This document shows positions 1 through 53,764 of a DNA stretch of 53,764 bases, one piece after another (the stretch's first letter is position 1; the number at the start of each line of letters is the position of its first letter). The notes under the pieces were generated by a model. It saw only the letters and a list, made by a program, of their open reading frames with translations. It was not told the DNA's origin and did not search any database. The DNA is taken from the NCBI GenBank assembly GCA_040384945.1, contig JAZKII010000004.1, positions 12,654-66,417 on the forward strand, given 5' to 3'. The DNA is from Pseudomonadota bacterium. GTDB lineage: Bacteria; Pseudomonadota; Alphaproteobacteria; Rickettsiales; UBA1997. A program made the position numbers and the translations under genes.

Positions 1-30
1 GCACTTCGTGCTTTGCTAGGGTGACCTAAA
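1..30. repeat. Partial copy of palindromic (REP/RPE-like) repeat family A, cut by the window edge
   Basis: GCAC-TTC-GTGC-TTTGCTAGGGTGACCTAA matches the hairpin+TTTGCTCGATGACCTAA end of the copy at 1515-1561. Confidence 0.7.
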
Positions 31-39
31 ATCGGAGAA

Positions 40-768
40 TTAGTTAGGATTCCCAAATATTGTTTTCGCAATCGTCAAAACTTTCACTTTTTTCGCGCCA
101 TATTTTTTTAGAATTTTTGCACAGTTCTCAACCGTTGCGCCTGTTGTCATTACGTCATCAATTAATAAAATATTTTTGCCTTTTATAGTTTCCAAATATT
201 TAGCATTTATTGCAAAAACATTTTTTAAATTATTTTCGCGCTCCTTTTTCTTCAAAAAAATCTGCGATTTTGTATCTTTAATTCTCACCATTAAATCAGG
301 GAAAAACTGCATTTCTGGCGCTAATTTTAACAGATTTTTCGCGAGCAAAACCGCCTGATTAAATTTCCTTTTCCGCAATCGCGAAACATGCAGCGGAACT
401 GCAACCACAAGCTCGCAATCCTTAATTTCATTTTTCGATTTATCAAAAAGAATCCGCGCAAATTTTTTAGCTAAAAAAGTCTGATCACGATATTTCAGCG
501 AACCAACAATTTTTTTCAAAATATCATCATAACGAAAAATCGTGATTACGCGATCAAAGGCAGGTTTTTTGGTCAAACATTTACCGCAAATTAAACTCAA
601 GCCTTGAAACTCAAACGGATAAGCGCAAATTGTGCATTTAGGTTCGCAGATGAATTGCAATTTCAGCCAGCAACTTTCACAAAATAAGCCGTCAATACTG
701 ATGATTTTCTCGCAGGACAGGCAGTGGTTCGGAAAAATAATTTCCGATATTTTTTTTAAAATTTTCAT
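40..768 (-). CDS. comF: ComF family double zinc-ribbon / phosphoribosyltransferase-like protein
   Basis: Four CxxC motifs at the N-terminus, R-K-F-N-Q motif, PRT motif LLIDDVMTTGAT. Start placed at ATG 768 (MKILKKISEIIFP); the ORF track starts at 786. Confidence 0.92.
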   Translation of the reverse strand: MKILKKISEIIFPNHCLSCEKIISIDGLFCESCWLKLQFICEPKCTICAYPFEFQGLSLICGKCLTKKPAFDRVITIFRYDDILKKIVGSLKYRDQTFLAKKFARILFDKSKNEIKDCELVVAVPLHVSRLRKRKFNQAVLLAKNLLKLAPEMQFFPDLMVRIKDTKSQIFLKKKERENNLKNVFAINAKYLETIKGKNILLIDDVMTTGATVENCAKILKKYGAKKVKVLTIAKTIFGNPN

Positions 769-777
769 TTCGAAGTG

Positions 778-1539
778 ATGATTCAAGAGGTTTTATTCGA
801 TCGCGATTTGCTTGCCAAAAATAAGTTGCGCGCGCGTTCGAAGTTTTTAGATCATAATTTTTTGCATCATGAAGTTGCAAATAGAATTGCGGAAAATGTT
901 AAGTTTTTGAATCGTGAATTTAAGGATATTCTAGAAATTGGCGCGATGGATGATTATTTGTCGAAGCAGGTAAATGAAGGTGGTGCGCAATATAAATTTA
1001 TGGAAGATGCAGAGATTTTGCCTTTTGAAAAAGAATCTTTTGATTTGATTTTGAGCAACTTAAATTTTCATTATATTAACCAGATTCCGCAATTTTTGAT
1101 AAATGTGAAAGAAGTTTTAAAGCCAGGCGGCGTGTTTATCGCCAGCTTTTTTGGTGAAGAAAATTTAAGCGAATTGGCTCACGTTTTATATGAAACGGAA
1201 AATGAAATTTACAACGGCGTTTCACCAAGAATGCCGCCGACAATTGATGTGAAAACTGCGGCGAGTTTATTGCAAAAAGCCGGATTTCAAAATCCGATTT
1301 CAGATTTTGCGAAAATTGAGGTGGAATATTCTGATCCGTTAAATTTGTTAAAAGATTTGAAAATGATGGGGCAGGGGAATGTGATGGTGAAACGCTCGCG
1401 CAAGTTTTTTACGAAGGAGTTTTTGAATAAAATTTCGCAGAATTATAAAAAGATTTACCCGAGTGGAGTTGCAACTTTTGAAGTTGTGACGGTTACGGGG
1501 TGGAAGGAAGATCCAGCTAGCATCTCGACGACGGCCTAA
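778..1539 (+). CDS. SAM-dependent methyltransferase (BioC/NDUFAF5-like)
   Basis: ILEIGA SAM-binding strand, LPFEKESFDLILSNL, VLKPGGVF, DLKMMG, ATFEVVTVTGW. Divergent from comF. Confidence 0.85.
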   Translation: MIQEVLFDRDLLAKNKLRARSKFLDHNFLHHEVANRIAENVKFLNREFKDILEIGAMDDYLSKQVNEGGAQYKFMEDAEILPFEKESFDLILSNLNFHYINQIPQFLINVKEVLKPGGVFIASFFGEENLSELAHVLYETENEIYNGVSPRMPPTIDVKTAASLLQKAGFQNPISDFAKIEVEYSDPLNLLKDLKMMGQGNVMVKRSRKFFTKEFLNKISQNYKKIYPSGVATFEVVTVTGWKEDPASISTTA

Positions 1540-1635
1540 CGGCTTTTGCTCGATGACCTAAAATTTTTACTTCGTGTAAACAATTATTAGGTCATCGAGC
1601 AAAGCGCTTTAGCGCGTCGTCGAGATGCTGGCTCG
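1515..1635. repeat. Inverted pair of repeat family A (about 47-49 bp units) forming a long hairpin
   Basis: AGCTAGCATCTCGACGACG..TTTGCTCGATGACCTAA (1515-1561) is the reverse complement of TTAGGTCATCGAGCAAA..GTCGTCGAGATGCTGGCT (1587-1633), apart from a variable internal hairpin and one mismatch. Confidence 0.9.
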
Positions 1636-1654
1636 ATATAAAAACAATTAAAAA

Positions 1655-3028
1655 ATGACAAAAAAATTACACATTAAAACTTACGGCTGCCAAATGAATG
1701 TTTACGACTCAGATCGTATGCAAGATTTAATGACGGCGGTTGGTTATGAAACTATAGAAACGCCGGAAGGTGCTGACATGGTTATCATTAATACTTGTCA
1801 CATTCGCGAAAAGGCTTCGGAAAAATTATTTTCTGATTTAGGGCGCATTCGTCCGCATAAAGATAAAATGAAAAATGCCGGCAGTCAAATGATCGTTGCG
1901 GTTGCTGGTTGCGTGGCTCAGGCTGAAGGTGAAGAAATTTTTAGAAGATCAAATGTTGTTGATATTATTGTTGGCCCTGAAAGTTATCAAAGCTTGCCAG
2001 ATCTGGTTGGAAAAGTTATTCGCGACAAGAAAAAACAAATTAATCTCGAATTTACGCCTAATGATAAATTTGATATTTTACCACAAGCTCAAGCTGGAAC
2101 TGGCGCCAGCGCTTTTGTAACGATTCAGGAAGGTTGCGATAAATTCTGTACTTTCTGCGTTGTGCCTTACACCCGTGGTGCTGAATATTCGCGTGAGGCG
2201 CATAAAATTTATGATGATGCTTTAAAATTGGCGCAAAAAGGTGTTAAAGAAATTTATTTTTTAGGCCAAAATGTGAATGCTTATCACGGTTTGGATGAGA
2301 ATGGCGAAGTTGTAACTTTAGCCAAATTAGTCGAAAAAATTGCGGCAATTCCGGAAATTGAAAGAGTTCGTTATACCACTTCACATCCGCGCGATATGAG
2401 TGATGAATTGATCGCAGCGCATCGCGATAGTACAAAATTAATGCCGTTTTTGCATTTGCCGATTCAATCCGGCGCGAATAATGTTTTGAAAGGAATGAAC
2501 CGCAAACATACGCGTCAGGATTATTTTAAGATTATTGAAAAGCTTAGAAAAGAGCGGCCGGATATGGGATTATCGTCGGATTTTATTGTTGGTTTTCCCG
2601 GCGAAACAGATCAGGATTTTGAAGATACTTTAGATTTAGTTAGAAAAATTGGTTTCACTCAATGTTATTCTTTCAAATATTCGCCACGTCCCGGAACGCC
2701 GGCGGCGGACGCTAAAATTCAAGTTGATGAAAAAGTAAAAGATGAGCGTTTGGCGAGATTGCAAAAACTTTTAACCGAACAACAAACGGAATTTAATAAA
2801 AAATCCGAAGGGCAGGTGATGAAAGTTTTATTTGAAAAAGAAGCCCCGAAATCCGGCAAAGCCAGGGCGCGCGCTGCGACCCAGCTTTGGGGAAAATCGC
2901 CTTATTTGCAGTCAGTTATTGTTGACGTGGAAAATGAAGAAGAAGCGCAAAAATATTTAGGGCAAATTGCCGAAGTTAAAATATTGAAAGCGCGCCCAAG
3001 TAGCTTGGTTGGGGAATTGGTTTTATAA
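1655..3028 (+). CDS. miaB: tRNA-i6A37 methylthiotransferase MiaB
   Basis: KTYGCQMNVYDS, NTCHIREKA, radical-SAM CDKFCTFC, DFIVGFPGET, YSPRPGTPAA, C-terminal TRAM domain. Confidence 0.98.
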   Translation: MTKKLHIKTYGCQMNVYDSDRMQDLMTAVGYETIETPEGADMVIINTCHIREKASEKLFSDLGRIRPHKDKMKNAGSQMIVAVAGCVAQAEGEEIFRRSNVVDIIVGPESYQSLPDLVGKVIRDKKKQINLEFTPNDKFDILPQAQAGTGASAFVTIQEGCDKFCTFCVVPYTRGAEYSREAHKIYDDALKLAQKGVKEIYFLGQNVNAYHGLDENGEVVTLAKLVEKIAAIPEIERVRYTTSHPRDMSDELIAAHRDSTKLMPFLHLPIQSGANNVLKGMNRKHTRQDYFKIIEKLRKERPDMGLSSDFIVGFPGETDQDFEDTLDLVRKIGFTQCYSFKYSPRPGTPAADAKIQVDEKVKDERLARLQKLLTEQQTEFNKKSEGQVMKVLFEKEAPKSGKARARAATQLWGKSPYLQSVIVDVENEEEAQKYLGQIAEVKILKARPSSLVGELVL

Positions 3029-4540
3029 GATTATACAATCACTATTTTGATTTCTTTTAACTGCTTGATGAGTTCTAATCTTAACGTTATTTCCATAGGG
3101 GTTGTTTCCCTGAGATGTAATTGGTTCTCGAGTTTCTGATTTTGCTTCTTCAGAAACTGTTGGTGTAATTGGTGCTGGATTTTCCAATATTGCTTCTTCA
3201 GAAGCTTTTGGTGCAATTGCTGTTGAAGCTTTTGTACTACTTGCTGCTGAAACTTTTTGTGTAGCTGCTGCCTGTTTTTTAGTATTCTTTTTTATCTTTT
3301 CTCGGGCTATAACAAAATCTTCATCCATATCTACAATATTATGATTTTGTAGAATTCTCCGTGCGCAACCATAAAGTTCACATTCTATAGTTTTGTCTAA
3401 AAGAAATTTTCTTGATTCCAGAGGAAGTCTAGGAAAAAGGGCTTGATCAAGACCATCTACAAAAGCTTTTACCAATAAAACATTGTGATGTTCTTCAGCT
3501 AAAAATTTTTCAGCGACTTTTAAAACTATTTCATCGTCCATTTTTCCTGACATAAGAAGAAGTCTGGCTGTGTCATATTCTTGGTGTTCAAGTGCCAAAG
3601 AAAGAGCATCTACAGGAAGAGCGCCTTTTGTTTTGGGGCCAATGTCATTTGGATTGGCACCTTTTTTTAGAAGCAGATCTATCAAAGAATTATAGGCATT
3701 ACCATAAATTGCCTTATATAAAGGCGTTGTATCAAACTCATTACTTCTAATATTTGCGAAATCTTTTTCGAATTTTTTTAATAATTCTGAAGACGATGTT
3801 TCTTGCGCCATCCAATCAAAATAGCGTTGTAAGGCAACTACACCTCTAGTTTCACAAATATCACTAATTGCAATAAATCCTTTTATTCTAAAATCATTTA
3901 GATCCTGTTTTCCAATTTCTTCTTTAGCTAATTTTATAGCAGATCGTTGGGAATCGGAAGTGGCTTTTTCTCCCATGATAACAAGCACACCATCATGTTT
4001 AGCTCTTTTGGCATTTTCCAAATTAATGTCAAAATCACGATTAATATCTGCTCCGATTTCAAGTAAGAAATTAATGCTTTTTTTATAAGCCTTGCCGCTA
4101 ATAGCATGAGTTAGAAGTTTTTTTCCTTTAGCATCATGTTCGTTTAAAATTTCTAATACTAACTCTTTACCATGTTTTTCTTCAATAGCCTGAAAATAAG
4201 ATTCTAAAACTTCTCGGCTTTGCATTCTGCAAGCACCGACAAGAAAATTTGTTTCATGAGATTGGCGTTTCGAAGGATGGAATCCGGCATCGATTAATAT
4301 TTTAAAACTTTGAGTAAATTTGCGGTCAACTGCCGATTGCAAGATTTCATTATGACTTGGTATTTCTTGAATGTAGTGGGAAAGATTTTCATCTTCTAAA
4401 ATAGTTTTTAGCAGATCATCTCTATTGCTCTTGATTGATGAGTTTACAAATTCAGCAAATGTTGTTTGGTCAGTAATATATGCTCTTATATCTGCAATTT
4501 CTGTTTGTGAAGTTCTTGTGCCTCTTGAAGTTTTAGACAT
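3023..4540 (-). CDS. Ankyrin-repeat protein ending in a CaaX motif (CIIL); putative effector
   Basis: TPLYKAI..LIDLLLKKGANPN and FLLEIGADIN ankyrin-like repeats. ATG 4540 is preceded by GAGGT; the ORF track starts at 4600. Confidence 0.8.
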   Translation of the reverse strand: MSKTSRGTRTSQTEIADIRAYITDQTTFAEFVNSSIKSNRDDLLKTILEDENLSHYIQEIPSHNEILQSAVDRKFTQSFKILIDAGFHPSKRQSHETNFLVGACRMQSREVLESYFQAIEEKHGKELVLEILNEHDAKGKKLLTHAISGKAYKKSINFLLEIGADINRDFDINLENAKRAKHDGVLVIMGEKATSDSQRSAIKLAKEEIGKQDLNDFRIKGFIAISDICETRGVVALQRYFDWMAQETSSSELLKKFEKDFANIRSNEFDTTPLYKAIYGNAYNSLIDLLLKKGANPNDIGPKTKGALPVDALSLALEHQEYDTARLLLMSGKMDDEIVLKVAEKFLAEEHHNVLLVKAFVDGLDQALFPRLPLESRKFLLDKTIECELYGCARRILQNHNIVDMDEDFVIAREKIKKNTKKQAAATQKVSAASSTKASTAIAPKASEEAILENPAPITPTVSEEAKSETREPITSQGNNPYGNNVKIRTHQAVKRNQNSDCIIL

Positions 4541-4615
4541 ATTTACCTCGAATGAATTAATAATAATTTCATCCTTAGGTTGTGTTTTTCTGTTTTGCAA
4601 TCGCTTTATGGTAGT

Positions 4616-5296
4616 TTAAAAAACCACCGCTGCACCAAATGTCACCCAATCATTGTGATTGCCGTTAATGTTGCGTCCGTAAATTAAATCTAACACTAAA
4701 TAATGCGTTGCGATATATCTCGTTGCAGCCTGAATTGCTGGGGCTTTCGGGCCATTTCTTAATTGGCCGTTAGTCTGAAAAAATTCACCAATTAAAGAAA
4801 AATCATTAGTTAAATGCACTTCGGAACCAAGTCCGTAATTTAAAAAATCGGTGCTTTTATTATTGCCAATCGCATGCCGCCAATTTTGCCAGCCGACATA
4901 AATATTGAGATCGACAATTTTATTTAAACGCTTGGTTGTTGAGCTATAAAGATAATTTCCGTAAATGCCGCTATCGGTAGAGGAATAATTGACGCCGGCA
5001 GTAACGCTGCTCCAAATGCCTTCACCCTTATGAATTAAATATTTTAGCTGCGGCCATAATGTGTTATTGGCGCCGCTGGAAGTGTAGGTTTCTTGAACTG
5101 CAAATTCGGCGTTGGTGAAAATTTGATAAGCGGGATTGCTGACATAAATATTTTCACCGGTAGAGCTGTGGCTATACCAATTTTCGATCTGAAGTTTTTT
5201 AGCTTCAATAACCCCGCCATCATCAACCAGATATGCGCTGGCGGCGTAAGAAATTGAAGGAAGTAAAAATAGGAAAAGAAAAAATAAAATTCTCAA
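4616..5296 (-). CDS. Exported protein, probable outer-membrane beta-barrel
   Basis: Signal peptide (MRILFFLFLFLLPSISYA), alternating aromatic/polar strands, terminal Phe. Confidence 0.6.
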   Translation of the reverse strand: MRILFFLFLFLLPSISYAASAYLVDDGGVIEAKKLQIENWYSHSSTGENIYVSNPAYQIFTNAEFAVQETYTSSGANNTLWPQLKYLIHKGEGIWSSVTAGVNYSSTDSGIYGNYLYSSTTKRLNKIVDLNIYVGWQNWRHAIGNNKSTDFLNYGLGSEVHLTNDFSLIGEFFQTNGQLRNGPKAPAIQAATRYIATHYLVLDLIYGRNINGNHNDWVTFGAAVVF

Positions 5297-5313
5297 AATT
5301 ATCTAAAACTGAA

Positions 5314-5400
5314 ATGAATATTATTGGCATTATTGGCCTTAACAGTTTTGGAAAATCAACATTTATCAGAATGTTAACAAAAGAAGTTGATCAGGCAGTT
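5314..5400 (+). pseudogene. Degenerate ABC(-F) ATPase Walker-A fragment
   Basis: IIGIIGLNSFGKSTFIRML resembles the IVGIIGPNGAGKSTLFRMI segment of ABC-F proteins; no other ABC motifs nearby. Confidence 0.45.
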
Positions 5401-5425
5401 CATAAAAAAACAAAAGCCGAAACAG

Positions 5426-7090
5426 TTAATCCAAATAAGATAATTCTCTTGGTCCTTTTTTAATTTTGGCAGCTTCAATAGCAGCAATTCTGCTGGGTGG
5501 TTCATTCTTTTTAGATATTTTAATACTTTCCGGAACTGATTGTTGTAAAAAGTGATCCAAACCAATTATTTCAAAGAAGCTTTCTTGATTTTTCATAGCC
5601 TTACTAATTTCTGCCGGAAGAACATGAGCTTCACGATAAGCTTCAAAAATTGCAGCTCGATGCTCTTTGCTTGTTATATCAAAACCAAGGGCATCATTAA
5701 TGGTATAATCCTTATTTATGGAGCCGCGAAGAGGATTAAGTGTTATTTGATTTGTATCAATTCTTTTACATAAAATATTAACGGCTTCTTGAACTTCTTT
5801 CGAAGCAAAGAATGATTGGCCTGGAACTCTTTTTTTCTCTACATCAGTTGTTTTGCTCACTTTTCCAAAATGTCCTCCATCAAGACGAAAGGTAAAACGC
5901 TCGCCGTTAGGAGATATGCCGGCAATAATATGAACAGTCCCGGCTCTGCATTTATACTCGAGGCCGCCAACGCAATTATTCATTTCTCTTCCTTCTTGGC
6001 TTATCTCAGCAAGAGTGGTCAAAGCTCTAAACTTGCATCCATTAATTTCCTGATCGGGAAATATTTTGTGCCATTCGGGCAGGCGTTGGTAATTTCCCTC
6101 ACTTTTAAACTTTTCTACTCTTTCAAGAAAAAAAGGTCGCGCCTCGTTAATTTGAGTGGTTAAACGATCAAGTCGCTCAGCATTTTCAACTAATTTTTGC
6201 GGGCTAAGTTTACTAAGTATGGTATCACTTACTAAATCGGAAACTTGAAATAAAGTATGAGCTGTAAACCAATCATTATATCTCTGAAATCGTTGTGGAT
6301 TATGGGTTAGGATCAATGAATTCTTTGCAGTCTCTTGATATCTCGCGATATATTCAGGCAGAACTAAATCTTTAGCAATTGATTGAGAATATTCTTTTAG
6401 TAACTCAGGAAAGTTTCGCGTAATTACTGCGCCATTTTCTGTCCATCTTCTTTCGGTATTAAAAAAGATTTTTGATTTTATTTGCGGTTTGAGATCGCTA
6501 TCATTTACAGCTGTGAGAATTTTATACATTGCATCATATTGTTCACGATCGCTGTGGGGCAGGGGAAGATCTGAAATTCTTCTAGTATAAGTTTTTTCAT
6601 CAGTAATGCCTGTACTATCAACAATACCTTCATGCGTAATATCATAAAGTGCTTTTGCTGTAGTTATAGAAGATGCATGACTTATGCGTTTCATAAAGGC
6701 GGTGCTTGCAAAAGACATTTCTAAATGTTCTTTCAAACTATCAGTAGGCTTTGATGATTCGCCTTGATCAAAATTTTTCAGTAGATGTTTTCCGATAGAT
6801 GGAGAGTTTTCTATAACTCTAACCATTAATGGAAATGTTCCAAGCAGCTTACTACGATTACGAATTGCACGTTGGGTTCCTATTTCATCATATTCATTCT
6901 TTTGAGGTATGCAGTAATTATAAATCCTAAGTTCTTCGTGGCTGGGATTTACATCAAGTTTTAGATTAAAGAGGGCTTGTTGATTTAGAGGTTTTATATC
7001 GGGAACATTTGTTACGACAGCATTTGTAAGATATGTAGAACGCATCAAATTTTGTGAAACACGAAGCGCAGAAGGCAATATCTTTTTCAT
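5426..7090 (-). CDS. Large protein with a PcfJ-like C-terminal domain
   Basis: LTTLAEISQEGREMNNCVGG..CRAG..HI fits the PcfJ-like L..EG..M.(H)CVG pattern. Confidence 0.65.
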   Translation of the reverse strand: MKKILPSALRVSQNLMRSTYLTNAVVTNVPDIKPLNQQALFNLKLDVNPSHEELRIYNYCIPQKNEYDEIGTQRAIRNRSKLLGTFPLMVRVIENSPSIGKHLLKNFDQGESSKPTDSLKEHLEMSFASTAFMKRISHASSITTAKALYDITHEGIVDSTGITDEKTYTRRISDLPLPHSDREQYDAMYKILTAVNDSDLKPQIKSKIFFNTERRWTENGAVITRNFPELLKEYSQSIAKDLVLPEYIARYQETAKNSLILTHNPQRFQRYNDWFTAHTLFQVSDLVSDTILSKLSPQKLVENAERLDRLTTQINEARPFFLERVEKFKSEGNYQRLPEWHKIFPDQEINGCKFRALTTLAEISQEGREMNNCVGGLEYKCRAGTVHIIAGISPNGERFTFRLDGGHFGKVSKTTDVEKKRVPGQSFFASKEVQEAVNILCKRIDTNQITLNPLRGSINKDYTINDALGFDITSKEHRAAIFEAYREAHVLPAEISKAMKNQESFFEIIGLDHFLQQSVPESIKISKKNEPPSRIAAIEAAKIKKGPRELSYLD

Positions 7091-7193
7091 ACGAAATAAT
7101 AAAATTAACTGAGATCAAAATAACAACCCGAAGTTGACAAAATAAAGAATATTTTCAATCAATTTATAGCAAGTATTTATCTCTCTGATTATT

Positions 7194-10169
7194 TTATAAC
7201 CCCATTGCATTATTTGGGGTATGGTTGTTGGAAAATGGTACTTGAACAGTTTTTGATGCGCTGGGAGAAGGGAGTGTTTCAGCAGTTTGAGTTTTCCTCT
7301 TTTCCTCTTCTAATCTTGCCAATTTTGCCTCGGCCACCTTTATTTGTATTTCCGCTATTCTCGCGGCTTTTTTTTCTGTCTCAATTTCGTTAAATCTTTC
7401 CTGTATTAAGTCCAAAATTTCTGGGTGATTTCTTTTTTTGGCAATCTTCAAAGTTGTTTCAGTAATTATAATATCCTTTTCCTGAAGTAACCTTCGAACG
7501 GCCTCAGAATGATTTTCACCAATTGCTATCTGCAATGGTACATGTCTTTTGATATTCTCGAAATTAACATTAGCTCCGGCTTTAAGTAATGAATCTATAA
7601 TGCCAACAAGGTTAAGATTTACGGCCCAAAATAAAGCGCTGCCATCATCATCATTACTATTTTTGGTATCTATATCAAATTTTTTGGAAGCAATAAAATC
7701 ATCAACCATCTCCTGATTTTTTGACCGAACTGCAGTAGGAAGGGCCGCTGCGGCTACCTCTGATGATGAGTATTTTAATAAAACTTCTGCATGTTGAGTT
7801 CTGTTAGATTCTATAGCAACTGATAAGGGATAATCATTAAGACCTGGATATTTTTTATTTGGATCGAACAATCCTGTTTCAATTAAAAATTCAGTGAATT
7901 TTCTATCAGAATTTTTAGCAAAGAAAATATTTAACATACTCTCTGGCGTAAAGCGTAACTCAGTAGGTAAATCTTGAATCAGGTCAATGCTCTTTTCAAA
8001 AATTTCGTTGAGAATATAGGTAGATCCATGATTTACTGCATGAACTATTAAATGTTTGAAAGTGTCTTTGGGCAGTGGCAATAAATCTTCTTGGCTCAAA
8101 TTATAGCCAGCTTTCATCATGGCAAAAGTTACGTCGAAAGATTTTTCATTCAGGGATTTATCGAAGGTTTCTTTAACCTGATAATTGGCTTCAATCAAGA
8201 GTCGGGAAAGTTCTTCCATTTCCTCTATAGCGCTCTTGAGTAAGATTTTATCTCTTTCTGTTTCCTTTCCTGGTCCAGGATCTAATTCGAATATCTGCTC
8301 TTGGATGAGGAATAAAGTTTTCTGATAATACTCCGGATTGCGATTTCTATTTTTCCAGCAGTATAGTTTCCTGGTATTAGCGGATATCGAAGCAAGATCG
8401 GTTTTGCTTTCGATACTCATTAATGTTATGGCGATGTTTTCAATGCTTTCCGGGCCTAATGCTTCCTCTCTCTCCGGAGTCAATTGTGGAGATATTAATT
8501 CAAAAAATAAATCCAGAGCGGTTCTGTTATTTTCATCACCCAAAGCAGGATTAGTATTTCTAACTAATATTTTAAAAATTTTCTGAAAATCTTTTGATAT
8601 AGTGCTAGTGGCAATTTGACGCGCGATAAGCTGTATTCCATTATGTAATGCAGTTTTGCCATGTATATTTTGTTGATTAAAATCAACTTTACCTTCCAGC
8701 TCCTTAACCAAGTATAAATTATTATTTTCAGTGGCGAAATGCAGCAGAGATTTTCTTTCTTTATTATGAAGATCGTCAGTTTCAGAAGCTTCTGAAATCA
8801 GGATATCAAGCTTATCAGGATTTGGATTGCTTTGCGTACATTCAAACTGCAATTCTTCAAAAATATCTTCAATTTGACGGCCGGATTTTTTTATAATTTT
8901 TTTGGCGCTTTTTCCGGGCGATTTTCCGGAGAATTTTCCAGGTGATTTTCCGGGGGATTCCTTTTTAACATGCTCTTGGAAAGATTCTTCTTCACTAACC
9001 ACAACAACATTTTCAACTTCCCGATTCGGCTTAATTACTTTTGATGAAAGCAATTTAAGGTGCAAATATCGATCATGTTCTAAGAATTCCTCAATTTCTT
9101 TGTAAGATAAGGTCAAATAATGAAACTTTTTCTGAGGATGTAAAACAGCAATTTCTGCTATCGCCGCTTTATTAATTTCATCTCTTTGTTTAGTTGCAGA
9201 ATTGGTCTGCAAACTGCCATCCGACAAGTGTAAATAGTGTGACGGGCCATCAATTTCAATAAAATAAACTTCATTATTAATCTCATAAAGAATATCAATT
9301 TTTCTTACTGATTTAGGATCATCATTTCTTACTGATTCCAATCGTGGAGGATAAACGGATTGTTCACTGTGTTTTCCGGGCAACATGTTTGCTATAGAAT
9401 CTTGTAATTCGGAAATATTTTCGGGCAGCGGATTATATTTTCTGGAAATATTTCTAATTAATTCTTCATCAAAAAATTTTTTGCCGCCAATTAAATCACA
9501 AACCATTTGCGCTTTCAATAAAGCGCCTGCAGATTCTGATGATAAATCTGCTATTTGCGGAGCTAATGCTGCAATTATAGGTTCCTGCAGGGTAAATAAT
9601 TTTTCAAACATCTTACATTTAGCAAGGCTGTGAACCAAAGAGGCGAGGTTGCGTGCTTCTAAATTGGGGATTCTTACCTCCGCTTCGTGGCTAAGTTTAT
9701 TTAAACCACCTTCAAAATCAGAAATATCATGGCCCATTTGGGCAAAGGCGCGCAAAGAAATAATTGCATCGAGGCCGGGAAAATTAGTATTTCTTTTGAT
9801 AAATTCTGTAAGGGCTTGCAGATCCAGTTTTAACTCATCCTTGTCATAACCAAGTCGCGCGAAACCATCAGCAATATAGGTAAGATTAGTGGTAGAAAAC
9901 TCTGAAATTTTAGAATTGATGATGGCGGCAAATTTTGGAATATTCAGGCCGGATAAATTTTCTTTTTTATAGCCAGCGCTGGCGAAAGAATTTAGAATAA
10001 TTCCCAAATCTTTTTTGGAAAATTGGGTAAGTGAAGAATTAATTTCCCCCAATAATTCCGTTAAATTTCTTTCTAAAATGCTAAGATCTTGGGAATTGAG
10101 GTTTGGCAAATTTTCCAGAAAAGCAATAATCTCAAAAGTCTCATGCTTTTTTTTATTAAAAAATTCCAT
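7194..10169 (-). CDS. Helical-repeat + RAP domain + ankyrin-repeat protein; putative effector
   Basis: N-terminal L..I...FA.LG repeats, IDILY..FIEIDGPSHY..T..RD RAP motif, ankyrin repeats (SLLHFAT, TALHNGI, SALFWAV..LLKAGANVN). Confidence 0.8.
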   Translation of the reverse strand: MEFFNKKKHETFEIIAFLENLPNLNSQDLSILERNLTELLGEINSSLTQFSKKDLGIILNSFASAGYKKENLSGLNIPKFAAIINSKISEFSTTNLTYIADGFARLGYDKDELKLDLQALTEFIKRNTNFPGLDAIISLRAFAQMGHDISDFEGGLNKLSHEAEVRIPNLEARNLASLVHSLAKCKMFEKLFTLQEPIIAALAPQIADLSSESAGALLKAQMVCDLIGGKKFFDEELIRNISRKYNPLPENISELQDSIANMLPGKHSEQSVYPPRLESVRNDDPKSVRKIDILYEINNEVYFIEIDGPSHYLHLSDGSLQTNSATKQRDEINKAAIAEIAVLHPQKKFHYLTLSYKEIEEFLEHDRYLHLKLLSSKVIKPNREVENVVVVSEEESFQEHVKKESPGKSPGKFSGKSPGKSAKKIIKKSGRQIEDIFEELQFECTQSNPNPDKLDILISEASETDDLHNKERKSLLHFATENNNLYLVKELEGKVDFNQQNIHGKTALHNGIQLIARQIATSTISKDFQKIFKILVRNTNPALGDENNRTALDLFFELISPQLTPEREEALGPESIENIAITLMSIESKTDLASISANTRKLYCWKNRNRNPEYYQKTLFLIQEQIFELDPGPGKETERDKILLKSAIEEMEELSRLLIEANYQVKETFDKSLNEKSFDVTFAMMKAGYNLSQEDLLPLPKDTFKHLIVHAVNHGSTYILNEIFEKSIDLIQDLPTELRFTPESMLNIFFAKNSDRKFTEFLIETGLFDPNKKYPGLNDYPLSVAIESNRTQHAEVLLKYSSSEVAAAALPTAVRSKNQEMVDDFIASKKFDIDTKNSNDDDGSALFWAVNLNLVGIIDSLLKAGANVNFENIKRHVPLQIAIGENHSEAVRRLLQEKDIIITETTLKIAKKRNHPEILDLIQERFNEIETEKKAARIAEIQIKVAEAKLARLEEEKRKTQTAETLPSPSASKTVQVPFSNNHTPNNAMGL
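8910..8957 (-). repeat. Four-copy 12-bp tandem repeat encoding SPGK-SPGK-FSGK-SPGK
   Basis: + strand ttttccgggcga/ttttccggagaa/ttttccaggtga/ttttccggggga. Confidence 0.9.
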
Positions 10170-10430
10170 AATCAGTCGAAAGTTAAGAATATAAAAAAAA
10201 TCTCATCTTAGTTCCGGTCTTAGAATTTTGTAGTTCAACATTCAATCTAAAGTTGAGAAGCGTTAAATTTTAATAGACTTCTTAAAAGCCTTATTTACAA
10301 GCCTAAATAGGTAATTATTTAGTAAATTTCTTGTTTGGAATCTGTAATAAGACACTACCTACAGGTGAGAGGTTTCTGCAATATTCTCTAAAATAATTAC
10401 CGTGATATTAAAATTAAAAATCGGGTTTTT

Positions 10431-12551
10431 ATGAGTGTAAATTTAGGAATATTGCCAAATGGTTTTGAAGGTCCAAACGCTATTAGAAAATTATTTGGTC
10501 TGCTTGGCGGGCTGGATCATGACAAAGAAGTTGTTGTTAAGCTTGATGCTTCTATAGGAGTACCTGGTGTGCCTTCCCGCCATACTGATGAATATCCTTC
10601 CGTTGCTCTTCCTAATTATACTCAAACTCCCGGCGGTCAGGACATTCAAAAAGAAATTGCTAAATATTATTCGGGAGAAGAATTAAACTTTGGCAATGCC
10701 ATGGTAACTCCTGGCACTAATGGAGCCTTCTCGCATCTGGTGCGATCAACAATTGTTCCTGGATCTGTTGTTTATATTGATCCTAATTGCGCTAATAAAG
10801 AAGCTTATCAAGAAATCGTTGCCAGACAAGGTGGCGTTGTAGTTGATGATCTTAGTTCTGGCATCAATCCAGCAATTATAGTTTGCGATGATGCTAATCC
10901 TTCAGCGCAGTTGAATGCGAATTTAAATCAATATCAAAATAGTCTTATTTTTGCTGACGGCAATTTTCTCGACCAATCTCCAGCCCAAATCAGTGCGCAA
11001 TCATCTGTAAAAGATCGTCTGGTGATGCATCGCTATGTTCCTTCATGCATATCGGTAGAGGGAAAAGAATTACATCCGGATTTGGGAATGGTTTATACTT
11101 CTGCCCAACTCGAACGTGAAAATGGCACACAACCTTTAATTCAAAGATTATGTGCTGCGCAAGAACATGCGCAAACTTGCATGCCTGATGTTTGTATGAA
11201 AGATTTGCAGAAGGTTTTATCTTACGGAAATGCTAATCTGGCAGTGTTTAATGCTTCTCGTGATATTGATGTTACTGGTAGTACCACTTCACGCGATTTA
11301 ACTGCGCAGGAATTTAACCGTTATACTAGTGGCGCTAATGCAGATAATGTTATGTTGTCTTATGGCGGTACTGGAGTTCTGTTTAACTTCGTTCATGCCG
11401 CTATACCAACCGATGGTGTAATCGGAATGTTTGATCCTTATTTTGCTGCCTATGATGGACCATTGGCGGAAAAAAATATTGGGAAAGTAAAAATGGGTCT
11501 TACCCCTGAAGGCAGGCCAAATCTGGATAATTTCGAATATGCTATCATAAATAATAAATTGGATGCAGTTCTGATTAATAATCCTTGCAACCCTACCGGC
11601 CTAGTTTGGACGGTTGACGAATTGGAAAGAACTATAGAAATTTTAGCCAATAATCCGGGGAAGGCGAAAATATTTTTAGATGATACTTATCGCGAATTGG
11701 TTTTTAACGAGGTGGGAGAACAGGTGGAATCACAACCTTTTATGACTATTTTGGAAGAAAAAATAATAAATAGTTCTGCAGCTGATTCGCAAAAATATCA
11801 GGATTTAAAACAAAAATGCGTGGTACAAATTTCTACTGCCAAAGAAATTGGCGGTGACCCGGCGAAGCGTTGTGGTATGGCTTATGTGCCTGATGCAGCA
11901 ATTTATGATGAGATGAAAATGGTTCAGCAATTATCGGTTGGAACTATGGCATGTCATATTGATCGATATGCCGCAGCAGTTTTGGAGCAAAGAAATTTTG
12001 ATATTGAAAATAATAGAGGAATTGATCCTTGGCTTGAGATTGCTTGCGCAACCTATGGCCATAGAGCAATACTCGCTCAAGGCTTAACCCAAAGTTTTAA
12101 TCTTGAAGGTGAGAGTGAACCAAAACAAATTTTTGAGAAAGTTGCCAATCCTAATGGCGGTTTCTTTTTGATGTTAAAACTAACTCCTGAATTTCAGGAG
12201 AAATTTTACGGCAAAAAAATCCCTGAAGATTACCTTTCTAAAACCATGAAAAATCCGGAAAATTTACCTAAGGATTTTCGCGGCAAAACCATTATGAATG
12301 ATACTGACATTGCTGAATTTTCAATGTTGGAATCCTGGGTAATCATGGTTCCAGGCAGCGGATTTCATTTTAATGAAAGAGAAGGTGCATTCCGACTTTC
12401 TTGTTCACGTATTAATGAAGATATAAATTTGGAAAAAATTGCTAATGCGATTAATAATGCCAGTAAAATACTTGAACCGAGTCGCGTTGCACCAGTTTCT
12501 ACAGTGCAATTAGACAGATCTACTCAGAATGCTGTCAGCCTTTACCTCTAA
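10431..12551 (+). CDS. Class I/II PLP-dependent aminotransferase-like protein with a degenerate duplicated N-terminal domain
   Basis: FDPYFAAY, NNPCNPTG, DDTYREL, STAKEIGG..RCG (PLP Lys), PNGGFFL, VPGSGF, FRLS. Earlier degenerate copy VTPGTNGAF..PGSVVYIDP. Confidence 0.8.
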   Translation: MSVNLGILPNGFEGPNAIRKLFGLLGGLDHDKEVVVKLDASIGVPGVPSRHTDEYPSVALPNYTQTPGGQDIQKEIAKYYSGEELNFGNAMVTPGTNGAFSHLVRSTIVPGSVVYIDPNCANKEAYQEIVARQGGVVVDDLSSGINPAIIVCDDANPSAQLNANLNQYQNSLIFADGNFLDQSPAQISAQSSVKDRLVMHRYVPSCISVEGKELHPDLGMVYTSAQLERENGTQPLIQRLCAAQEHAQTCMPDVCMKDLQKVLSYGNANLAVFNASRDIDVTGSTTSRDLTAQEFNRYTSGANADNVMLSYGGTGVLFNFVHAAIPTDGVIGMFDPYFAAYDGPLAEKNIGKVKMGLTPEGRPNLDNFEYAIINNKLDAVLINNPCNPTGLVWTVDELERTIEILANNPGKAKIFLDDTYRELVFNEVGEQVESQPFMTILEEKIINSSAADSQKYQDLKQKCVVQISTAKEIGGDPAKRCGMAYVPDAAIYDEMKMVQQLSVGTMACHIDRYAAAVLEQRNFDIENNRGIDPWLEIACATYGHRAILAQGLTQSFNLEGESEPKQIFEKVANPNGGFFLMLKLTPEFQEKFYGKKIPEDYLSKTMKNPENLPKDFRGKTIMNDTDIAEFSMLESWVIMVPGSGFHFNEREGAFRLSCSRINEDINLEKIANAINNASKILEPSRVAPVSTVQLDRSTQNAVSLYL

Positions 12552-12568
12552 CAATCTAAAATTATGGG

Positions 12569-12593
12569 GACAGAGAATATCTGTCTGTTTTTT
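12569..12593 (+). terminator. Possible intrinsic terminator
   Basis: GACAGA-GAATA-TCTGTC followed by TGTTTTTT, just after the stop at 12551. Confidence 0.5.
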
Positions 12594-12626
12594 GTACTTC
12601 AAATATGACAATTAATCATATCATTT

Positions 12627-13919
12627 ATGAAACTTAATCTAGATCAATTTCAAAATTTATTATCAGTTATTGCGTCGAATAATGCAGCGGAATTAGACCT
12701 TCTTTTACAACAAGAAGATGTGAAATCCGTAATTAACGATATTGATGAAATAGGCCAAACACCTTTGATAAAAGCTGCAAAGAATGGAAATGTAGAAATA
12801 GTCGGAATTCTTCTAAAACATGGAGCTGACGTTAATTACGCTGACCGAGAAAATGGGGGAGGTACGGCTCTAATGGCAGCGGCATGCGAGGGTCATGTCA
12901 ACATAGTTAAGGCTCTTTTAGATAAAGGAGCTGAGGTTAACAATCAAAAAGATGGGGGATGGACAGCTTTGATGGAAGCCGCAGCTTATGCCGATTCGGA
13001 AACAATCAAAGCTCTTTTAGATGGAGGTGCTCATATTAATCAGGCAGATAATGATAATTGCATAGCATTAACATATGCCGTTCAAAATTCTGTGGCTAAT
13101 GTCAGAATTCTTTTAAATAGCGGAGCTGAGGTTAATCACTTGGATAAATTTGGTTATACAGCTTTAACATCAGCCGCTAAGTTTTCTCGCGACCCAGAAA
13201 TCATCAATGAAATAATCACCAATACTTATAAGAAGAAAGGCAATGATTGGAGCATTATGATATATGGTAATGAAAACCAACCAAGCCAACTAACTGAAGA
13301 AGTCTTGAACATTTTACCTAAAGAAAGTGTCATCCTTCTTGCGACTGTTATTGATAAGGAAGAATTAAGAAATTCGATAGTTGCAAATTACAATAAAAAA
13401 AATCCTCAAGATACAATAGATCCTAACTCAATTGGATTACTCCGAATTTTAAGATCACGGCATCATGAATTTTTCATGAAATCCGGTGTTGCAGCAAGTG
13501 AAGCAAATTTTATGGCGAATGAAAAACTTCTTTCCTTAGTTAATAACCCAGAAGAAAGAGAAGTAGCTTTCGATAGACACAGTAAAATCAGTAAGATGGT
13601 TCAAGATCCAAACTTGCTAACTTATTTGAAATTTATTCAGGAATCTGAGAAAAATGAAAAGGAAAACGAAACTTTTAATAATTTAATATCTCGACTGGCT
13701 CCAAAAAATCATTCTATTGAAGAAAACAAAATCTATATCGCCATCCTCTCTACTCTAACTCCGCAGGAGGTAGAAATTCTTGCAAGTGGTCATATTTCAG
13801 CGCAGAATAATTCATCAAATATAAGAAAGGGCGTAAAACCCTATTTTACTGATCCTTCCTCTATTATTTCTAATCCTATGATTTCGATAGGATCGCGAAA
13901 TAATTATTTTTCTATATAG
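12627..13919 (+). CDS. Ankyrin-repeat protein (about 5 canonical repeats) with an unknown C-terminal region
   Basis: GQTPLIKAAKNGNVEIVGILLKHGADVN, GTALMAAACEGH, GWTALMEAA, GYTALTSAA. Confidence 0.93.
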   Translation: MKLNLDQFQNLLSVIASNNAAELDLLLQQEDVKSVINDIDEIGQTPLIKAAKNGNVEIVGILLKHGADVNYADRENGGGTALMAAACEGHVNIVKALLDKGAEVNNQKDGGWTALMEAAAYADSETIKALLDGGAHINQADNDNCIALTYAVQNSVANVRILLNSGAEVNHLDKFGYTALTSAAKFSRDPEIINEIITNTYKKKGNDWSIMIYGNENQPSQLTEEVLNILPKESVILLATVIDKEELRNSIVANYNKKNPQDTIDPNSIGLLRILRSRHHEFFMKSGVAASEANFMANEKLLSLVNNPEEREVAFDRHSKISKMVQDPNLLTYLKFIQESEKNEKENETFNNLISRLAPKNHSIEENKIYIAILSTLTPQEVEILASGHISAQNNSSNIRKGVKPYFTDPSSIISNPMISIGSRNNYFSI

Positions 13920-13948
13920 TTAGAAATATTCATTACGAGGCGCTTCAA

Positions 13949-15655
13949 ATGAAACCAGCGAATCCATTAATTCTTAGTGAAGAAATCAGCGCTCAAATTT
14001 TACAGGCCATCGAAAATGATGATGCAAAAAAGCTGTTTGAGTTAGTGGGTGATATTGACATTTCAAAGATAAAAATTGATGGGCTTGATTTGGCCCAACT
14101 GGCAATGAAGCATAAAAAATTGGATCTATTTGATAAGCTGATTAAGCGAGATTTTTCTTTGCTGCTTCGTAGAGATGAAAAAGGTAATGACCTTTTAGCA
14201 CAGGCATCACAGGCTGGTAATGGTGATCTACATGATCACTTAATAGAGAAGCATGGCTTTGAATATAGAGCGCTTGAAGCTTGGAAGAATGGACTATTGC
14301 AAGATACAGGAGATTTTCTTTGGGATTTATTGCATCATAATAAAACTGAAGCCTCGTTAATCCGGCAAGCTTTCGATGAAGTTCCACCTAACTCTATTCA
14401 TCAAGGCTTTTATAAAATTGTGCAGGAAAGTTTTAGGCTCCATTATCTATTAACTGTAGCAACCGATTCTGAAGTACTAAATCATTTGATGAATATACCG
14501 CCATTGTTGACATATGACCTAGAGGTTGATAAAGGTAAAAAAGTTGCCACATTTCTACCAAGAGACGTGTTAGGAACTGGAATAAGATTCAATGGTGAAA
14601 GTTTACTGAATGTTGCCAAGAGGCGAGGGTTAGATCAATCTGTTGAGATATTAAAAGATATGTTCGAAATCACTTCAGAAGCGAGCAATAAGGCATTATT
14701 TTTGGATAAATACCTTTATCCCCGAGAGCCAAGGGATAGGCCAAATAACTATGAAGAACTCAAAGCAAGCATTTTACCAGATCTCAACTTTAAGCCATGG
14801 CGAGATAATGAAGACGAAACCATCTATTATTGTTTCGATATCCCTGAAGATGGAGTAGACAATACTTACCACAGAAAAGGAACCGGCTTCAAGGAAAAGG
14901 CGCTTAGTGAAGAAGAGATAAAAATGGTTGATGACAGGATCCAAAGTTATTTTGCCAAAACTGATGTTAAAATTGAGAGAATGAGCCTTACCACAAATGA
15001 AGTAAAAGAAGTTATAGCGGGGGCAACTTATAACAAAAATTTAATTTTTATCGCTAAGGCACCGAACGCTACCCAAGGCGGATATACGAGAGAGGTCGAT
15101 GAGGCGAGAAATAAATTTTATGGAACAGAATATAATGATGTTTCGACAAGAGTAGTGGCGTTAGGATTGATAAATGATTATGTAATCATTCATGAAATGT
15201 TACACGCCGTGAGTCATTTGAAACATCCAAAAAAATATCAAAATAAGGATACTCCACCTTTTTATTTTGGTGAGATTAATCGCGACACAGTAATGGATTT
15301 TGCTGTAAATTGCGATTCTAACGAAATTGTGGTTGTTAATCCTGTTGATATTGAGGCGGTTAATGAAGTTTGGCATGGAGTAAAATATAATTTTTGTCCA
15401 AGCAAAGAATATATAAAAGCTAAAGATGTTGCGCTTAAATATGGAATTGAAGCAAAGGGAAGGGAAACTTTAGCGCCAGCAGTTTTAAATCCAGTAAAAG
15501 CTGAAGCAATAGCAAGGGGAACGGCAACTTTAGCGACAGTGGTTTTAAAACCAGTAGTTGATTTGGTAGTAAAAAAATTCTCAACACCAAATGCTAAGGT
15601 TAGTCCTTCAACAGGAAAAGCTTTAGGAGAAGATAATAAGACAAAGAATAGGTGA
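13949..15655 (+). CDS. Ankyrin-like N-terminus + metzincin (serralysin-like) Zn-metalloprotease domain
   Basis: IIHEMLHAVSHLKHP zinc motif, Met-turn DTVMDF, then PVDIEAVNEVW; DEKGNDLLAQA ankyrin-like segment. Confidence 0.7.
   Translation: MKPANPLILSEEISAQILQAIENDDAKKLFELVGDIDISKIKIDGLDLAQLAMKHKKLDLFDKLIKRDFSLLLRRDEKGNDLLAQASQAGNGDLHDHLIEKHGFEYRALEAWKNGLLQDTGDFLWDLLHHNKTEASLIRQAFDEVPPNSIHQGFYKIVQESFRLHYLLTVATDSEVLNHLMNIPPLLTYDLEVDKGKKVATFLPRDVLGTGIRFNGESLLNVAKRRGLDQSVEILKDMFEITSEASNKALFLDKYLYPREPRDRPNNYEELKASILPDLNFKPWRDNEDETIYYCFDIPEDGVDNTYHRKGTGFKEKALSEEEIKMVDDRIQSYFAKTDVKIERMSLTTNEVKEVIAGATYNKNLIFIAKAPNATQGGYTREVDEARNKFYGTEYNDVSTRVVALGLINDYVIIHEMLHAVSHLKHPKKYQNKDTPPFYFGEINRDTVMDFAVNCDSNEIVVVNPVDIEAVNEVWHGVKYNFCPSKEYIKAKDVALKYGIEAKGRETLAPAVLNPVKAEAIARGTATLATVVLKPVVDLVVKKFSTPNAKVSPSTGKALGEDNKTKNR
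15451..15556 (+). repeat. Two 46-bp imperfect copies at 60-bp period inside the protease gene
   Basis: agcaaagggaagggaaactttagcgccagcagttttaaatccagta vs agcaaggggaacggcaactttagcgacagtggttttaaaaccagta. Confidence 0.85.
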
Positions 15656-15660
15656 GATAT

Positions 15661-15687
15661 AATTAAGTAAACTGTCCCCTGAATTTT
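15661..15687 (-). repeat. GGGGACAG-type site (copy 1)
   Basis: Reverse complement AAAATTCAGGGGACAGTTTACTTAATT matches 20654-20678. Confidence 0.65.
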
Positions 15688-15781
15688 AATAAGTGGAGCA
15701 AAATTTATCTATTAAGATTAAATTAAATTTAGCTAGATTATGTTCTTATCATAACTTTAGAAAATAATCTCTATTATTCGC

Positions 15782-17659
15782 ATGCCTAAATATAATCACG
15801 GAATAGATTTTTCTGATATTGCAAGAGCCGCAAAATGCTCTCCTACTCAGGCTATATATGAGCTAGTAGCAAATGGATTTGATGCCATGGCCACTGAAAT
15901 TAAAATTAATTTTGGTAATAACGGTCTAGGTAAAGTTAATAAAATCACAATCAGTGATAATGGTGACGGAATTGATTCTTCAAACTTAGAAACAACTTTT
16001 GCAAAAAAAGGTTACACCAACAAGAACTCTGTCGTTACAAAAAAAGAAAGAGATTTTATTGGATGTAAAGGGGTTGGTAGGTATAGAGCATGGTCGCTAG
16101 GCGATAATGTTACGTGGAAAAGTTATGATAAATTGAATAGTCGGTATCACCAAATCGTAATGGCTGAAGATGGGATAGATTGTGATTTTGTACAAAAAAT
16201 ACCAAATCTGAGAAAAGGAACAATAGCTGAAATTCACAACGATTCCAAAAACTATGATCTAACTGTGGAATCGCTTTATGAAAAGCTATCACAGATGTTT
16301 GCGATCTATATATTGAAATATGGCGTATCAATTAAGGTATCTGGCAATAATGAAACAAAGCCAATTGATAAAAGCACAATTAAAGATCAATTAGAACAGA
16401 AAGACATAACTTTGGATATCAAATATAACGATAAAAAAGTTGTATTGCGCCTTTATTTCTGGAAAAACTCGAAAAAGAAATTTGATACAATTTTTTTATG
16501 CAACCACCATGGATATACCATGGAAGAACGTCCAGAAAAAGCTCCTAACAATATCAGTATTCATATTCTTTGTGAAGAATTCCAAACAGGTTCCGAAATA
16601 TTTAGTCAGGAAATCAATCAAATTATAAAGAATTGCCTACAGCATGCAATGGATTGGAGCGTAGAGCTAGCACAAAAAGTGCATAAGGATAAACTAGATG
16701 ATCTAAAAAATAACGGAATATATCCTTCCGTTAACAATTTAAGCTTAGTAGATGAAACGGAGAAGAATATATTAGAAAGTATGTCGATAATGGTCTCAGA
16801 CTATATTGATATAAACCATGGTAATGCAAAATCTCGAGATAGAAGTAAGTTAATTTTAAGCTTAGCAAACAAGCTGTTGGAGCATGATGTAGAAAGCTTT
16901 ATAAAGGTTGTTCAAGATGTAGTAAAACTTGATAAGCTAGATATAGAAAGAACAAATAATATTTTACAATATACCTCTCTTACAAATTTATTAAATTTGG
17001 GTCGTGAATGCTCGAATAGGTTACTGTGTCTAAAAGGAATTCGCAATATTACGCAAGATGGTGAAAAAATGAAAACCATTAAAGAGAGAACCCACTTGCA
17101 TAAAATTATTGAAAGGAATTGTTGGATTTTTGGCGAAGAATATAATCTTGCCGTCACAGATCAGAATACAACAAACGCGCTAAAAGAGATAATTAAAGAT
17201 GATGTAAAAACTTATGATGATTTGGTGATAGGAGATGTAAAAGATTTTGATGGAAAGATAGGGGTAATCGATTTACTGCTATCTATGCGAAACAACAGAA
17301 ATGAACACCTATTAATAGAATTAAAAAGACCAAGTGTAAAAGTGGGAGAAAAAGCAATACAACAGACGAAAAAATATTGTATGGCTCTTACGAAGCATCA
17401 TAGATGGGAGAAAGGAAGAAAAATTAAAGCAATAGCTGTGTCTACGGATGTTGATGAGTATGGGGAATCCGATAGAGAGAATGAAAATCATCAAGTGGGA
17501 TTTTCTGCTGATTATACCATTCATGTTAAAAAATGGTGTGAGATTCTAAACGAAGCAGAAAGTCGAGTAACCAATTTTCAAAAAGAAGTATTAAATGAAA
17601 TAAATGAGAGCGAGGGATACGCTTATATTAAAGAGCTTCACAAAGATATTTTAGGTTAA
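15782..17659 (+). CDS. GHKL (MORC/HATPase_c-like) ATPase fused to a C-terminal PD-(D/E)xK nuclease
   Basis: ELVANGFDA, ISDNGDGI, GCKGVGRY, GTIAEI; nuclease motif IDLLL..LIELKRP..QTKKY. Confidence 0.85.
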   Translation: MPKYNHGIDFSDIARAAKCSPTQAIYELVANGFDAMATEIKINFGNNGLGKVNKITISDNGDGIDSSNLETTFAKKGYTNKNSVVTKKERDFIGCKGVGRYRAWSLGDNVTWKSYDKLNSRYHQIVMAEDGIDCDFVQKIPNLRKGTIAEIHNDSKNYDLTVESLYEKLSQMFAIYILKYGVSIKVSGNNETKPIDKSTIKDQLEQKDITLDIKYNDKKVVLRLYFWKNSKKKFDTIFLCNHHGYTMEERPEKAPNNISIHILCEEFQTGSEIFSQEINQIIKNCLQHAMDWSVELAQKVHKDKLDDLKNNGIYPSVNNLSLVDETEKNILESMSIMVSDYIDINHGNAKSRDRSKLILSLANKLLEHDVESFIKVVQDVVKLDKLDIERTNNILQYTSLTNLLNLGRECSNRLLCLKGIRNITQDGEKMKTIKERTHLHKIIERNCWIFGEEYNLAVTDQNTTNALKEIIKDDVKTYDDLVIGDVKDFDGKIGVIDLLLSMRNNRNEHLLIELKRPSVKVGEKAIQQTKKYCMALTKHHRWEKGRKIKAIAVSTDVDEYGESDRENENHQVGFSADYTIHVKKWCEILNEAESRVTNFQKEVLNEINESEGYAYIKELHKDILG

Positions 17660-17677
17660 TTCTTTGAAGGAGTAATA

Positions 17678-18892
17678 ATGATTGAGTTTCAGAAAGGGAA
17701 TACAGCTTTATATTTAATATATACATCAGAACGCTTTGATAGCGATGAGAATTGGGCTTCTAAAAAACTAAATGATAAAGAGATAGTAAGGCTTAGAAAG
17801 ACATTTTATCTAGATAAAAGTAAGCTTTCTGCTGATGAAGATTCTATATTTCAAGATGAGTTTGGTTCAGAATCTTTAAAGTTTATAATTGGAAACAGAG
17901 TTGGTGAATATTACCACTTAGATAAGGCTGTGTTATCAATAGAGTTTGATCTTTATATTCACAAAGATGTTCAGCTTGATACTAAATCATTTATAGCTGT
18001 AAGGGACACTTCAATTTTTAGAAAAATTAATCGATTAAGTCCGAAAGAGATTTATATAGGAGGAAATGCTTACGGCAATTTACCTGAAAATAAATTTAAA
18101 GAGTTAATCAAATCATTTCCTAACAGCTCAGAGTTAGATAAGTATGTATCAGCACGATTAACCACTACTTTAAGAGACCACCTTGATTTAAAGTTTGATG
18201 GAGAAAAGTCATATAATAATTATATGGAATGGAAGGTTTCTACGCATCGTAGCACTTTACCTCAGATGTTTAATCACAATGAATTAGAAAAATATTCTAT
18301 TCTGTTGGATAGGTTAAAAGAAATGCTTTCCAATCAAGACGGTTATGTTGAAGGACAATGGCAAGAGGAAATATCCCAATTCATTCTTTTACTTTATCCC
18401 AAATATATAAAAGTTTTCAAAGAAGTTCCAATCAAGGATACACGAGGCGTAAAGAGAAGAATCGACCTGCTTCTGTTAGATTCAGATGGAAACGTTGATA
18501 TTATTGAGATCAAAAAGCCATTTGATAGATGTATAGTTACCGAAGGTCTTTATAGAGATAACCATATTCCTCTTAGAGAATTATCAGGGACTATCATGCA
18601 AATAGAAAAGTATATATTTTGGCTTAACAAGGCAGGGCAATCAGCAGAGGATAAACTAAATACTGAATATAAGGATTGGTTACCACATGGATTAAAAATC
18701 AAAATAACTAACCCTAGTGGTATGATTATAATGGGTAGATCTTCAAAACTCACTCATGAACAAAAAGAGGATTTTGAGATAATAAAAAGAAAATACAAAA
18801 ATGTTGTGGATGTGATTACCTACGATGATTTGCTCAATAGGTTAGAAGTGATGATAGAAAAATTTAAAACGAATTTAAAAACACAAAAATAA
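17678..18892 (+). CDS. sduA: Shedu anti-phage nuclease SduA (DUF4263)
   Basis: E.QWQ, RIDLLLLD, IIEIKKP, ELSGTIMQIEKY, IIMGRS, VITYDDLL; RBS GAAGGAG upstream. Confidence 0.85.
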   Translation: MIEFQKGNTALYLIYTSERFDSDENWASKKLNDKEIVRLRKTFYLDKSKLSADEDSIFQDEFGSESLKFIIGNRVGEYYHLDKAVLSIEFDLYIHKDVQLDTKSFIAVRDTSIFRKINRLSPKEIYIGGNAYGNLPENKFKELIKSFPNSSELDKYVSARLTTTLRDHLDLKFDGEKSYNNYMEWKVSTHRSTLPQMFNHNELEKYSILLDRLKEMLSNQDGYVEGQWQEEISQFILLLYPKYIKVFKEVPIKDTRGVKRRIDLLLLDSDGNVDIIEIKKPFDRCIVTEGLYRDNHIPLRELSGTIMQIEKYIFWLNKAGQSAEDKLNTEYKDWLPHGLKIKITNPSGMIIMGRSSKLTHEQKEDFEIIKRKYKNVVDVITYDDLLNRLEVMIEKFKTNLKTQK

Positions 18893-19022
18893 TTCACGTT
18901 TGTTGAGTAAATTTCTTTCAAAAAGAAAAATACTATAGCTGGAAATAGATACAAATACACACCAGCCGAGGCCGAATTCTAATTTGATGATTTTTGTGAA
19001 ATGAGCTTAGCTCTGATGGAGA

Positions 19023-19045
19023 TGGTTGCGGGGGCTGGATTTGAA
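19023..19045 (-). repeat. att site: displaced 3' fragment of tRNA-fMet
   Basis: Identical to 43708-43730 (T-loop to CCA). Confidence 0.95.
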
Positions 19046-19097
19046 ATATGACACTTCAAGCCTTGCCAGTAAAGGATTTAACCTTTTTTGATTCTGA

Positions 19098-19126
19098 TTT
19101 GTACATTGTTTTGTACATGAAAAAAT
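19098..19126 (+). promoter_or_regulatory. Putative integrase arm-type sites (left end)
   Basis: TTTGTACAT twice at 12-bp period then GAAAAAA; near-identical block at 43571-43598. Confidence 0.7.
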
Positions 19127-19181
19127 AAATGCTTACCTTACTCGAGGAAGAGTTTTATTTTAGCACAAAAAATTTACTAAA

Positions 19182-20534
19182 ATGTCAAAAGGAAAAACCG
19201 TAATTACTCTTGGTGCAGGTGGCGCCAAAGATATAGGAATGCCGCTTGGAAGCGAATTGCATGATAAAATCTGCCAACTTGATGTCAATCTTGTTGCAGC
19301 TCTTTTGTATCAAAGCTTAAAGAAAAGAGCGGAACAATTTTTTAAAAAGCATCCTGAGGTAAAAAGTAGTGGCTTAGGTAGCTATAGTGTTGATGGTTTT
19401 ATCAAGTGTTACCTATCTTTCTTGATTGGAAAATATCAGCACGCCTACTTAGAAAAAAAACGCGAAACCGCTATAGATCAAGATTTGTTCGAAAAGATCC
19501 GTGACGAGATAATGAAGTTAGCACCAACTGACTTATTTTTCAGAGAAAATTTTTTGAATTTTGGCAAAAAAAATAAATTGATAGAAGAATTTCTTGAAGA
19601 AGATCTTGTCGGCACAGAGCCGGATGTAGAAAAGGCTTTATCGCAATGTCCGGAATATGAGGCATTTAGTTGCGCTGCCAAAATTGCTAGGGAGAATTGC
19701 CGTAGTAGCGTTGATGTTCTTTTGTCCCATATAATCAAAGACAAAATTATTTTGCCGCCTTTTGTAGAAAAAGATAAAGTGGTCACATACATAAAAAAGC
19801 TTGTGGCTTTTTCCATCTTGTGCCTCGAGAACAATTTAAGCCTCAGCGGGGTTAATAACTGGTACCACGTCTTATCCGAAGCTATAGTGAATCGCGATAA
19901 TTTGGATGATATAACTATCATTTGCTTCAACTACGATAGGACACTTGATGAGTTTTTGAACAAACATCTTCCCCATCAATATCGTGAAGAAATAAAAAAG
20001 AGAATAATCTACCCTTACGGATCGCTATCTGAAGTTGAAAATGCATGTCCCGACTGTAAATTCGGGTGGCTTAATGATGCGTTAAAATATGCCGTTGGAA
20101 TTGACGGTCATGATGGTAGAATTCGTTTCGATTATAAAGGTTTGGACCTTTTATATAATTTTATTACCGATGCAGCTGAAGCAGGAAAGCCATGTTTGGC
20201 TAGTTTTGCAAAATGCATTAAAACTATTGGTGAAGATGATCAGTACACTAAGGAGCGATTTGCCTTAGCAAAACAAGAAATAAGTAGCGCTAACAGGCTC
20301 TACTTTATTGGTTTTGGGTTTATTGAAGAAAACTGCGCTAATCTTGGTCTGGAAAGCGTAATGTCTAATAAAAACAAAATCATTTTCTATACTAATTACA
20401 AAGGTTTAGAAGAAAGAATAGCTAGGTATATTAAAATGCCGCACGGTGTCTCTGATAGAGAGGAAGATAAATGCCGCATCAAGTCCTATGGAAATATAAA
20501 AGATGCGCTTAGAAGTAGTTTTGACCCGATTTAA
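19182..20534 (+). CDS. SIR2-like (sirtuin/AbiH-type fold) protein, putative NADase defence effector
   Basis: VITLGAGGAKDIGMPLGSEL, ICFNYDRTLD, IIYPYGSL, LYFIGFGF..EN. Confidence 0.75.
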   Translation: MSKGKTVITLGAGGAKDIGMPLGSELHDKICQLDVNLVAALLYQSLKKRAEQFFKKHPEVKSSGLGSYSVDGFIKCYLSFLIGKYQHAYLEKKRETAIDQDLFEKIRDEIMKLAPTDLFFRENFLNFGKKNKLIEEFLEEDLVGTEPDVEKALSQCPEYEAFSCAAKIARENCRSSVDVLLSHIIKDKIILPPFVEKDKVVTYIKKLVAFSILCLENNLSLSGVNNWYHVLSEAIVNRDNLDDITIICFNYDRTLDEFLNKHLPHQYREEIKKRIIYPYGSLSEVENACPDCKFGWLNDALKYAVGIDGHDGRIRFDYKGLDLLYNFITDAAEAGKPCLASFAKCIKTIGEDDQYTKERFALAKQEISSANRLYFIGFGFIEENCANLGLESVMSNKNKIIFYTNYKGLEERIARYIKMPHGVSDREEDKCRIKSYGNIKDALRSSFDPI

Positions 20535-20653
20535 AGTAGGTTTTAAGTGGAGGAAAATTTATTACTGGCACAGATTTTCTTAATCTTTCTTCAAAACTTC
20601 ACCCCCCATCCCGAAATTCGATTTTGACCCCCCTGGCTTACCTATTTGGCATC

Positions 20654-20692
20654 AAAATCTGGGGACAGTATACTAATTTAATTGCCCCAGAT
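20654..20692 (+). repeat. GGGGACAG-type site (copy 2) inside an ATCTGGGG..CCCCAGAT palindrome
   Basis: AAAATCTGGGGACAGTATACTAATTTAATTGCCCCAGAT. Confidence 0.65.
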
Positions 20693-20722
20693 GACTAGAT
20701 AAAAATTGGAAAGTGCCATGGG

Positions 20723-20807
20723 AATAACTGATACTATAATATCAGTTATTACCAATTTAAGGACACAACTGATACAATAATATCTTTTATTAGCGATAGC
20801 CTGATAA
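20723..20807. promoter_or_regulatory. Tandem 28-bp dyad sites (res-like or recombinase/repressor binding)
   Basis: Perfect AATAACTGATA-CTATAA-TATCAGTTATT (20723-20750), degenerate copy 20764-20791, TTATTAG-N7-CTGATAA at 20787-20807. Confidence 0.55.
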
Positions 20808-22061
20808 CTAAATTTTGTTCGCTCTCTCCAAATCTTCATGCTCAAAGGCCGAAGACATACGATCTATTTCTTTTTTACGTAAATCAAAATTCTTGGCTAC
20901 TTCACGCCACTTAAGTACCGATTTTGCAACTTCTCCGATAACTTTATTTGCTTCATTTTTATTTAATCTGAAGCTCTCAGCAACAGATAATGCTGTTTCT
21001 AAAGAGGCGGAATCGTTATTAAAATCGATTGCAGTCGTTAGAATTCTGGGCTTTATTTCAGTTGGTGTTGGATTGAGATCGTAGGCAGGAGAAAGGCGCC
21101 AACCTTTTTGATTTTCGTAGAGAAACCCGTGATTGCGTAGGTGATCATCCGTATTTGAAATCAATACATTAAAAACTATGCGGCGCCATAGTTGCTTCAT
21201 ATCTTCATCTGGAGCTGCTCCGAATTGCGATAAAGCATCAGCAATTTCGAGATAGCTATGTTGTTCATTATCTCGTGCTTGCAGCATGCTCATAGCCGAA
21301 AGAAAAGGAACGCGGATTTTTTTGATTCGGTCAAAACGTTTAACAATCAAAACCGGCTTTTTGTTAATTTCTTCTAAGCTAAATGAAGGTGTTGTGATGC
21401 CGGAATTTTTTGCTAGAGTTAGTGCTACTGCTTCCCATTTTTCCACTTCAAATCCGTCATCTTTTCTTGGAAATTTAGCAATTGCTAGATTTCCATTTTT
21501 ATCAAGTACTGACGATTTAGGACGCGCGCCGCCAAGAGATGATCCGGGAGCTAAAAGTAATTTTAGGTCTTCTGAATTTTCCTTATCGTCAATAAACTTA
21601 TCCGAAGCCGCGAGGAGTTTTGGTAAATCAATTAGCGGAGGAATAGAGTGTTTGTCTTTGGGGCTTAAAAACTCGCCATCAATTTTTTCAGAGAAGCGAA
21701 GAGCGCCTTGACGCAACTCATCACTTACACCAAGCAGATAATCAGCCTCACTCAAACTACGAGCTGTTTCTTTTTCATTTGTTGCACGCTTTGATTCTGC
21801 TCTTCGCATTAAAACTCTTCCCCAGCGGTCAGGCGCAGAATCACCAACTGCACCAAAAATATCTTGATCTAGGCCAGTATGAAATACACCCTCGGTGAGC
21901 TTCAAAGCTGGTTCAAGCGCAAATCTCTCGGGGTGAGTTAGCCAGCTTCGATCATACTCAAAAGAAGCACTCTCTTTACCTCTTTTGGAGTGAAACCAAA
22001 GTCTGCCAATAAAAATATTATTTTCGCCTAAAGCGATGTGGACAAAAATCTCTCTACTCAT
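20808..22061 (-). CDS. hipA: HipA family kinase toxin
   Basis: SLGGARPK, IAKFP, KRFDR, NTDDHLRNHGF, LSPAYDLNP, with an N-terminal coupling domain. Confidence 0.93.
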   Translation of the reverse strand: MSREIFVHIALGENNIFIGRLWFHSKRGKESASFEYDRSWLTHPERFALEPALKLTEGVFHTGLDQDIFGAVGDSAPDRWGRVLMRRAESKRATNEKETARSLSEADYLLGVSDELRQGALRFSEKIDGEFLSPKDKHSIPPLIDLPKLLAASDKFIDDKENSEDLKLLLAPGSSLGGARPKSSVLDKNGNLAIAKFPRKDDGFEVEKWEAVALTLAKNSGITTPSFSLEEINKKPVLIVKRFDRIKKIRVPFLSAMSMLQARDNEQHSYLEIADALSQFGAAPDEDMKQLWRRIVFNVLISNTDDHLRNHGFLYENQKGWRLSPAYDLNPTPTEIKPRILTTAIDFNNDSASLETALSVAESFRLNKNEANKVIGEVAKSVLKWREVAKNFDLRKKEIDRMSSAFEHEDLERANKI

Positions 22062-22386
22062 TTGTTATTATTGTTATTTTTCTTGGTCTAATTCGCTTAG
22101 GCAAATTCTCCTCATCAATTTGTCTCCCTACTAGATCATGACTGGAATCGACTAAATCAGAAATTCTACTTGTCATACCAAGCACAAACAAAACTGATGC
22201 ATAGTTGCCCATTGATGTTGTTGGATCACCTTTTTCAATTTTTGCTAAGGTTCTGCGAGATATTCCAGAGCGCTCCGCCATTAACTCAGTTGCAATACGG
22301 CGGCGACGACGAGCCTCAGAAATATCCTGACCAACTTTGCGTAAAGCTTTACTTATAGGAAGTGGTAAGTGAGATGGATTTTTCAT
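22054..22386 (-). CDS. XRE-HTH antitoxin (HipB-like)
   Basis: ARRRRRI..ELMAERSGISRRTLAKIEKGDP; overlaps the hipA start by 8 bp. Confidence 0.88.
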   Translation of the reverse strand: MKNPSHLPLPISKALRKVGQDISEARRRRRIATELMAERSGISRRTLAKIEKGDPTTSMGNYASVLFVLGMTSRISDLVDSSHDLVGRQIDEENLPKRIRPRKITIITNE

Positions 22387-22393
22387 AAGAAAT

Positions 22394-22446
22394 AAAGTGT
22401 TATAAAGTATGCAATATATGTTATATTGTGCATTGTATAACTCTTT
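22394..22446. promoter_or_regulatory. Nested inverted repeat upstream of the hipBA-like operon (likely operator)
   Basis: AAAGTGTTATA..GCAATATA-TGT-TATATTGT..TATAACTCTTT. Confidence 0.5.
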
Positions 22447-22606
22447 ATAGCTTATTTACAAGAAAATCAATTAAGGAACAAAAGTAGATAGATATACAGC
22501 TAATTTGAGATGATTTATGATCTTATCATCTTCCATTCTTTCGAGTAAGAATAGTTTTTTAGGGAGTTTAATTGCTGAGAATTTAAATATCTGTTACAGT
22601 CCTACT

Positions 22607-23191
22607 ATGGTTAGCGACCAAATTTTAAGAAAAATAAAATCTAAAAAGAGAGGATGGGTATTTTGTGCCAAGGATTTTAGTGGCATTAGTCCTAGAAATT
22701 CTATCTATAAAGTTTTGTCTAGAATGGCTGGTAATAATGCTATTGATGATAACGGTAAAATAATCAGACTTATTAGAGGAATTTATTACTATCCAATTTT
22801 GCAAGCAGGCATAGGCATCATTCCGCCAGATCTGAATGTAGTTGCTGGAGCTCTTGCTCGAAATTCTGGTATTAGGATTTATCCATCGGGTGCTTTATCG
22901 GCTAATATACTGGGTCTTTCAAATCAGGTGCCAGTGCAGAATGTTTATTGGACACATGGCAAATCTATGACTAAGCATTTTGGTAAAAATGCGATCCATT
23001 TTAAGCATATTAGAATTAATCCAGCACCAAATACTCCAATAGCGGCGGTGATGGTTTTGAATGCCTTGAGTTATATCGGAAAAGATGCAGTGGATGATTC
23101 TGTTATAAAGAAATGCAGCAAAATTTTGAACAATGTTGATAAAAAATCTTTGCAGAAAATGTCTTCTGAAGTTTTTGCTTGGATTTATTAA
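22607..23191 (+). CDS. DUF6088 / AbiEi-like antitoxin-type regulator (no partner present)
   Basis: GWVF..KDF, IYKVLSRM, RLIRGIYYYP, SANILGLSNQVP; start placed at ATG 22607. Confidence 0.75.
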   Translation: MVSDQILRKIKSKKRGWVFCAKDFSGISPRNSIYKVLSRMAGNNAIDDNGKIIRLIRGIYYYPILQAGIGIIPPDLNVVAGALARNSGIRIYPSGALSANILGLSNQVPVQNVYWTHGKSMTKHFGKNAIHFKHIRINPAPNTPIAAVMVLNALSYIGKDAVDDSVIKKCSKILNNVDKKSLQKMSSEVFAWIY

Positions 23192-23253
23192 GTTATTCGA
23201 ATTTTTTTTCTGAACTGAGGAAGGTTAGGTTCAGTAGCTTTCTTTACTATTTA

Positions 23254-24006
23254 TCATTCGGCTTTTAATAGCCTGTTCAAGTTAGAAACTACCTGCTTTC
23301 GTGCATCTTCTACACTGATATTCCAAAGAAAACTTAATTTCTCAATTGCGGCAGCAGTGTCCCAAGGCATAAGTGGCTTACCATTTTTTTTTGTAAACGG
23401 GCCATCAGTTTCGGTTAAAATTTTGTCCCGGGGAATTAGTAGAGCCAACTCATATCCTTTTTTAGTTTCCAACATTGAGGGGCCTATGCTAAACCAACAA
23501 CCAATCGAAACAGCTCGTTTTAAATCTTTCTGGGTTCCAGAAAACCAGTGTAATATTGCTGTTCCAGCATCACTATGATGTTCGAGAGCATCCAATACTT
23601 CCTTTGATGCTCTACGAGAGTGTAAGCTAATAATGCGACCACCTTCTCTTGCGCAGGTTTGTAGAATTTTGTGCAGTACTGTTTTTTGCAACTCCATACC
23701 ACTCAAGTATTCTGGAGAACCGTCTAAGCCAATTTCTCCCACATAGCGCGTTTGAGGGATCATGCTGCAAAGCATATCTACTTCATGATGATATTGGTGA
23801 ATAACTTGTGGATGCAGTCCTAAAGCCGCTCTCACATATTTAGTAGATTGAGCTAACTCATTATTTTTTTTCCATGCTCTAGGAGTTGTGGTTACTGCTA
23901 AAGTATATATTTTTCGGCGTTCACATTCATTAATGATATCGGAAAAGTTTGGATAAAGATCCAAATGACAATGAAAATCTACTAAATTAGCTGCTGATTT
24001 ATCCAT
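23254..24006 (-). CDS. qatD: Qat system TatD-family nuclease QatD
   Basis: DFHCHLDLYP, ALGLHP, VGEIGLDG, SLHSRRA, LHWFSG, LTETDGPF; ATG 24006 overlaps the qatC stop. Confidence 0.93.
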   Translation of the reverse strand: MDKSAANLVDFHCHLDLYPNFSDIINECERRKIYTLAVTTTPRAWKKNNELAQSTKYVRAALGLHPQVIHQYHHEVDMLCSMIPQTRYVGEIGLDGSPEYLSGMELQKTVLHKILQTCAREGGRIISLHSRRASKEVLDALEHHSDAGTAILHWFSGTQKDLKRAVSIGCWFSIGPSMLETKKGYELALLIPRDKILTETDGPFTKKNGKPLMPWDTAAAIEKLSFLWNISVEDARKQVVSNLNRLLKAE

Positions 24007-25387
24007 TGTCAGGACCGGTTTCTGCGCCTTCAAGAAGTGATTCAACTTCTTTCATGCCACGCTCAAAAACTCCAGATAGTTCACTCAGTATTTTTACATC
24101 TTCCAATAAAGGGCCGGATTTATGAATCATTAGTCCTGCAGCGGTTTTATGTTTTTGCAAATTGCTCAATGCATATTGAAAGCCTCTGATTTGTTTACCT
24201 TCTGCCTTCAGAGTATCAAATTTTCTTCCTGTAAAATTTCCTAATTTATAAGAAGTGTCATCTATACCTTTTCCCCAAGCTCTTTCAATGGAAGCTCGTC
24301 TTATGATACAGGGTACGCAATTACCGCAGTGATATATTTTTCCTCCACCATGATACTGATTAACAGAGGCTGGATGAGCGCAAGAAACTGACATTTTTGT
24401 AACAGATTTTAATAAAGTTTGATCTTTACATTCCTCCACCATTTCGCCTTTAGTTTTATTCCAATATGGATTCACGACATTGCCGTTAATTCCTATAGTT
24501 TTTAACAATTCATTCCAACGATGAATATAATATGGGTGAGTAGTTCTTGTGCTGAGTGACCCTAGTCGAGTTGGATCCAATGGAACATTTAGCGCAATTA
24601 ATCCATTTTCTGGTACTCTTAAATCAAACGATTTTTCTAAGCCAGTTCCGGCGAAAGCAGCGATAGCAAAAAAGAGAAAAGATCGTCCTCGCGTAGAATT
24701 CTCTGTTTTTATATTGGGAGCAAAGTCACGAGGAAATCGCGCTGATACAAAGCGCAGTCTATTAATAATGCATTTTTTAGATTCGTAATGCTTGGCTATT
24801 TTACTAAAAAGATCTCCTTGCGTACCACTAACTGCTGCATCTCCGGCGTGACTAATAAAAAGCGGAACAGTCTTGGAATCTAAAAGGTCTATCGCTCCAA
24901 TTAAACTATCCAGTCCACCAGAGAATAGAGATACTCCTTGATAGTCAGCTCTTTCAACCGTTCCTTTCTCTATTAGTTTTTGAAATTCTTCTGGTCTTGA
25001 AACAAATTCAATTTCCCAAAAATCACCCGTTAAGAAATTAAGCATTTTTCTTAAATTTTCTTTTAGGTCAGATGTAGACCACAAATTTATATCAGAAACT
25101 GGGACAACAATCTTGATTTCTCGGCTCCATGAATTTTGAGAAGTTTGTATTCGGTTTAGGCGTGTATCAGCGGCTTGCACCATGAGCGCCAATACTAACA
25201 AATCTAGCCCAACCTCTGAAGGATATATACCTAGCTTTGAAAGATCCCTAATGGCGTGTCTTATCCCAAACCGTAGGGATTTTTTACCCTCCAATAAATC
25301 TATGGTTTTTAAAACTTCGTTTGAATTGGGTTCGTAGAATGATTTGTGGCTTGGGCCAAAATCGGCTGCTAAAACATACTTTGTCAT
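23999..25387 (-). CDS. qatC: Qat system QueC-like protein QatC
   Basis: SLFSGGLDS, ENSTRGRSFLF, VPENG, STRTTHP, TKGEM, SCAHP..HCGNCVPCIIRR. Confidence 0.95.
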   Translation of the reverse strand: MTKYVLAADFGPSHKSFYEPNSNEVLKTIDLLEGKKSLRFGIRHAIRDLSKLGIYPSEVGLDLLVLALMVQAADTRLNRIQTSQNSWSREIKIVVPVSDINLWSTSDLKENLRKMLNFLTGDFWEIEFVSRPEEFQKLIEKGTVERADYQGVSLFSGGLDSLIGAIDLLDSKTVPLFISHAGDAAVSGTQGDLFSKIAKHYESKKCIINRLRFVSARFPRDFAPNIKTENSTRGRSFLFFAIAAFAGTGLEKSFDLRVPENGLIALNVPLDPTRLGSLSTRTTHPYYIHRWNELLKTIGINGNVVNPYWNKTKGEMVEECKDQTLLKSVTKMSVSCAHPASVNQYHGGGKIYHCGNCVPCIIRRASIERAWGKGIDDTSYKLGNFTGRKFDTLKAEGKQIRGFQYALSNLQKHKTAAGLMIHKSGPLLEDVKILSELSGVFERGMKEVESLLEGAETGPDNG

Positions 25388-26250
25388 TTATTCTCCTCTT
25401 GTTCTTTTAACCCTTGAAGGACGGCAAATGAGCGTTCATAAAGTTTATCAATATTTTGCTTTGTAAAAACTCCATTAGCTTTAACGACTTCATCAGAAAC
25501 AATGCCGCGTACAAAATCTTTTAATTGAGACTCCATTTTGAAAACAGCTTCGGTATCATCGGGCAGTAAGATAATTTTTGTAGCTACATCATTCATAATT
25601 CGGTTCATGATCGTATTTGAAACAAAAAGTTCCATTATGATTGAAATGGTTTCAGCGGTTGGTTTATCTAGATCTAAATTTTCCATCTCCATAATTTCAA
25701 CCACTGCATCAATATAGGCATCTCTTGCGTAAGACTCGTCTAAATCTCCTCCAGGTTCACAAATTTTATCAACTAAGGCAGCATATATTTCAGCAGTAGA
25801 TCGATTGGCAAGATCGTGAAAGTTTAAATTTTTAATAACCTCTCTAATGCCAATTTGACCTGCACTAGCTAGAATGCTACCCAATCTAGCACCGGCAGAT
25901 CGCTCAGAAGACATGCGCTTTGCAGCATTTCTTGATCCACCAGCAGTTTTACTGACATACGAAGAAATTGCTTTTCTTAAGCTGGGAACATCCAAATTAC
26001 CAGATTTTACAAGAGAGGTGAAGCTACGTCGCGAACCATTAAAACGATTCTCAACTGGAACTGTAGGAATGGTAAGAATGTCCGCTGGAACATTAACAGT
26101 TGGTATTGTAGATTGAGCATCATCTGAATCAGGAGGGCTTTGAATATCGCTGGGAATGGATGGTTTTAAATTATCTGGTTCAGCTGACAACCATGTTGGA
26201 ATTAATGGATTTGTATTTTTCCCTCCCCCGAAACCAGTTGATGTGCCCAC
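25384..26250 (-). CDS. qatB: Qat system protein QatB
   Basis: MGTSTGFGG..PLIPTW N-terminus; lies between qatA and qatC. Confidence 0.9.
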   Translation of the reverse strand: MGTSTGFGGGKNTNPLIPTWLSAEPDNLKPSIPSDIQSPPDSDDAQSTIPTVNVPADILTIPTVPVENRFNGSRRSFTSLVKSGNLDVPSLRKAISSYVSKTAGGSRNAAKRMSSERSAGARLGSILASAGQIGIREVIKNLNFHDLANRSTAEIYAALVDKICEPGGDLDESYARDAYIDAVVEIMEMENLDLDKPTAETISIIMELFVSNTIMNRIMNDVATKIILLPDDTEAVFKMESQLKDFVRGIVSDEVVKANGVFTKQNIDKLYERSFAVLQGLKEQEENK

Positions 26251-26253
26251 GAG

Positions 26254-28194
26254 TTACTCCTTGTTTGTAGTTATTTGAAAAGCAGATTTAAGGCCCGCAG
26301 TACCTTTGAGTCTAAATTTATTCATTATGGTCTCCAAACGTGTTTTGGCTGACGAATCAGTAACTATTGCGTCATGTCCACTTGCTGCCCATGGGCCAAG
26401 TTTATTAACTGGTAAATTATCCAGAAGATCAAGGTACCGTGTCTGCAATCCTGATTGAGATTTAACTAATTCGTTAATTCCAAACATTACCGGCGGTTTA
26501 GTTTCGAATGATGTGCAAGAGTTTAACTTGCGCTGAAGTTCTTTGAAAATCAGATCTGCGTCAGCAATAGTTAAGGCCTTTAAATCTTTAGAACACTGAC
26601 TAGAATTTGCCTTTCCACCTACTAATTTTGTTACTAGTTCTATAAGCTTCGGGGATAAGTGCGACGAAACATCAAGATAATTTTTGCGATCTTTTATCAC
26701 AAATAAATATGGCTTCAGTGAGGTTAAATTAAATTTAGGTTCGATTTCAATCCACTTTAGAACTTCAGGGCGCGTTTCCCAATCTTTTACTACCGAGTTT
26801 TCTTCGGGTGCCGTGGCTTCTTCATTAGCTTTTTTGTCTGTCGGATTCTTTTTCGCTTTAGATTGATTTTCTAAGATATTGATTTCTCTGCAAACTCCAT
26901 CTCCAGCGTTCGCTGCAGATCTAGCCATATGCTCAAATACTCCCGCATCTAAAAACATTTCAGCAAGCATTAGTTTTGCTAAATATGGTGACTTTATTTC
27001 ATCGCCAAAGCCACGCTCTCTGGCAACTTGTAGTCGTAGGTTTAGTGCGTTTAAAAATCTTTTTATCTGTCTAGGATTACCTTTGGTTCCTGATGATAGT
27101 ATAGGAGCAATTTGATCTGAAATCGACAGTGATGGCAATACTTGATCGAACTTTTCTCCCAGAATATTTTTTACATCCTGACGATCAATACCGTCACCGC
27201 TCCATGGTTTTTTGAGAGCCTTTCTTCCGAGCTCTAACAATTTTCCAAACTCTTCTGAGTCCTCACCTAATTCTGCACCCATTAAAAGAAGTTCTACATA
27301 TATGCTTGTTTCAGTTTCTCCAAGAGCAGGAATTCTCATCGGAACCTGTATTAATTTCTCAAGATAATTTCGCGCGTAGCCGATGGCATTAGTTGATTCA
27401 GGCAAATCTGGAAAGTGGTGCTTTACGGAATATTCAATCATGGCCTCATCCGCGCCTATGACGAATGCAGTTTTTGGCAAAGAAACAAAAAGACGGATTG
27501 CTTCCAGAGTTTCCACAGCAGTTTGAGGAAGGCATCGATCAAGATCATCGATTAAAACAACTAAACGATCAATTTTAGCTTTCTTTAAAAGGGCATCAAA
27601 AGCCTTTTTAAATTCATTTATTTCTTTCGGTATGTTGTGATTTTCAGATTTATCTTTGAGTAAAGATGATGTAGCTGATGCCACAGCTTTAATGTTATCT
27701 TCAGTTGCGAGCTCGGATGGATTTCCCAATTGACTTTTTGCAGCACTCAATAAATCACCAATCTGGTCAAGAGTTGGAATTCCGGTAAATGCTGTAAATG
27801 CTAATCCACCGGCTTTTTTAGCTACTTTCAGCCAGTCAATTTGATGAAAAAGATTTTTTACTTCTTCTGAAGCTATTGTCATTAAAGAACGTTTAGCTAT
27901 CAGCTCCGTTACTATGCTTTCTATAACAGCAATTTTTGCATCTTCAAATCCCTGAAATTGCCAGCCATTAAATTTTATACAAAGAATTTCTTTTTCTGCA
28001 GATAAACCTTCCTCTATCATCTCGAGAACACTTGATTTTCCAGCACCCCAATCTCCGTGAACTCCAATAGTTATCGGTTTACCTTGTGTCTTTTTAATGA
28101 CACTAACTACCGAGCGCGCCATGGCTTCGTTGTTAAGAAAATCAACTTTTGTTTCTTGATCGAATAAGAAGCCGCTAGGCCCGATAATAGTCAT
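26254..28194 (-). CDS. qatA: Qat system KAP-family P-loop NTPase QatA
   Basis: GDWGAGKSS, FNGWQFQGFEDAK, VLIDDLDRCLP, YLEKLIQVP, GNPRQIKRFLN. Confidence 0.95.
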   Translation of the reverse strand: MTIIGPSGFLFDQETKVDFLNNEAMARSVVSVIKKTQGKPITIGVHGDWGAGKSSVLEMIEEGLSAEKEILCIKFNGWQFQGFEDAKIAVIESIVTELIAKRSLMTIASEEVKNLFHQIDWLKVAKKAGGLAFTAFTGIPTLDQIGDLLSAAKSQLGNPSELATEDNIKAVASATSSLLKDKSENHNIPKEINEFKKAFDALLKKAKIDRLVVLIDDLDRCLPQTAVETLEAIRLFVSLPKTAFVIGADEAMIEYSVKHHFPDLPESTNAIGYARNYLEKLIQVPMRIPALGETETSIYVELLLMGAELGEDSEEFGKLLELGRKALKKPWSGDGIDRQDVKNILGEKFDQVLPSLSISDQIAPILSSGTKGNPRQIKRFLNALNLRLQVARERGFGDEIKSPYLAKLMLAEMFLDAGVFEHMARSAANAGDGVCREINILENQSKAKKNPTDKKANEEATAPEENSVVKDWETRPEVLKWIEIEPKFNLTSLKPYLFVIKDRKNYLDVSSHLSPKLIELVTKLVGGKANSSQCSKDLKALTIADADLIFKELQRKLNSCTSFETKPPVMFGINELVKSQSGLQTRYLDLLDNLPVNKLGPWAASGHDAIVTDSSAKTRLETIMNKFRLKGTAGLKSAFQITTNKE

Positions 28195-29072
28195 ATTGCT
28201 TGGATAAAAAAATAATTACTCAAGTGGTTACACATAATAATTAGGCCTGTAGATTTCAATGTCTGGAAGCAAATAAAGACTCAAAAATATCTACTATTTT
28301 TTTACACGAAATCAGGCTGATAAAAAATCTGGATATTAATTTCCTGAATCAAAAGCGAAGAGCTTTGTGTATACTGCTTTGATGTAAAATTTACAAAGAA
28401 AAATGATGTTGCAATCCTGCAGAGAGCTTCTTTGTTAAAAGGGACGCTTCTGATAGAAAATCTTTTTAAGATTAGTAAGAGTTTGTCCTTTAAGTGGTCT
28501 TAAGTTTATGCTGTAGAATCTCACAGCGAAGCTGCTGAAAATTTATGCACACCCAACGCACCTATTCGGTGCAAGCTGTCTAACTCAAGTGGATGTAGTG
28601 TTTTCTAAGGTCAAACGCGGTAAGATTTTGTATACCGCTTAATTTTTCGTAAAAGTTTTTGTTGGTCTGACTTTGTTTATACGACTTCTCAAATGCCCGT
28701 AAATACTGAGTTGAGAGCGGCAGCCAATCGGCTGCCAGTGGTGCTAAATCTGTGATAAATTTGACAGGTGTCTTACGATTGAGCCAAAATTTTAATCACA
28801 AATTTGCCTTCGTCTTACTGGGTTAGCTGCTTTAAATAAATTCCGCCAAAGTCCAAATAAGCACTTTTGCCACATTAAGAATTCTAATTTTTAGATCGCT
28901 TTTCCTCCCAAGTCCTTTTTGAGACAGCTTTAAAATTTTCCAGATCCGCTTCTTGCCTTTTGGCCTTCTTTCAATTATTTTCTCATCGAGAATTTTGCGG
29001 ATAGAAAAGTCTTCAATCCCGCTTCAAACTAAAATTAAAGATTTTGTGATCACTGACAATAGCAGCGATATT

Positions 29073-29270
29073 ATGACAGTCAGAGAGGTAGCCGACTATT
29101 TAAAAATAGCGGAAAAAACTGCCTATCGCCTTGTCTTAGATAAAAAAATTCCAGGCTTTAAAGTGGGTAATGCTTGGCGTTTTCGTAAAAAAGAAATTGA
29201 AGATTGGATTGTGAATCAAACTAAAGGTAGTGCCTCTATAAAAAGTGGAGGCCCATTGGATGCTAATTGA
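29073..29270 (+). CDS. Excisionase-type HTH regulator leading the RM operon
   Basis: MTVREVADYLKIAEKTAYRL..IPGFKVGNAWRF; start ATG 29073 or GTG 29046. Confidence 0.85.
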   Translation: MTVREVADYLKIAEKTAYRLVLDKKIPGFKVGNAWRFRKKEIEDWIVNQTKGSASIKSGGPLDAN

Positions 29271-32200
29271 TAATAAGGGGAATGGAAAAGTTGTTACCGA
29301 GTTAAAGAAGAAAATTACCTCAAATTCAAAGCTTTCAATCCTTTCAGGGTTGTTTTCAATTTATGGATTTTCTTGTCTTAAAAATGAATTGAGTCAGATC
29401 CAAGAAGTTAGAATGATGCTTTCAAGATTTGATGATAAATCAATACCACTTCTATCCGGAAACATTTCTGAATTAAGGCTAAAAAATCAACTCGATCAAC
29501 AGAGGATAGCAAAAGACTGCATAAAGTGGCTGAGTTCTAACATATCAATTAAGGCCCTTAATAAAAATCTAGTTAATCAAAACTTATTCCATCTTCAAAA
29601 ATCCGACGGCGAATCTTTTGCCATTCATGGAAGTTCAAATTTTACTGCTTCAGGCCTTGGAGAAACCAAGTCTGAAAAATATGAGATGAATACTGGTTTT
29701 TCTGATGCAGAGGCAACCAAACAACTACTAAATTGGTTTAATGAAATTTGGGAAGATCACCAAGCTGTAAGGGATATTAAACAAGAAATTTTAACCGCTC
29801 TTGAGTTTATTGGCTCTAATAAACCGGCCAATTTAGTTTATTTTATAACCCTCTTTAATATCTTTCAGGACTATTTAGAGGAGATTGATGAAGACAGTAT
29901 CATTAGATCTAAAACAGGTTTTAAGAATACCTTGGTTTGGAATAAACTTTATAAATTTCAGAAAGATGGAGCTCTTGGTGCAATAGACAAGTTGGAAAGA
30001 TATAACGGATGTATTATCGCAGATAGTGTGGGTCTTGGCAAGACCTTTGAAGCCTTAGCAGTGATAAAATATTATGAGCTAAGAAATGACAGAGTTCTTG
30101 TTTTATGTCCAAAAAAACTAAGAGAAAATTGGACGATTTTTACTGTAAACGATAAGCGCAACCTTCTTGCAGCAGATCGTTTTAACTACGATGTTCTTAA
30201 TCACACTGACTTAAGCCGAGAAAAAGGAAGCTCAGGTGAGATAAATTTAGCTACCATAAATTGGGGAAATTACGACTTAGTTGTAATTGATGAATCTCAC
30301 AATTTTAGAAATTCTGGCAACAAAGCTGATGGAGTTACTCGCTATAAAAGAATGATGCAGCAAGTCATTCAATCGGGAGTTAAAACGAAAGTTTTAATGC
30401 TTTCCGCGACACCGGTTAATAGTAGAATGAACGACCTCAAGAATCAGGTCGCATTTATCACTGAAGGTCAAGATAGCGCTCTTGCAGATCATGGAATTCA
30501 AAGTATTGAAAACACTTTAAGAATTGCTCAAACTAAATTTAACCAATGGCTTAAGCTTCCAGATAGTCAAAGAAAGACAGATGCTTTATTAGAAGGATTG
30601 AATTTTGATTACTTCAAGCTGCTTGATATTTTTACTATCGCAAGATCAAGAAAACACATTGAGAAATATTATAATGTAGCAGAAATCGGAAAATTTCCTG
30701 AAAGATTGAAGCCGCTAAATATCAAGTCAGATATAGACCTTGATAAAAATTTTCCACCGCTAAAAGAAGTAAACACTAAGATAAAAAAGCTTAACTTGGC
30801 AGCTTATGCCCCAATGAAATATGTTAGGCTTAATAAGAGAGAAGAATATAGTCGTAAATACGACCAACAAGTTAAAGAAGGATCAGTATTTAAGCAGGTT
30901 GATAGAGAGTTAAGCCTTATTCATTTGATGCGCATTAATATGCTCAAAAGAATGGAGAGTTCAATAAACTCATTCTCGCTGACTGTTGAGAAAGTTTTGA
31001 ACCAGATTGGTAGCCTAATTAAAAGAATTGAAGACCACAAAGGCTCTGAATTTGAAGAATTAAGCATTGAGGAAATTGAAACCGATTCTCCTGAATTTGA
31101 GCAACTTTTAATTGGCAAAAAGGTAAAAGTTTTAATCCAAGACATCGATCTACTTCATTGGAAACAAGATCTGGAAGAGGATAGAGAAATTCTACAATTG
31201 TTACTTGATGAGGCGAAAGCCATTGATGAATCAAGAGATGCCAAATTATTAGAGCTCAAGAAGGCCATAATCAATAAATCCCAAAATCCAATTAATGACG
31301 GTAATAGCAAAATCATAATTTTTACCGCTTTCGCTGATACGGCAAATTACCTTTATAGAAATCTATCCAATTGGGCTTTGTCTGAATTAAATTTACATTC
31401 AGCATTAGTCACGGGCTCTGGCGCCAATCAATGCACAATCAAAGGTTTGGATAAAGACCTAAATAATATCCTGACTCACTTTTCCCCAATTTCAAAAGAA
31501 CGAGTAAAAATTGATCCAGATGCAGCAACTCAAATAGATATTCTCATCGCCACCGACTGCATTTCTGAGGGACAAAACCTACAAGATTGTGACACTCTGG
31601 TTAATTACGACATTCACTGGAATCCAGTTCGCATCATTCAAAGATTTGGTCGAGTTGATCGATTGGGATCAAAGAATAAGGCAATTCAGCTAATAAATTT
31701 CTGGCCGAATATGGAGCTAGATGAATATATCAATCTTGAAGCCAGAGTTAGTGGTAGAATGGTTCTTTTAGATATTTCAGCCACTGGCGAAGAAAATGTT
31801 ATCGAGTATGACGAAAAGAAGCAGATGAACGATTTAGAATATCGTCGTCGTCAAATGCAGCAGCTTCAAGATTCAGTTGTAGATATTGAAGACATGGATG
31901 GCAGCGTTTCAATAACTGACATGACGCTCAACGATTTTAGAATGGATCTGTCGGGATTCATGAAAGAAAATCTTCCTCTTCTTAAAAAATCTTCCTCGGG
32001 ATTTTATGCTGTTGTGAGAGGTTTTGACGAAGAAATTAAATCCGGAGCAATCTTCTGTTTGAAAGATGTAAGCGGCAAAGTTCAGAAAGATCCGCACTAT
32101 GCTTTAGCCCCTTATTACATGGCTTATGTTGCCGATGATGGCAATATTATTTTCAATTACATTCAGGGCAAAAAGAGTTTAGATATTCTTAAAAAACTCT

Positions 32201-32454
32201 GCTCTCACAATAAAGAAATTGATCTTTTAGCGGTTCAGAATTTTGAAAAGATCACGAATTATGGCAAAGACATGGGTCATTGCCAATTCATGCTTGAGAA
32301 AGCCATTTCTAGCATAATTGGTAAATCAGAAGAAAAGGGTGTTGAAAGCCTATTTACAAGAGGTGGTACTGCAATTCTTCAAGATAATTTTAGGGGCATG
32401 GAAGATTTTGAAGTGATCAGCTTTTTGGTAATTGCTAAGGAGGAATCCGAATGA
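29260..32454 (+). CDS. SNF2-family helicase with a PLD-like N-terminal domain
   Basis: GSSNFTASG..EMN (PLD-like), ADSVGLGKT, DESHNFRN, LSATP, SEGQNLQ, WNPVRIIQRFGRVDR; GGAGG before ATG 29260. Confidence 0.9.
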   Translation: MLIDNKGNGKVVTELKKKITSNSKLSILSGLFSIYGFSCLKNELSQIQEVRMMLSRFDDKSIPLLSGNISELRLKNQLDQQRIAKDCIKWLSSNISIKALNKNLVNQNLFHLQKSDGESFAIHGSSNFTASGLGETKSEKYEMNTGFSDAEATKQLLNWFNEIWEDHQAVRDIKQEILTALEFIGSNKPANLVYFITLFNIFQDYLEEIDEDSIIRSKTGFKNTLVWNKLYKFQKDGALGAIDKLERYNGCIIADSVGLGKTFEALAVIKYYELRNDRVLVLCPKKLRENWTIFTVNDKRNLLAADRFNYDVLNHTDLSREKGSSGEINLATINWGNYDLVVIDESHNFRNSGNKADGVTRYKRMMQQVIQSGVKTKVLMLSATPVNSRMNDLKNQVAFITEGQDSALADHGIQSIENTLRIAQTKFNQWLKLPDSQRKTDALLEGLNFDYFKLLDIFTIARSRKHIEKYYNVAEIGKFPERLKPLNIKSDIDLDKNFPPLKEVNTKIKKLNLAAYAPMKYVRLNKREEYSRKYDQQVKEGSVFKQVDRELSLIHLMRINMLKRMESSINSFSLTVEKVLNQIGSLIKRIEDHKGSEFEELSIEEIETDSPEFEQLLIGKKVKVLIQDIDLLHWKQDLEEDREILQLLLDEAKAIDESRDAKLLELKKAIINKSQNPINDGNSKIIIFTAFADTANYLYRNLSNWALSELNLHSALVTGSGANQCTIKGLDKDLNNILTHFSPISKERVKIDPDAATQIDILIATDCISEGQNLQDCDTLVNYDIHWNPVRIIQRFGRVDRLGSKNKAIQLINFWPNMELDEYINLEARVSGRMVLLDISATGEENVIEYDEKKQMNDLEYRRRQMQQLQDSVVDIEDMDGSVSITDMTLNDFRMDLSGFMKENLPLLKKSSSGFYAVVRGFDEEIKSGAIFCLKDVSGKVQKDPHYALAPYYMAYVADDGNIIFNYIQGKKSLDILKKLCSHNKEIDLLAVQNFEKITNYGKDMGHCQFMLEKAISSIIGKSEEKGVESLFTRGGTAILQDNFRGMEDFEVISFLVIAKEESE

Positions 32455-33209
32455 TTCAGGTGATCCTTAACGCATTGGCAATTCCAACTTTCTGCAAATT
32501 AGAAAGGCCAGTTTTTAAAAAATTCTTTCTCGAGAGTAATAATCTTGATGCTTCCGACAAAAAGATAATTCGCGATGACGTTAAAAAGATAACTTGGCTT
32601 TATGCTCTAAAACCAAGCAATATCAACATTCCTAAATATGAAGATGGCGTTGTTGATTATTCAGAAATTGCAATTTTGCAGATAGATTTATTAAGCGAAA
32701 ATAAAGCCAAAAAACTTAACAACATTTTAAACAAAGCCATTCCCTATCCACTGGTTGCCTTGTTTGCGTTCGATGATAAATGCGCCATTGGTTTGGCAAA
32801 TAAAAGAATTAACCAAATCGACAAATCGAAATCATTGATTGAGAAAGAATGGTTAACTCGTTTTTTTGAAAAAGATAAGATGGGTGAAATTGAGCAAGAT
32901 TTCTTACAAGATTGTTCAATCAAAAATTTGTCATCACTCAATTTTTATAAGCTTTATCAAGATCTGGTTGCCAAAGTTGCCGCGCTTGGCTTGGCTGAGA
33001 AGACCGGAATTTATTTGGTGACTAATTTTTTAAAGTCAGAAGCAGGAATTAACTCTTTAAGAGAAATGCAGGAAATTGAGCAAAAAATTTTAAATTTAAG
33101 AAACTCTTTATCTAAAGAAACTCAGTTTAACAGAAAGCTAGAATTGAATGTAGAAATTAAAAATTGCCAAAGCGCAATCGACGAAATTTCAAAGAAATTT
33201 TATAAATAA
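32451..33209 (+). CDS. DUF4391-like protein
   Basis: AIPYP and KETQFNRKLELN motifs; usual position between SNF2 helicase and type III Mod. Confidence 0.8.
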   Translation: MIQVILNALAIPTFCKLERPVFKKFFLESNNLDASDKKIIRDDVKKITWLYALKPSNINIPKYEDGVVDYSEIAILQIDLLSENKAKKLNNILNKAIPYPLVALFAFDDKCAIGLANKRINQIDKSKSLIEKEWLTRFFEKDKMGEIEQDFLQDCSIKNLSSLNFYKLYQDLVAKVAALGLAEKTGIYLVTNFLKSEAGINSLREMQEIEQKILNLRNSLSKETQFNRKLELNVEIKNCQSAIDEISKKFYK

Positions 33210-33224
33210 ATCAAAAGCAAAACT

Positions 33225-35186
33225 ATGGAAAAGTTAGATATTAAAGACGCGCAAACCCTCAACATCATTGACGAAAACGTCAAACAACTAAAAGAAATTT
33301 TCCCCGAAGTTTTTCGTGAAGACAAAGTTGATTTTAATCGTTTGCAAGAATTGCTTGGCAATTATGTGAATGACTCGGAAGAGAATTATAACTTCACTTG
33401 GCATGGTAAGAGAAGAGCAGCAAGGCTTGCTCAAACTCCATCAACTGGAACTTTAAGACCTTGTAAAGAAGAAAGTGTCGACTTCGACAAAACTCAAAAT
33501 CTTTTTATCGAGGGTGATAATTTAGAAGTTCTAAAGCTGTTGCAGAAGTCTTATCACCGCAAAATCAAAATGATCTATATCGACCCGCCTTACAACACGG
33601 GCAATGATTTTGTTTATGAAGATGATTTTAAGGATCCAGTAAAGCATTACCTAGAACTAACCAAGCAGGTTGACTCTGAAGGAAAAAAGATTGGTACCAA
33701 TTCAAGCAGTGCGGGAAGATATCATACCAACTGGCTAAATATGATATATCCAAGGCTAAAGTTAGCGAGAAATCTATTAAAAGAAGATGGAGCAATTTTT
33801 ATCTCAATTGATGAGAACGAATTACACAATTTAAAGTTGCTATGTAATGATATATTTGGAGAGGAAAATTTTCTTGGTTGTATAGCTAACGTGAACAATC
33901 CAAAGGGTCGTTCAGATGATAACTACTTTGCAACTGCTCACGAATACCTAGTCGTGTATGCAAAGAATGCTAAAGAAACTAGGTTGTATGGATTTGAGCC
34001 AGAAGAAAATATTCTGCGTAGATATAATAAGCATGATGAAAATAACAAAAAGTATAGAGAGATAGACCTAAGAAAGACGGGAGATTCCGATAGAAGAGAG
34101 GATCGTCAGGATATGTTTTATTATTTCTACTTCAGTCAGCAAAATGAAACTCTAAGGGTTTCAAAATTCTCAGATATCCAAGACGGAGAGATTGAAATTA
34201 CTCCTTTAAGAGATGACGGATCGGAAGGGCGTTGGAGATGGGGATTTCGAAATGCACAAGATAATATCTCCTCTCTTATCGCGAAGTATATGCCAAACAG
34301 AAGAATATGGGGGATTTTTGAAAAGGATTATTTGGATGGTAGGCCTCCTGTTAAGCCAACTACTTCATGGACTTTTAAAGATGTTAATAGTGAGCGTGGG
34401 AGTGAGCAATTTATTGAGTTGGGTTTTGAGAAAGAGGTTTTTCAAAGACCTAAGCCAATTGGAACTCTCAAAAGAGTTCTAGAGATTGGTACGTTGCCTA
34501 TGGAAAAGTCTATTGTTTTGGATTTTTTTAGTGGTTCGGGAAGTTTTGTTCAAGCAGCATTGGAGCTTGAGTCTAAAGAGGTAAGGGACTTTTCTATAAT
34601 TGCTGTTCAACTACCTGAATGTATTAATTCATCGAATAAAGAACAAAGATTTGCCTATGAATTTTGTTCTAAAAACAATCTTGATACAAATATTGCCGAA
34701 ATAGCGAAAGAACGTATTCGCCGTGCTGCTAAGAAAATCAAAGAAGAAGAACCTGATTATCAAGGAGATCTGGGATTTAAGGTTTTCAAACTTGATAGCT
34801 CAAATATCAAATCTTGGGAAGCTGGTTTTGACAGCCTGCCAGAAGATTTATTCAACGCAGTTGATTACATCAAGCAAGATCGCTCAAAAGAAGATATTTT
34901 ATACGAGCTTTTGCTTAAATATGGCCTTGACTTAACCGTTCCAATTGAAACCAAAACCATTGCTTCAAAAACCATTTATTCAGTTGGTTTGGGAGCTTTG
35001 ATTGTTTGTTTAGAAAACGATATTTCTTCTGAAGTCGTGACAGGAATTGTTGAACTAAAAGAACAGCTAAAACCAGAAATTACCCGAGTGGTTTTCAAAG
35101 ATAGTGGCTTCAAAGACGATGTTGTCAAAACTAATGCCCTTCAAATTCTGAAGCGCGCTGGGATTGAAGATGTTAAAAGTTTGTAG
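33225..35186 (+). CDS. mod: Type III RM methyltransferase Mod
   Basis: IEGDNLEVLKLL, IYIDPPYNTG (motif IV), PKP, LDFFSGSG (motif I); beta-class order. Confidence 0.96.
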   Translation: MEKLDIKDAQTLNIIDENVKQLKEIFPEVFREDKVDFNRLQELLGNYVNDSEENYNFTWHGKRRAARLAQTPSTGTLRPCKEESVDFDKTQNLFIEGDNLEVLKLLQKSYHRKIKMIYIDPPYNTGNDFVYEDDFKDPVKHYLELTKQVDSEGKKIGTNSSSAGRYHTNWLNMIYPRLKLARNLLKEDGAIFISIDENELHNLKLLCNDIFGEENFLGCIANVNNPKGRSDDNYFATAHEYLVVYAKNAKETRLYGFEPEENILRRYNKHDENNKKYREIDLRKTGDSDRREDRQDMFYYFYFSQQNETLRVSKFSDIQDGEIEITPLRDDGSEGRWRWGFRNAQDNISSLIAKYMPNRRIWGIFEKDYLDGRPPVKPTTSWTFKDVNSERGSEQFIELGFEKEVFQRPKPIGTLKRVLEIGTLPMEKSIVLDFFSGSGSFVQAALELESKEVRDFSIIAVQLPECINSSNKEQRFAYEFCSKNNLDTNIAEIAKERIRRAAKKIKEEEPDYQGDLGFKVFKLDSSNIKSWEAGFDSLPEDLFNAVDYIKQDRSKEDILYELLLKYGLDLTVPIETKTIASKTIYSVGLGALIVCLENDISSEVVTGIVELKEQLKPEITRVVFKDSGFKDDVVKTNALQILKRAGIEDVKSL

Positions 35187-35195
35187 GGAGCAAAT

Positions 35196-38180
35196 ATGAA
35201 AATTAAATTTGATCCTTCGCAAGCGCACCAAAGAAGAGCTTGGGAAGCAGCTTGCGGAGTTTTTGAAGGGCAAGAGTTAAATAAAACAGTTTTCTCAATG
35301 CCGTCGTTTAAACCAGTTGGCGGACTTGATAAGATTATGACATCAAACCAAACCGATAAAGGTTATGGCAATCGCTTGAAGCTCATTGATGAAGAGATTT
35401 TAGAAAATGTAAGAAATATCCAGCTTAAGAATGGTATCAAACAATCAGAAAAACTGAATGGTCGAAATCTTACAATTGAGATGGAGACCGGGACGGGAAA
35501 AACATATGTTTACCTGCGTTCTATCTTAGAGATGAACAAGCTTTATGGCTTTACCAAGTTTATCATAGTTGTACCAAGTATTGCGATTAAGGAGGGTGTT
35601 TTGAAATCGCTACAAATGATGGAAGGTCACTTCAGAGCGCTTTATGAGAATCTGCCGTTTGATTATTTTGTGTATGATTCTGGAAGGCTTGAACAAGTAA
35701 GAAGCTTTGCCTCTAATGACTATCTGCAAATTATGGTCATAAATATTGATGCTTTTAAAAAAAGTTTTGCAGATCCAACAAAAGAGCAAACTGCTAACAT
35801 CATTCACCGTTGGAATGATAAAATGCAGGGAGTGCCGATTGATTTTATTAAATCTACCAGTCCGATTGTTATAATTGATGAACCTCAAAGTGTTGATACC
35901 ACAACAAAATCTTCTGAGGCAATTTCTTCTCTTAATCCACTTTGTACTTTTCGTTATTCGGCAACTCATGTTGAGAAACATGCCATGCTTTATAAGTTAG
36001 ATTCAATTGATGCTTATGATCAGAAGTTAGTTAAGCAAATTGAGGTTGCTTCAATTGATGTTTTAGATGGGCACAACAAGGCTTATATTAAGCTTCTGGC
36101 TGTTGATAATAAAAACGGACACAAGGCAAAAATTGAATTAGATATTCAACAAAAAAGCCAAGTTAAGCGTGATGTAAAATGGGTGAAGCAAGGTGATGAT
36201 CTTTTAACAATTTCCGGCGGAAGATCGATATATGATGGCTATGTTATCAATGATATTTACTGCGAAGAGGAAAATGAATATATCGATTTTACCAGCAAGC
36301 CGGAAGTAATCAGACTTAATGCTGCAATTGGTGACGCAGGGCAAGATGAGTATAAGACTCTTCAAATCAGAAAAACTATTGAAGAGCATTTAGATAAAGA
36401 GCTGAAGCTGAATCCTCTGGGAATTAAGGTTCTGAGCCTTTTCTTTATTGATAAAGTTTCAAACTATCGCAGCTATGACCAGCAAGGTTTAGTCGTGAAG
36501 GGTAAGTATGCGATTATATTCGAAGAAGAATATGCTAAGGCCATTAAGAAGCCGAAATATCATACTCTGTTTAAAGAAGTCGATATTGCATCTTTGCCAG
36601 AAGTTGTTCATGACGGATATTTTTCTCAAGATAAAGGAAGAGCTAAAGATACCAGTGGATCCACAAAGGCAGATGAAGATACATATAGCTTAATCATGAA
36701 GGATAAAGAGAAGCTTTTAAGCTTTGACTCAAAGCTTAAATTTATTTTCTCACATTCTGCATTGAAAGAAGGTTGGGACAATCCAAATGTTTTCCAGATT
36801 TGTACTTTAAACGAAACTCAATCTGTAATTAAAAAAAGACAGGAAATTGGGCGTGGTTTGAGAATTTGCGTTAATCAAAATGGTGAAAGAGTTCAGGGTT
36901 TTGATGTTAACATTCTAACCGTTATGGCAAATGAATCTTACGAATCTTTCGTTGAGGCTTTGCAAAAAGAGATAGAACTAGAAGAAGGAATTCGCTTTAA
37001 CATGGTGGAAGAGCATAGCTTTGCCAATGTTATTTATAGGGATGAATCTGGATTGGATAAATTTTTTGGAACTAAAAATTCTGAAATGGTTTATCAACAT
37101 TTATTAGCTCAGAAATATGTTGATCAAAGAGGTAAAGTTACTGATGAGTTAAAAAAAGCTATCAAGACCAACAGTGTTACTCTTCCAACAGAGTTTGAGC
37201 TACAATATAATCAGATATCCACAGTTTTGAGAAAAATAACTGGCGGATTAAATATCAAAAATAACGACGATAAAAGGTTTGTTCGTCTGAATAAGGCGGT
37301 TTTTGAAAGTCCGGATTTTAAAGATTTATGGGAAAGAATTAAATTTAAGACAACCTATCAAGTTGAGTTTGATCCGCAAAAGCTGATCAATAAATGCGCT
37401 GAATCAATTAAAAGAAATTTAATTGTTGGAAAAACCAAGTTTACCTACTCAAAAGCTAGTGCAGAAATTTCTCGAGGTGGTGTTGAAGCTAAAGAAACTG
37501 CTACCAGCTCCTTTGTTTACGACGCGAAGGATTATCAAATTCCCGATATTTTAAGTTATCTTCAAAACGAAACGAACCTCAAAAGACAGTCAATTCTTGA
37601 TATTTTGGTTAAGTCAGAACGCTTGAATAGCTTTAAAGACAATCCTCAGAAGTTTATCGACGAAGTAAGAAATATTATAAAGCTTGAGATGCAGCAATTC
37701 ATAGTTGATGGCATTAAGTATCAGAAGATTGGTGATCAGCATTTTTATGCCCAAGAGATGTTTCAAACCGAAGAGTTAGTTGGATATCTTAACAAGAATA
37801 TGATCGAAAGTGGACGATCTGTCTATGACCATGTAGTTTATGATTCCGAAGTTGAATCAAGTTTGGCGCAAGATTTTGAAAAAAATGAACAAGTAAAAGT
37901 TTACGCTAAATTGCCAGGATGGTTCAAGATTGATACTCCTCTTGGTTCCTACAATCCAGATTGGGCAGTTTTGTTTGAGTTGGATGGTGAAGAGAGGCTT
38001 TATTTTGTGGTGGAAAGCAAAGGATCAACTCTGGAAGGAATGTTGCGAGATAGTGAAAAGGCTAAAATTGAATGTGGGAAGAGGCATTTCGAGGCTTTGG
38101 AAACAGGGATTAAATATGTTTTGGCGAATAACTTTAATTCGTTTTTAGATCAAGCTGCTAAGGGAGATGTGAATGGTTGA
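35196..38180 (+). CDS. res: Type III RM restriction subunit Res
   Basis: EMETGTGKT, IIDEPQ, RYSATH, ALKEGWDNPNVFQ, QEIGRGLR, YNPDWA..VVESKG. Confidence 0.96.
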   Translation: MKIKFDPSQAHQRRAWEAACGVFEGQELNKTVFSMPSFKPVGGLDKIMTSNQTDKGYGNRLKLIDEEILENVRNIQLKNGIKQSEKLNGRNLTIEMETGTGKTYVYLRSILEMNKLYGFTKFIIVVPSIAIKEGVLKSLQMMEGHFRALYENLPFDYFVYDSGRLEQVRSFASNDYLQIMVINIDAFKKSFADPTKEQTANIIHRWNDKMQGVPIDFIKSTSPIVIIDEPQSVDTTTKSSEAISSLNPLCTFRYSATHVEKHAMLYKLDSIDAYDQKLVKQIEVASIDVLDGHNKAYIKLLAVDNKNGHKAKIELDIQQKSQVKRDVKWVKQGDDLLTISGGRSIYDGYVINDIYCEEENEYIDFTSKPEVIRLNAAIGDAGQDEYKTLQIRKTIEEHLDKELKLNPLGIKVLSLFFIDKVSNYRSYDQQGLVVKGKYAIIFEEEYAKAIKKPKYHTLFKEVDIASLPEVVHDGYFSQDKGRAKDTSGSTKADEDTYSLIMKDKEKLLSFDSKLKFIFSHSALKEGWDNPNVFQICTLNETQSVIKKRQEIGRGLRICVNQNGERVQGFDVNILTVMANESYESFVEALQKEIELEEGIRFNMVEEHSFANVIYRDESGLDKFFGTKNSEMVYQHLLAQKYVDQRGKVTDELKKAIKTNSVTLPTEFELQYNQISTVLRKITGGLNIKNNDDKRFVRLNKAVFESPDFKDLWERIKFKTTYQVEFDPQKLINKCAESIKRNLIVGKTKFTYSKASAEISRGGVEAKETATSSFVYDAKDYQIPDILSYLQNETNLKRQSILDILVKSERLNSFKDNPQKFIDEVRNIIKLEMQQFIVDGIKYQKIGDQHFYAQEMFQTEELVGYLNKNMIESGRSVYDHVVYDSEVESSLAQDFEKNEQVKVYAKLPGWFKIDTPLGSYNPDWAVLFELDGEERLYFVVESKGSTLEGMLRDSEKAKIECGKRHFEALETGIKYVLANNFNSFLDQAAKGDVNG

Positions 38181-40479
38181 GAAAATCAGTATTTTAAAAA
38201 ATATAGGGCAATTTGATAACGCTGTAATTGGTCAACCAATTGAGTTAAATAAACTCTCTCTGATTTATGCTGAGAATGGTCGAGGAAAAACAACTCTTGC
38301 AAACATACTTCGTTCTTTGAGTGAAAATAACCCTACTTTAGTTCAGGAAAGACAGCGTTTGAAAGCTATAGATTCCCCACATATTGCGATTCAAGCAGAT
38401 GGGAAATCTTTTACTTTCCAGAATGGAGCATGGATTGTTCATATTCCTAATATCGCTATATTTGATGATAATTTTGTAGCACAGAATGTTTGCTCAGGGA
38501 TAGAAGTTGATTCTGAACATAGACAAAATCTTCATGAATTGATCATTGGTGCGCAAGGTGTTTCTCTAAGTAAAGCTTTGCAAGATGAGGTTGTTAAAAT
38601 TGAAGATCATAACCGATCTATTAGAGAGAAAGAAGCTGCAATTCCTATCTCTGTTAGAGGTTCATTAACTGTTGATGCCTTTTGCTCTTTAAAGCCAAAT
38701 CCTGATTTAGAAAATTCTATTCAAGAAATGCAGCGTAGTCTTGAAGCGGCTAAATCTTCTGACGCTATTAAACAACGGTCTGATTTTAAAACTGTTACAC
38801 TACCTTCATTTGATCTTGAGGAGATTAGCAACCTTTTGCAGTTAGATCTTCCTGATTTACAGAAAGAGGCAGCTATAAAAGTTCAGCAGCATTTGACAAA
38901 ATTAGGTAAGAAGTCTGAAGAATGGGTTGGGGATGGTATGGATATGATTGCATCCATTTCTGAGAATGGCCGTGAAATATGTCCTTTTTGCACTCAAGAT
39001 TTAAAAAATTCTGAGATAATTATTCATTATCAAGGTTATTTCAGCAAGGCATATGCAGCTTTAAAGAAAAGCATCATTGATTTAGGAAAGAAAATTTCTT
39101 CTGCTCATAGTGTAGATATACAGACAGCATTTGAACGCTCTATCCAAAGTTTGCAGCAAGATATAATATTTTGGCAAAAATTTACGGATATACCGAAAGT
39201 TGATATTGATACAGTTGAAATTGCTCGTGCTTGGAAGGCTGTTCGGGAGCCAGTGTTAACTATCTTAAGAAATAAAGCTGCTTCTCCTCTAGAGAAAATT
39301 AGTTTGTCTGCTGAGATATTAGAAGTCTTATCCGTATATGAAAATCACAGACAGAAAATAGCAGATCTTTCTCAGACGCTTCAGGATTATTACTCAAGAA
39401 TTGCCTCAATTAAAGAACAAGCTGAAGGTGCAAATGTTGCAGCCATTAATGCTGATTTATCAAATCTTAAACTTATACAAGTTCGATATAGCTCAGAAGT
39501 AGCACCACACTGCAAATCGTATCAAGATGAAAAAGAAGCAAAGAAAATAACTGAAAAGAGACGCGATAAGGCGCGACAAGATTTAGATTCTTATCGTCTA
39601 ACTATTTTTAAAACATATGAGGCAGCGATAAATAGTTACCTTCATCAATTTATAGCTGGTTTTCGTTTGCATAGTATGGCATCTCAGAATACTAGAGGAG
39701 GAACTTCTTGTACCTACAATGTTTTGATAAATGAGACTTCTGTGCCAGTAAGTTCTGAGTCAGGTCCGTCATTCAAAAATACCCTAAGTGCTGGTGATAG
39801 AAATACTTTAGCATTAGCATTTTTCTTTGCTTCTCTAGATAAAGATCCAAGCCTTACTCAAAAGATTGTAGTTATTGATGATCCTATGACAAGTCTGGAT
39901 GAGCATCGATCTCTGGCTACGATAAATGAGATAATAAAACTAGCTGGTCGTGTAAAACAGGTTATTGTATTATCACATACCAAGCCTTTTTTATGCAAAC
40001 TCTGGGACGATGCAAAAAAGAAAATAAAAAATATTCCAAGAAGCTCTCTACATATTATTCGCTCCGGTAACTCATCTGTAATTGAATTGTGGGATATTGA
40101 GAGAGATCGTATTACTGAACATGACAAGCGTCACGAACTTGTATCTTCCTACATCTTAGCTGGACCTGCGGATCCTAATAAGCAAAGTGAAGTTGCTGTA
40201 GCCTTACGACCAATGATTGAGGCATTTCTACGAGTTTCATATCCTGCATATTTTCCGCCAGGAAGTATGCTTGGTCCATTTCATGAAAAATGTTTAAATT
40301 CTCTGAAAAATGGTTCTGCTATTTTGGGTCAATTAGATACTAATGAATTAAAGTTATTGATAGAATACGCTAACCATTTTCATCACGATTCTAATCCTGC
40401 CTATGCAACAGAAATCATTAATGACCAAACTTTGCTAGACTACTGTAAGCGAGTTATATCTTTTACAAGTAGAAGTTAA
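38173..40479 (+). CDS. RloC-like ABC/SMC ATPase with a C-terminal HEPN-like domain (putative anticodon nuclease)
   Basis: YAENGRGKT, zinc-hook CPFC, coiled coils, LSAGD, VVIDDPMTSLD, LSH, C-terminal LRPMIEAFL..ANHFHH. Confidence 0.8.
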   Translation: MVEKISILKNIGQFDNAVIGQPIELNKLSLIYAENGRGKTTLANILRSLSENNPTLVQERQRLKAIDSPHIAIQADGKSFTFQNGAWIVHIPNIAIFDDNFVAQNVCSGIEVDSEHRQNLHELIIGAQGVSLSKALQDEVVKIEDHNRSIREKEAAIPISVRGSLTVDAFCSLKPNPDLENSIQEMQRSLEAAKSSDAIKQRSDFKTVTLPSFDLEEISNLLQLDLPDLQKEAAIKVQQHLTKLGKKSEEWVGDGMDMIASISENGREICPFCTQDLKNSEIIIHYQGYFSKAYAALKKSIIDLGKKISSAHSVDIQTAFERSIQSLQQDIIFWQKFTDIPKVDIDTVEIARAWKAVREPVLTILRNKAASPLEKISLSAEILEVLSVYENHRQKIADLSQTLQDYYSRIASIKEQAEGANVAAINADLSNLKLIQVRYSSEVAPHCKSYQDEKEAKKITEKRRDKARQDLDSYRLTIFKTYEAAINSYLHQFIAGFRLHSMASQNTRGGTSCTYNVLINETSVPVSSESGPSFKNTLSAGDRNTLALAFFFASLDKDPSLTQKIVVIDDPMTSLDEHRSLATINEIIKLAGRVKQVIVLSHTKPFLCKLWDDAKKKIKNIPRSSLHIIRSGNSSVIELWDIERDRITEHDKRHELVSSYILAGPADPNKQSEVAVALRPMIEAFLRVSYPAYFPPGSMLGPFHEKCLNSLKNGSAILGQLDTNELKLLIEYANHFHHDSNPAYATEIINDQTLLDYCKRVISFTSRS

Positions 40480-40488
40480 AGCGTAGGT

Positions 40489-40518
40489 TACCGCCACCAA
40501 CCTAAATTGATGGCGGTA
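40489..40518. terminator. Hairpin between convergent genes
   Basis: TACCGCCACCAA-CCTAAA-TTGATGGCGGTA. Confidence 0.7.
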
Positions 40519-40529
40519 CATTTTGAGTT

Positions 40530-40829
40530 TTACTCCAGCTCAGTCATGCCAAATTCTCGGCGCATTTCATTTATTTCAGACCTGAATTTTCCAAATTGTT
40601 CGTCGGTCATCTGATGTTCGCTGATAAACTGAATGTAAGCGGCAATAGTGACGATAAGCTTCATTACTCTTTCCTCAAATAGTTTACTTCTCTCCGGTCT
40701 TTTTTCAAAAATTCTTTTCCGCATAAAGTCAGAAAGCGTTAAGCCTTCCTCGTTAGCTTTCTTCATGATAAATTCATATTCTGGTTTGCTAAATTTAACC
40801 GAGAGCATCTGATTTCTTAGTTCTTTCAT
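40530..40829 (-). CDS. MobC-like ribbon-helix-helix protein
   Basis: LSVKFSKPEYEFIMKKANEEGLTLSDFMRKRI. Confidence 0.7.
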   Translation of the reverse strand: MKELRNQMLSVKFSKPEYEFIMKKANEEGLTLSDFMRKRIFEKRPERSKLFEERVMKLIVTIAAYIQFISEHQMTDEQFGKFRSEINEMRREFGMTELE

Positions 40830-40880
40830 AGTTTGTAAATTTTGTTTGTTAAAATTTGATATTGATTTGTGTGGCTGCCT

Positions 40881-41081
40881 CTATGGCTTAAAGGCATCAA
40901 GAAACTTTTTGACATCATGAATGCAAAAGCCGGATGCGCGGCTTCCGTTAATTTTGGTAGGCTTGGGAAACTTATTTTGTTTGATCCAAGAATAGATGGT
41001 CGATTTGCTGACGGGGATAATTTTTAGCAAATCTTTAAGCCGGATGAATCCAACATCTGGCAGGGTGGTTTGGTTTGTCAT
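40881..41081 (-). CDS. alpA: AlpA family regulator / recombination directionality factor
   Basis: FIRLKDL..VSKSTIYSWIKQNKFPKP. Confidence 0.88.
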   Translation of the reverse strand: MTNQTTLPDVGFIRLKDLLKIIPVSKSTIYSWIKQNKFPKPTKINGSRASGFCIHDVKKFLDAFKP

Positions 41082-41089
41082 GTTTAGAG

Positions 41090-41138
41090 TTTATTAGTTT
41101 TTGAAAGAACTCGCGCGGAGTTTTCAAAAACTAATAAA
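41090..41138. promoter_or_regulatory. Long hairpin immediately upstream of the alpA start
   Basis: TTTATTAGTTTTTGAA pairs perfectly with TTCAAAAACTAATAAA; inner AACTC/GAGTT; loop GCGCG. Confidence 0.65.
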
Positions 41139-41188
41139 ACTTTAGGTCTTTATTTTGGCTAGTTCGTCGATTCGTAGTTACTAGTAAA

Positions 41189-42250
41189 TCAGGAATTTTC
41201 TTTTAAAAGCCAGCGACGCACTCGGTCTGGAATGCTGTTTTCTGTAAGCTGCAGTGATCTTTCTAAGATTTTTAGTTTTTCTTCTTCGCCTAGATTTATT
41301 ATTTCGTCTTTCAATTTTTTTATCACAGCGTTGCTTTCAATTTGATCGCGCTTCTTGGCCGCTCCAAATATTGCTGCGGATATTGCTTTGTGCAAAGCTT
41401 CTGGTTCAGAAATTTTGCACTTTTGCCAGAAAAACGCCAAGGCTTCATTTTCTTGTCTTCTTGCCATATTTGTTTTTTCGCAGCCTTTTCTCTGAGTTTT
41501 TTTAATCATGTCTTTTCTGCTCAGGCTGGCAAAAAATTGCATCGCTTCAGATTCTTTATGAACAAACATTGGGTTAAGATAGTGATAGGCGCGATAGCAA
41601 TTTAGGCACTCTTTGTAGCTGGAAATTATATCAAGATTTAGAAATGAAACCAAATCTGCGTCCAGATTTTTAGGATCTTGAATCAAGTGAATATCAATTC
41701 CGTTTTGGCGGATCACCTTCACAAAACCATCTAGTTTGCTCATCAAAATTTCTAGCTTCACCCAAAGCAGAATTAGAAAGAGATAGCTGTAATTGTATTT
41801 TTTGCTGTCAAAGCCGGTCTTGTTAAGAAATTCAATAAAAGCTCCAATTCTTTTGCCTTCGGCAAAAAAACGTATGTCGTTTCTGGTGCGCGATTCGTAA
41901 AGATTACCGTCTCTTTGGCAGAGATTTTGGTGATTGGTTAATCTTTCCATAAAGTCTTGTAAAAGCTCATACGAGAAGAAGTCGCCGTTTGATATAATAT
42001 TGCGCTTTTGTTCAATGGACTCGAGATAGTTTGAGTAGCAAATCGCTTGATAAATGGATTTGATCAAATTTTCGTCACCCATTTCTTGCAGAGTTTTCTG
42101 GGTGAAGCGAATTTCAACGTCGATAGTTTTTAAAAGGCTTAGTTGGTTTTCAAAATTGAATTGGTGATTAAGTGGAGTTCTTTCAAAAATCTTATGAAGA
42201 TTGGATCCGTGATTTTTTAAAAAGTTTTCCATGGTGAATATAGGTGACAT
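41189..42250 (-). CDS. Hypothetical protein between integrase and alpA
   Basis: 353-aa open frame co-oriented with int/alpA; no family recognised. Confidence 0.7.
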   Translation of the reverse strand: MSPIFTMENFLKNHGSNLHKIFERTPLNHQFNFENQLSLLKTIDVEIRFTQKTLQEMGDENLIKSIYQAICYSNYLESIEQKRNIISNGDFFSYELLQDFMERLTNHQNLCQRDGNLYESRTRNDIRFFAEGKRIGAFIEFLNKTGFDSKKYNYSYLFLILLWVKLEILMSKLDGFVKVIRQNGIDIHLIQDPKNLDADLVSFLNLDIISSYKECLNCYRAYHYLNPMFVHKESEAMQFFASLSRKDMIKKTQRKGCEKTNMARRQENEALAFFWQKCKISEPEALHKAISAAIFGAAKKRDQIESNAVIKKLKDEIINLGEEEKLKILERSLQLTENSIPDRVRRWLLKENS

Positions 42251-42345
42251 AAGTTGCTGTCTTTGTGTTGATAAAGTTTTGCAAAATCATGTGGCACAAA
42301 AACCTTGCAAAAAATGAGTTATACATTGATGGCTTCGCTGGTTTG

Positions 42346-43539
42346 TTATTCTTTGACCTTATCCAAATAGTCCGCCCACCACTGCATCATGGTTGTGCGT
42401 TGAGTCAGATATTCCGCCTTGTTGTAAGTACCACGAATTTTGTTTTCTTCAATATGAGAAAGTTGGCGCTCAACCCAGTCACCTTTAAAACCATTTTCGT
42501 TTAGGATAGTTGAACCTAAGTGCCGCACGCCGTGTGGAGTCATTTTTCCTTCGCTGAATTTTTTCATCATCTTGATCATCGAAACATCAGACATCGGGCG
42601 TTTGGTGCTGATGGCGCTTGGAAATAGCACTTCATAATTTCTGCTTATGTTTTGGATAGTCTTTAAAACTTCGATTGCTTGTGTTGAAAGTGGCACAAGG
42701 TGTTCACGCCTCATCTTCATGCGTTCTTGCGGAATGTGCCAAAGTTTTGCTTTGAGATTAAATTCTTCCCATCTGGCTTGTCGAACTTCGCCGGGTCTTT
42801 GCAAAGTCAGCAGCAGCAATTTAATTGAAAGAGCACTGAGGTTGAGCTTGTCGTACGAGTAAAGGTTGTGCAGAAAATCTGGCAGCTCTTTGTCTTTGAT
42901 ATGTTTGCGGTTTTGTTGTGTGTGCTGTCCTAAAATTCTGGCGCGTCCCAAGGCGGGATTTTCACTGCAAAGCGAAGACGAAATCGCATATTCAAAAATC
43001 TCAACGCAATATTGATTAATTCTTTGTGCAACCGTGATTGATCCGCGGCTTTCGATATCTTGTAAAATTTTAACAATGTGAGCGGCGCTGATTTCTTTGA
43101 TAGAAATATCACCAATCACCGGAAATACATCTTTTTCTAAACGGCTTTTGATATTCTTAGCATGTTTATCAGTCCAGTTCTGGCGGGTATACCAATCCTC
43201 TGCGATTAGGCGGAATGTATTTTTTGAAGTGGTAATGTTGCGCTGTCTTTTACTTTTCTTATTTTGGTTTGGGTTGATGCCATCTTTTAACGACTCTTTT
43301 ATTTCATTTCTAATCGCTCTCGCTTGAGCAGAGCCGATCTTTGGCGATTCAGTTCCATACTCGCCTATGGTGAAGATATTGTTCTTACCATCAAATTTAT
43401 ACGGCAATTGCCAAACCTTTTTACCACTCGGTCTTACGAGAAGCCTTAAGTTCCCATCATCAAACAGGAAATATTTTTTGTCTTTTGGTTTAGCTTCTCT
43501 GATTTCTCGATCAGTAAGTTTGCGATTAATCTTAGGCAT
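42346..43539 (-). CDS. P4-type tyrosine integrase with arm-binding domain
   Basis: KLTDREI..DDGNLRLLV..GKK N-domain; catalytic LQRPGE, MKMR, PHGVRH, QLSH, GTYN; start ATG 43539. Confidence 0.96.
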   Translation of the reverse strand: MPKINRKLTDREIREAKPKDKKYFLFDDGNLRLLVRPSGKKVWQLPYKFDGKNNIFTIGEYGTESPKIGSAQARAIRNEIKESLKDGINPNQNKKSKRQRNITTSKNTFRLIAEDWYTRQNWTDKHAKNIKSRLEKDVFPVIGDISIKEISAAHIVKILQDIESRGSITVAQRINQYCVEIFEYAISSSLCSENPALGRARILGQHTQQNRKHIKDKELPDFLHNLYSYDKLNLSALSIKLLLLTLQRPGEVRQARWEEFNLKAKLWHIPQERMKMRREHLVPLSTQAIEVLKTIQNISRNYEVLFPSAISTKRPMSDVSMIKMMKKFSEGKMTPHGVRHLGSTILNENGFKGDWVERQLSHIEENKIRGTYNKAEYLTQRTTMMQWWADYLDKVKE

Positions 43540-43562
43540 TTTTTCATGTATAAGTTTTTGGA

Positions 43563-43598
43563 TGTACAATTTTGTACATTACTTTGTACATGAAAAAA
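43563..43598 (+). promoter_or_regulatory. Putative integrase arm-type sites (right end)
   Basis: TGTACA at 43563, TTTGTACAT at 43571 and 43583, then GAAAAAA. Confidence 0.7.
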
Positions 43599-43707
43599 AT
43601 CTAGATTTTACTAAACTTGGCTGGATTTCTTTGGACTAAGGAAGCGGTCTGGAGCCTTTAGAATCAAGGCTTAGATGGACTTAAAAAAACTTTACTGGAA
43701 TGGGAAG

Positions 43708-43784
43708 TGGTTGCGGGGGCTGGATTTGAACCAACGACCTTCAGGTTATGAGCCTGACAAGCTACCGGGCTGCTCTACCCCGCG
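43708..43784 (-). tRNA. tRNA-fMet (CAT), integration target
   Basis: CGCGGGGTAGAGCAGCCCGGTAGCTTGTCAGGCTCATAACCTGAAGGTCGTTGGTTCAAATCCAGCCCCCGCAACCA; C1:A72 mismatch of initiator tRNAs; encoded CCA. Confidence 0.97.
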
Positions 43785-43819
43785 ATATGACAAAAAGTGA
43801 AAGAACCTTTTTTTGAAGA

Positions 43820-43855
43820 GGGGCGCAACTTAGAGAGGGTGAAACGTAAATGCAA
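43820..43855 (-). promoter_or_regulatory. Sigma70-type promoter of tRNA-fMet
   Basis: TTGCAT-17 bp-TAAGTT followed by GC-rich discriminator GCGCCCC. Confidence 0.7.
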
Positions 43856-43912
43856 GTTACAAAATCGTCCTACATCAATTATTTTTCAAAATCATCTCGC
43901 ATCAATTACAAG

Positions 43913-45097
43913 TTACAAAATTGATTCAACGTCAATTATTTTTTCGATGCGGCGCAGCTTGGAAACATCGGACTCGTCGAGGAAATAATTTTGGGGTAAT
44001 TCGACTTTGATAATTTTTTTATCGGCGGCGATGACCAAAAAAACTTTGGTGAATTTTTCGCTGTTGATTGGTGCGGGATATTGGGAGAGAAAAGATTTGA
44101 TGCTGAAAAGTGGGTCGCGGTTTTTGATTATTATTTCAACTTTTGACAGAACTTTTTTTACAATTACTGGTTCACTTTGTTGTTGAGAAATTGGGGCTTT
44201 AGATTCGCCAGATGGGGCAGGGCGTTGATTATAGCCGCCACCATTATTGCCGTTGCGATTATAATTATTGCGCGCTGGTTGTTTTTTTATGTCTTCAAAA
44301 TCCTTGTCCTGGGCTTTGGTATTTTGAATAAATTCTTCGAGTTTTTTTACTTCGCGAATTAAAATTCTAACACCGCCATCATCTTTTTTAATCAGGCATT
44401 CCAGCGCGATAACGCTGCCATCAATTAAAATATCGCGGGCGGAAGTGATTAAAGCTTCATCAAAAATCATCGCTTCGAAAATTCCGTAAGGATCGGAAAT
44501 TGTCATGTAAGCGAAGCGTCCGCGTGGGCCGGAGCGATGTTTACTTCCGGCGACAACGCCGGCCATTTTTACTAAATTATTATCTTCAAGTTCATCGCGT
44601 TCGAGTTTGTCGGAAAAAATTACGCCGCGTTTTTTTAACTCGGAAACATTGTCGTCCAGCGGGTGTTCATTTAAGAAATATCCGAAGGCTTCGAACTCTT
44701 TTTGCAGGCGTTCGATTTTTGTCCAATCTTCAGTTTTCTTTAATTCAGGTTTGGCGTTAGCTTCTGGAAGGCCGCCAAATAAGCTCATTTGGTTGGAATT
44801 TGCGGCTTCGGTTTTTTGAGCAGAGTAGGCGGAAAGTATTTCAAAAGATTCTGCAACCTGGCGGCGGTTTTTTTGCAAGTCTTGAAATGCGCCGGCTTTG
44901 GCTAAGGCTTCGATTGATTTTTTATTGATTGAACGCGGGTCAAGGCGTTCGGCGAAATCGTAAATATCGGCAAATTTTCCGTTGACTTCACGTTCTTTAA
45001 TTGCAGTTTCCATCATCCCAAAACCAACCGCTTTAATAGCGCCGAGACCGAAGCGGATCGCAAATTTTTCTTGTGTGTTTTGATGGTCTTGCGACAT
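43913..45097 (-). CDS. dnaE: DNA polymerase III alpha subunit, C-terminal part only (HhH, clamp motif, OB fold, CTD)
   Basis: AIRFGLGAIKAVG, LAKAGAF, QMSLFG, EFEAFGYFLNEHPL, OB-fold ISDPYGIFEAMIF. No PHP or palm domain; in-frame stop at 45119-45121 upstream. Confidence 0.9.
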   Translation of the reverse strand: MSQDHQNTQEKFAIRFGLGAIKAVGFGMMETAIKEREVNGKFADIYDFAERLDPRSINKKSIEALAKAGAFQDLQKNRRQVAESFEILSAYSAQKTEAANSNQMSLFGGLPEANAKPELKKTEDWTKIERLQKEFEAFGYFLNEHPLDDNVSELKKRGVIFSDKLERDELEDNNLVKMAGVVAGSKHRSGPRGRFAYMTISDPYGIFEAMIFDEALITSARDILIDGSVIALECLIKKDDGGVRILIREVKKLEEFIQNTKAQDKDFEDIKKQPARNNYNRNGNNGGGYNQRPAPSGESKAPISQQQSEPVIVKKVLSKVEIIIKNRDPLFSIKSFLSQYPAPINSEKFTKVFLVIAADKKIIKVELPQNYFLDESDVSKLRRIEKIIDVESIL

Positions 45098-45124
45098 TTT
45101 TTTAAAAAACGATATTTTTTAATT

Positions 45125-45742
45125 ATGAAAAAAATTTCCAATAATTCATATAAAAGAGCGAATATAACTTACTCACACATTTACTTTGATGATGTTTTTA
45201 ATGAGGAAGAAATTGCGCGTGTTGTTGAATATTGCGAAAAACAGGAATTTCTAACTGCAACTGTTGGAAGTGACAGATCATTGAATGAAACGATCCGAAA
45301 ATCAAATGTAAATTTTCACAATCCAAATGAAGAAAATAACTGGATTTTTGAACGCTTAAACTGGGCGATCGAAAAGATGAATAGTGATTTTTATAATTTT
45401 GATTTGGATGGTTATGATTTTTTCCAATATTCGCAGTATAAAAGTTCGCAGCTAGGGAAATATGATTTGCATATAGATATGTTTATGGGCGATGAATTGC
45501 CAACAAATACAACCGGAACCAGGAAATTATCTTTAACGTTTTTGTTGAATGAACCAGGTGTTGATTTTGAAGGTGGAGATTTTCAGATTGTTTTAGCGCA
45601 GGAAAGTCAAGCGCAGACGATTGAGATGAAGAAAGGGCGGATTATTGCTTTTCCTTCGTTTGTTTTGCATCGTGTGACGCCAGTGACGAAGGGAGAGAGA
45701 AAGTCGATTGTGGTTTGGGTTGAAGGGCCGAAGTTTAAGTAG
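45125..45742 (+). CDS. 2OG-Fe(II) oxygenase (PKHD/prolyl-hydroxylase type)
   Basis: YDLHID (HxD), RKLSLT, FEGGDF, FPSFVLHRVTPVTKGERKS; start ATG 45125. Confidence 0.92.
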   Translation: MKKISNNSYKRANITYSHIYFDDVFNEEEIARVVEYCEKQEFLTATVGSDRSLNETIRKSNVNFHNPNEENNWIFERLNWAIEKMNSDFYNFDLDGYDFFQYSQYKSSQLGKYDLHIDMFMGDELPTNTTGTRKLSLTFLLNEPGVDFEGGDFQIVLAQESQAQTIEMKKGRIIAFPSFVLHRVTPVTKGERKSIVVWVEGPKFK

Positions 45743-45797
45743 GGAAGGGTTATAGTAATCGAGTACAGCACTTTTGAGCAGGACGAGGTCCTTGAGC

Positions 45798-45881
45798 AGG
45801 ACGGGGTTTGTAACCCCGTCCTCACGTTCATATAAAGTTAAATTGAACTGAAAATGTGGACTGGGTTACAAACCCAGTCCA
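45798..45881. repeat. Inverted pair of 25-bp REP-like palindromes (family B)
   Basis: AGGACGGGGTT-TGT-AACCCCGTCCT (45798-45822) and TGGACTGGGTT-ACA-AACCCAGTCCA (45857-45881). Confidence 0.85.
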
Positions 45882-45918
45882 GCGCTAGGATTAAGTAGCG
45901 TGAATAAAATAGAGTAGG

Positions 45919-46716
45919 TTAAGCAATAAAAACCAAAACCAAAACTCCCAGCACAATTCTATAAACACCGAACGGAATAAAATTGTGGCGGCTAACAAAA
46001 GTAATAAACCATTTTATCACCAAAATCGCTGAAAAAAAAGCTGATAAAAGTCCAATCAAAATAAGTTCAATATTTGCTCCGGTAAGCTCAGAAGAATTTT
46101 TTAAAAGATCATAAAAACTCGCCGCAGCAATTGTTGGAATTGCTAAAAAGAAAGAAAATTCCGTCGCAGTTTTGCGGTTTAATCCGAGCAAAAGCCCGCC
46201 AATAATAGTTGCGCCTGATCTTGAAACTCCGGGAATCATCGCCAGACATTGAAATAATCCAATGTAAAAAGCTGAAACCGGTTTGATATTATTAACATCA
46301 TCAACTTCTGATTTTTTTGGTTTTCTCTCAACTAAAATCATGATGATGCCGCCTAAAATTAAGCTGAATGCAATCACCAAATTTGAAAAAAGATATTCTT
46401 TGATAAATTTATGCAAAAGACCGCCAATTATGGCTGCAGGCAGGAAAGATAAAATCAGATTTAGCGTGAATTTTTGTTGTTCTTTTTGTTTTAAATTACA
46501 AATAACTGTGAGAATTTTTTGGCGATAAATCACGCAAATCGCAAGGATAGCGCCGAATTGAATTACGATTTCAAAGAGACTGTTTTTGATGGTTTGGAAA
46601 TCGATAATATAAGAAGAAATCAACAAGTGCGCAGTTGATGAAACCGGAATAAATTCTGTTAATCCTTCGACAATTCCAAGGAAAACAGCTTTAAATAAAT
46701 CAGCAAAATGAAGCAC
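45919..46716 (-). CDS. uppP: Undecaprenyl-diphosphatase UppP/BacA
   Basis: LGIVEGLTEFIPVSSTAHL, IQFGAILA, PGVSRSGATI, ATEFSFFLAIP; start moved to GTG 46716, downstream of the tRNA. Confidence 0.95.
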   Translation of the reverse strand: MLHFADLFKAVFLGIVEGLTEFIPVSSTAHLLISSYIIDFQTIKNSLFEIVIQFGAILAICVIYRQKILTVICNLKQKEQQKFTLNLILSFLPAAIIGGLLHKFIKEYLFSNLVIAFSLILGGIIMILVERKPKKSEVDDVNNIKPVSAFYIGLFQCLAMIPGVSRSGATIIGGLLLGLNRKTATEFSFFLAIPTIAAASFYDLLKNSSELTGANIELILIGLLSAFFSAILVIKWFITFVSRHNFIPFGVYRIVLGVLVLVFIA

Positions 46717-46737
46717 TTTTAATAGAGAAGAAAAAGA

Positions 46738-46824
46738 TGGTACCTCCGATCCGAATCGAACGGACACGTCCCAGGGGACAATAGATTTTGAGTCTATCGC
46801 GTCTACCAATTCCGCCACAGAGGC
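46738..46824 (-). tRNA. tRNA-Leu (CAA)
   Basis: GCCTCTGTGGCGGAATTGGTAGACGCGATAGACTCAAAATCTAT..GTTCGATTCGGATCGGAGGTACCA; long variable arm. Confidence 0.96.
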
Positions 46825-47118
46825 ATTTAAAAAATAATCTTTAAATGGGTAGTAGGTTTAAGTTTTTCGATTTTTGGCAAATCGTAAATAAACCAAGAAG
46901 ATGAAGTAAATTTAAAACGTAGAAAAATAAAATCCTACTAAAGATCTGATCTTTTTAAAAAAAAGTTTTGTCAAAAAATCTTTCTCGAAATTTGTCCTAA
47001 AAAATCTTGTCCAAAAATTAGTTCAAATTTTGTCCAAAAAATTTGGCCAAGAAATTTAAGCTATTGCCTAAAATTTCTTGACCAAACCCAAAGTAGAAAA
47101 TCTAAAAAGTAAAATTTT

Positions 47119-47157
47119 GGGAGGGGCACTTTAACAAAAGCTAAAATAAAAAGTCAA
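47119..47157 (-). promoter_or_regulatory. Sigma70-type promoter about 300 nt upstream of tRNA-Leu
   Basis: TTGACT-18 bp-TAAAGT followed by GCCCCTCCC discriminator. Confidence 0.65.
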
Positions 47158-47417
47158 AAACCTTTAACTAAAATATTATGAATTTAGGTAAATGAGCTAG
47201 AGCCACGTATTTCTGGACTCAAATAATATAGTTTTACATAATAGCCATTATGTGGAGTTAGGATTAGAAGTTTTTTAAATAATTTTTGGATCAGTTCTTT
47301 TGGGTCGATTCAGATTAGTTCAGATTAGTTCATCTTCAGGGTTTATTTATGATTAATCGGAAAACTTATTCTCGATTCGGTTTTTGATCGTTTACTGAAA
47401 ATATGTTAATGATCATG

Positions 47418-50400
47418 TTAATGATCGGAGCGGCCGTGTAGATTCTGTGTATTAACAACCGAATATCCGCTATTTGCAGATGGCATTTGTCCCGGAGTTT
47501 TTGTAATTGTTTGACCATCTGCTGTAAGCAGTGTTTTTGAGGATCTTTGTACCAACTCGCTTAAATCATCAACTCTAGTGCACATAAAACAGCCTTCTAA
47601 TTTTTTCTCCGGATGCTGTTTTTTAGCTTGTTCCATCCATGTTTGAAGAGCTTTCTGATTAAGAACACCATTATTCAAAAAATCAGATAGCGGAGTTCCA
47701 TGATCACCTTCTCGAGAAAAATCTTGTGTTTGGCCGATGTTGCGCCATCTTTCAAAAATGATGGTTTGTTGTGGGTTTATGAAATCAAAAATTTTTCCAT
47801 GAGTACGAAAATTAGGCATATTTTCATAAACCAATTCTTTAGTTAGAGGATTGGTAACTTTCATTCTTTTCATTGAATTAGAATAATAAGCTTTACCGGA
47901 AAATCCTGATTGTTCCAAAATTTGGGGAAGTAAAAATCCGCGCATCAATTTAAGAAACCCCTGCCCGCTATATTCTGGTACAGTTTGAGAAAGATCAAAA
48001 AATATACTGGTTGCCTTTCGACCTTCTTCATCAATTAACATTTTTGTTTTCTCGTCATTAATCGTAAAGCTCATCGCGGATAATGGATTCCCATCTTTAT
48101 CTTCCAAAATCATCGCAGTATAATCATTGGTCTTATTGGTATTTCCAAATTCTTCAGGATCTAGCGATGAACGTTTTTTCATTTCGGTTTCAAGCCAGCT
48201 GGTATCCATTTCAGATGGCACTGTTGTAGCATCCTTCTTTTTCAACAAGTCTTCAATCAAACGTCTTTGAGTTTCCCACGCGATTGGTCCTAGTAATTCA
48301 AGTGCTTTCGGACTGTTTTTGGCTGAGTTTTTACTGGTAATAATGTGAACAGATAATTCTTGGCCTTGATGTTTACAAGCTGGAAGCCTTTGATTATCAA
48401 GCTTTCTAAGCGGATGTTGCATTTCCTGAATATTAATTCTGGCCTCAAATAAAGCGGGCAAATCTTGCAAAAATTCTTGTGAAAGATTTGTAGTTACAAG
48501 CACAGGTACTTGCGGATTAAGATCTCTTAAGATTGGTCTTAGAGTTCGCTCATTGTGAATATGCGAATCTTGCGCGGCTAAAATTACGAATGGAATTTGA
48601 TAGTCATCAATTGGTTCAATTATATCAGAAGCACCAAACCTTCCTGAATTATGAAGTTTCGGATGATCGAAACTTTGGTGAACGCCCTTACCTTCAACAC
48701 GATGCGGCAAAATACAAAGAAGGCCTTTGCCGTTTAATTCTTCTAATCTTCTTTCCGAAATATTTCCGGCAGTTCCGGCAATAATATCAAATTCGAGATT
48801 TTCTTCATTTTCTAAAAAGGCTTGGCCAGCTTCATTCATAGCCATAATGCGTAATTCTGAAAATTTGTGATTCAAATCTTCGCTTTGTGTAACTGGAGCG
48901 GTGACTCTTTTTGAATAAGGATAATTTTCTTTAACTTTTTCGCCAAGATAAACTACGGAATCTTCGCACGACAAGGGAATCACAAAACTTTTTTCATACC
49001 AAACTTTTGGTGTAATTGTGTGAGGCAAATTTTTTTTCGGAATTTCTGCAACTTCTGCATTATTTCTGATTAATGAATTAACCACAATTGCCTGTGATCG
49101 ATCATCAAATTCAATGCCGGAAATATAATTCGGCTGAATAATAAAATTTTTAGCATGACCTGCCCTGACCTCTCCGCCTAGTATGGTTGGGATTCCATAT
49201 CTTTCGGCAACTTCTTTAATTCTCGCAACTTCATTATTATAAGCGCTATTGGCGCGAATAATATATCCACCGATTAAATCTTCTTCTTTATCAACGCTGA
49301 TTTTTGGTAAATTATTTCTCTTGCACAAAATTCCTAAAATCTTGTCTTTCTCAGATCTGGTAAGCATTTCATATTCAGGAATATATCCATCAATTCTTCT
49401 TACACTCATTTCATCTTCTTGGACAACAATATTTTCAACTACGACTGCAATTAGTTGCTCAGGCTTGATCACGCCACTTTGTAAAGCAGTCTCTAAAACT
49501 TCGGACGCATTATATCCGGTTTCAGATTGGAGATAACCTTCCAAACCAAGGATTAATTTTTCTCCGGCAAAATCAGGACGATAAGGTGAATCGATCGCGG
49601 AAAGCAATTGGCGAGGAAAATAAGTATGCAACCTGACTTGATCACCTTCTTGATATCGGCTTTTTATTTGATTGTAAGTCGCTGAATTTTCGCAATTTAA
49701 AACTCGTTGTAGTGGATGATCTTTCTTCTCTTCAAAAATTTCGATCATTTCTTGAACCTTTTCTGGTGCTGTTGGCCAAGTTGTTGAAAAAGTTTTTCCG
49801 GCATTTCCAGCATGAATATATTCAACAATTTCTCTTAAGCCAAATTGGTTTTCTGAGCCGTCAGAAAATCCGGCAATAATTCGTCTTTTATGATTTTCTG
49901 GTAAAGGTTTTACTCTGAAATAATCACGTACCAATTCAAGCTTTGGCTCAATTTGAACGCCACCGGCCATACAATGAATGTGGAAACCATTTTCAATCGC
50001 GCTAGCAATTTGTGCAGCGCCAGCTTTAGGTGACATATAGCCAATTCCACTGTGAGGATTAAAATTATTATGCACCACAATATCGCTGTATGGTGTTTTT
50101 TCTCTTATTCCATAATATTGTTCATGGCCATCAATATAAGGAAGAGCGATACAAAATTCGGAAGGGCGACCTTTATAATTAAGAGCGGTTTCAACAATGC
50201 TTTGCATCTTATTCGGGGTTTGATCTTTCGGCTTCTCAATAAAGCAAAGTGAAGTGGTTAAAACTGCAACTTTGTTGCGCTCAACTATTGATCCATCTTT
50301 TCTGGTAAAGGCGGGAATTTCTTCGGCTTGGGTACAATGTTTAATTTCTCCATCTTCTTGATCTAAATAAAAATATTTCCATTTAACTTGCTCGGGATGA

Positions 50401-50426
50401 ATTTTTAACAGATCCGGCCTAGACAT
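47418..50426 (-). CDS. S66 (LdcA/MccF-like) peptidase domain fused to a C-terminal GNAT-like domain
   Basis: AGG, IIAGFSD (Ser), ILGLEG (Glu), AGH (His); QTVPEYSGQGFLKLM acetyl-CoA-binding motif. Confidence 0.62.
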   Translation of the reverse strand: MSRPDLLKIHPEQVKWKYFYLDQEDGEIKHCTQAEEIPAFTRKDGSIVERNKVAVLTTSLCFIEKPKDQTPNKMQSIVETALNYKGRPSEFCIALPYIDGHEQYYGIREKTPYSDIVVHNNFNPHSGIGYMSPKAGAAQIASAIENGFHIHCMAGGVQIEPKLELVRDYFRVKPLPENHKRRIIAGFSDGSENQFGLREIVEYIHAGNAGKTFSTTWPTAPEKVQEMIEIFEEKKDHPLQRVLNCENSATYNQIKSRYQEGDQVRLHTYFPRQLLSAIDSPYRPDFAGEKLILGLEGYLQSETGYNASEVLETALQSGVIKPEQLIAVVVENIVVQEDEMSVRRIDGYIPEYEMLTRSEKDKILGILCKRNNLPKISVDKEEDLIGGYIIRANSAYNNEVARIKEVAERYGIPTILGGEVRAGHAKNFIIQPNYISGIEFDDRSQAIVVNSLIRNNAEVAEIPKKNLPHTITPKVWYEKSFVIPLSCEDSVVYLGEKVKENYPYSKRVTAPVTQSEDLNHKFSELRIMAMNEAGQAFLENEENLEFDIIAGTAGNISERRLEELNGKGLLCILPHRVEGKGVHQSFDHPKLHNSGRFGASDIIEPIDDYQIPFVILAAQDSHIHNERTLRPILRDLNPQVPVLVTTNLSQEFLQDLPALFEARINIQEMQHPLRKLDNQRLPACKHQGQELSVHIITSKNSAKNSPKALELLGPIAWETQRRLIEDLLKKKDATTVPSEMDTSWLETEMKKRSSLDPEEFGNTNKTNDYTAMILEDKDGNPLSAMSFTINDEKTKMLIDEEGRKATSIFFDLSQTVPEYSGQGFLKLMRGFLLPQILEQSGFSGKAYYSNSMKRMKVTNPLTKELVYENMPNFRTHGKIFDFINPQQTIIFERWRNIGQTQDFSREGDHGTPLSDFLNNGVLNQKALQTWMEQAKKQHPEKKLEGCFMCTRVDDLSELVQRSSKTLLTADGQTITKTPGQMPSANSGYSVVNTQNLHGRSDH

Positions 50427-50518
50427 GCTTATATAAAATGATTAATAAAATATTGAATTTCTTAGAACATTTTCTGATTTGACTATCAATAGAAATTTTT
50501 CTTGAAGTATAGATAACA

Positions 50519-50567
50519 AAAAAAATCCCGACCAAAGTTTTTTAAAACTTCGTGTCGGGATTTTTTT
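50519..50567. terminator. Intrinsic terminator (bidirectional type)
   Basis: A7-TCCCGAC..AAGTTTT/AAAACTT..GTCGGGA-T7. Confidence 0.85.
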
Positions 50568-50586
50568 CTTTGTTGTAGTAAGCTTA

Positions 50587-52053
50587 TTATTTAGATGAGT
50601 TCGATAAATCGATAATTATTGATTTATCGTCATTTTCTTTAGGAACCGGTTTTGGTGCCGGAGCTGTTGGTTTTGCCGGAGCTGGCGGAACCGCAACTGG
50701 TGTTACAGTTGTAGTAGTTTGAACTTTAACTGCTGCTGGCGCTGGAACAGGAGCTGGTTTTGGCGCTACAGGTTGAACAGCTGGAGCTGGTGGAGCAATT
50801 ATAACTGGTTGTGGAGTTGGAGCAAGAAGTTCAACTTTTTTAACAACCGGTTTTTTCGGTTTTTTGTGTTTTACAACCTTCCCTGTTTCACCTTTATTAA
50901 ATTTAAAAGATGAAGATTCAGATGTTTCTTCTTTAGTTACTTCCGGAACGATTTCTATCGCTGGAACAACAGTTGGAGCAACAGCTTGCGGAGCTGCAGC
51001 AGTTTTTGCAACTTCAGATTTATCGCCAGCCGGAGTTTTAAGTAAATAAATCACCCTTTTGTCTTTTTTAATCTGATCATTGGCGACGGCATTTTTAGCA
51101 ACCTCTGTATTAGCTGCTCCAGCTGGTGCTACCAGCTTATATCTAACTGCGCCATAATTTTGCGTGCTGCCTGGCTTCTCAATTGAAATCGCATTTGGGT
51201 TTTGTTCAGTATAATCATGAAGCGATTTACCATTTTCGCCGGAAACCAATTTAAATCTTTTGGTTACAATTGCAGTAGAAGGAGATCCTTTAGCAATCAT
51301 CGGCACTGGTTCGCTAAATTGTTGCGATTTGCCTTCTGGTGAAGTGAATCTAAAAATTCTTTGCGATTGTGCCGCAGTTAAACCGCTAGTATCAGATTCC
51401 ATAAATGAACCCATTTTCACAACGCGATCAAGATAAGCCTCAAGAATAATTTGAGCGGGCTGATTCTCGCGATTTCTGGCGATAACAAAAGCTTCAGTCA
51501 ATTGTTCTTTTAACAATCTTACATCCATCAATTTGATGAAATTATATTTTTCAAACATCGAGTTTAAACAGTCTGAGCAGTCAGACATTGCGGCGTGAAG
51601 GATTGCTGATTCACCCGATGAATTAATGCTGCTTGCTTGAGCACCTTTGATTAAAAGCAAATCTACAATATCTTTATCACCAGCCAAAGCGCCGCGCATA
51701 AGCGGAGTCCAGCCTTCATTATCAACGGCGTTTACGTCAGCTTCATTTTCCACTAAAATTTTTACGATTTCAAAATTCTTTTCGCGGCAAGCCATGTGTA
51801 AAGCGGTTGCACCACCAACATTTTTTTGATTTACAGTTGCCCTGCCCGCTTTGCTGAAAAATTTTACGCCGGTTACATCATTGCTGGTAACTGCCGACAT
51901 CAGGGCACTAACTCCTACAACCTGATTATTTGAATTGTCGTAAAGCCCTTGAATTTGAGCGCGGATTGATTCGCTGCTGAAAAAAATTGTTAGGGCAACA
52001 GAAGAAACTCCAAGCAATAACAGGCTTTTTTTAGCAAAATTTTTCTTAATCAT
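50587..52053 (-). CDS. Exported ankyrin-repeat protein with a Pro/Ala-rich tail
   Basis: N-terminal basic+hydrophobic signal, GATALHMAC, GWTPLMRGA, PAP-rich C-terminus. Confidence 0.9.
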   Translation of the reverse strand: MIKKNFAKKSLLLLGVSSVALTIFFSSESIRAQIQGLYDNSNNQVVGVSALMSAVTSNDVTGVKFFSKAGRATVNQKNVGGATALHMACREKNFEIVKILVENEADVNAVDNEGWTPLMRGALAGDKDIVDLLLIKGAQASSINSSGESAILHAAMSDCSDCLNSMFEKYNFIKLMDVRLLKEQLTEAFVIARNRENQPAQIILEAYLDRVVKMGSFMESDTSGLTAAQSQRIFRFTSPEGKSQQFSEPVPMIAKGSPSTAIVTKRFKLVSGENGKSLHDYTEQNPNAISIEKPGSTQNYGAVRYKLVAPAGAANTEVAKNAVANDQIKKDKRVIYLLKTPAGDKSEVAKTAAAPQAVAPTVVPAIEIVPEVTKEETSESSSFKFNKGETGKVVKHKKPKKPVVKKVELLAPTPQPVIIAPPAPAVQPVAPKPAPVPAPAAVKVQTTTTVTPVAVPPAPAKPTAPAPKPVPKENDDKSIIIDLSNSSK

Positions 52054-52095
52054 TTTGTCAACTTTATATTTCGTTATAAAACTTATCTAAACACG

Positions 52096-53454
52096 CTAAT
52101 TCCAGCGGTTTTCTAATTCTTTAATTAATGATTGATCACCAGGATCATAAGGTTTTTCAATCCAGGTTTTAGCACCATTTTGCAAAAGATATTTCACCAC
52201 AATTTCTTTTTTGTGGCGATATGCAATTGAAAGTGCTGTGAATCCGTCATTATCCATCGCATTAATATCAACGCCCTTTGAAACAAACAATTCAACCGCC
52301 GGCAAAAAGCCAACGCGAGATGCATGCATCAGGTAAGTTCTACCAAAAGCGTCAATATATTTGGGATCAGCCTTGTTATCGATTAATAGTTCGAGTGCTT
52401 TTATATCGAGCATCTCAATTGCAATATCAATCGGGGTATATCCAAGGCCACTCGGCAGATTTGGATCAGCGCCTTTAGCAAGCACTGAAGCCATGATAGC
52501 CGGTTTTTGTAAAAGTACAGAATAAGTTAAGATAGTGTCACCATTTTGATTTCTTATGTTCGAATTTTCTACATCTTTAAATGCGCTGTTGAAATATGAA
52601 ACACTGCCGGAAGAAATGGCGTTAAATAAAACTTCGATTCTTTCCTGAATTGTTGGAACTAGCGGAATATGAAGATTATCCGCCGTGCGATAACGATTTA
52701 AAATTGGTGCTGCCGGCAATTCATCACTAATAAAACGATTAATTTCTTTGGGGCGCGGAACTATTTTTTCATCACTTTCATCAAAATCTTCATCCGATAA
52801 TTGCGAAGAATTTTTCTCGATTTGAATTAAATATTTTGCTCGCAAATCTTGCAGTTTTTTTAATTTTTCTTCGCGCTTTTTTTCATTCAATTTCTTTTGT
52901 TTTTCAGCAGCCAAGCGCTTTTTCAAATTTTGTTTTTTGGCGGAATTAATATATTTTTCAGTTTTGGATTTCGGGGATTTTTGCGGTGCAATAATAGTTT
53001 CTTCTTCAGGTTTATTGGATTTTTTATTTAAGAAATTCTGAATTTTGGAAATTGGACTTAGGCTTTGAGCTTTGTCAATAAGCGCTCCAACTTTACTTGA
53101 TTCAGCCGCCGGAACAATCGGATTTGGCTCCGGATTCGCTTTAGCCGGGATTGTCGGAGCTGCAGTGACCGCAGGCAATTCATTAACTTGTGGCTCTTTT
53201 GGTTCGGCAATTTTAACTTCAGGCGGATTTTTTATTGCCGCTTCAGATTTTTTATCAAGATCGTCAAGCCCCAAAGACTCAACATCAATCTTCACTTTTT
53301 TAGGATCAAAAGGCTCCAGCGCTGCTTTTCTGGCCTTCAAATCTTCGGCAATTTCTTCCATACTTTGCGGAGTTTTACTAGCATTAGTATCTTGGGCAGC
53401 ATGAAGCGACGAGCAAAAAACAAAGTAAGCAGCAATGAAAAATATCTGAAACAT
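52096..53454 (-). CDS. Exported protein with C-terminal ankyrin repeats
   Basis: Signal peptide ending SLHA, GDTILT, GYTPIDIA, GRTYLMHA, GFTALSIA. Confidence 0.9.
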   Translation of the reverse strand: MFQIFFIAAYFVFCSSLHAAQDTNASKTPQSMEEIAEDLKARKAALEPFDPKKVKIDVESLGLDDLDKKSEAAIKNPPEVKIAEPKEPQVNELPAVTAAPTIPAKANPEPNPIVPAAESSKVGALIDKAQSLSPISKIQNFLNKKSNKPEEETIIAPQKSPKSKTEKYINSAKKQNLKKRLAAEKQKKLNEKKREEKLKKLQDLRAKYLIQIEKNSSQLSDEDFDESDEKIVPRPKEINRFISDELPAAPILNRYRTADNLHIPLVPTIQERIEVLFNAISSGSVSYFNSAFKDVENSNIRNQNGDTILTYSVLLQKPAIMASVLAKGADPNLPSGLGYTPIDIAIEMLDIKALELLIDNKADPKYIDAFGRTYLMHASRVGFLPAVELFVSKGVDINAMDNDGFTALSIAYRHKKEIVVKYLLQNGAKTWIEKPYDPGDQSLIKELENRWN

Positions 53455-53461
53455 AATTGGA

Positions 53462-53677
53462 TTATTTCACCGGATCAAAGCCGCTTTTTTTTGAAAAAGG
53501 ATGGCATTTAAGAATTCGAAATGTTCCTAAAGTTAAACCTTTAATCAACCCTTTTTTCTCAATTGCCTGAATCATGTAATTGGAACAAGTCGGAGAAAAT
53601 CGGCATTTATGTTGGCCGAGTAAAGGGGAAAGAATTAGGCGATAGAGTTTGATTAGGGAAATAAAAAAATAGCGCAT
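53462..53677 (-). CDS. yidD: Membrane protein insertion efficiency factor YidD
   Basis: [30 protein letters not shown]. Confidence 0.95.
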
Positions 53678-53714
53678 TTAAATATTTATAAATTTACAAA
53701 AACTGCAGAAACTA

Positions 53715-53764
53715 TAGGTCATCGAGCAAAGCGCCTTTTGGCGCGTCGTCGAGATGCTAGCTCG
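53715..53764. repeat. Copy of repeat family A at the window end
   Basis: TAGGTCATCGAGCAAA-GCGCC-TTTT-GGCGC-GTCGTCGAGATGCTAGCTCG, same orientation as 1587-1635. Confidence 0.9.

Follow-up and report, generated by a model that had tools for sequence, protein, structure and literature searches.

A GHKL ATPase–nuclease gene next to a canonical Shedu gene beside a tRNA-Met island: probably two single-gene anti-phage nucleases

Within the window (the whole 53,764-nucleotide stretch of DNA analysed), two genes encoding a GHKL ATPase–nuclease (P0001) and an SduA protein (P0002) follow one another in the same orientation, in a variable region rich in defence genes by a tRNA-Met integration hotspot. 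The two are probably self-sufficient single-gene anti-phage nucleases, and their adjacency would reflect the chance of defence-island packing; the evidence does not support reading them as a new two-gene system. Both genes are of described single-gene kinds and the locus drops out as a candidate new defence system, its lasting value residing in the large family to which the GHKL gene P0001 belongs.

Layout of the pair and its island surroundings

The two genes and the landmarks of the neighbouring island are positioned as follows.

15782–17659, plus strand: P0001, GHKL ATPase with a C-terminal PD-(D/E)xK nuclease, 625 aa (ORF, Pfam, family alignment, fold model)
17666–17672, plus strand: Shine-Dalgarno sequence GAAGGAG for the SduA gene P0002, 5 nt before its ATG and inside the 18-bp gap (read directly)
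17678–18892, plus strand: P0002, canonical SduA of the E. coli SduA type, 404 aa (ORF, Pfam, PADLOC, PDB)
19023–19045, plus strand: distal att copy, 23 nt identical to the 3′ end of tRNA-Met, left island border (repeat search)
42346–43569, minus strand: tyrosine integrase, adjoining tRNA-Met (gene annotation)
43708–43784, minus strand: tRNA-Met (CAT), island integration site (tRNA call)

The TAA stop of P0001 occupies 17657–17659 and the ATG of P0002 begins at 17678, leaving a gap of 18 bp. The ORFs, Pfam matches and GAAGGAG element agree with the preliminary description, which had placed a GHKL ATPase/nuclease 18 bp upstream of an SduA-like gene with a strong ribosome-binding site. The same description had noted that the pair lacks a methyltransferase, and Pfam and PADLOC profiles likewise detect none in or beside P0001–P0002; the nearest, at 33225–35186, is part of a restriction-modification cluster carried by the island. 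A promoter/terminator scan of 15500–19300 was uninformative, returning 14 promoter-like sites against 18.3 expected and two terminator-like sites, both on the minus strand, against 1.3 expected; none of the terminator-like sites lies between P0001 and P0002. The 18-bp gap, the strong ribosome-binding site and this lack of an intergenic terminator-like site together fit one transcript, and the short gap most likely means that P0001 and P0002 are co-transcribed with neither needing the other. Additionally, the G+C content is equally low in both genes (0.31–0.32, versus approximately 0.36 around them), which would fit joint acquisition.

The repeated 23 nt of the tRNA-Met 3′ end correspond to positions 43708–43730, and any match was found in 0 of 100 shuffled controls; the integrated tRNA-Met island measures 24.7 kb. 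Since the pair ends 130 bp before the distal att repeat, it sits outside the island, immediately beyond the att site as had been described earlier. The accompanying suggestion, that the pair is a remnant of an older element at the same tRNA-Met, is plausible: the pair lies beside att, and the DNA just outside the att copy, which carries the pair, has no match in 40 same-genus genomes, although no second att copy that would delimit an older island occurs further left within three mismatches. A 26–30-nt element upstream of P0001 (15660–15689), considered as the mark of a cassette array, was rejected as unique in this genome; another genome from the genus contains three spaced matches to it.

Domain architecture and catalytic residues of the two proteins

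P0001 runs from a GHKL ATPase through a MutL/Hsp90-like middle domain and a helical linker into a C-terminal PD-(D/E)xK nuclease, and P0002 combines a predicted N-terminal DNA-end clamp region with a C-terminal DUF4263 nuclease. The domains map to the following segments.

15839–16135, plus strand: GHKL (Bergerat) ATP-binding domain of P0001, residues 20–118 (Pfam HATPase_c_3, E 2.1e-15)
17084–17377, plus strand: nuclease core of P0001, residues 435–532, E435...D497...E513-x-K515...Q528-xxx-Y532 (invariant columns, HSDR_N_2, fold)
18347–18835, plus strand: SduA_C (DUF4263) nuclease domain of P0002, residues 224–386 (Pfam; relatives alignment)

In the P0001 family alignment, the Bergerat residues E27, N31, D59, G61, G63, G97, G99 and T147 are invariant, as are the nuclease residues E435, D497, E513, K515, Q528 and Y532, and the ATPase and nuclease residues of P0001 are all intact as read from its sequence. 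The match of P0001 to HSDR_N_2, a PD-(D/E)xK profile, is weak (residues 494–537, E 1.9e-4, 22 bits against a 25-bit cut-off) and is found in 17 of 21 family members. The structure model of P0001 has a mean pLDDT of just 73; by Foldseek, its N-terminal half resembles MutL LN40 and Hsp90 in fold at an E-value near 1e-11, with 308 columns aligned to MutL LN40 (1b62) at a TM-score by target of 0.49 and further similarity to the Hsp90 N and M domains. The C-terminal model (pLDDT 81.7) superimposes on NucS with Z 10.6 over 106 residues, on E. coli SduA with Z 10.5 over 167 residues and on B. cereus Shedu with Z 10.3 over 145 residues, so that Shedu stands level with NucS and Nt.BspD6I and provides the longest alignment. 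At the sequence level, a profile of this domain found no match among PDB sequences at E ≤ 10, and hhalign of the P0001 family against an SduA alignment gave a probability of 7–9%, with D, ExK and QxxxY in register. By analogy with relatives, P0001 would dimerise via its GHKL domain upon ATP binding, its middle domain would clamp around DNA, and with ATP turnover the C-terminal E-D-ExK nuclease would become licensed to cleave incoming DNA.

P0002 matches Pfam SduA_C (PF14082) with E 6.7e-38 and 130.8 bits against a 27-bit cut-off, PADLOC SduA PDLC00388 over positions 1–399 of the 402-position model (E 1.8e-147), and PDB entry 8ps4 (E. coli SduA) over residues 25–397 (E 2.9e-76). Its catalytic residues D263, E277 and K279 are invariant in an alignment of 26 relatives. 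These profile and alignment matches place P0002 over its full length among the canonical Shedu nucleases of the E. coli SduA type; assignment to the B. cereus type was discarded, the match to the B. cereus nuclease domain reaching only E 0.0017 and the close solved relative being E. coli SduA. By analogy with the EcSduA mechanism (bioRxiv 10.1101/2023.08.10.552762), P0002 may sense DNA ends, presumably in an oligomeric state like that of its relatives, and would block phages replicating via linear intermediates. PADLOC, which had been proposed as a check on the pair, recovers P0002 and yields no SduA-model match for P0001.

Neighbourhoods, family distribution and alternative readings

The pairing does not recur in the neighbourhoods surveyed. 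Specifically, SduA_C is encoded by none of 95 immediate neighbours of P0001-family genes at 49 GHKL loci, an SduA profile matches none of 4,718 ORFs around the P0001 family at 80 GHKL loci (1.15 Mb), and the GHKL family is absent upstream of SduA at all 37 SduA loci with at least 1,900 bp of upstream sequence. These samples comprise the best 80 loci per scan, with genes called by a simple longest-ORF rule; the GHKL loci are those of distant P0001 relatives, the SduA loci exclude the closest relative P0044, and P0001 is so divergent that the sample holds no neighbourhood of a close ortholog. One weak possible case is the truncated metagenome contig L096, in which an ORF fragment 16 bp upstream of SduA carries an ELK...Q...Y nuclease motif whose distance from the C-terminus equals that in P0001 (E 0.0015 by hmmsearch and 0.011 by BLASTP). 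Apart from this contig, the check on conserved gene neighbourhoods put forward in the preliminary description came out negative. Other same-strand genes lie within 50 bp upstream of SduA at 11 of the 37 loci, and encode GajB (five loci), HsdR, a class-V aminotransferase and others. Genes of 618–679 aa tightly upstream of SduA at five metagenome loci were considered as hidden GHKL partners and proved to be GajB helicases, with GajA before them. These recurrent GajA–GajB–SduA arrays may represent a preferred combination.

The similarity landscapes of the two proteins are discordant as well: the best relative of P0001 among 1.84 billion representatives is 32% identical, whereas P0002 has more than 2,000 relatives at E ≤ 1e-20, the closest (P0044) being 64% identical and many about 50%. 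With adjacency absent at the 49 GHKL and 37 SduA loci, an SduA that is complete in itself and relatives that differ in this manner, the coupled two-nuclease arrangement and candidate new defence system proposed at the outset lacks support.

A cooperating two-gene unit, physical or in series, whose operon is selected as a unit in this lineage, is accordingly an unlikely reading of the pair. For example, the GHKL nuclease might break phage DNA that is circular or protected at its ends, giving the end-sensing SduA free ends to act on. The tight spacing with its strong ribosome-binding site and a gap free of terminator-like sites, the matching low G+C, the weak hint from the similar nuclease fragment on L096 and the existence of a two-component Shedu (PMC12577705) are consistent with such a unit; against it, adjacency is missing from the informative loci and from the 1.15 Mb around the GHKL family, each protein is a complete representative of an architecture able to act by itself, tight unrelated upstream genes are common in this SduA clade, and the similarity landscapes disagree. 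Its narrower form, a young lineage-specific unit in series in which P0001 first breaks the DNA and the free ends become the substrate of the SduA clamp, is quite improbable; its traces would be the operon with its 18-bp gap, the low G+C common to both genes and L096 as a possible second instance, and, if true, the pair would cover phages that escape each enzyme on its own.

Regarded as two independent nucleases, the pair directs attention to the distribution of the P0001 family. The family comprises 280 clusters (50% identity, E ≤ 1e-30), with 545 or more loci in species genomes, is spread over many phyla, and is carried on 40 plasmids, in prophages and in two Pasteurella phage records; it also occurs as a moron in a phage tail module. 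Its neighbours are rich in defence genes, with a restriction-modification, Abi or toxin-type neighbour, as judged from domain names, at 18 of 49 GHKL loci, and at some loci (e.g. L023) members lie between housekeeping genes. The distribution is patchy, with no P0001 gene found in searches of 24 and of 40 genomes from the same genus. RefSeq labels P0001 relatives only as 'ATP-binding protein'; Pfam SduA_C matches none of 21 members of the family at E ≤ 0.1, and the PADLOC SduA models, which do not match P0001, give weak matches in 3 of the 21 (E 0.0012–0.0055). As judged from these searches, the P0001 family escapes PADLOC v2, Pfam SduA_C and the list of hits published for VcSduA. Should the family defend as VcSduA does, GHKL-gated nucleases are underestimated in current censuses of defence systems, and addition of a P0001-family profile would close this gap.

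The same survey bears on whether P0001 is a solitary GHKL Type II/IV restriction endonuclease of the BbrUII/HgiDII kind, which would recognise a sequence or modification and be kept from self-cleavage by a methylase elsewhere or by modification dependence rather than by ATP-gated sensing of an infection cue. The best NCBIfam match of P0001 is NF050001, the BbrUII/HgiDII family (E 4.6e-18, residues 25–134), PADLOC REase_II PDLC03419 is matched by 6 of 21 family members (best E 3.9e-7), and members occur within restriction-modification operons of Type I or Type ISP or next to them (L010, L011, L031, L056 and plasmid NC_023141). However, the NF050001 match reaches 65.1 bits against a cut-off of 550, covers the GHKL N-terminus only and recurs in just 3 of the 21 members; the likeness of P0001 to BbrUII/HgiDII, as to MutL, is confined to the GHKL N-terminal region, with no match past the ATPase domain. 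Moreover, no methylase adjoins P0001 or the family gene at most of the 49 loci, and the members between housekeeping genes fit poorly with such an enzyme, leaving this reading improbable. A non-defence identity, as a MutL-like factor in repair or recombination or as a relic without activity, is very improbable: the weak MutL match in the GHKL region (TIGR00585, E 1.9e-8) and the bare RefSeq naming of relatives would fit it, but that match scores 33.7 bits against a cut-off of 180, the active-site residues are preserved, and the patchy distribution, defence-rich neighbours, plasmid carriage and moron position argue against it.

Comparison with known defence systems

P0002 shows no difference of note from E. 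coli SduA (PDB 8ps4/8ps5) and is an ordinary member of that group. As an arrangement of two genes, the pair resembles KELShedu (KELA + KELB) of E. coli, a two-component Shedu whose existence means that Shedu acting always alone is no rule (PMC12577705). In both, a DUF4263 nuclease gene directly follows a second gene, at a gap of 3 bp in KELShedu and 18 bp here. The partner KELA, however, is a 12.6-kDa dsDNA-binding protein required for activity, whereas P0001 is a 625-aa enzyme complete alone and its pairing with SduA does not recur; judged by size and description, no small KELA-like partner lies upstream of P0002, where the adjoining gene encodes the GHKL nuclease.

The architecture of P0001 was described in 2008 as paraMORC3 (Iyer et al., PMC2292703) and in 2023/2025 as Shedu type 1D (bioRxiv 10.1101/2023.08.10.552793), and its GHKL motifs, middle domain and C-terminal E-D-ExK nuclease domain are all features of this type. 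In the preprint of Gu et al., the table of 7,687 Shedu proteins contains 19 GHKL-DUF4263 entries of type 1D with the order HATPase_c_3+N24(+N50)+DUF4263. These entries and P0001 are alike in domain order, with 437–497 aa preceding the nuclease in the table and about 430 in P0001; none of 11 P0001-family accessions looked up occurs in it. A bridging GHKL protein, L184 (HATPase_c_3 + SduA_C), matches the P0001 family profile with 99.1% probability (E 7.9e-19, 491 columns), its own SduA_C match lying at threshold (27.2 bits, cut-off 27 bits) and covering 59 of the model's 159 positions.

The closest counterpart in kind is VcSduA of Vibrio cholerae, a Shedu type I-D protein validated in 2025 as a single-gene defence, with protection reported to be abolished by E27A and by K557A (PMC12137116). 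As described there, VcSduA shares with P0001 an N-terminal GHKL ATPase (motifs I–IV), a MutL/Hsp90-like middle domain and a C-terminal PD-(D/E)xK nuclease with E-D-ExK; both have a length of about 625–690 aa and the ATPase Glu at position 27, and proteins of this kind are encoded by single genes in defence islands. ATP gating and anti-phage function may extend to P0001 by this likeness. The alternative offered in the preliminary description, an uncharacterised standalone GHKL-nuclease, is borne out as to standalone, the pairing not being conserved, and not as to uncharacterised, given paraMORC3, Shedu type 1D and what the VcSduA report describes. The sequence families appear to differ: motif counts in the published hit table, an indirect test, find neither WNGFD, the N-box motif of the P0001 family, nor NGFDA in any of 543 VcSduA hits, and the complete genomes NZ_CP085234 and NZ_CP064029, which carry P0001-family members, are absent from that table and may lie outside its data set. 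Collectively, these sequence comparisons identify P0001 as having a paraMORC3/Shedu type I-D-like architecture within a sequence family that is probably distinct from the published VcSduA hits.

Layout of the pair and its island setting

The gene for P0001, a GHKL ATPase with a C-terminal PD-(D/E)xK nuclease, is followed on the same strand by that for P0002, the Shedu nuclease SduA.

Features of the pair and its surroundings
12627-13919: ankyrin protein, 430 aa, upstream of the pair
13949-15655: 568-aa ORF flanking the pair upstream
15782-17659, + strand: P0001, 625-aa ORF
17666-17672, + strand: GAAGGAG, within the 18-bp gap before P0002
17678-18892, + strand: P0002, 404-aa ORF
19182-20534: 450-aa ORF flanking the pair on the other side
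20808-22386: HipA and HTH gene, island cargo
22517-23191: AbiEi, island cargo
26254-28194: KAP NTPase, island cargo
29245-38180: SNF2 helicase, DUF4391, N6_N4 methylase and Res-type endonuclease cluster, island cargo
38173-40479: AAA_13 ATPase, island cargo
42346-43569, - strand: integrase with arm-binding domain
43708-43784, - strand: tRNA-Met
46738-46824, - strand: tRNA-Leu, with tRNA-Met the only tRNA genes of the window

The TAA stop of P0001 occupies 17657-17659 and the ATG of P0002 begins at 17678, leaving an intergenic gap of 18 bp. The preliminary description of the pair, with its 18-bp gap and strong ribosome-binding site, was correct. Because the gap is so short and holds no terminator-like site, both genes probably share a single transcript. 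G+C content is 0.31-0.32 across 16001-19000, against about 0.36 for most of the window.

An integrative island of 24.7 kb (19023-43730) occupies tRNA-Met, the 23 nt at 19023-19045 being an exact repeat of the tRNA 3′ end (43708-43730). The pair sits just beyond this att copy, immediately outside the island as had been described. The cargo, which is of defence type, also includes TatD, and no AbiEii was found beside the island AbiEi. An older insertion at the same tRNA-Met hotspot is a fair guess for the origin of the pair; no second att copy, which would be a sign of such an event, was found. Just inside both island ends lies a 28-nt direct repeat (19098-19125 and 43571-43598; copies 93% identical; 53 and 105 bp from the att copies), each copy containing TTTGTACA twice, and these repeats may be arm-type integrase sites.

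Neither the 568-aa nor the 450-aa flanking ORF matches Pfam, NCBIfam or PADLOC. The ankyrin protein has its repeats at the N-terminus and resembles Abi_alpha weakly at the C-terminus (E 1.9e-4), and its ankyrin part matches the PADLOC candidate PDC-M72A (E 3.4e-27). Directly after the upstream ORF's stop lies a 28-30-nt element (15660-15689) that is unique in the source genome; a single contig from another genome of the genus (G021:C11) has three separate matches to it, spaced at about 22.1, 23.3 and 24.0 kb. Adjoining tRNA-Met, a 394-aa ORF (43913-45097, - strand) carries just HHH_6 and OB-fold domains, a combination usually seen at the C-terminus of DNA polymerase III alpha; a 1,002-aa ORF (47418-50426) has no Pfam match.

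P0001 and P0002 do not travel together

P0002 is a complete Shedu nuclease of ordinary type. It scores 130.8 bits against Pfam SduA_C (cut-off 27) and matches PADLOC SduA model PDLC00388 over positions 1-399 of 402 (E 1.8e-147); its residues D263, E277 and K279 do not vary across 26 aligned sequences. Among solved structures, E. coli SduA (8ps4/8ps5) comes nearest (E 2.9e-76) and aligns over residues 25-397, so the match spans the N-terminal part besides the nuclease; the B. cereus Shedu nuclease domain, in contrast, is distant (E 0.0017 only). More than 2,000 relatives were found at E<=1e-20, the top one 64% identical and dozens about 50%.

Recurrence of the pair was examined from both sides, with genes at scanned loci called by a simple longest-ORF rule and the best 80 loci kept per scan. 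On the GHKL side, 56 of the 80 loci had a long match, and seven of these were dropped to leave 49: L015 (contig without neighbours), L033 (split frame), L022 and L029 (duplicates sharing the neighbours of L021), L075 (upstream neighbour that of L073), and L027 and L028 (gene missed by the ORF rule). No SduA_C protein occurred among the 95 immediate neighbours of these 49 loci, and a P0002-clade profile found nothing in all 4,718 ORFs (1.15 Mb) of the 80. Neighbours were varied overall: 18 of the 49 loci had a restriction-modification, Abi, toxin or similar neighbour, as classed by reading domain names (HsdS, HsdM, HsdR, GmrSD, AbiEii, AIPR, Schlafen/AlbA_2, PRTase-CE and HNH are among those present), and some were flanked by housekeeping genes. 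Specifically, on a Burkholderiaceae MAG contig (L023) the gene is flanked by histidinol dehydrogenase and a histidinol-phosphate-aminotransferase-like gene, at spacings of -38 and 8 bp, and seems to have entered a housekeeping operon as a lone insert.

The SduA side comprised 82 loci besides the window's own, leaving out the closest (64%) P0002 relative, and in the 37 with at least 1,900 bp upstream the GHKL family was never found there. The sole GHKL-profile match in the 82 was a truncated 164-aa ORF with an ELK...Q...Y motif, 16 bp upstream of SduA (L096:1-495; E 0.0015, 12.8 bits); a second truncated ORF, with HSDR_N/HSDR_N_2, lies 9 bp upstream (L154:2-907), and both are on short metagenome contigs. 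Another same-strand gene stood within 50 bp upstream of SduA at 11 of the 37 loci, so the short gap of the pair is nothing special. These genes include GajB in five loci, Type I HsdR, a class-V aminotransferase, a cold-shock/DUF1294 protein and others.

In five of the 37 loci, all metagenomic (L100, L128, L130, L141 and L143), GajA precedes each GajB to form GajA-GajB-SduA arrays with gaps of 1-42 bp; the Gabija genes are complete apart from one GajA cut by a contig end, and represent two different subfamilies. Gabija and Shedu may thus be a recurrent combination.

The proposal of a coupled two-gene system is not supported, adjacency being present at 0/49 GHKL and 0/37 SduA loci, and the neighbourhood check that had been suggested for the pair gave no recurrence from either side. 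Since the collections contain no close P0001 ortholog, a young partnership limited to this lineage is conceivable, though improbable. A two-component Shedu has been described, in which the partner is a 12.6-kDa DNA-binding protein (Zhang et al., PMC12577705), unlike the 625-aa P0001 here.

Architecture and spread of the P0001 family

The GHKL domain of P0001 is recognised by Pfam (HATPase_c_3, residues 20-118, E 2.1e-15), and the PD-(D/E)xK signal is weak (HSDR_N_2, 22 bits against a cut-off of 25; NucS, E 3.2e-4); no PADLOC model matched at E<=0.01. Across P0001 and 20 full-length relatives, the Bergerat-fold set (E27, N31, D59, G61, G63, G97, G99, T147) and the nuclease set (E435, D497, E513, K515, Q528, Y532) are invariant, the latter forming an E-D-ExK + QxxxY pattern. 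The full-length model (mean pLDDT 73) resembles the N-terminal and middle domains of Hsp90 and MutL (Foldseek E about 1e-11). Residues 395-625, modelled separately (pLDDT 81.7, pTM 0.77), were compared in a second look with VIA-align.

Structural matches of the P0001 395-625 model
NucS: Z 10.6, 106 residues aligned
E. coli SduA: Z 10.5, 167 residues aligned, chain 192-408
B. cereus Shedu nuclease domain: Z 10.3, 145 residues aligned
Nt.BspD6I: Z 10.3

NucS, Shedu and Nt.BspD6I tie for the top, the Shedu matches spanning more of the model than the others without outscoring them.

P0001 was searched exhaustively with phmmer against 1.84 billion representatives. This gave 1,640 matches at E<=1e-3, of which 791 reached <=1e-10 and 280 reached <=1e-30; the best 150 are nearly all 625-700 aa and match end-to-end, and the closest is just 32% identical. 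When a single genome from each species was scanned, the family appeared at no fewer than 545 loci in many phyla. By tblastn, 40 plasmids (coverage >=80% in 21) and two Pasteurella phage records carry it; on one of the plasmids, from Phaeobacter, the gene and the end of a Type ISP restriction-modification gene overlap. The full-length relative in phage Pmp14 (L168, OR544131.1; also OR544134.1; 28% identity), annotated 'hypothetical protein', is inserted among tail genes ahead of the tape-measure gene and looks like a prophage-borne defence insert. The RefSeq name is 'ATP-binding protein'. P0001 was not found by protein search in 24 same-genus genomes, and the DNA of the pair matched none of 40.

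In both P0001 and P0002 the catalytic motifs are complete, and each folds like others of its kind. By analogy with relatives, P0001 would dimerise through its GHKL domain in an ATP-dependent manner, hold DNA in a middle-domain clamp and release its nuclease under ATP control, and a P0002 tetramer would sense free DNA ends and nick them, after the mechanism described for E. coli SduA (Loeff et al., bioRxiv 10.1101/2023.08.10.552762).

Relation to paraMORC3 and GHKL-type Shedu

The definition of paraMORC3 is a GHKL + S5 protein with a C-terminal RecB-like nuclease, E-D-ExK, often stand-alone (Iyer, Abhiman and Aravind, PMC2292703). Shedu type 1D includes 'HATPase_c_3 + N24 (+N50) + DUF4263' proteins, with 19 HATPase_c_3 + DUF4263 entries tabulated (Gu et al., bioRxiv 10.1101/2023.08.10.552793). 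The Vibrio cholerae protein VcSduA (GHKL + DUF4263) forms a single-gene defence effective in both E. coli and V. cholerae; its protection is lost with either E27A or K557A, and it was modelled as an entwined dimer (Adams et al., PMC12137116). P0001 agrees in architecture and motifs with these proteins as published.

Tests of membership in the GHKL-type Shedu group disagree, giving a mixed result. Against membership, Pfam SduA_C matches none of 21 family members, and PADLOC SduA models give weak matches alone, in three of the 21. With hhalign, the family or its C-terminal part reaches 7-9% probability against the SduA alignment, with D, ExK and QxxxY aligned. None of the 543 published VcSduA hits contains WNGFD, which is the N-box motif of the family, and 11 family accessions checked against the 7,687 proteins of the Gu et al. 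table were not present. In favour, a PF14082 scan of 401 genomes yielded L184, a 587-aa protein with both HATPase_c_3 (91 bits) and SduA_C (27.2 bits, cut-off 27). The family profile aligns with L184 along 491 columns that run from the ATPase to the nuclease core (99.1% probability, E 7.9e-19). Also in favour, structural neighbours of P0001 in the protein atlas (TM 0.44-0.47, residues 7-452) fall in clusters where 100% of members carry HATPase_c_3 and 71% or 23% carry SduA_C.

Present family models fail to recognise the P0001 family. The alternative of an uncharacterised standalone GHKL-nuclease is supported as to standalone and outdated as to uncharacterised, as paraMORC3, type 1D and VcSduA are already described. 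We read the P0001 family as a sister lineage of GHKL-type Shedu/paraMORC3, working alike.

Follow-up and report, generated by a model that had tools for sequence, protein, structure and literature searches.

Division of dnaE into two intein-less genes in a clade of freshwater alphaproteobacteria and a probable two-chain alpha subunit of DNA polymerase III

Divided replicases and related systems

The alpha subunit of DNA polymerase III is essential. According to a survey of ~2000 genomes, DnaE is a single chain except in cyanobacteria, where it occurs as intein-ligated halves (PMC3919608), the joining being performed by a naturally split DnaE intein (Caspi et al. 2003, as cited in that source). 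The same survey ascribes most fragmented genes to frameshifts, some of which probably stem from errors of sequencing or assembly, and reconstructed genes that had intact counterparts in close relatives (PMC3919608). Among other divided enzymes, the fragmented ribonucleotide reductase NrdA of phage assembles through interaction domains (PMC3045599). No published intein-less split dnaE was found in the openly accessible literature searched. The family-B DNA polymerase of Methanothermobacter thermautotrophicus is reportedly encoded by two genes with no intein, and in cyanobacteria and plastids the beta-prime subunit of RNA polymerase is split into the products of rpoC1 and rpoC2.

Here we describe a dnaE gene that is divided in the genome of an alphaproteobacterium (assembly GCA_040384945.1). 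The window, that is the whole stretch of 53,764 nt of contig JAZKII010000004.1 (positions 12,654 to 66,417) that was analysed, carries the C-terminal piece. As in the cyanobacterial split DnaE (NF007079, NF005616), a DnaE1-type alpha comes from two distant genes, the N half having ~800-870 aa and the C half ~400-450 aa; however, the cyanobacterial halves bear intein fragments at the break and become a single chain by ligation, whereas the pieces of the split clade have no intein and are broken ~75-110 residues further downstream. The M. thermautotrophicus polymerase resembles the reading proposed here as a replicative-type enzyme of two polypeptides that reportedly assemble non-covalently, but it belongs to family B and not C, to another domain of life and has an unrelated split site. 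The rpoC1/rpoC2 split is likewise ancient, clade-wide, intein-less and stably inherited, but concerns an RNA polymerase, and its genes have stayed adjacent in the original order while those described here are dispersed. With the single-chain DnaE1 proteins, E. coli Pol III alpha (5fku, 2hnh) and the Thermus aquaticus enzyme (2hpi), the two pieces share the same domains in the same order, the catalytic aspartates and the clamp motif; compared with E. coli DnaE1, the chain is broken at 825/827, which lies 15 residues into the tip-of-fingers rigid body (811-928, PMC4703070). Phage NrdA resembles the reading proposed here in that an essential enzyme encoded by two genes is reassembled without ligation, but that split was caused by a mobile element supplying the assembly domains (PMC3045599), and neither a mobile element nor an added domain is seen at the dnaE break.

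The two pieces and the break between them

The C piece is a 394-aa ORF on the minus strand (43913..45097, stop codon 43913-43915) with the N-terminus MSQDHQNTQEKFAIRFGLGAIK. The first-pass annotation had described an ORF with its own ATG that encodes the C-terminal third of DnaE and keeps the helix-hairpin-helix (HhH) region, the QMSLF motif, the OB fold and the C-terminal domain; the ORF list and the sequence agree with this, and Pfam, alignment with PDB chain 5fku_A and coverage of the NCBIfam DnaE equivalog NF004226 recover every one of these parts. The piece thus described contains the tip of the fingers with the dsDNA-binding HhH region (44858..45076, minus strand, residues 8-80; PF14579 HHH_6, E 1.1e-20), followed by the beta-clamp binding motif QMSLF (44777..44791, minus strand, residues 103-107), which aligns to residues 920-924 of 5fku_A, the E. 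coli motif being 920-925 (PMC4703070). The OB fold (44339..44572, minus strand, residues 176-253; PF01336, E 4.2e-07) is aligned with its E. coli counterpart as far as residue 1076, the piece as a whole matching E. coli DnaE 827-1076. The C-terminal domain of Pol III alpha (43916..44170, minus strand, ~residues 310-394) lies 3' of a low-complexity N/G/Q-rich linker and is present because the alignment of C-piece residues 5-377 to NF004226 covers positions 815-1128 of 1146; among aligned C pieces this block is conserved and the linker variable. By analogy with E. coli residues 1079-1160, the domain would be expected to bind tau (PMC4703070). Alone, the C piece scores 188 bits against NF004226, the cut-off of which is 1002.

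Upstream of the ATG lies a 27-nt spacer (45098..45124), which recurs with 1-2 changes at three related loci (L003, L029, L030) and contains, as had been noted, an in-frame stop eight codons upstream: TAA 45119-45121 is the eighth codon, with seven sense codons between it and the ATG, so that position 45121, initially given as the end of the feature, is the edge of this stop codon and not the ORF start. No recognisable promoter or Shine-Dalgarno sequence is found in the spacer of the source genome, and a consensus promoter scan returned 5 sites, none of them upstream of the C piece, against 4.8 expected, a count at chance level. The neighbouring gene is indeed divergent: a 2OG-Fe(II) oxygenase gene on the plus strand (45125-45742; PF13640, E 9.1e-17) begins at the end of the spacer. 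This gene stands between uppP and the C piece in 4/34 related loci (L028, L029, L030, L032), in this sub-lineage only, and uppP directly abuts the C piece in 28/34. The uppP/bacA gene for undecaprenyl-diphosphatase (45919..46818, minus strand; Pfam BacA, E 1e-83) is the conserved upstream partner of the C piece, although its listed start is over-extended because it overlaps a tRNA-Leu (46738-46824); the C piece of the source genome has lost its coupling to uppP. The upstream gene of the N piece is OmpH-like. Directly downstream of the C piece, ARAGORN places a tRNA-Met(CAT) on the minus strand (43708..43784), which is the integration site of an island and the 23-nt 3' end of which recurs at 19023-19045. 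A separate observation at this place is that in sequencing run X1 window position 45212 is linked back to 43708 through 36 other letters.

The junction was checked, as had been proposed, and is bridged by contigs of two runs. A Logan contig of 2088 nt from run X1 spans 43729-45800 with 0 differences, its support being independent only as to the assembler because X1 may be the source sample, and run X4, which belongs to a different study, contributes a 578-nt contig that spans 44951-45522 with 33 differences.

The PHP and palm sequences that had been reported missing from the window are encoded elsewhere, and the DnaE1-type domains are thus distributed over two ORFs on different contigs instead of one polypeptide. 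The N piece was found on contig C83 of the source genome (19636-22125) as an 829-aa frame with PHP, palm, thumb and fingers, which carries the single PF07733 match that a profile search detects in this genome. As predicted at first pass, it ends past the PPDIN-like motif with a stop of its own: its last residues are ...PPSLNKSEAYFSVEKI, and the stop follows a few residues past the PPS/DxN motif. Its Pfam matches are PF02811 (PHP, E 1.5e-40), PF07733 (DNA_pol3_alpha, palm, E 4.6e-100) and PF17657 (fingers, E 4.7e-67), and its score against NF004226 is 1209 bits with a cut-off of 1002 (profile positions 6-819). Its alignment with E. coli DnaE covers residues 6-825, and its match to 2hnh has an E-value of 2e-220. 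D411, D413 and D567 in the palm motifs PDFDIDF and FDFLGL are invariant in 25/25 N pieces and correspond by alignment to the residues that we take to be catalytic in E. coli. In the source genome a 10-N scaffold gap within a repeat lies 42 nt past the stop, and the other 24 N pieces have the stop at the same position without N runs. The search for a full-length dnaE yielded none in the source genome, and in 5/5 well-assembled relatives there is no second C-family polymerase, a single PF07733 match being found in each (frames 830-868 aa); the replisome partners dnaN and dnaX are present. By these alignments, N and C pieces together make up one DnaE with nothing missing and nothing extra.

The break falls at E. 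coli residues 825/827, within a loop that connects two beta-strands where the palm-fingers body hinges on the fingertip region, ~75-110 residues downstream of the cyanobacterial intein site. That the cyanobacterial split lies earlier in the protein, as had been stated from recall, is confirmed by N-piece residues 753-825, which align to positions 34-106 of the cyanobacterial C-half model NF005616, where the C piece begins at 109. No intein was recognised at first pass on the C-terminal half, and neither piece matches an intein or Hint family of Pfam at E<=1; the matches at this threshold are PHP, DNA_pol3_alpha and finger for the N piece and HHH_6 and OB for the C piece, plus a chance-level BBIP10 (E 0.7). 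The terminal tails point in the same direction. Past the F-x-[VI]-E strand, N pieces continue for 0-4 residues in 24/25 cases and for 11 residues in one, and every C piece scanned starts 1-16 residues ahead of AIRFGLGAIK with a stop just upstream. The N-piece end and the C-piece start together equal one loop of the full-length sister proteins; deep-branching C pieces begin ...VKKYDNNGKELAIRFGL, which matches the loop ...VKRYHEDKELAVRYGL of a full-length sister. The short tails align with the loop that the sister proteins themselves have, which leaves no space for parts of an intein; with no intein, the pieces are presumably not ligated.

Distribution, origin and selection

The split recurs in related genomes, where the first-pass annotation had suggested looking for it. 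All genomes are metagenome bins, and 126 genomes of the family of the source genome were searched with each piece. The C piece matched in 115/126: in 91 genomes of 10 genera (g1, g18, g19, g20, g23, g27, g28, g30, g31, g33), counted over other genomes or the source genome itself, the match lies in a frame of at most 452 aa, and in 24 genomes of 6 sister genera (g21, g22, g25, g26, g29, g32) in a frame of 1205-1383 aa, contig-end cuts aside. Equally, the N piece matched in 114/126, of which 90 have frames of at most 925 aa that end at query residues 827-829 unless a contig end cuts them, and 24 belong to the six full-length genera. The remaining 12/126 genomes have no N-piece match, so that co-occurrence is shown for part of the genomes only, and five of these 12 (G013, 94% complete; G101, 98%; G110; G132; G009) contain no PF07733 match at all, which we read as binning loss of the N piece. 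Internal stops occur within the C-piece matches of G102, G093, G108 and G066, and at locus L054 the C piece is in two ORFs.

A tree of 48 N-region sequences places the 25 split rows in a single clade (SH-aLRT 99), with the 10 full-length rows of the family as its sister group, and dnaE is full-length in all 16 other families first sampled. The split is thus shared by an old lineage of freshwater, small-genome, Rickettsiales-like alphaproteobacteria, and the tree points to a single origin in the common ancestor of these genera, at least 10 in number.

Look-alikes of the split were rejected. Frames of 841 and 450 aa in G025, apparently an in-place split, are an artefact of a 10-N run within a continuous full-length gene. 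Outside the clade, among the order-level matches listed, the short frames of G298 and G212 are contig ends, those of G189, G248, G264 and G318 lie near contig ends by coordinates, and further short frames occur in G156 (965 aa), G323 (856 aa) and G142 (1068 aa). Independent splits were sought among 8608 representative matches at E<=1e-3; 23 proteins of 349-406 aa were taken from the best 150 of the 8608, and only P0013 and P0014 among these 23 start like split C pieces. In 19/23 the PPDxN...F-x-V-E strand is continuous with the next motif and 2/23 (P0035, P0120) begin with unrelated sequence; these 21 are read as truncated or faulty gene calls.

Gene order varies widely among genomes with both pieces. 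The distance between N and C pieces ranges from ~1.05 Mb on a 1.225-Mb contig (G115) over 79 kb (G123), 74 kb (G004), 58 kb (G105) and 39 kb (G138) to 7.7 kb (G113); in G133 the pieces are divergent neighbours, and in G021 the C piece precedes the N piece with a TAAATG junction in the order uppP-C-N-mfd. The latter arrangement prompted consideration of an origin by tandem duplication (uppP-[N-C][N-C]-mfd, the outer parts then being lost). This idea lacks support: G021 branches within genus g1, and dnaE has neither uppP nor mfd beside it in the 10 full-length sister loci or in 15 loci from other families.

Purifying selection acts strongly on both pieces. Three close pairs of C pieces (dS 0.38-0.51) give an omega of 0.061-0.072 and 9 deeper pairs 0.10-0.16, while the N piece has 0.053 at dS 0.46 and 0.06-0.10 in 12 deeper pairs; the dN/dS comparison that had been recommended thus gives 0.05-0.07 for both halves. 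In the clamp motif, Q103 and F107 are invariant in 38/38 aligned C pieces, M104 and S105 being conserved in at least 90% of the 38. The terminal strands on either side of the break are among the best-conserved parts, with A13, I14, R15, F16 and L18 of the C piece and F824 and E827 of the N piece invariant.

Reading as a two-chain enzyme and its alternatives

The co-fold of the two halves, a further check named at first pass, places them far above controls. N-piece residues 556-829 and C-piece residues 1-270 scored 0.79 (runs 0.80, 0.79 and 0.79), the highest of 3 controls reaching 0.00, a pass that may reflect the model's memory of single-chain DnaE structures and hence fold likeness, not chain binding. 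The mark is reached by 58/80 solved complexes and 2/110 mismatched pairs, counts that hold roughly, as custom alignments were used. At least 88% of contacts are shared between the runs (133-140 contacts, partner pLDDT at least 81), and the predicted interface comprises N-piece residues 781-829 and C-piece residues 10-22, 26-36 and 65-74. N 810-826 and C 13-17 come closest in the prediction, in which the N piece's final strand pairs with the first strand of the C piece (residues 10-22).

We consider it likely, at a probability of roughly 85%, that fission of dnaE in the ancestor of at least 10 genera gave rise to a two-chain, intein-less, non-covalently assembled Pol III alpha. The fission would have occurred in the clade ancestor within a loop already lengthened in this family. 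Piece 1 (829 aa), with PHP, palm and its catalytic aspartates, thumb and fingers, would perform catalysis, and piece 2 (394 aa), with the HhH tip, beta-clamp motif, OB fold and putative tau-binding C-terminal domain, would provide the tether to clamp, DNA and clamp loader. Both would be expressed from unlinked or variably linked loci, the C piece usually being coupled to the end of uppP, and pairing of the last strand of piece 1 (residues ~822-826) with the first strand of piece 2 (residues 13-17 of AIRFGLGAIK) may re-establish the usual alpha fold. Two pieces held together non-covalently would thus probably make up the working enzyme. The first-pass annotation had arrived at a two-subunit polymerase, and the gene-level checks and the co-fold support it; physical assembly, stoichiometry and joint activity of the two chains are inferred.

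An unlikely alternative holds that there is no stable alpha, the N piece being a self-sufficient core polymerase and the C piece a separate, exchangeable adaptor for clamp, DNA and tau that makes only transient contact. As this would lead one to expect, a hinge is exactly where the split divides catalysis from the binding of clamp and tau, and palm-fingers, tip-of-fingers and tail are fitted as separate rigid bodies in E. coli (281-432 plus 510-810, 811-928 and 929-1160, with a 35-degree rotation of the tail; PMC4703070). Equally, equal dosage is not built in because the N and C genes are unlinked under different upstream genes (OmpH-like and uppP). However, the co-fold predicts an extensive and confident interface of 133-140 contacts with inter-chain strand pairing as in the intact fold, the strands that would meet are highly conserved at A13, I14, R15, F16, L18, F824 and E827, and G021 couples both genes by its TAAATG junction, all of which favours a stably paired alpha.

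Rejoining of the pieces without a recognisable intein is highly improbable, whether it were post-translational or took place on RNA or DNA, by trans-splicing, programmed DNA rearrangement or a ligase that escapes recognition. Cyanobacterial DnaE is the classic split-intein host (PMC3919608), and a missing Pfam match is no proof; yet the tails of 0-4 residues (11 in 1/25) and 1-16 residues align with the sister loop, with no intein family at E<=1. Furthermore, order and orientation of the genes vary between genomes (C before N, divergent, 7.7 kb to ~1 Mb apart), and an N-C gene could not be regenerated by any one deletion or inversion.

Misassembly, a sequencing frameshift or a dying gene with persisting fragments is scarcely credible, even though the data are metagenome bins only and look-alikes occurred in G025 (10-N run), G298 and G212 (contig ends). 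In 91 genomes, which come from many studies, the boundary is the same and both start and stop codons are intact; individual long contigs, one of them of 1.225 Mb, carry the two pieces at a great distance from each other, omega is 0.05-0.07 for both pieces, no other replicative polymerase was found and a contig of a second study bridges the junction. The redundant fragment and the misassembly that had been listed as alternatives at the outset are excluded.

If the two-chain reading holds, the alpha fold would tolerate a permanent chain break at the hinge of palm-fingers and tip-of-fingers, which would provide a natural design for splitting DnaE and open the catalytic core and the clamp/tau-binding module to study or regulation as separate subunits. 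A more far-reaching and rather doubtful proposal is that this may be the first natural bacterial replicase in which alpha consists of two freely exchangeable chains, a core and a clamp/DNA/tau tether joined only via a strand-swap hinge; release, lagging-strand recycling or core exchange might then proceed by subunit dissociation and not by an intramolecular tail swing of the E. coli type, with C-piece dosage set by translational coupling to uppP. For the genomics of these bacteria, annotation pipelines and marker-gene sets will score dnaE of the split clade as truncated or missing, as illustrated by the 188 bits of the C piece against the cut-off of 1002 and by the five bins without the catalytic half. 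Equally, the dnaE split provides a marker character, a synapomorphy, of a large freshwater clade.

Two open reading frames for one polymerase

The C-terminal part of DnaE, the alpha subunit of polymerase III, is encoded in the window, which spans 12654-66417 of contig C4 in genome G000, by an uninterrupted 394-aa ORF on the minus strand (43913-45097; C piece), which starts at its own ATG, has an in-frame TAA (45119-45121) seven sense codons 5' of this ATG and is separated by a 27-nt spacer from a divergent 2OG-Fe(II) oxygenase gene (45125-45742). Pfam recognizes a helix-hairpin-helix (residues 8-80), an OB fold (residues 176-253) and no other family, residues 5-377 correspond to positions 815-1128 of 1146 in the NCBIfam DnaE equivalog NF004226, and QMSLF (residues 103-107) aligns with the clamp-binding motif 920-924 of the E. 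coli Pol III alpha chain 5fku_A. By these domain, profile and motif matches, the ORF comprises solely the last third of DnaE, and its description in the first-pass annotation (own ATG, upstream stop, divergent neighbour, HhH, QMSLF, OB) is accurate. An evident promoter or ribosome-binding site was not seen for the C piece in this genome (G000).

The N-terminal part, for which that annotation had proposed to look elsewhere, with its own stop and in the absence of a full-length copy, was indeed found as an 829-aa ORF on contig C83 (19636-22125; N piece) with PHP, palm and fingers domains, ending in ...PPSLNKSEAYFSVEKI followed by a stop; it holds the one match to the palm domain PF07733 in the whole genome (109 contigs, 95.8% complete), and there is thus no full-length copy in G000. 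Aligned to E. coli DnaE, the N piece covers residues 6-825 and the C piece 827-1076, and on the NF004226 profile 6-819 and 815-1128, respectively. Given these adjoining ranges, the two ORFs together make one complete DnaE without gap or insert. No other C-family polymerase was detected in G000 or in five well-assembled relatives (6-60 contigs, 97-98% completeness). A 10-N scaffold gap is situated 42 nt past the N-piece stop within a palindromic repeat; the same stop position in 24 other N pieces, free of N runs there, confirms the stop.

The junction at the C-piece start, for which the first-pass annotation had called for spanning reads, is covered by contigs of two sequencing runs. A 2088-nt contig from sequencing run X1, possibly the source sample, covers 43729-45800 with zero differences using a different assembler, and a 578-nt contig from run X4 of a different study covers 44951-45522 with 33 differences, bridging the start. 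An X1 contig (depth 11.3) links 45212 back to 43708 via 36 other letters, a joint in which a variant strain may be involved, or else the tRNA/att repeat.

The repeat after the N-piece stop (C83:22127-22250), a nested palindrome about 120 bp in length, also occurs in the window at about 1618-1700 (C4:14271). Counting both arms, its 15-nt core is present 69 times on the 109 contigs, in many cases next to a 10-N run or where a contig ends. The repeat looks like a MITE/REP-type element, not unlike the palindromic elements of Rickettsia, and fragments the assembly, which contains 29 N runs. An exact copy of the 3'-terminal 23 nt of tRNA-Met (43708-43730) lies at 19023-19045 and a tyrosine integrase gene (42346-43569) adjoins this tRNA, which together mark an integrated island (19023-43730, about 24.7 kb) directly downstream of the C piece; in relatives, different integrases are found at this tRNA-Met, with 60% or 98% identity. 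Two minus-strand ORFs, 47418-50426 (1002 aa) and 41189-42250 (353 aa, located in the island), match no Pfam family at E<=0.01.

The break site and its predicted assembly

The first-pass annotation had proposed a split without intein, and this view holds: Pfam detects no intein or Hint domain at E<=1 in either piece, and both pieces end shortly at a loop. In fact, 24 of 25 aligned N pieces stop 0-4 residues past the conserved F-x-[VI]-E-x-[IVL] strand, with an 11-residue tail in G007, and every C piece scanned (53 loci) starts with an ATG 1-16 residues ahead of AIRFGLGAIK with a stop codon just 5'. Full-length sisters of the same family possess a lengthened loop of 20-60 residues exactly at the break (e.g. 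...VERIDMVGEEDKKVKRYHEDKELAVRYGL...), and deep-branching split genera retain the halves of such a loop, the N piece as ...VEKIMIND-stop and the C piece as M-IEVKKYDSQGQELAIRFGL... By these short tails and matching loop halves, the break is a plain cut inside a variable loop. The intein site of the cyanobacterial split DnaE is located upstream of this break, as had been stated; in NF005616, the model of the cyanobacterial C half, positions 34-106 correspond to N-piece residues 753-825, and position 109 to the start of the C piece.

As delimited in PMC4703070, E. coli alpha consists of the rigid bodies PHP (1-280), palm-fingers (281-432 plus 510-810), thumb (433-509), tip-of-fingers (811-928) and a tail (929-1160) with the OB domain (960-1071) and the tau-binding domain (1079-1160), with DNA contacts at K831-K881 and the clamp motif at 920-925. 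By these limits the cut at 825/827 falls 15 residues into the tip-of-fingers body, to which the N piece supplies one strand, and the C piece the remainder of the tip, which by E. coli numbering holds both the clamp motif and the DNA contacts, plus the whole tail. The suggested co-folding of the halves, performed with N piece 556-829 (25-row alignment) and C piece 1-270 (38 rows), scored 0.79 (runs 0.80, 0.79 and 0.79) versus 0.00 in the best of three controls; the score mark is attained by 58/80 solved complexes and 2/110 mismatched pairs, rough counts only, own alignments having been used. At least 88% of contacts agreed among runs and partner pLDDT was at least 81. The interface joins N 781-829, mainly 810-829, with C 10-22, 26-36 and 65-74, and the tightest pairs, N 810-826 with C 13-17, are the two strands flanking the cut. 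The predicted interface is that expected from an intact alpha fold and supports likeness rather than binding, as single-chain DnaE structures have been solved and the pass may reflect memory of them. The two pieces would accordingly be predicted to assemble through the strands on either side of the cut.

Origin, spread and relocation of the split gene

The same split, looked for in related genomes, is widespread. Among 126 genomes of the family, all of them bins, the C-piece query matched 115: in 91 genomes of ten genera (g1, which includes G000, g18, g19, g20, g23, g27, g28, g30, g31 and g33) in frames of at most 452 aa, and in a further 24, belonging to six genera (g21, g22, g25, g26, g29 and g32), in frames of 1205-1383 aa, save for a few contig-end cuts. 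The N-piece query matched 114 genomes, 90 in frames of at most 925 aa that end at query residues 827-829 unless cut by a contig end, and 24 in the six full-length genera; genus g24 is represented by an N piece alone. One to three internal stops occur in the C-piece matches G102:C71, G093:C49, G108:C34 and G066:C15, and the C piece of locus L054 (3001-4236) is cut into two ORFs; either sequencing errors or decay in single lineages may account for these cases.

Outside the family, dnaE was full-length in all 16 other families of the order first sampled, and in a sample of 251 genomes of the order (at least 90% complete) the frames outside the split genera measured 1068-1486 aa among the matches listed (106 further matches), leaving aside frames that adjoin a contig end or an N run and two short frames (965 and 856 aa). 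An apparent split outside the family, in G025, was rejected as a 10-N run within a continuous dnaE. In a maximum likelihood tree (LG+G4, quick search) built from 48 rows of the N region, all 25 split sequences form one clade (SH-aLRT 99), the sister of which is a clade of 10 full-length family members. One split clade points to a single fission event, and C-piece identity down to 43% within it marks this event as old.

The undecaprenyl-diphosphatase gene uppP ends 0-8 nt ahead of, or overlaps, the C-piece ATG in 28/34 related loci, one with an 80-nt gap; a different gene lies upstream in 2/34, and in 4/34, the window's sub-lineage alone, the inverted oxygenase gene interrupts this otherwise conserved coupling. 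As uppP followed by the C piece is also found in the deep-branching genera g30 and g20, the linkage dates to the base of the split clade. An OmpH-like gene precedes the N piece in g30, g20, g19 and several g1 genomes, and mfd follows it in 7/14 g1 loci. Neither uppP nor mfd resides beside dnaE in the full-length sisters; fission was therefore accompanied by relocation. In the window, the uppP ORF as listed runs with its 5' end into a tRNA-Leu(CAA) (46738-46824), and the true uppP start is therefore downstream of 46818; residue 44 is the first one in the Pfam BacA match.

Eight genomes carry both pieces on one contig, in eight different arrangements. In G115 the pieces are separated by about 1.05 Mb on a contig of 1.225 Mb; N precedes C at a distance of 58 kb in G105, and C precedes N at 74 kb in G004. 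They lie on opposite strands in G138 (39 kb) and G123 (79 kb), at a distance of 7.7 kb in G113, as divergent neighbours 170 bp apart in G133 and, in the eighth genome, in the minus-strand order uppP, dnaE C, dnaE N, mfd (G021:C34, locus L063, 1504-5154) with TAAATG joining C stop and N start. This last, permuted and translationally coupled order is probably secondary since G021 is nested within g1. The ancestral order, C directly after N, was found in 0/8, and no single deletion or inversion rebuilds an intact dnaE across the eight arrangements.

Retained function and significance

dN/dS, named as a check in the first-pass annotation, is low for both halves. Against the G000 copy, C pieces yield 0.061-0.072 in three unsaturated comparisons (dS 0.38-0.51) and 0.10-0.16 in nine deeper pairs, one further pair being saturated; N pieces yield 0.053 (dS 0.46), and 0.06-0.10 for the twelve pairs that are more distant. 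The aspartates D411, D413 and D567 of the catalytic motifs do not vary in 25/25 N pieces, nor do Q103 and F107 of the clamp motif in 38/38 C pieces; dnaN and dnaX were both found. Judged from such conservation, both pieces appear to have kept their function.

Family UBA1997 has been described as freshwater epibionts of cryptophyte algae in a preprint (10.1101/2023.01.31.526412) in whose main text the words 'dnaE', 'polymerase' and 'split' do not occur. The relatives are recorded as 'Rickettsiales bacterium' or 'Alphaproteobacteria bacterium', mostly bins from lake or other freshwater metagenomes; one carries the title 'Rickettsiales bacterium UBA1997', by which the family studied here is probably UBA1997. 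A search of the open-access literature, supplements aside, retrieved only intein-mediated cases of split dnaE. In a survey of about 2000 genomes (PMC3919608), the cyanobacterial intein halves were joined; other fragmented genes were put down mostly to frameshifts, at least some of them errors of sequencing or assembly, and were rebuilt if the gene was intact in close relatives. In a representative search, 21 of 23 short matches examined as candidate independent splits (among the matches listed, the clusters of this clade aside) were truncated or faulty gene calls and not splits at this site.

In this clade, the gene of an essential polymerase has thus undergone fission with no intein involved, and its products would be held together non-covalently. 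Comparable cases are PolB of Methanothermobacter, which is likewise split, and rpoC1/rpoC2 in cyanobacteria. The fission probably has a practical consequence as well: an N-piece match is absent from 12/126 family genomes, and five of these 12 (G013, G101, G110, G132 and G009; 71-98% complete) harbour a C piece without a PF07733 palm domain anywhere, the catalytic half on its own contig having probably been lost in binning.
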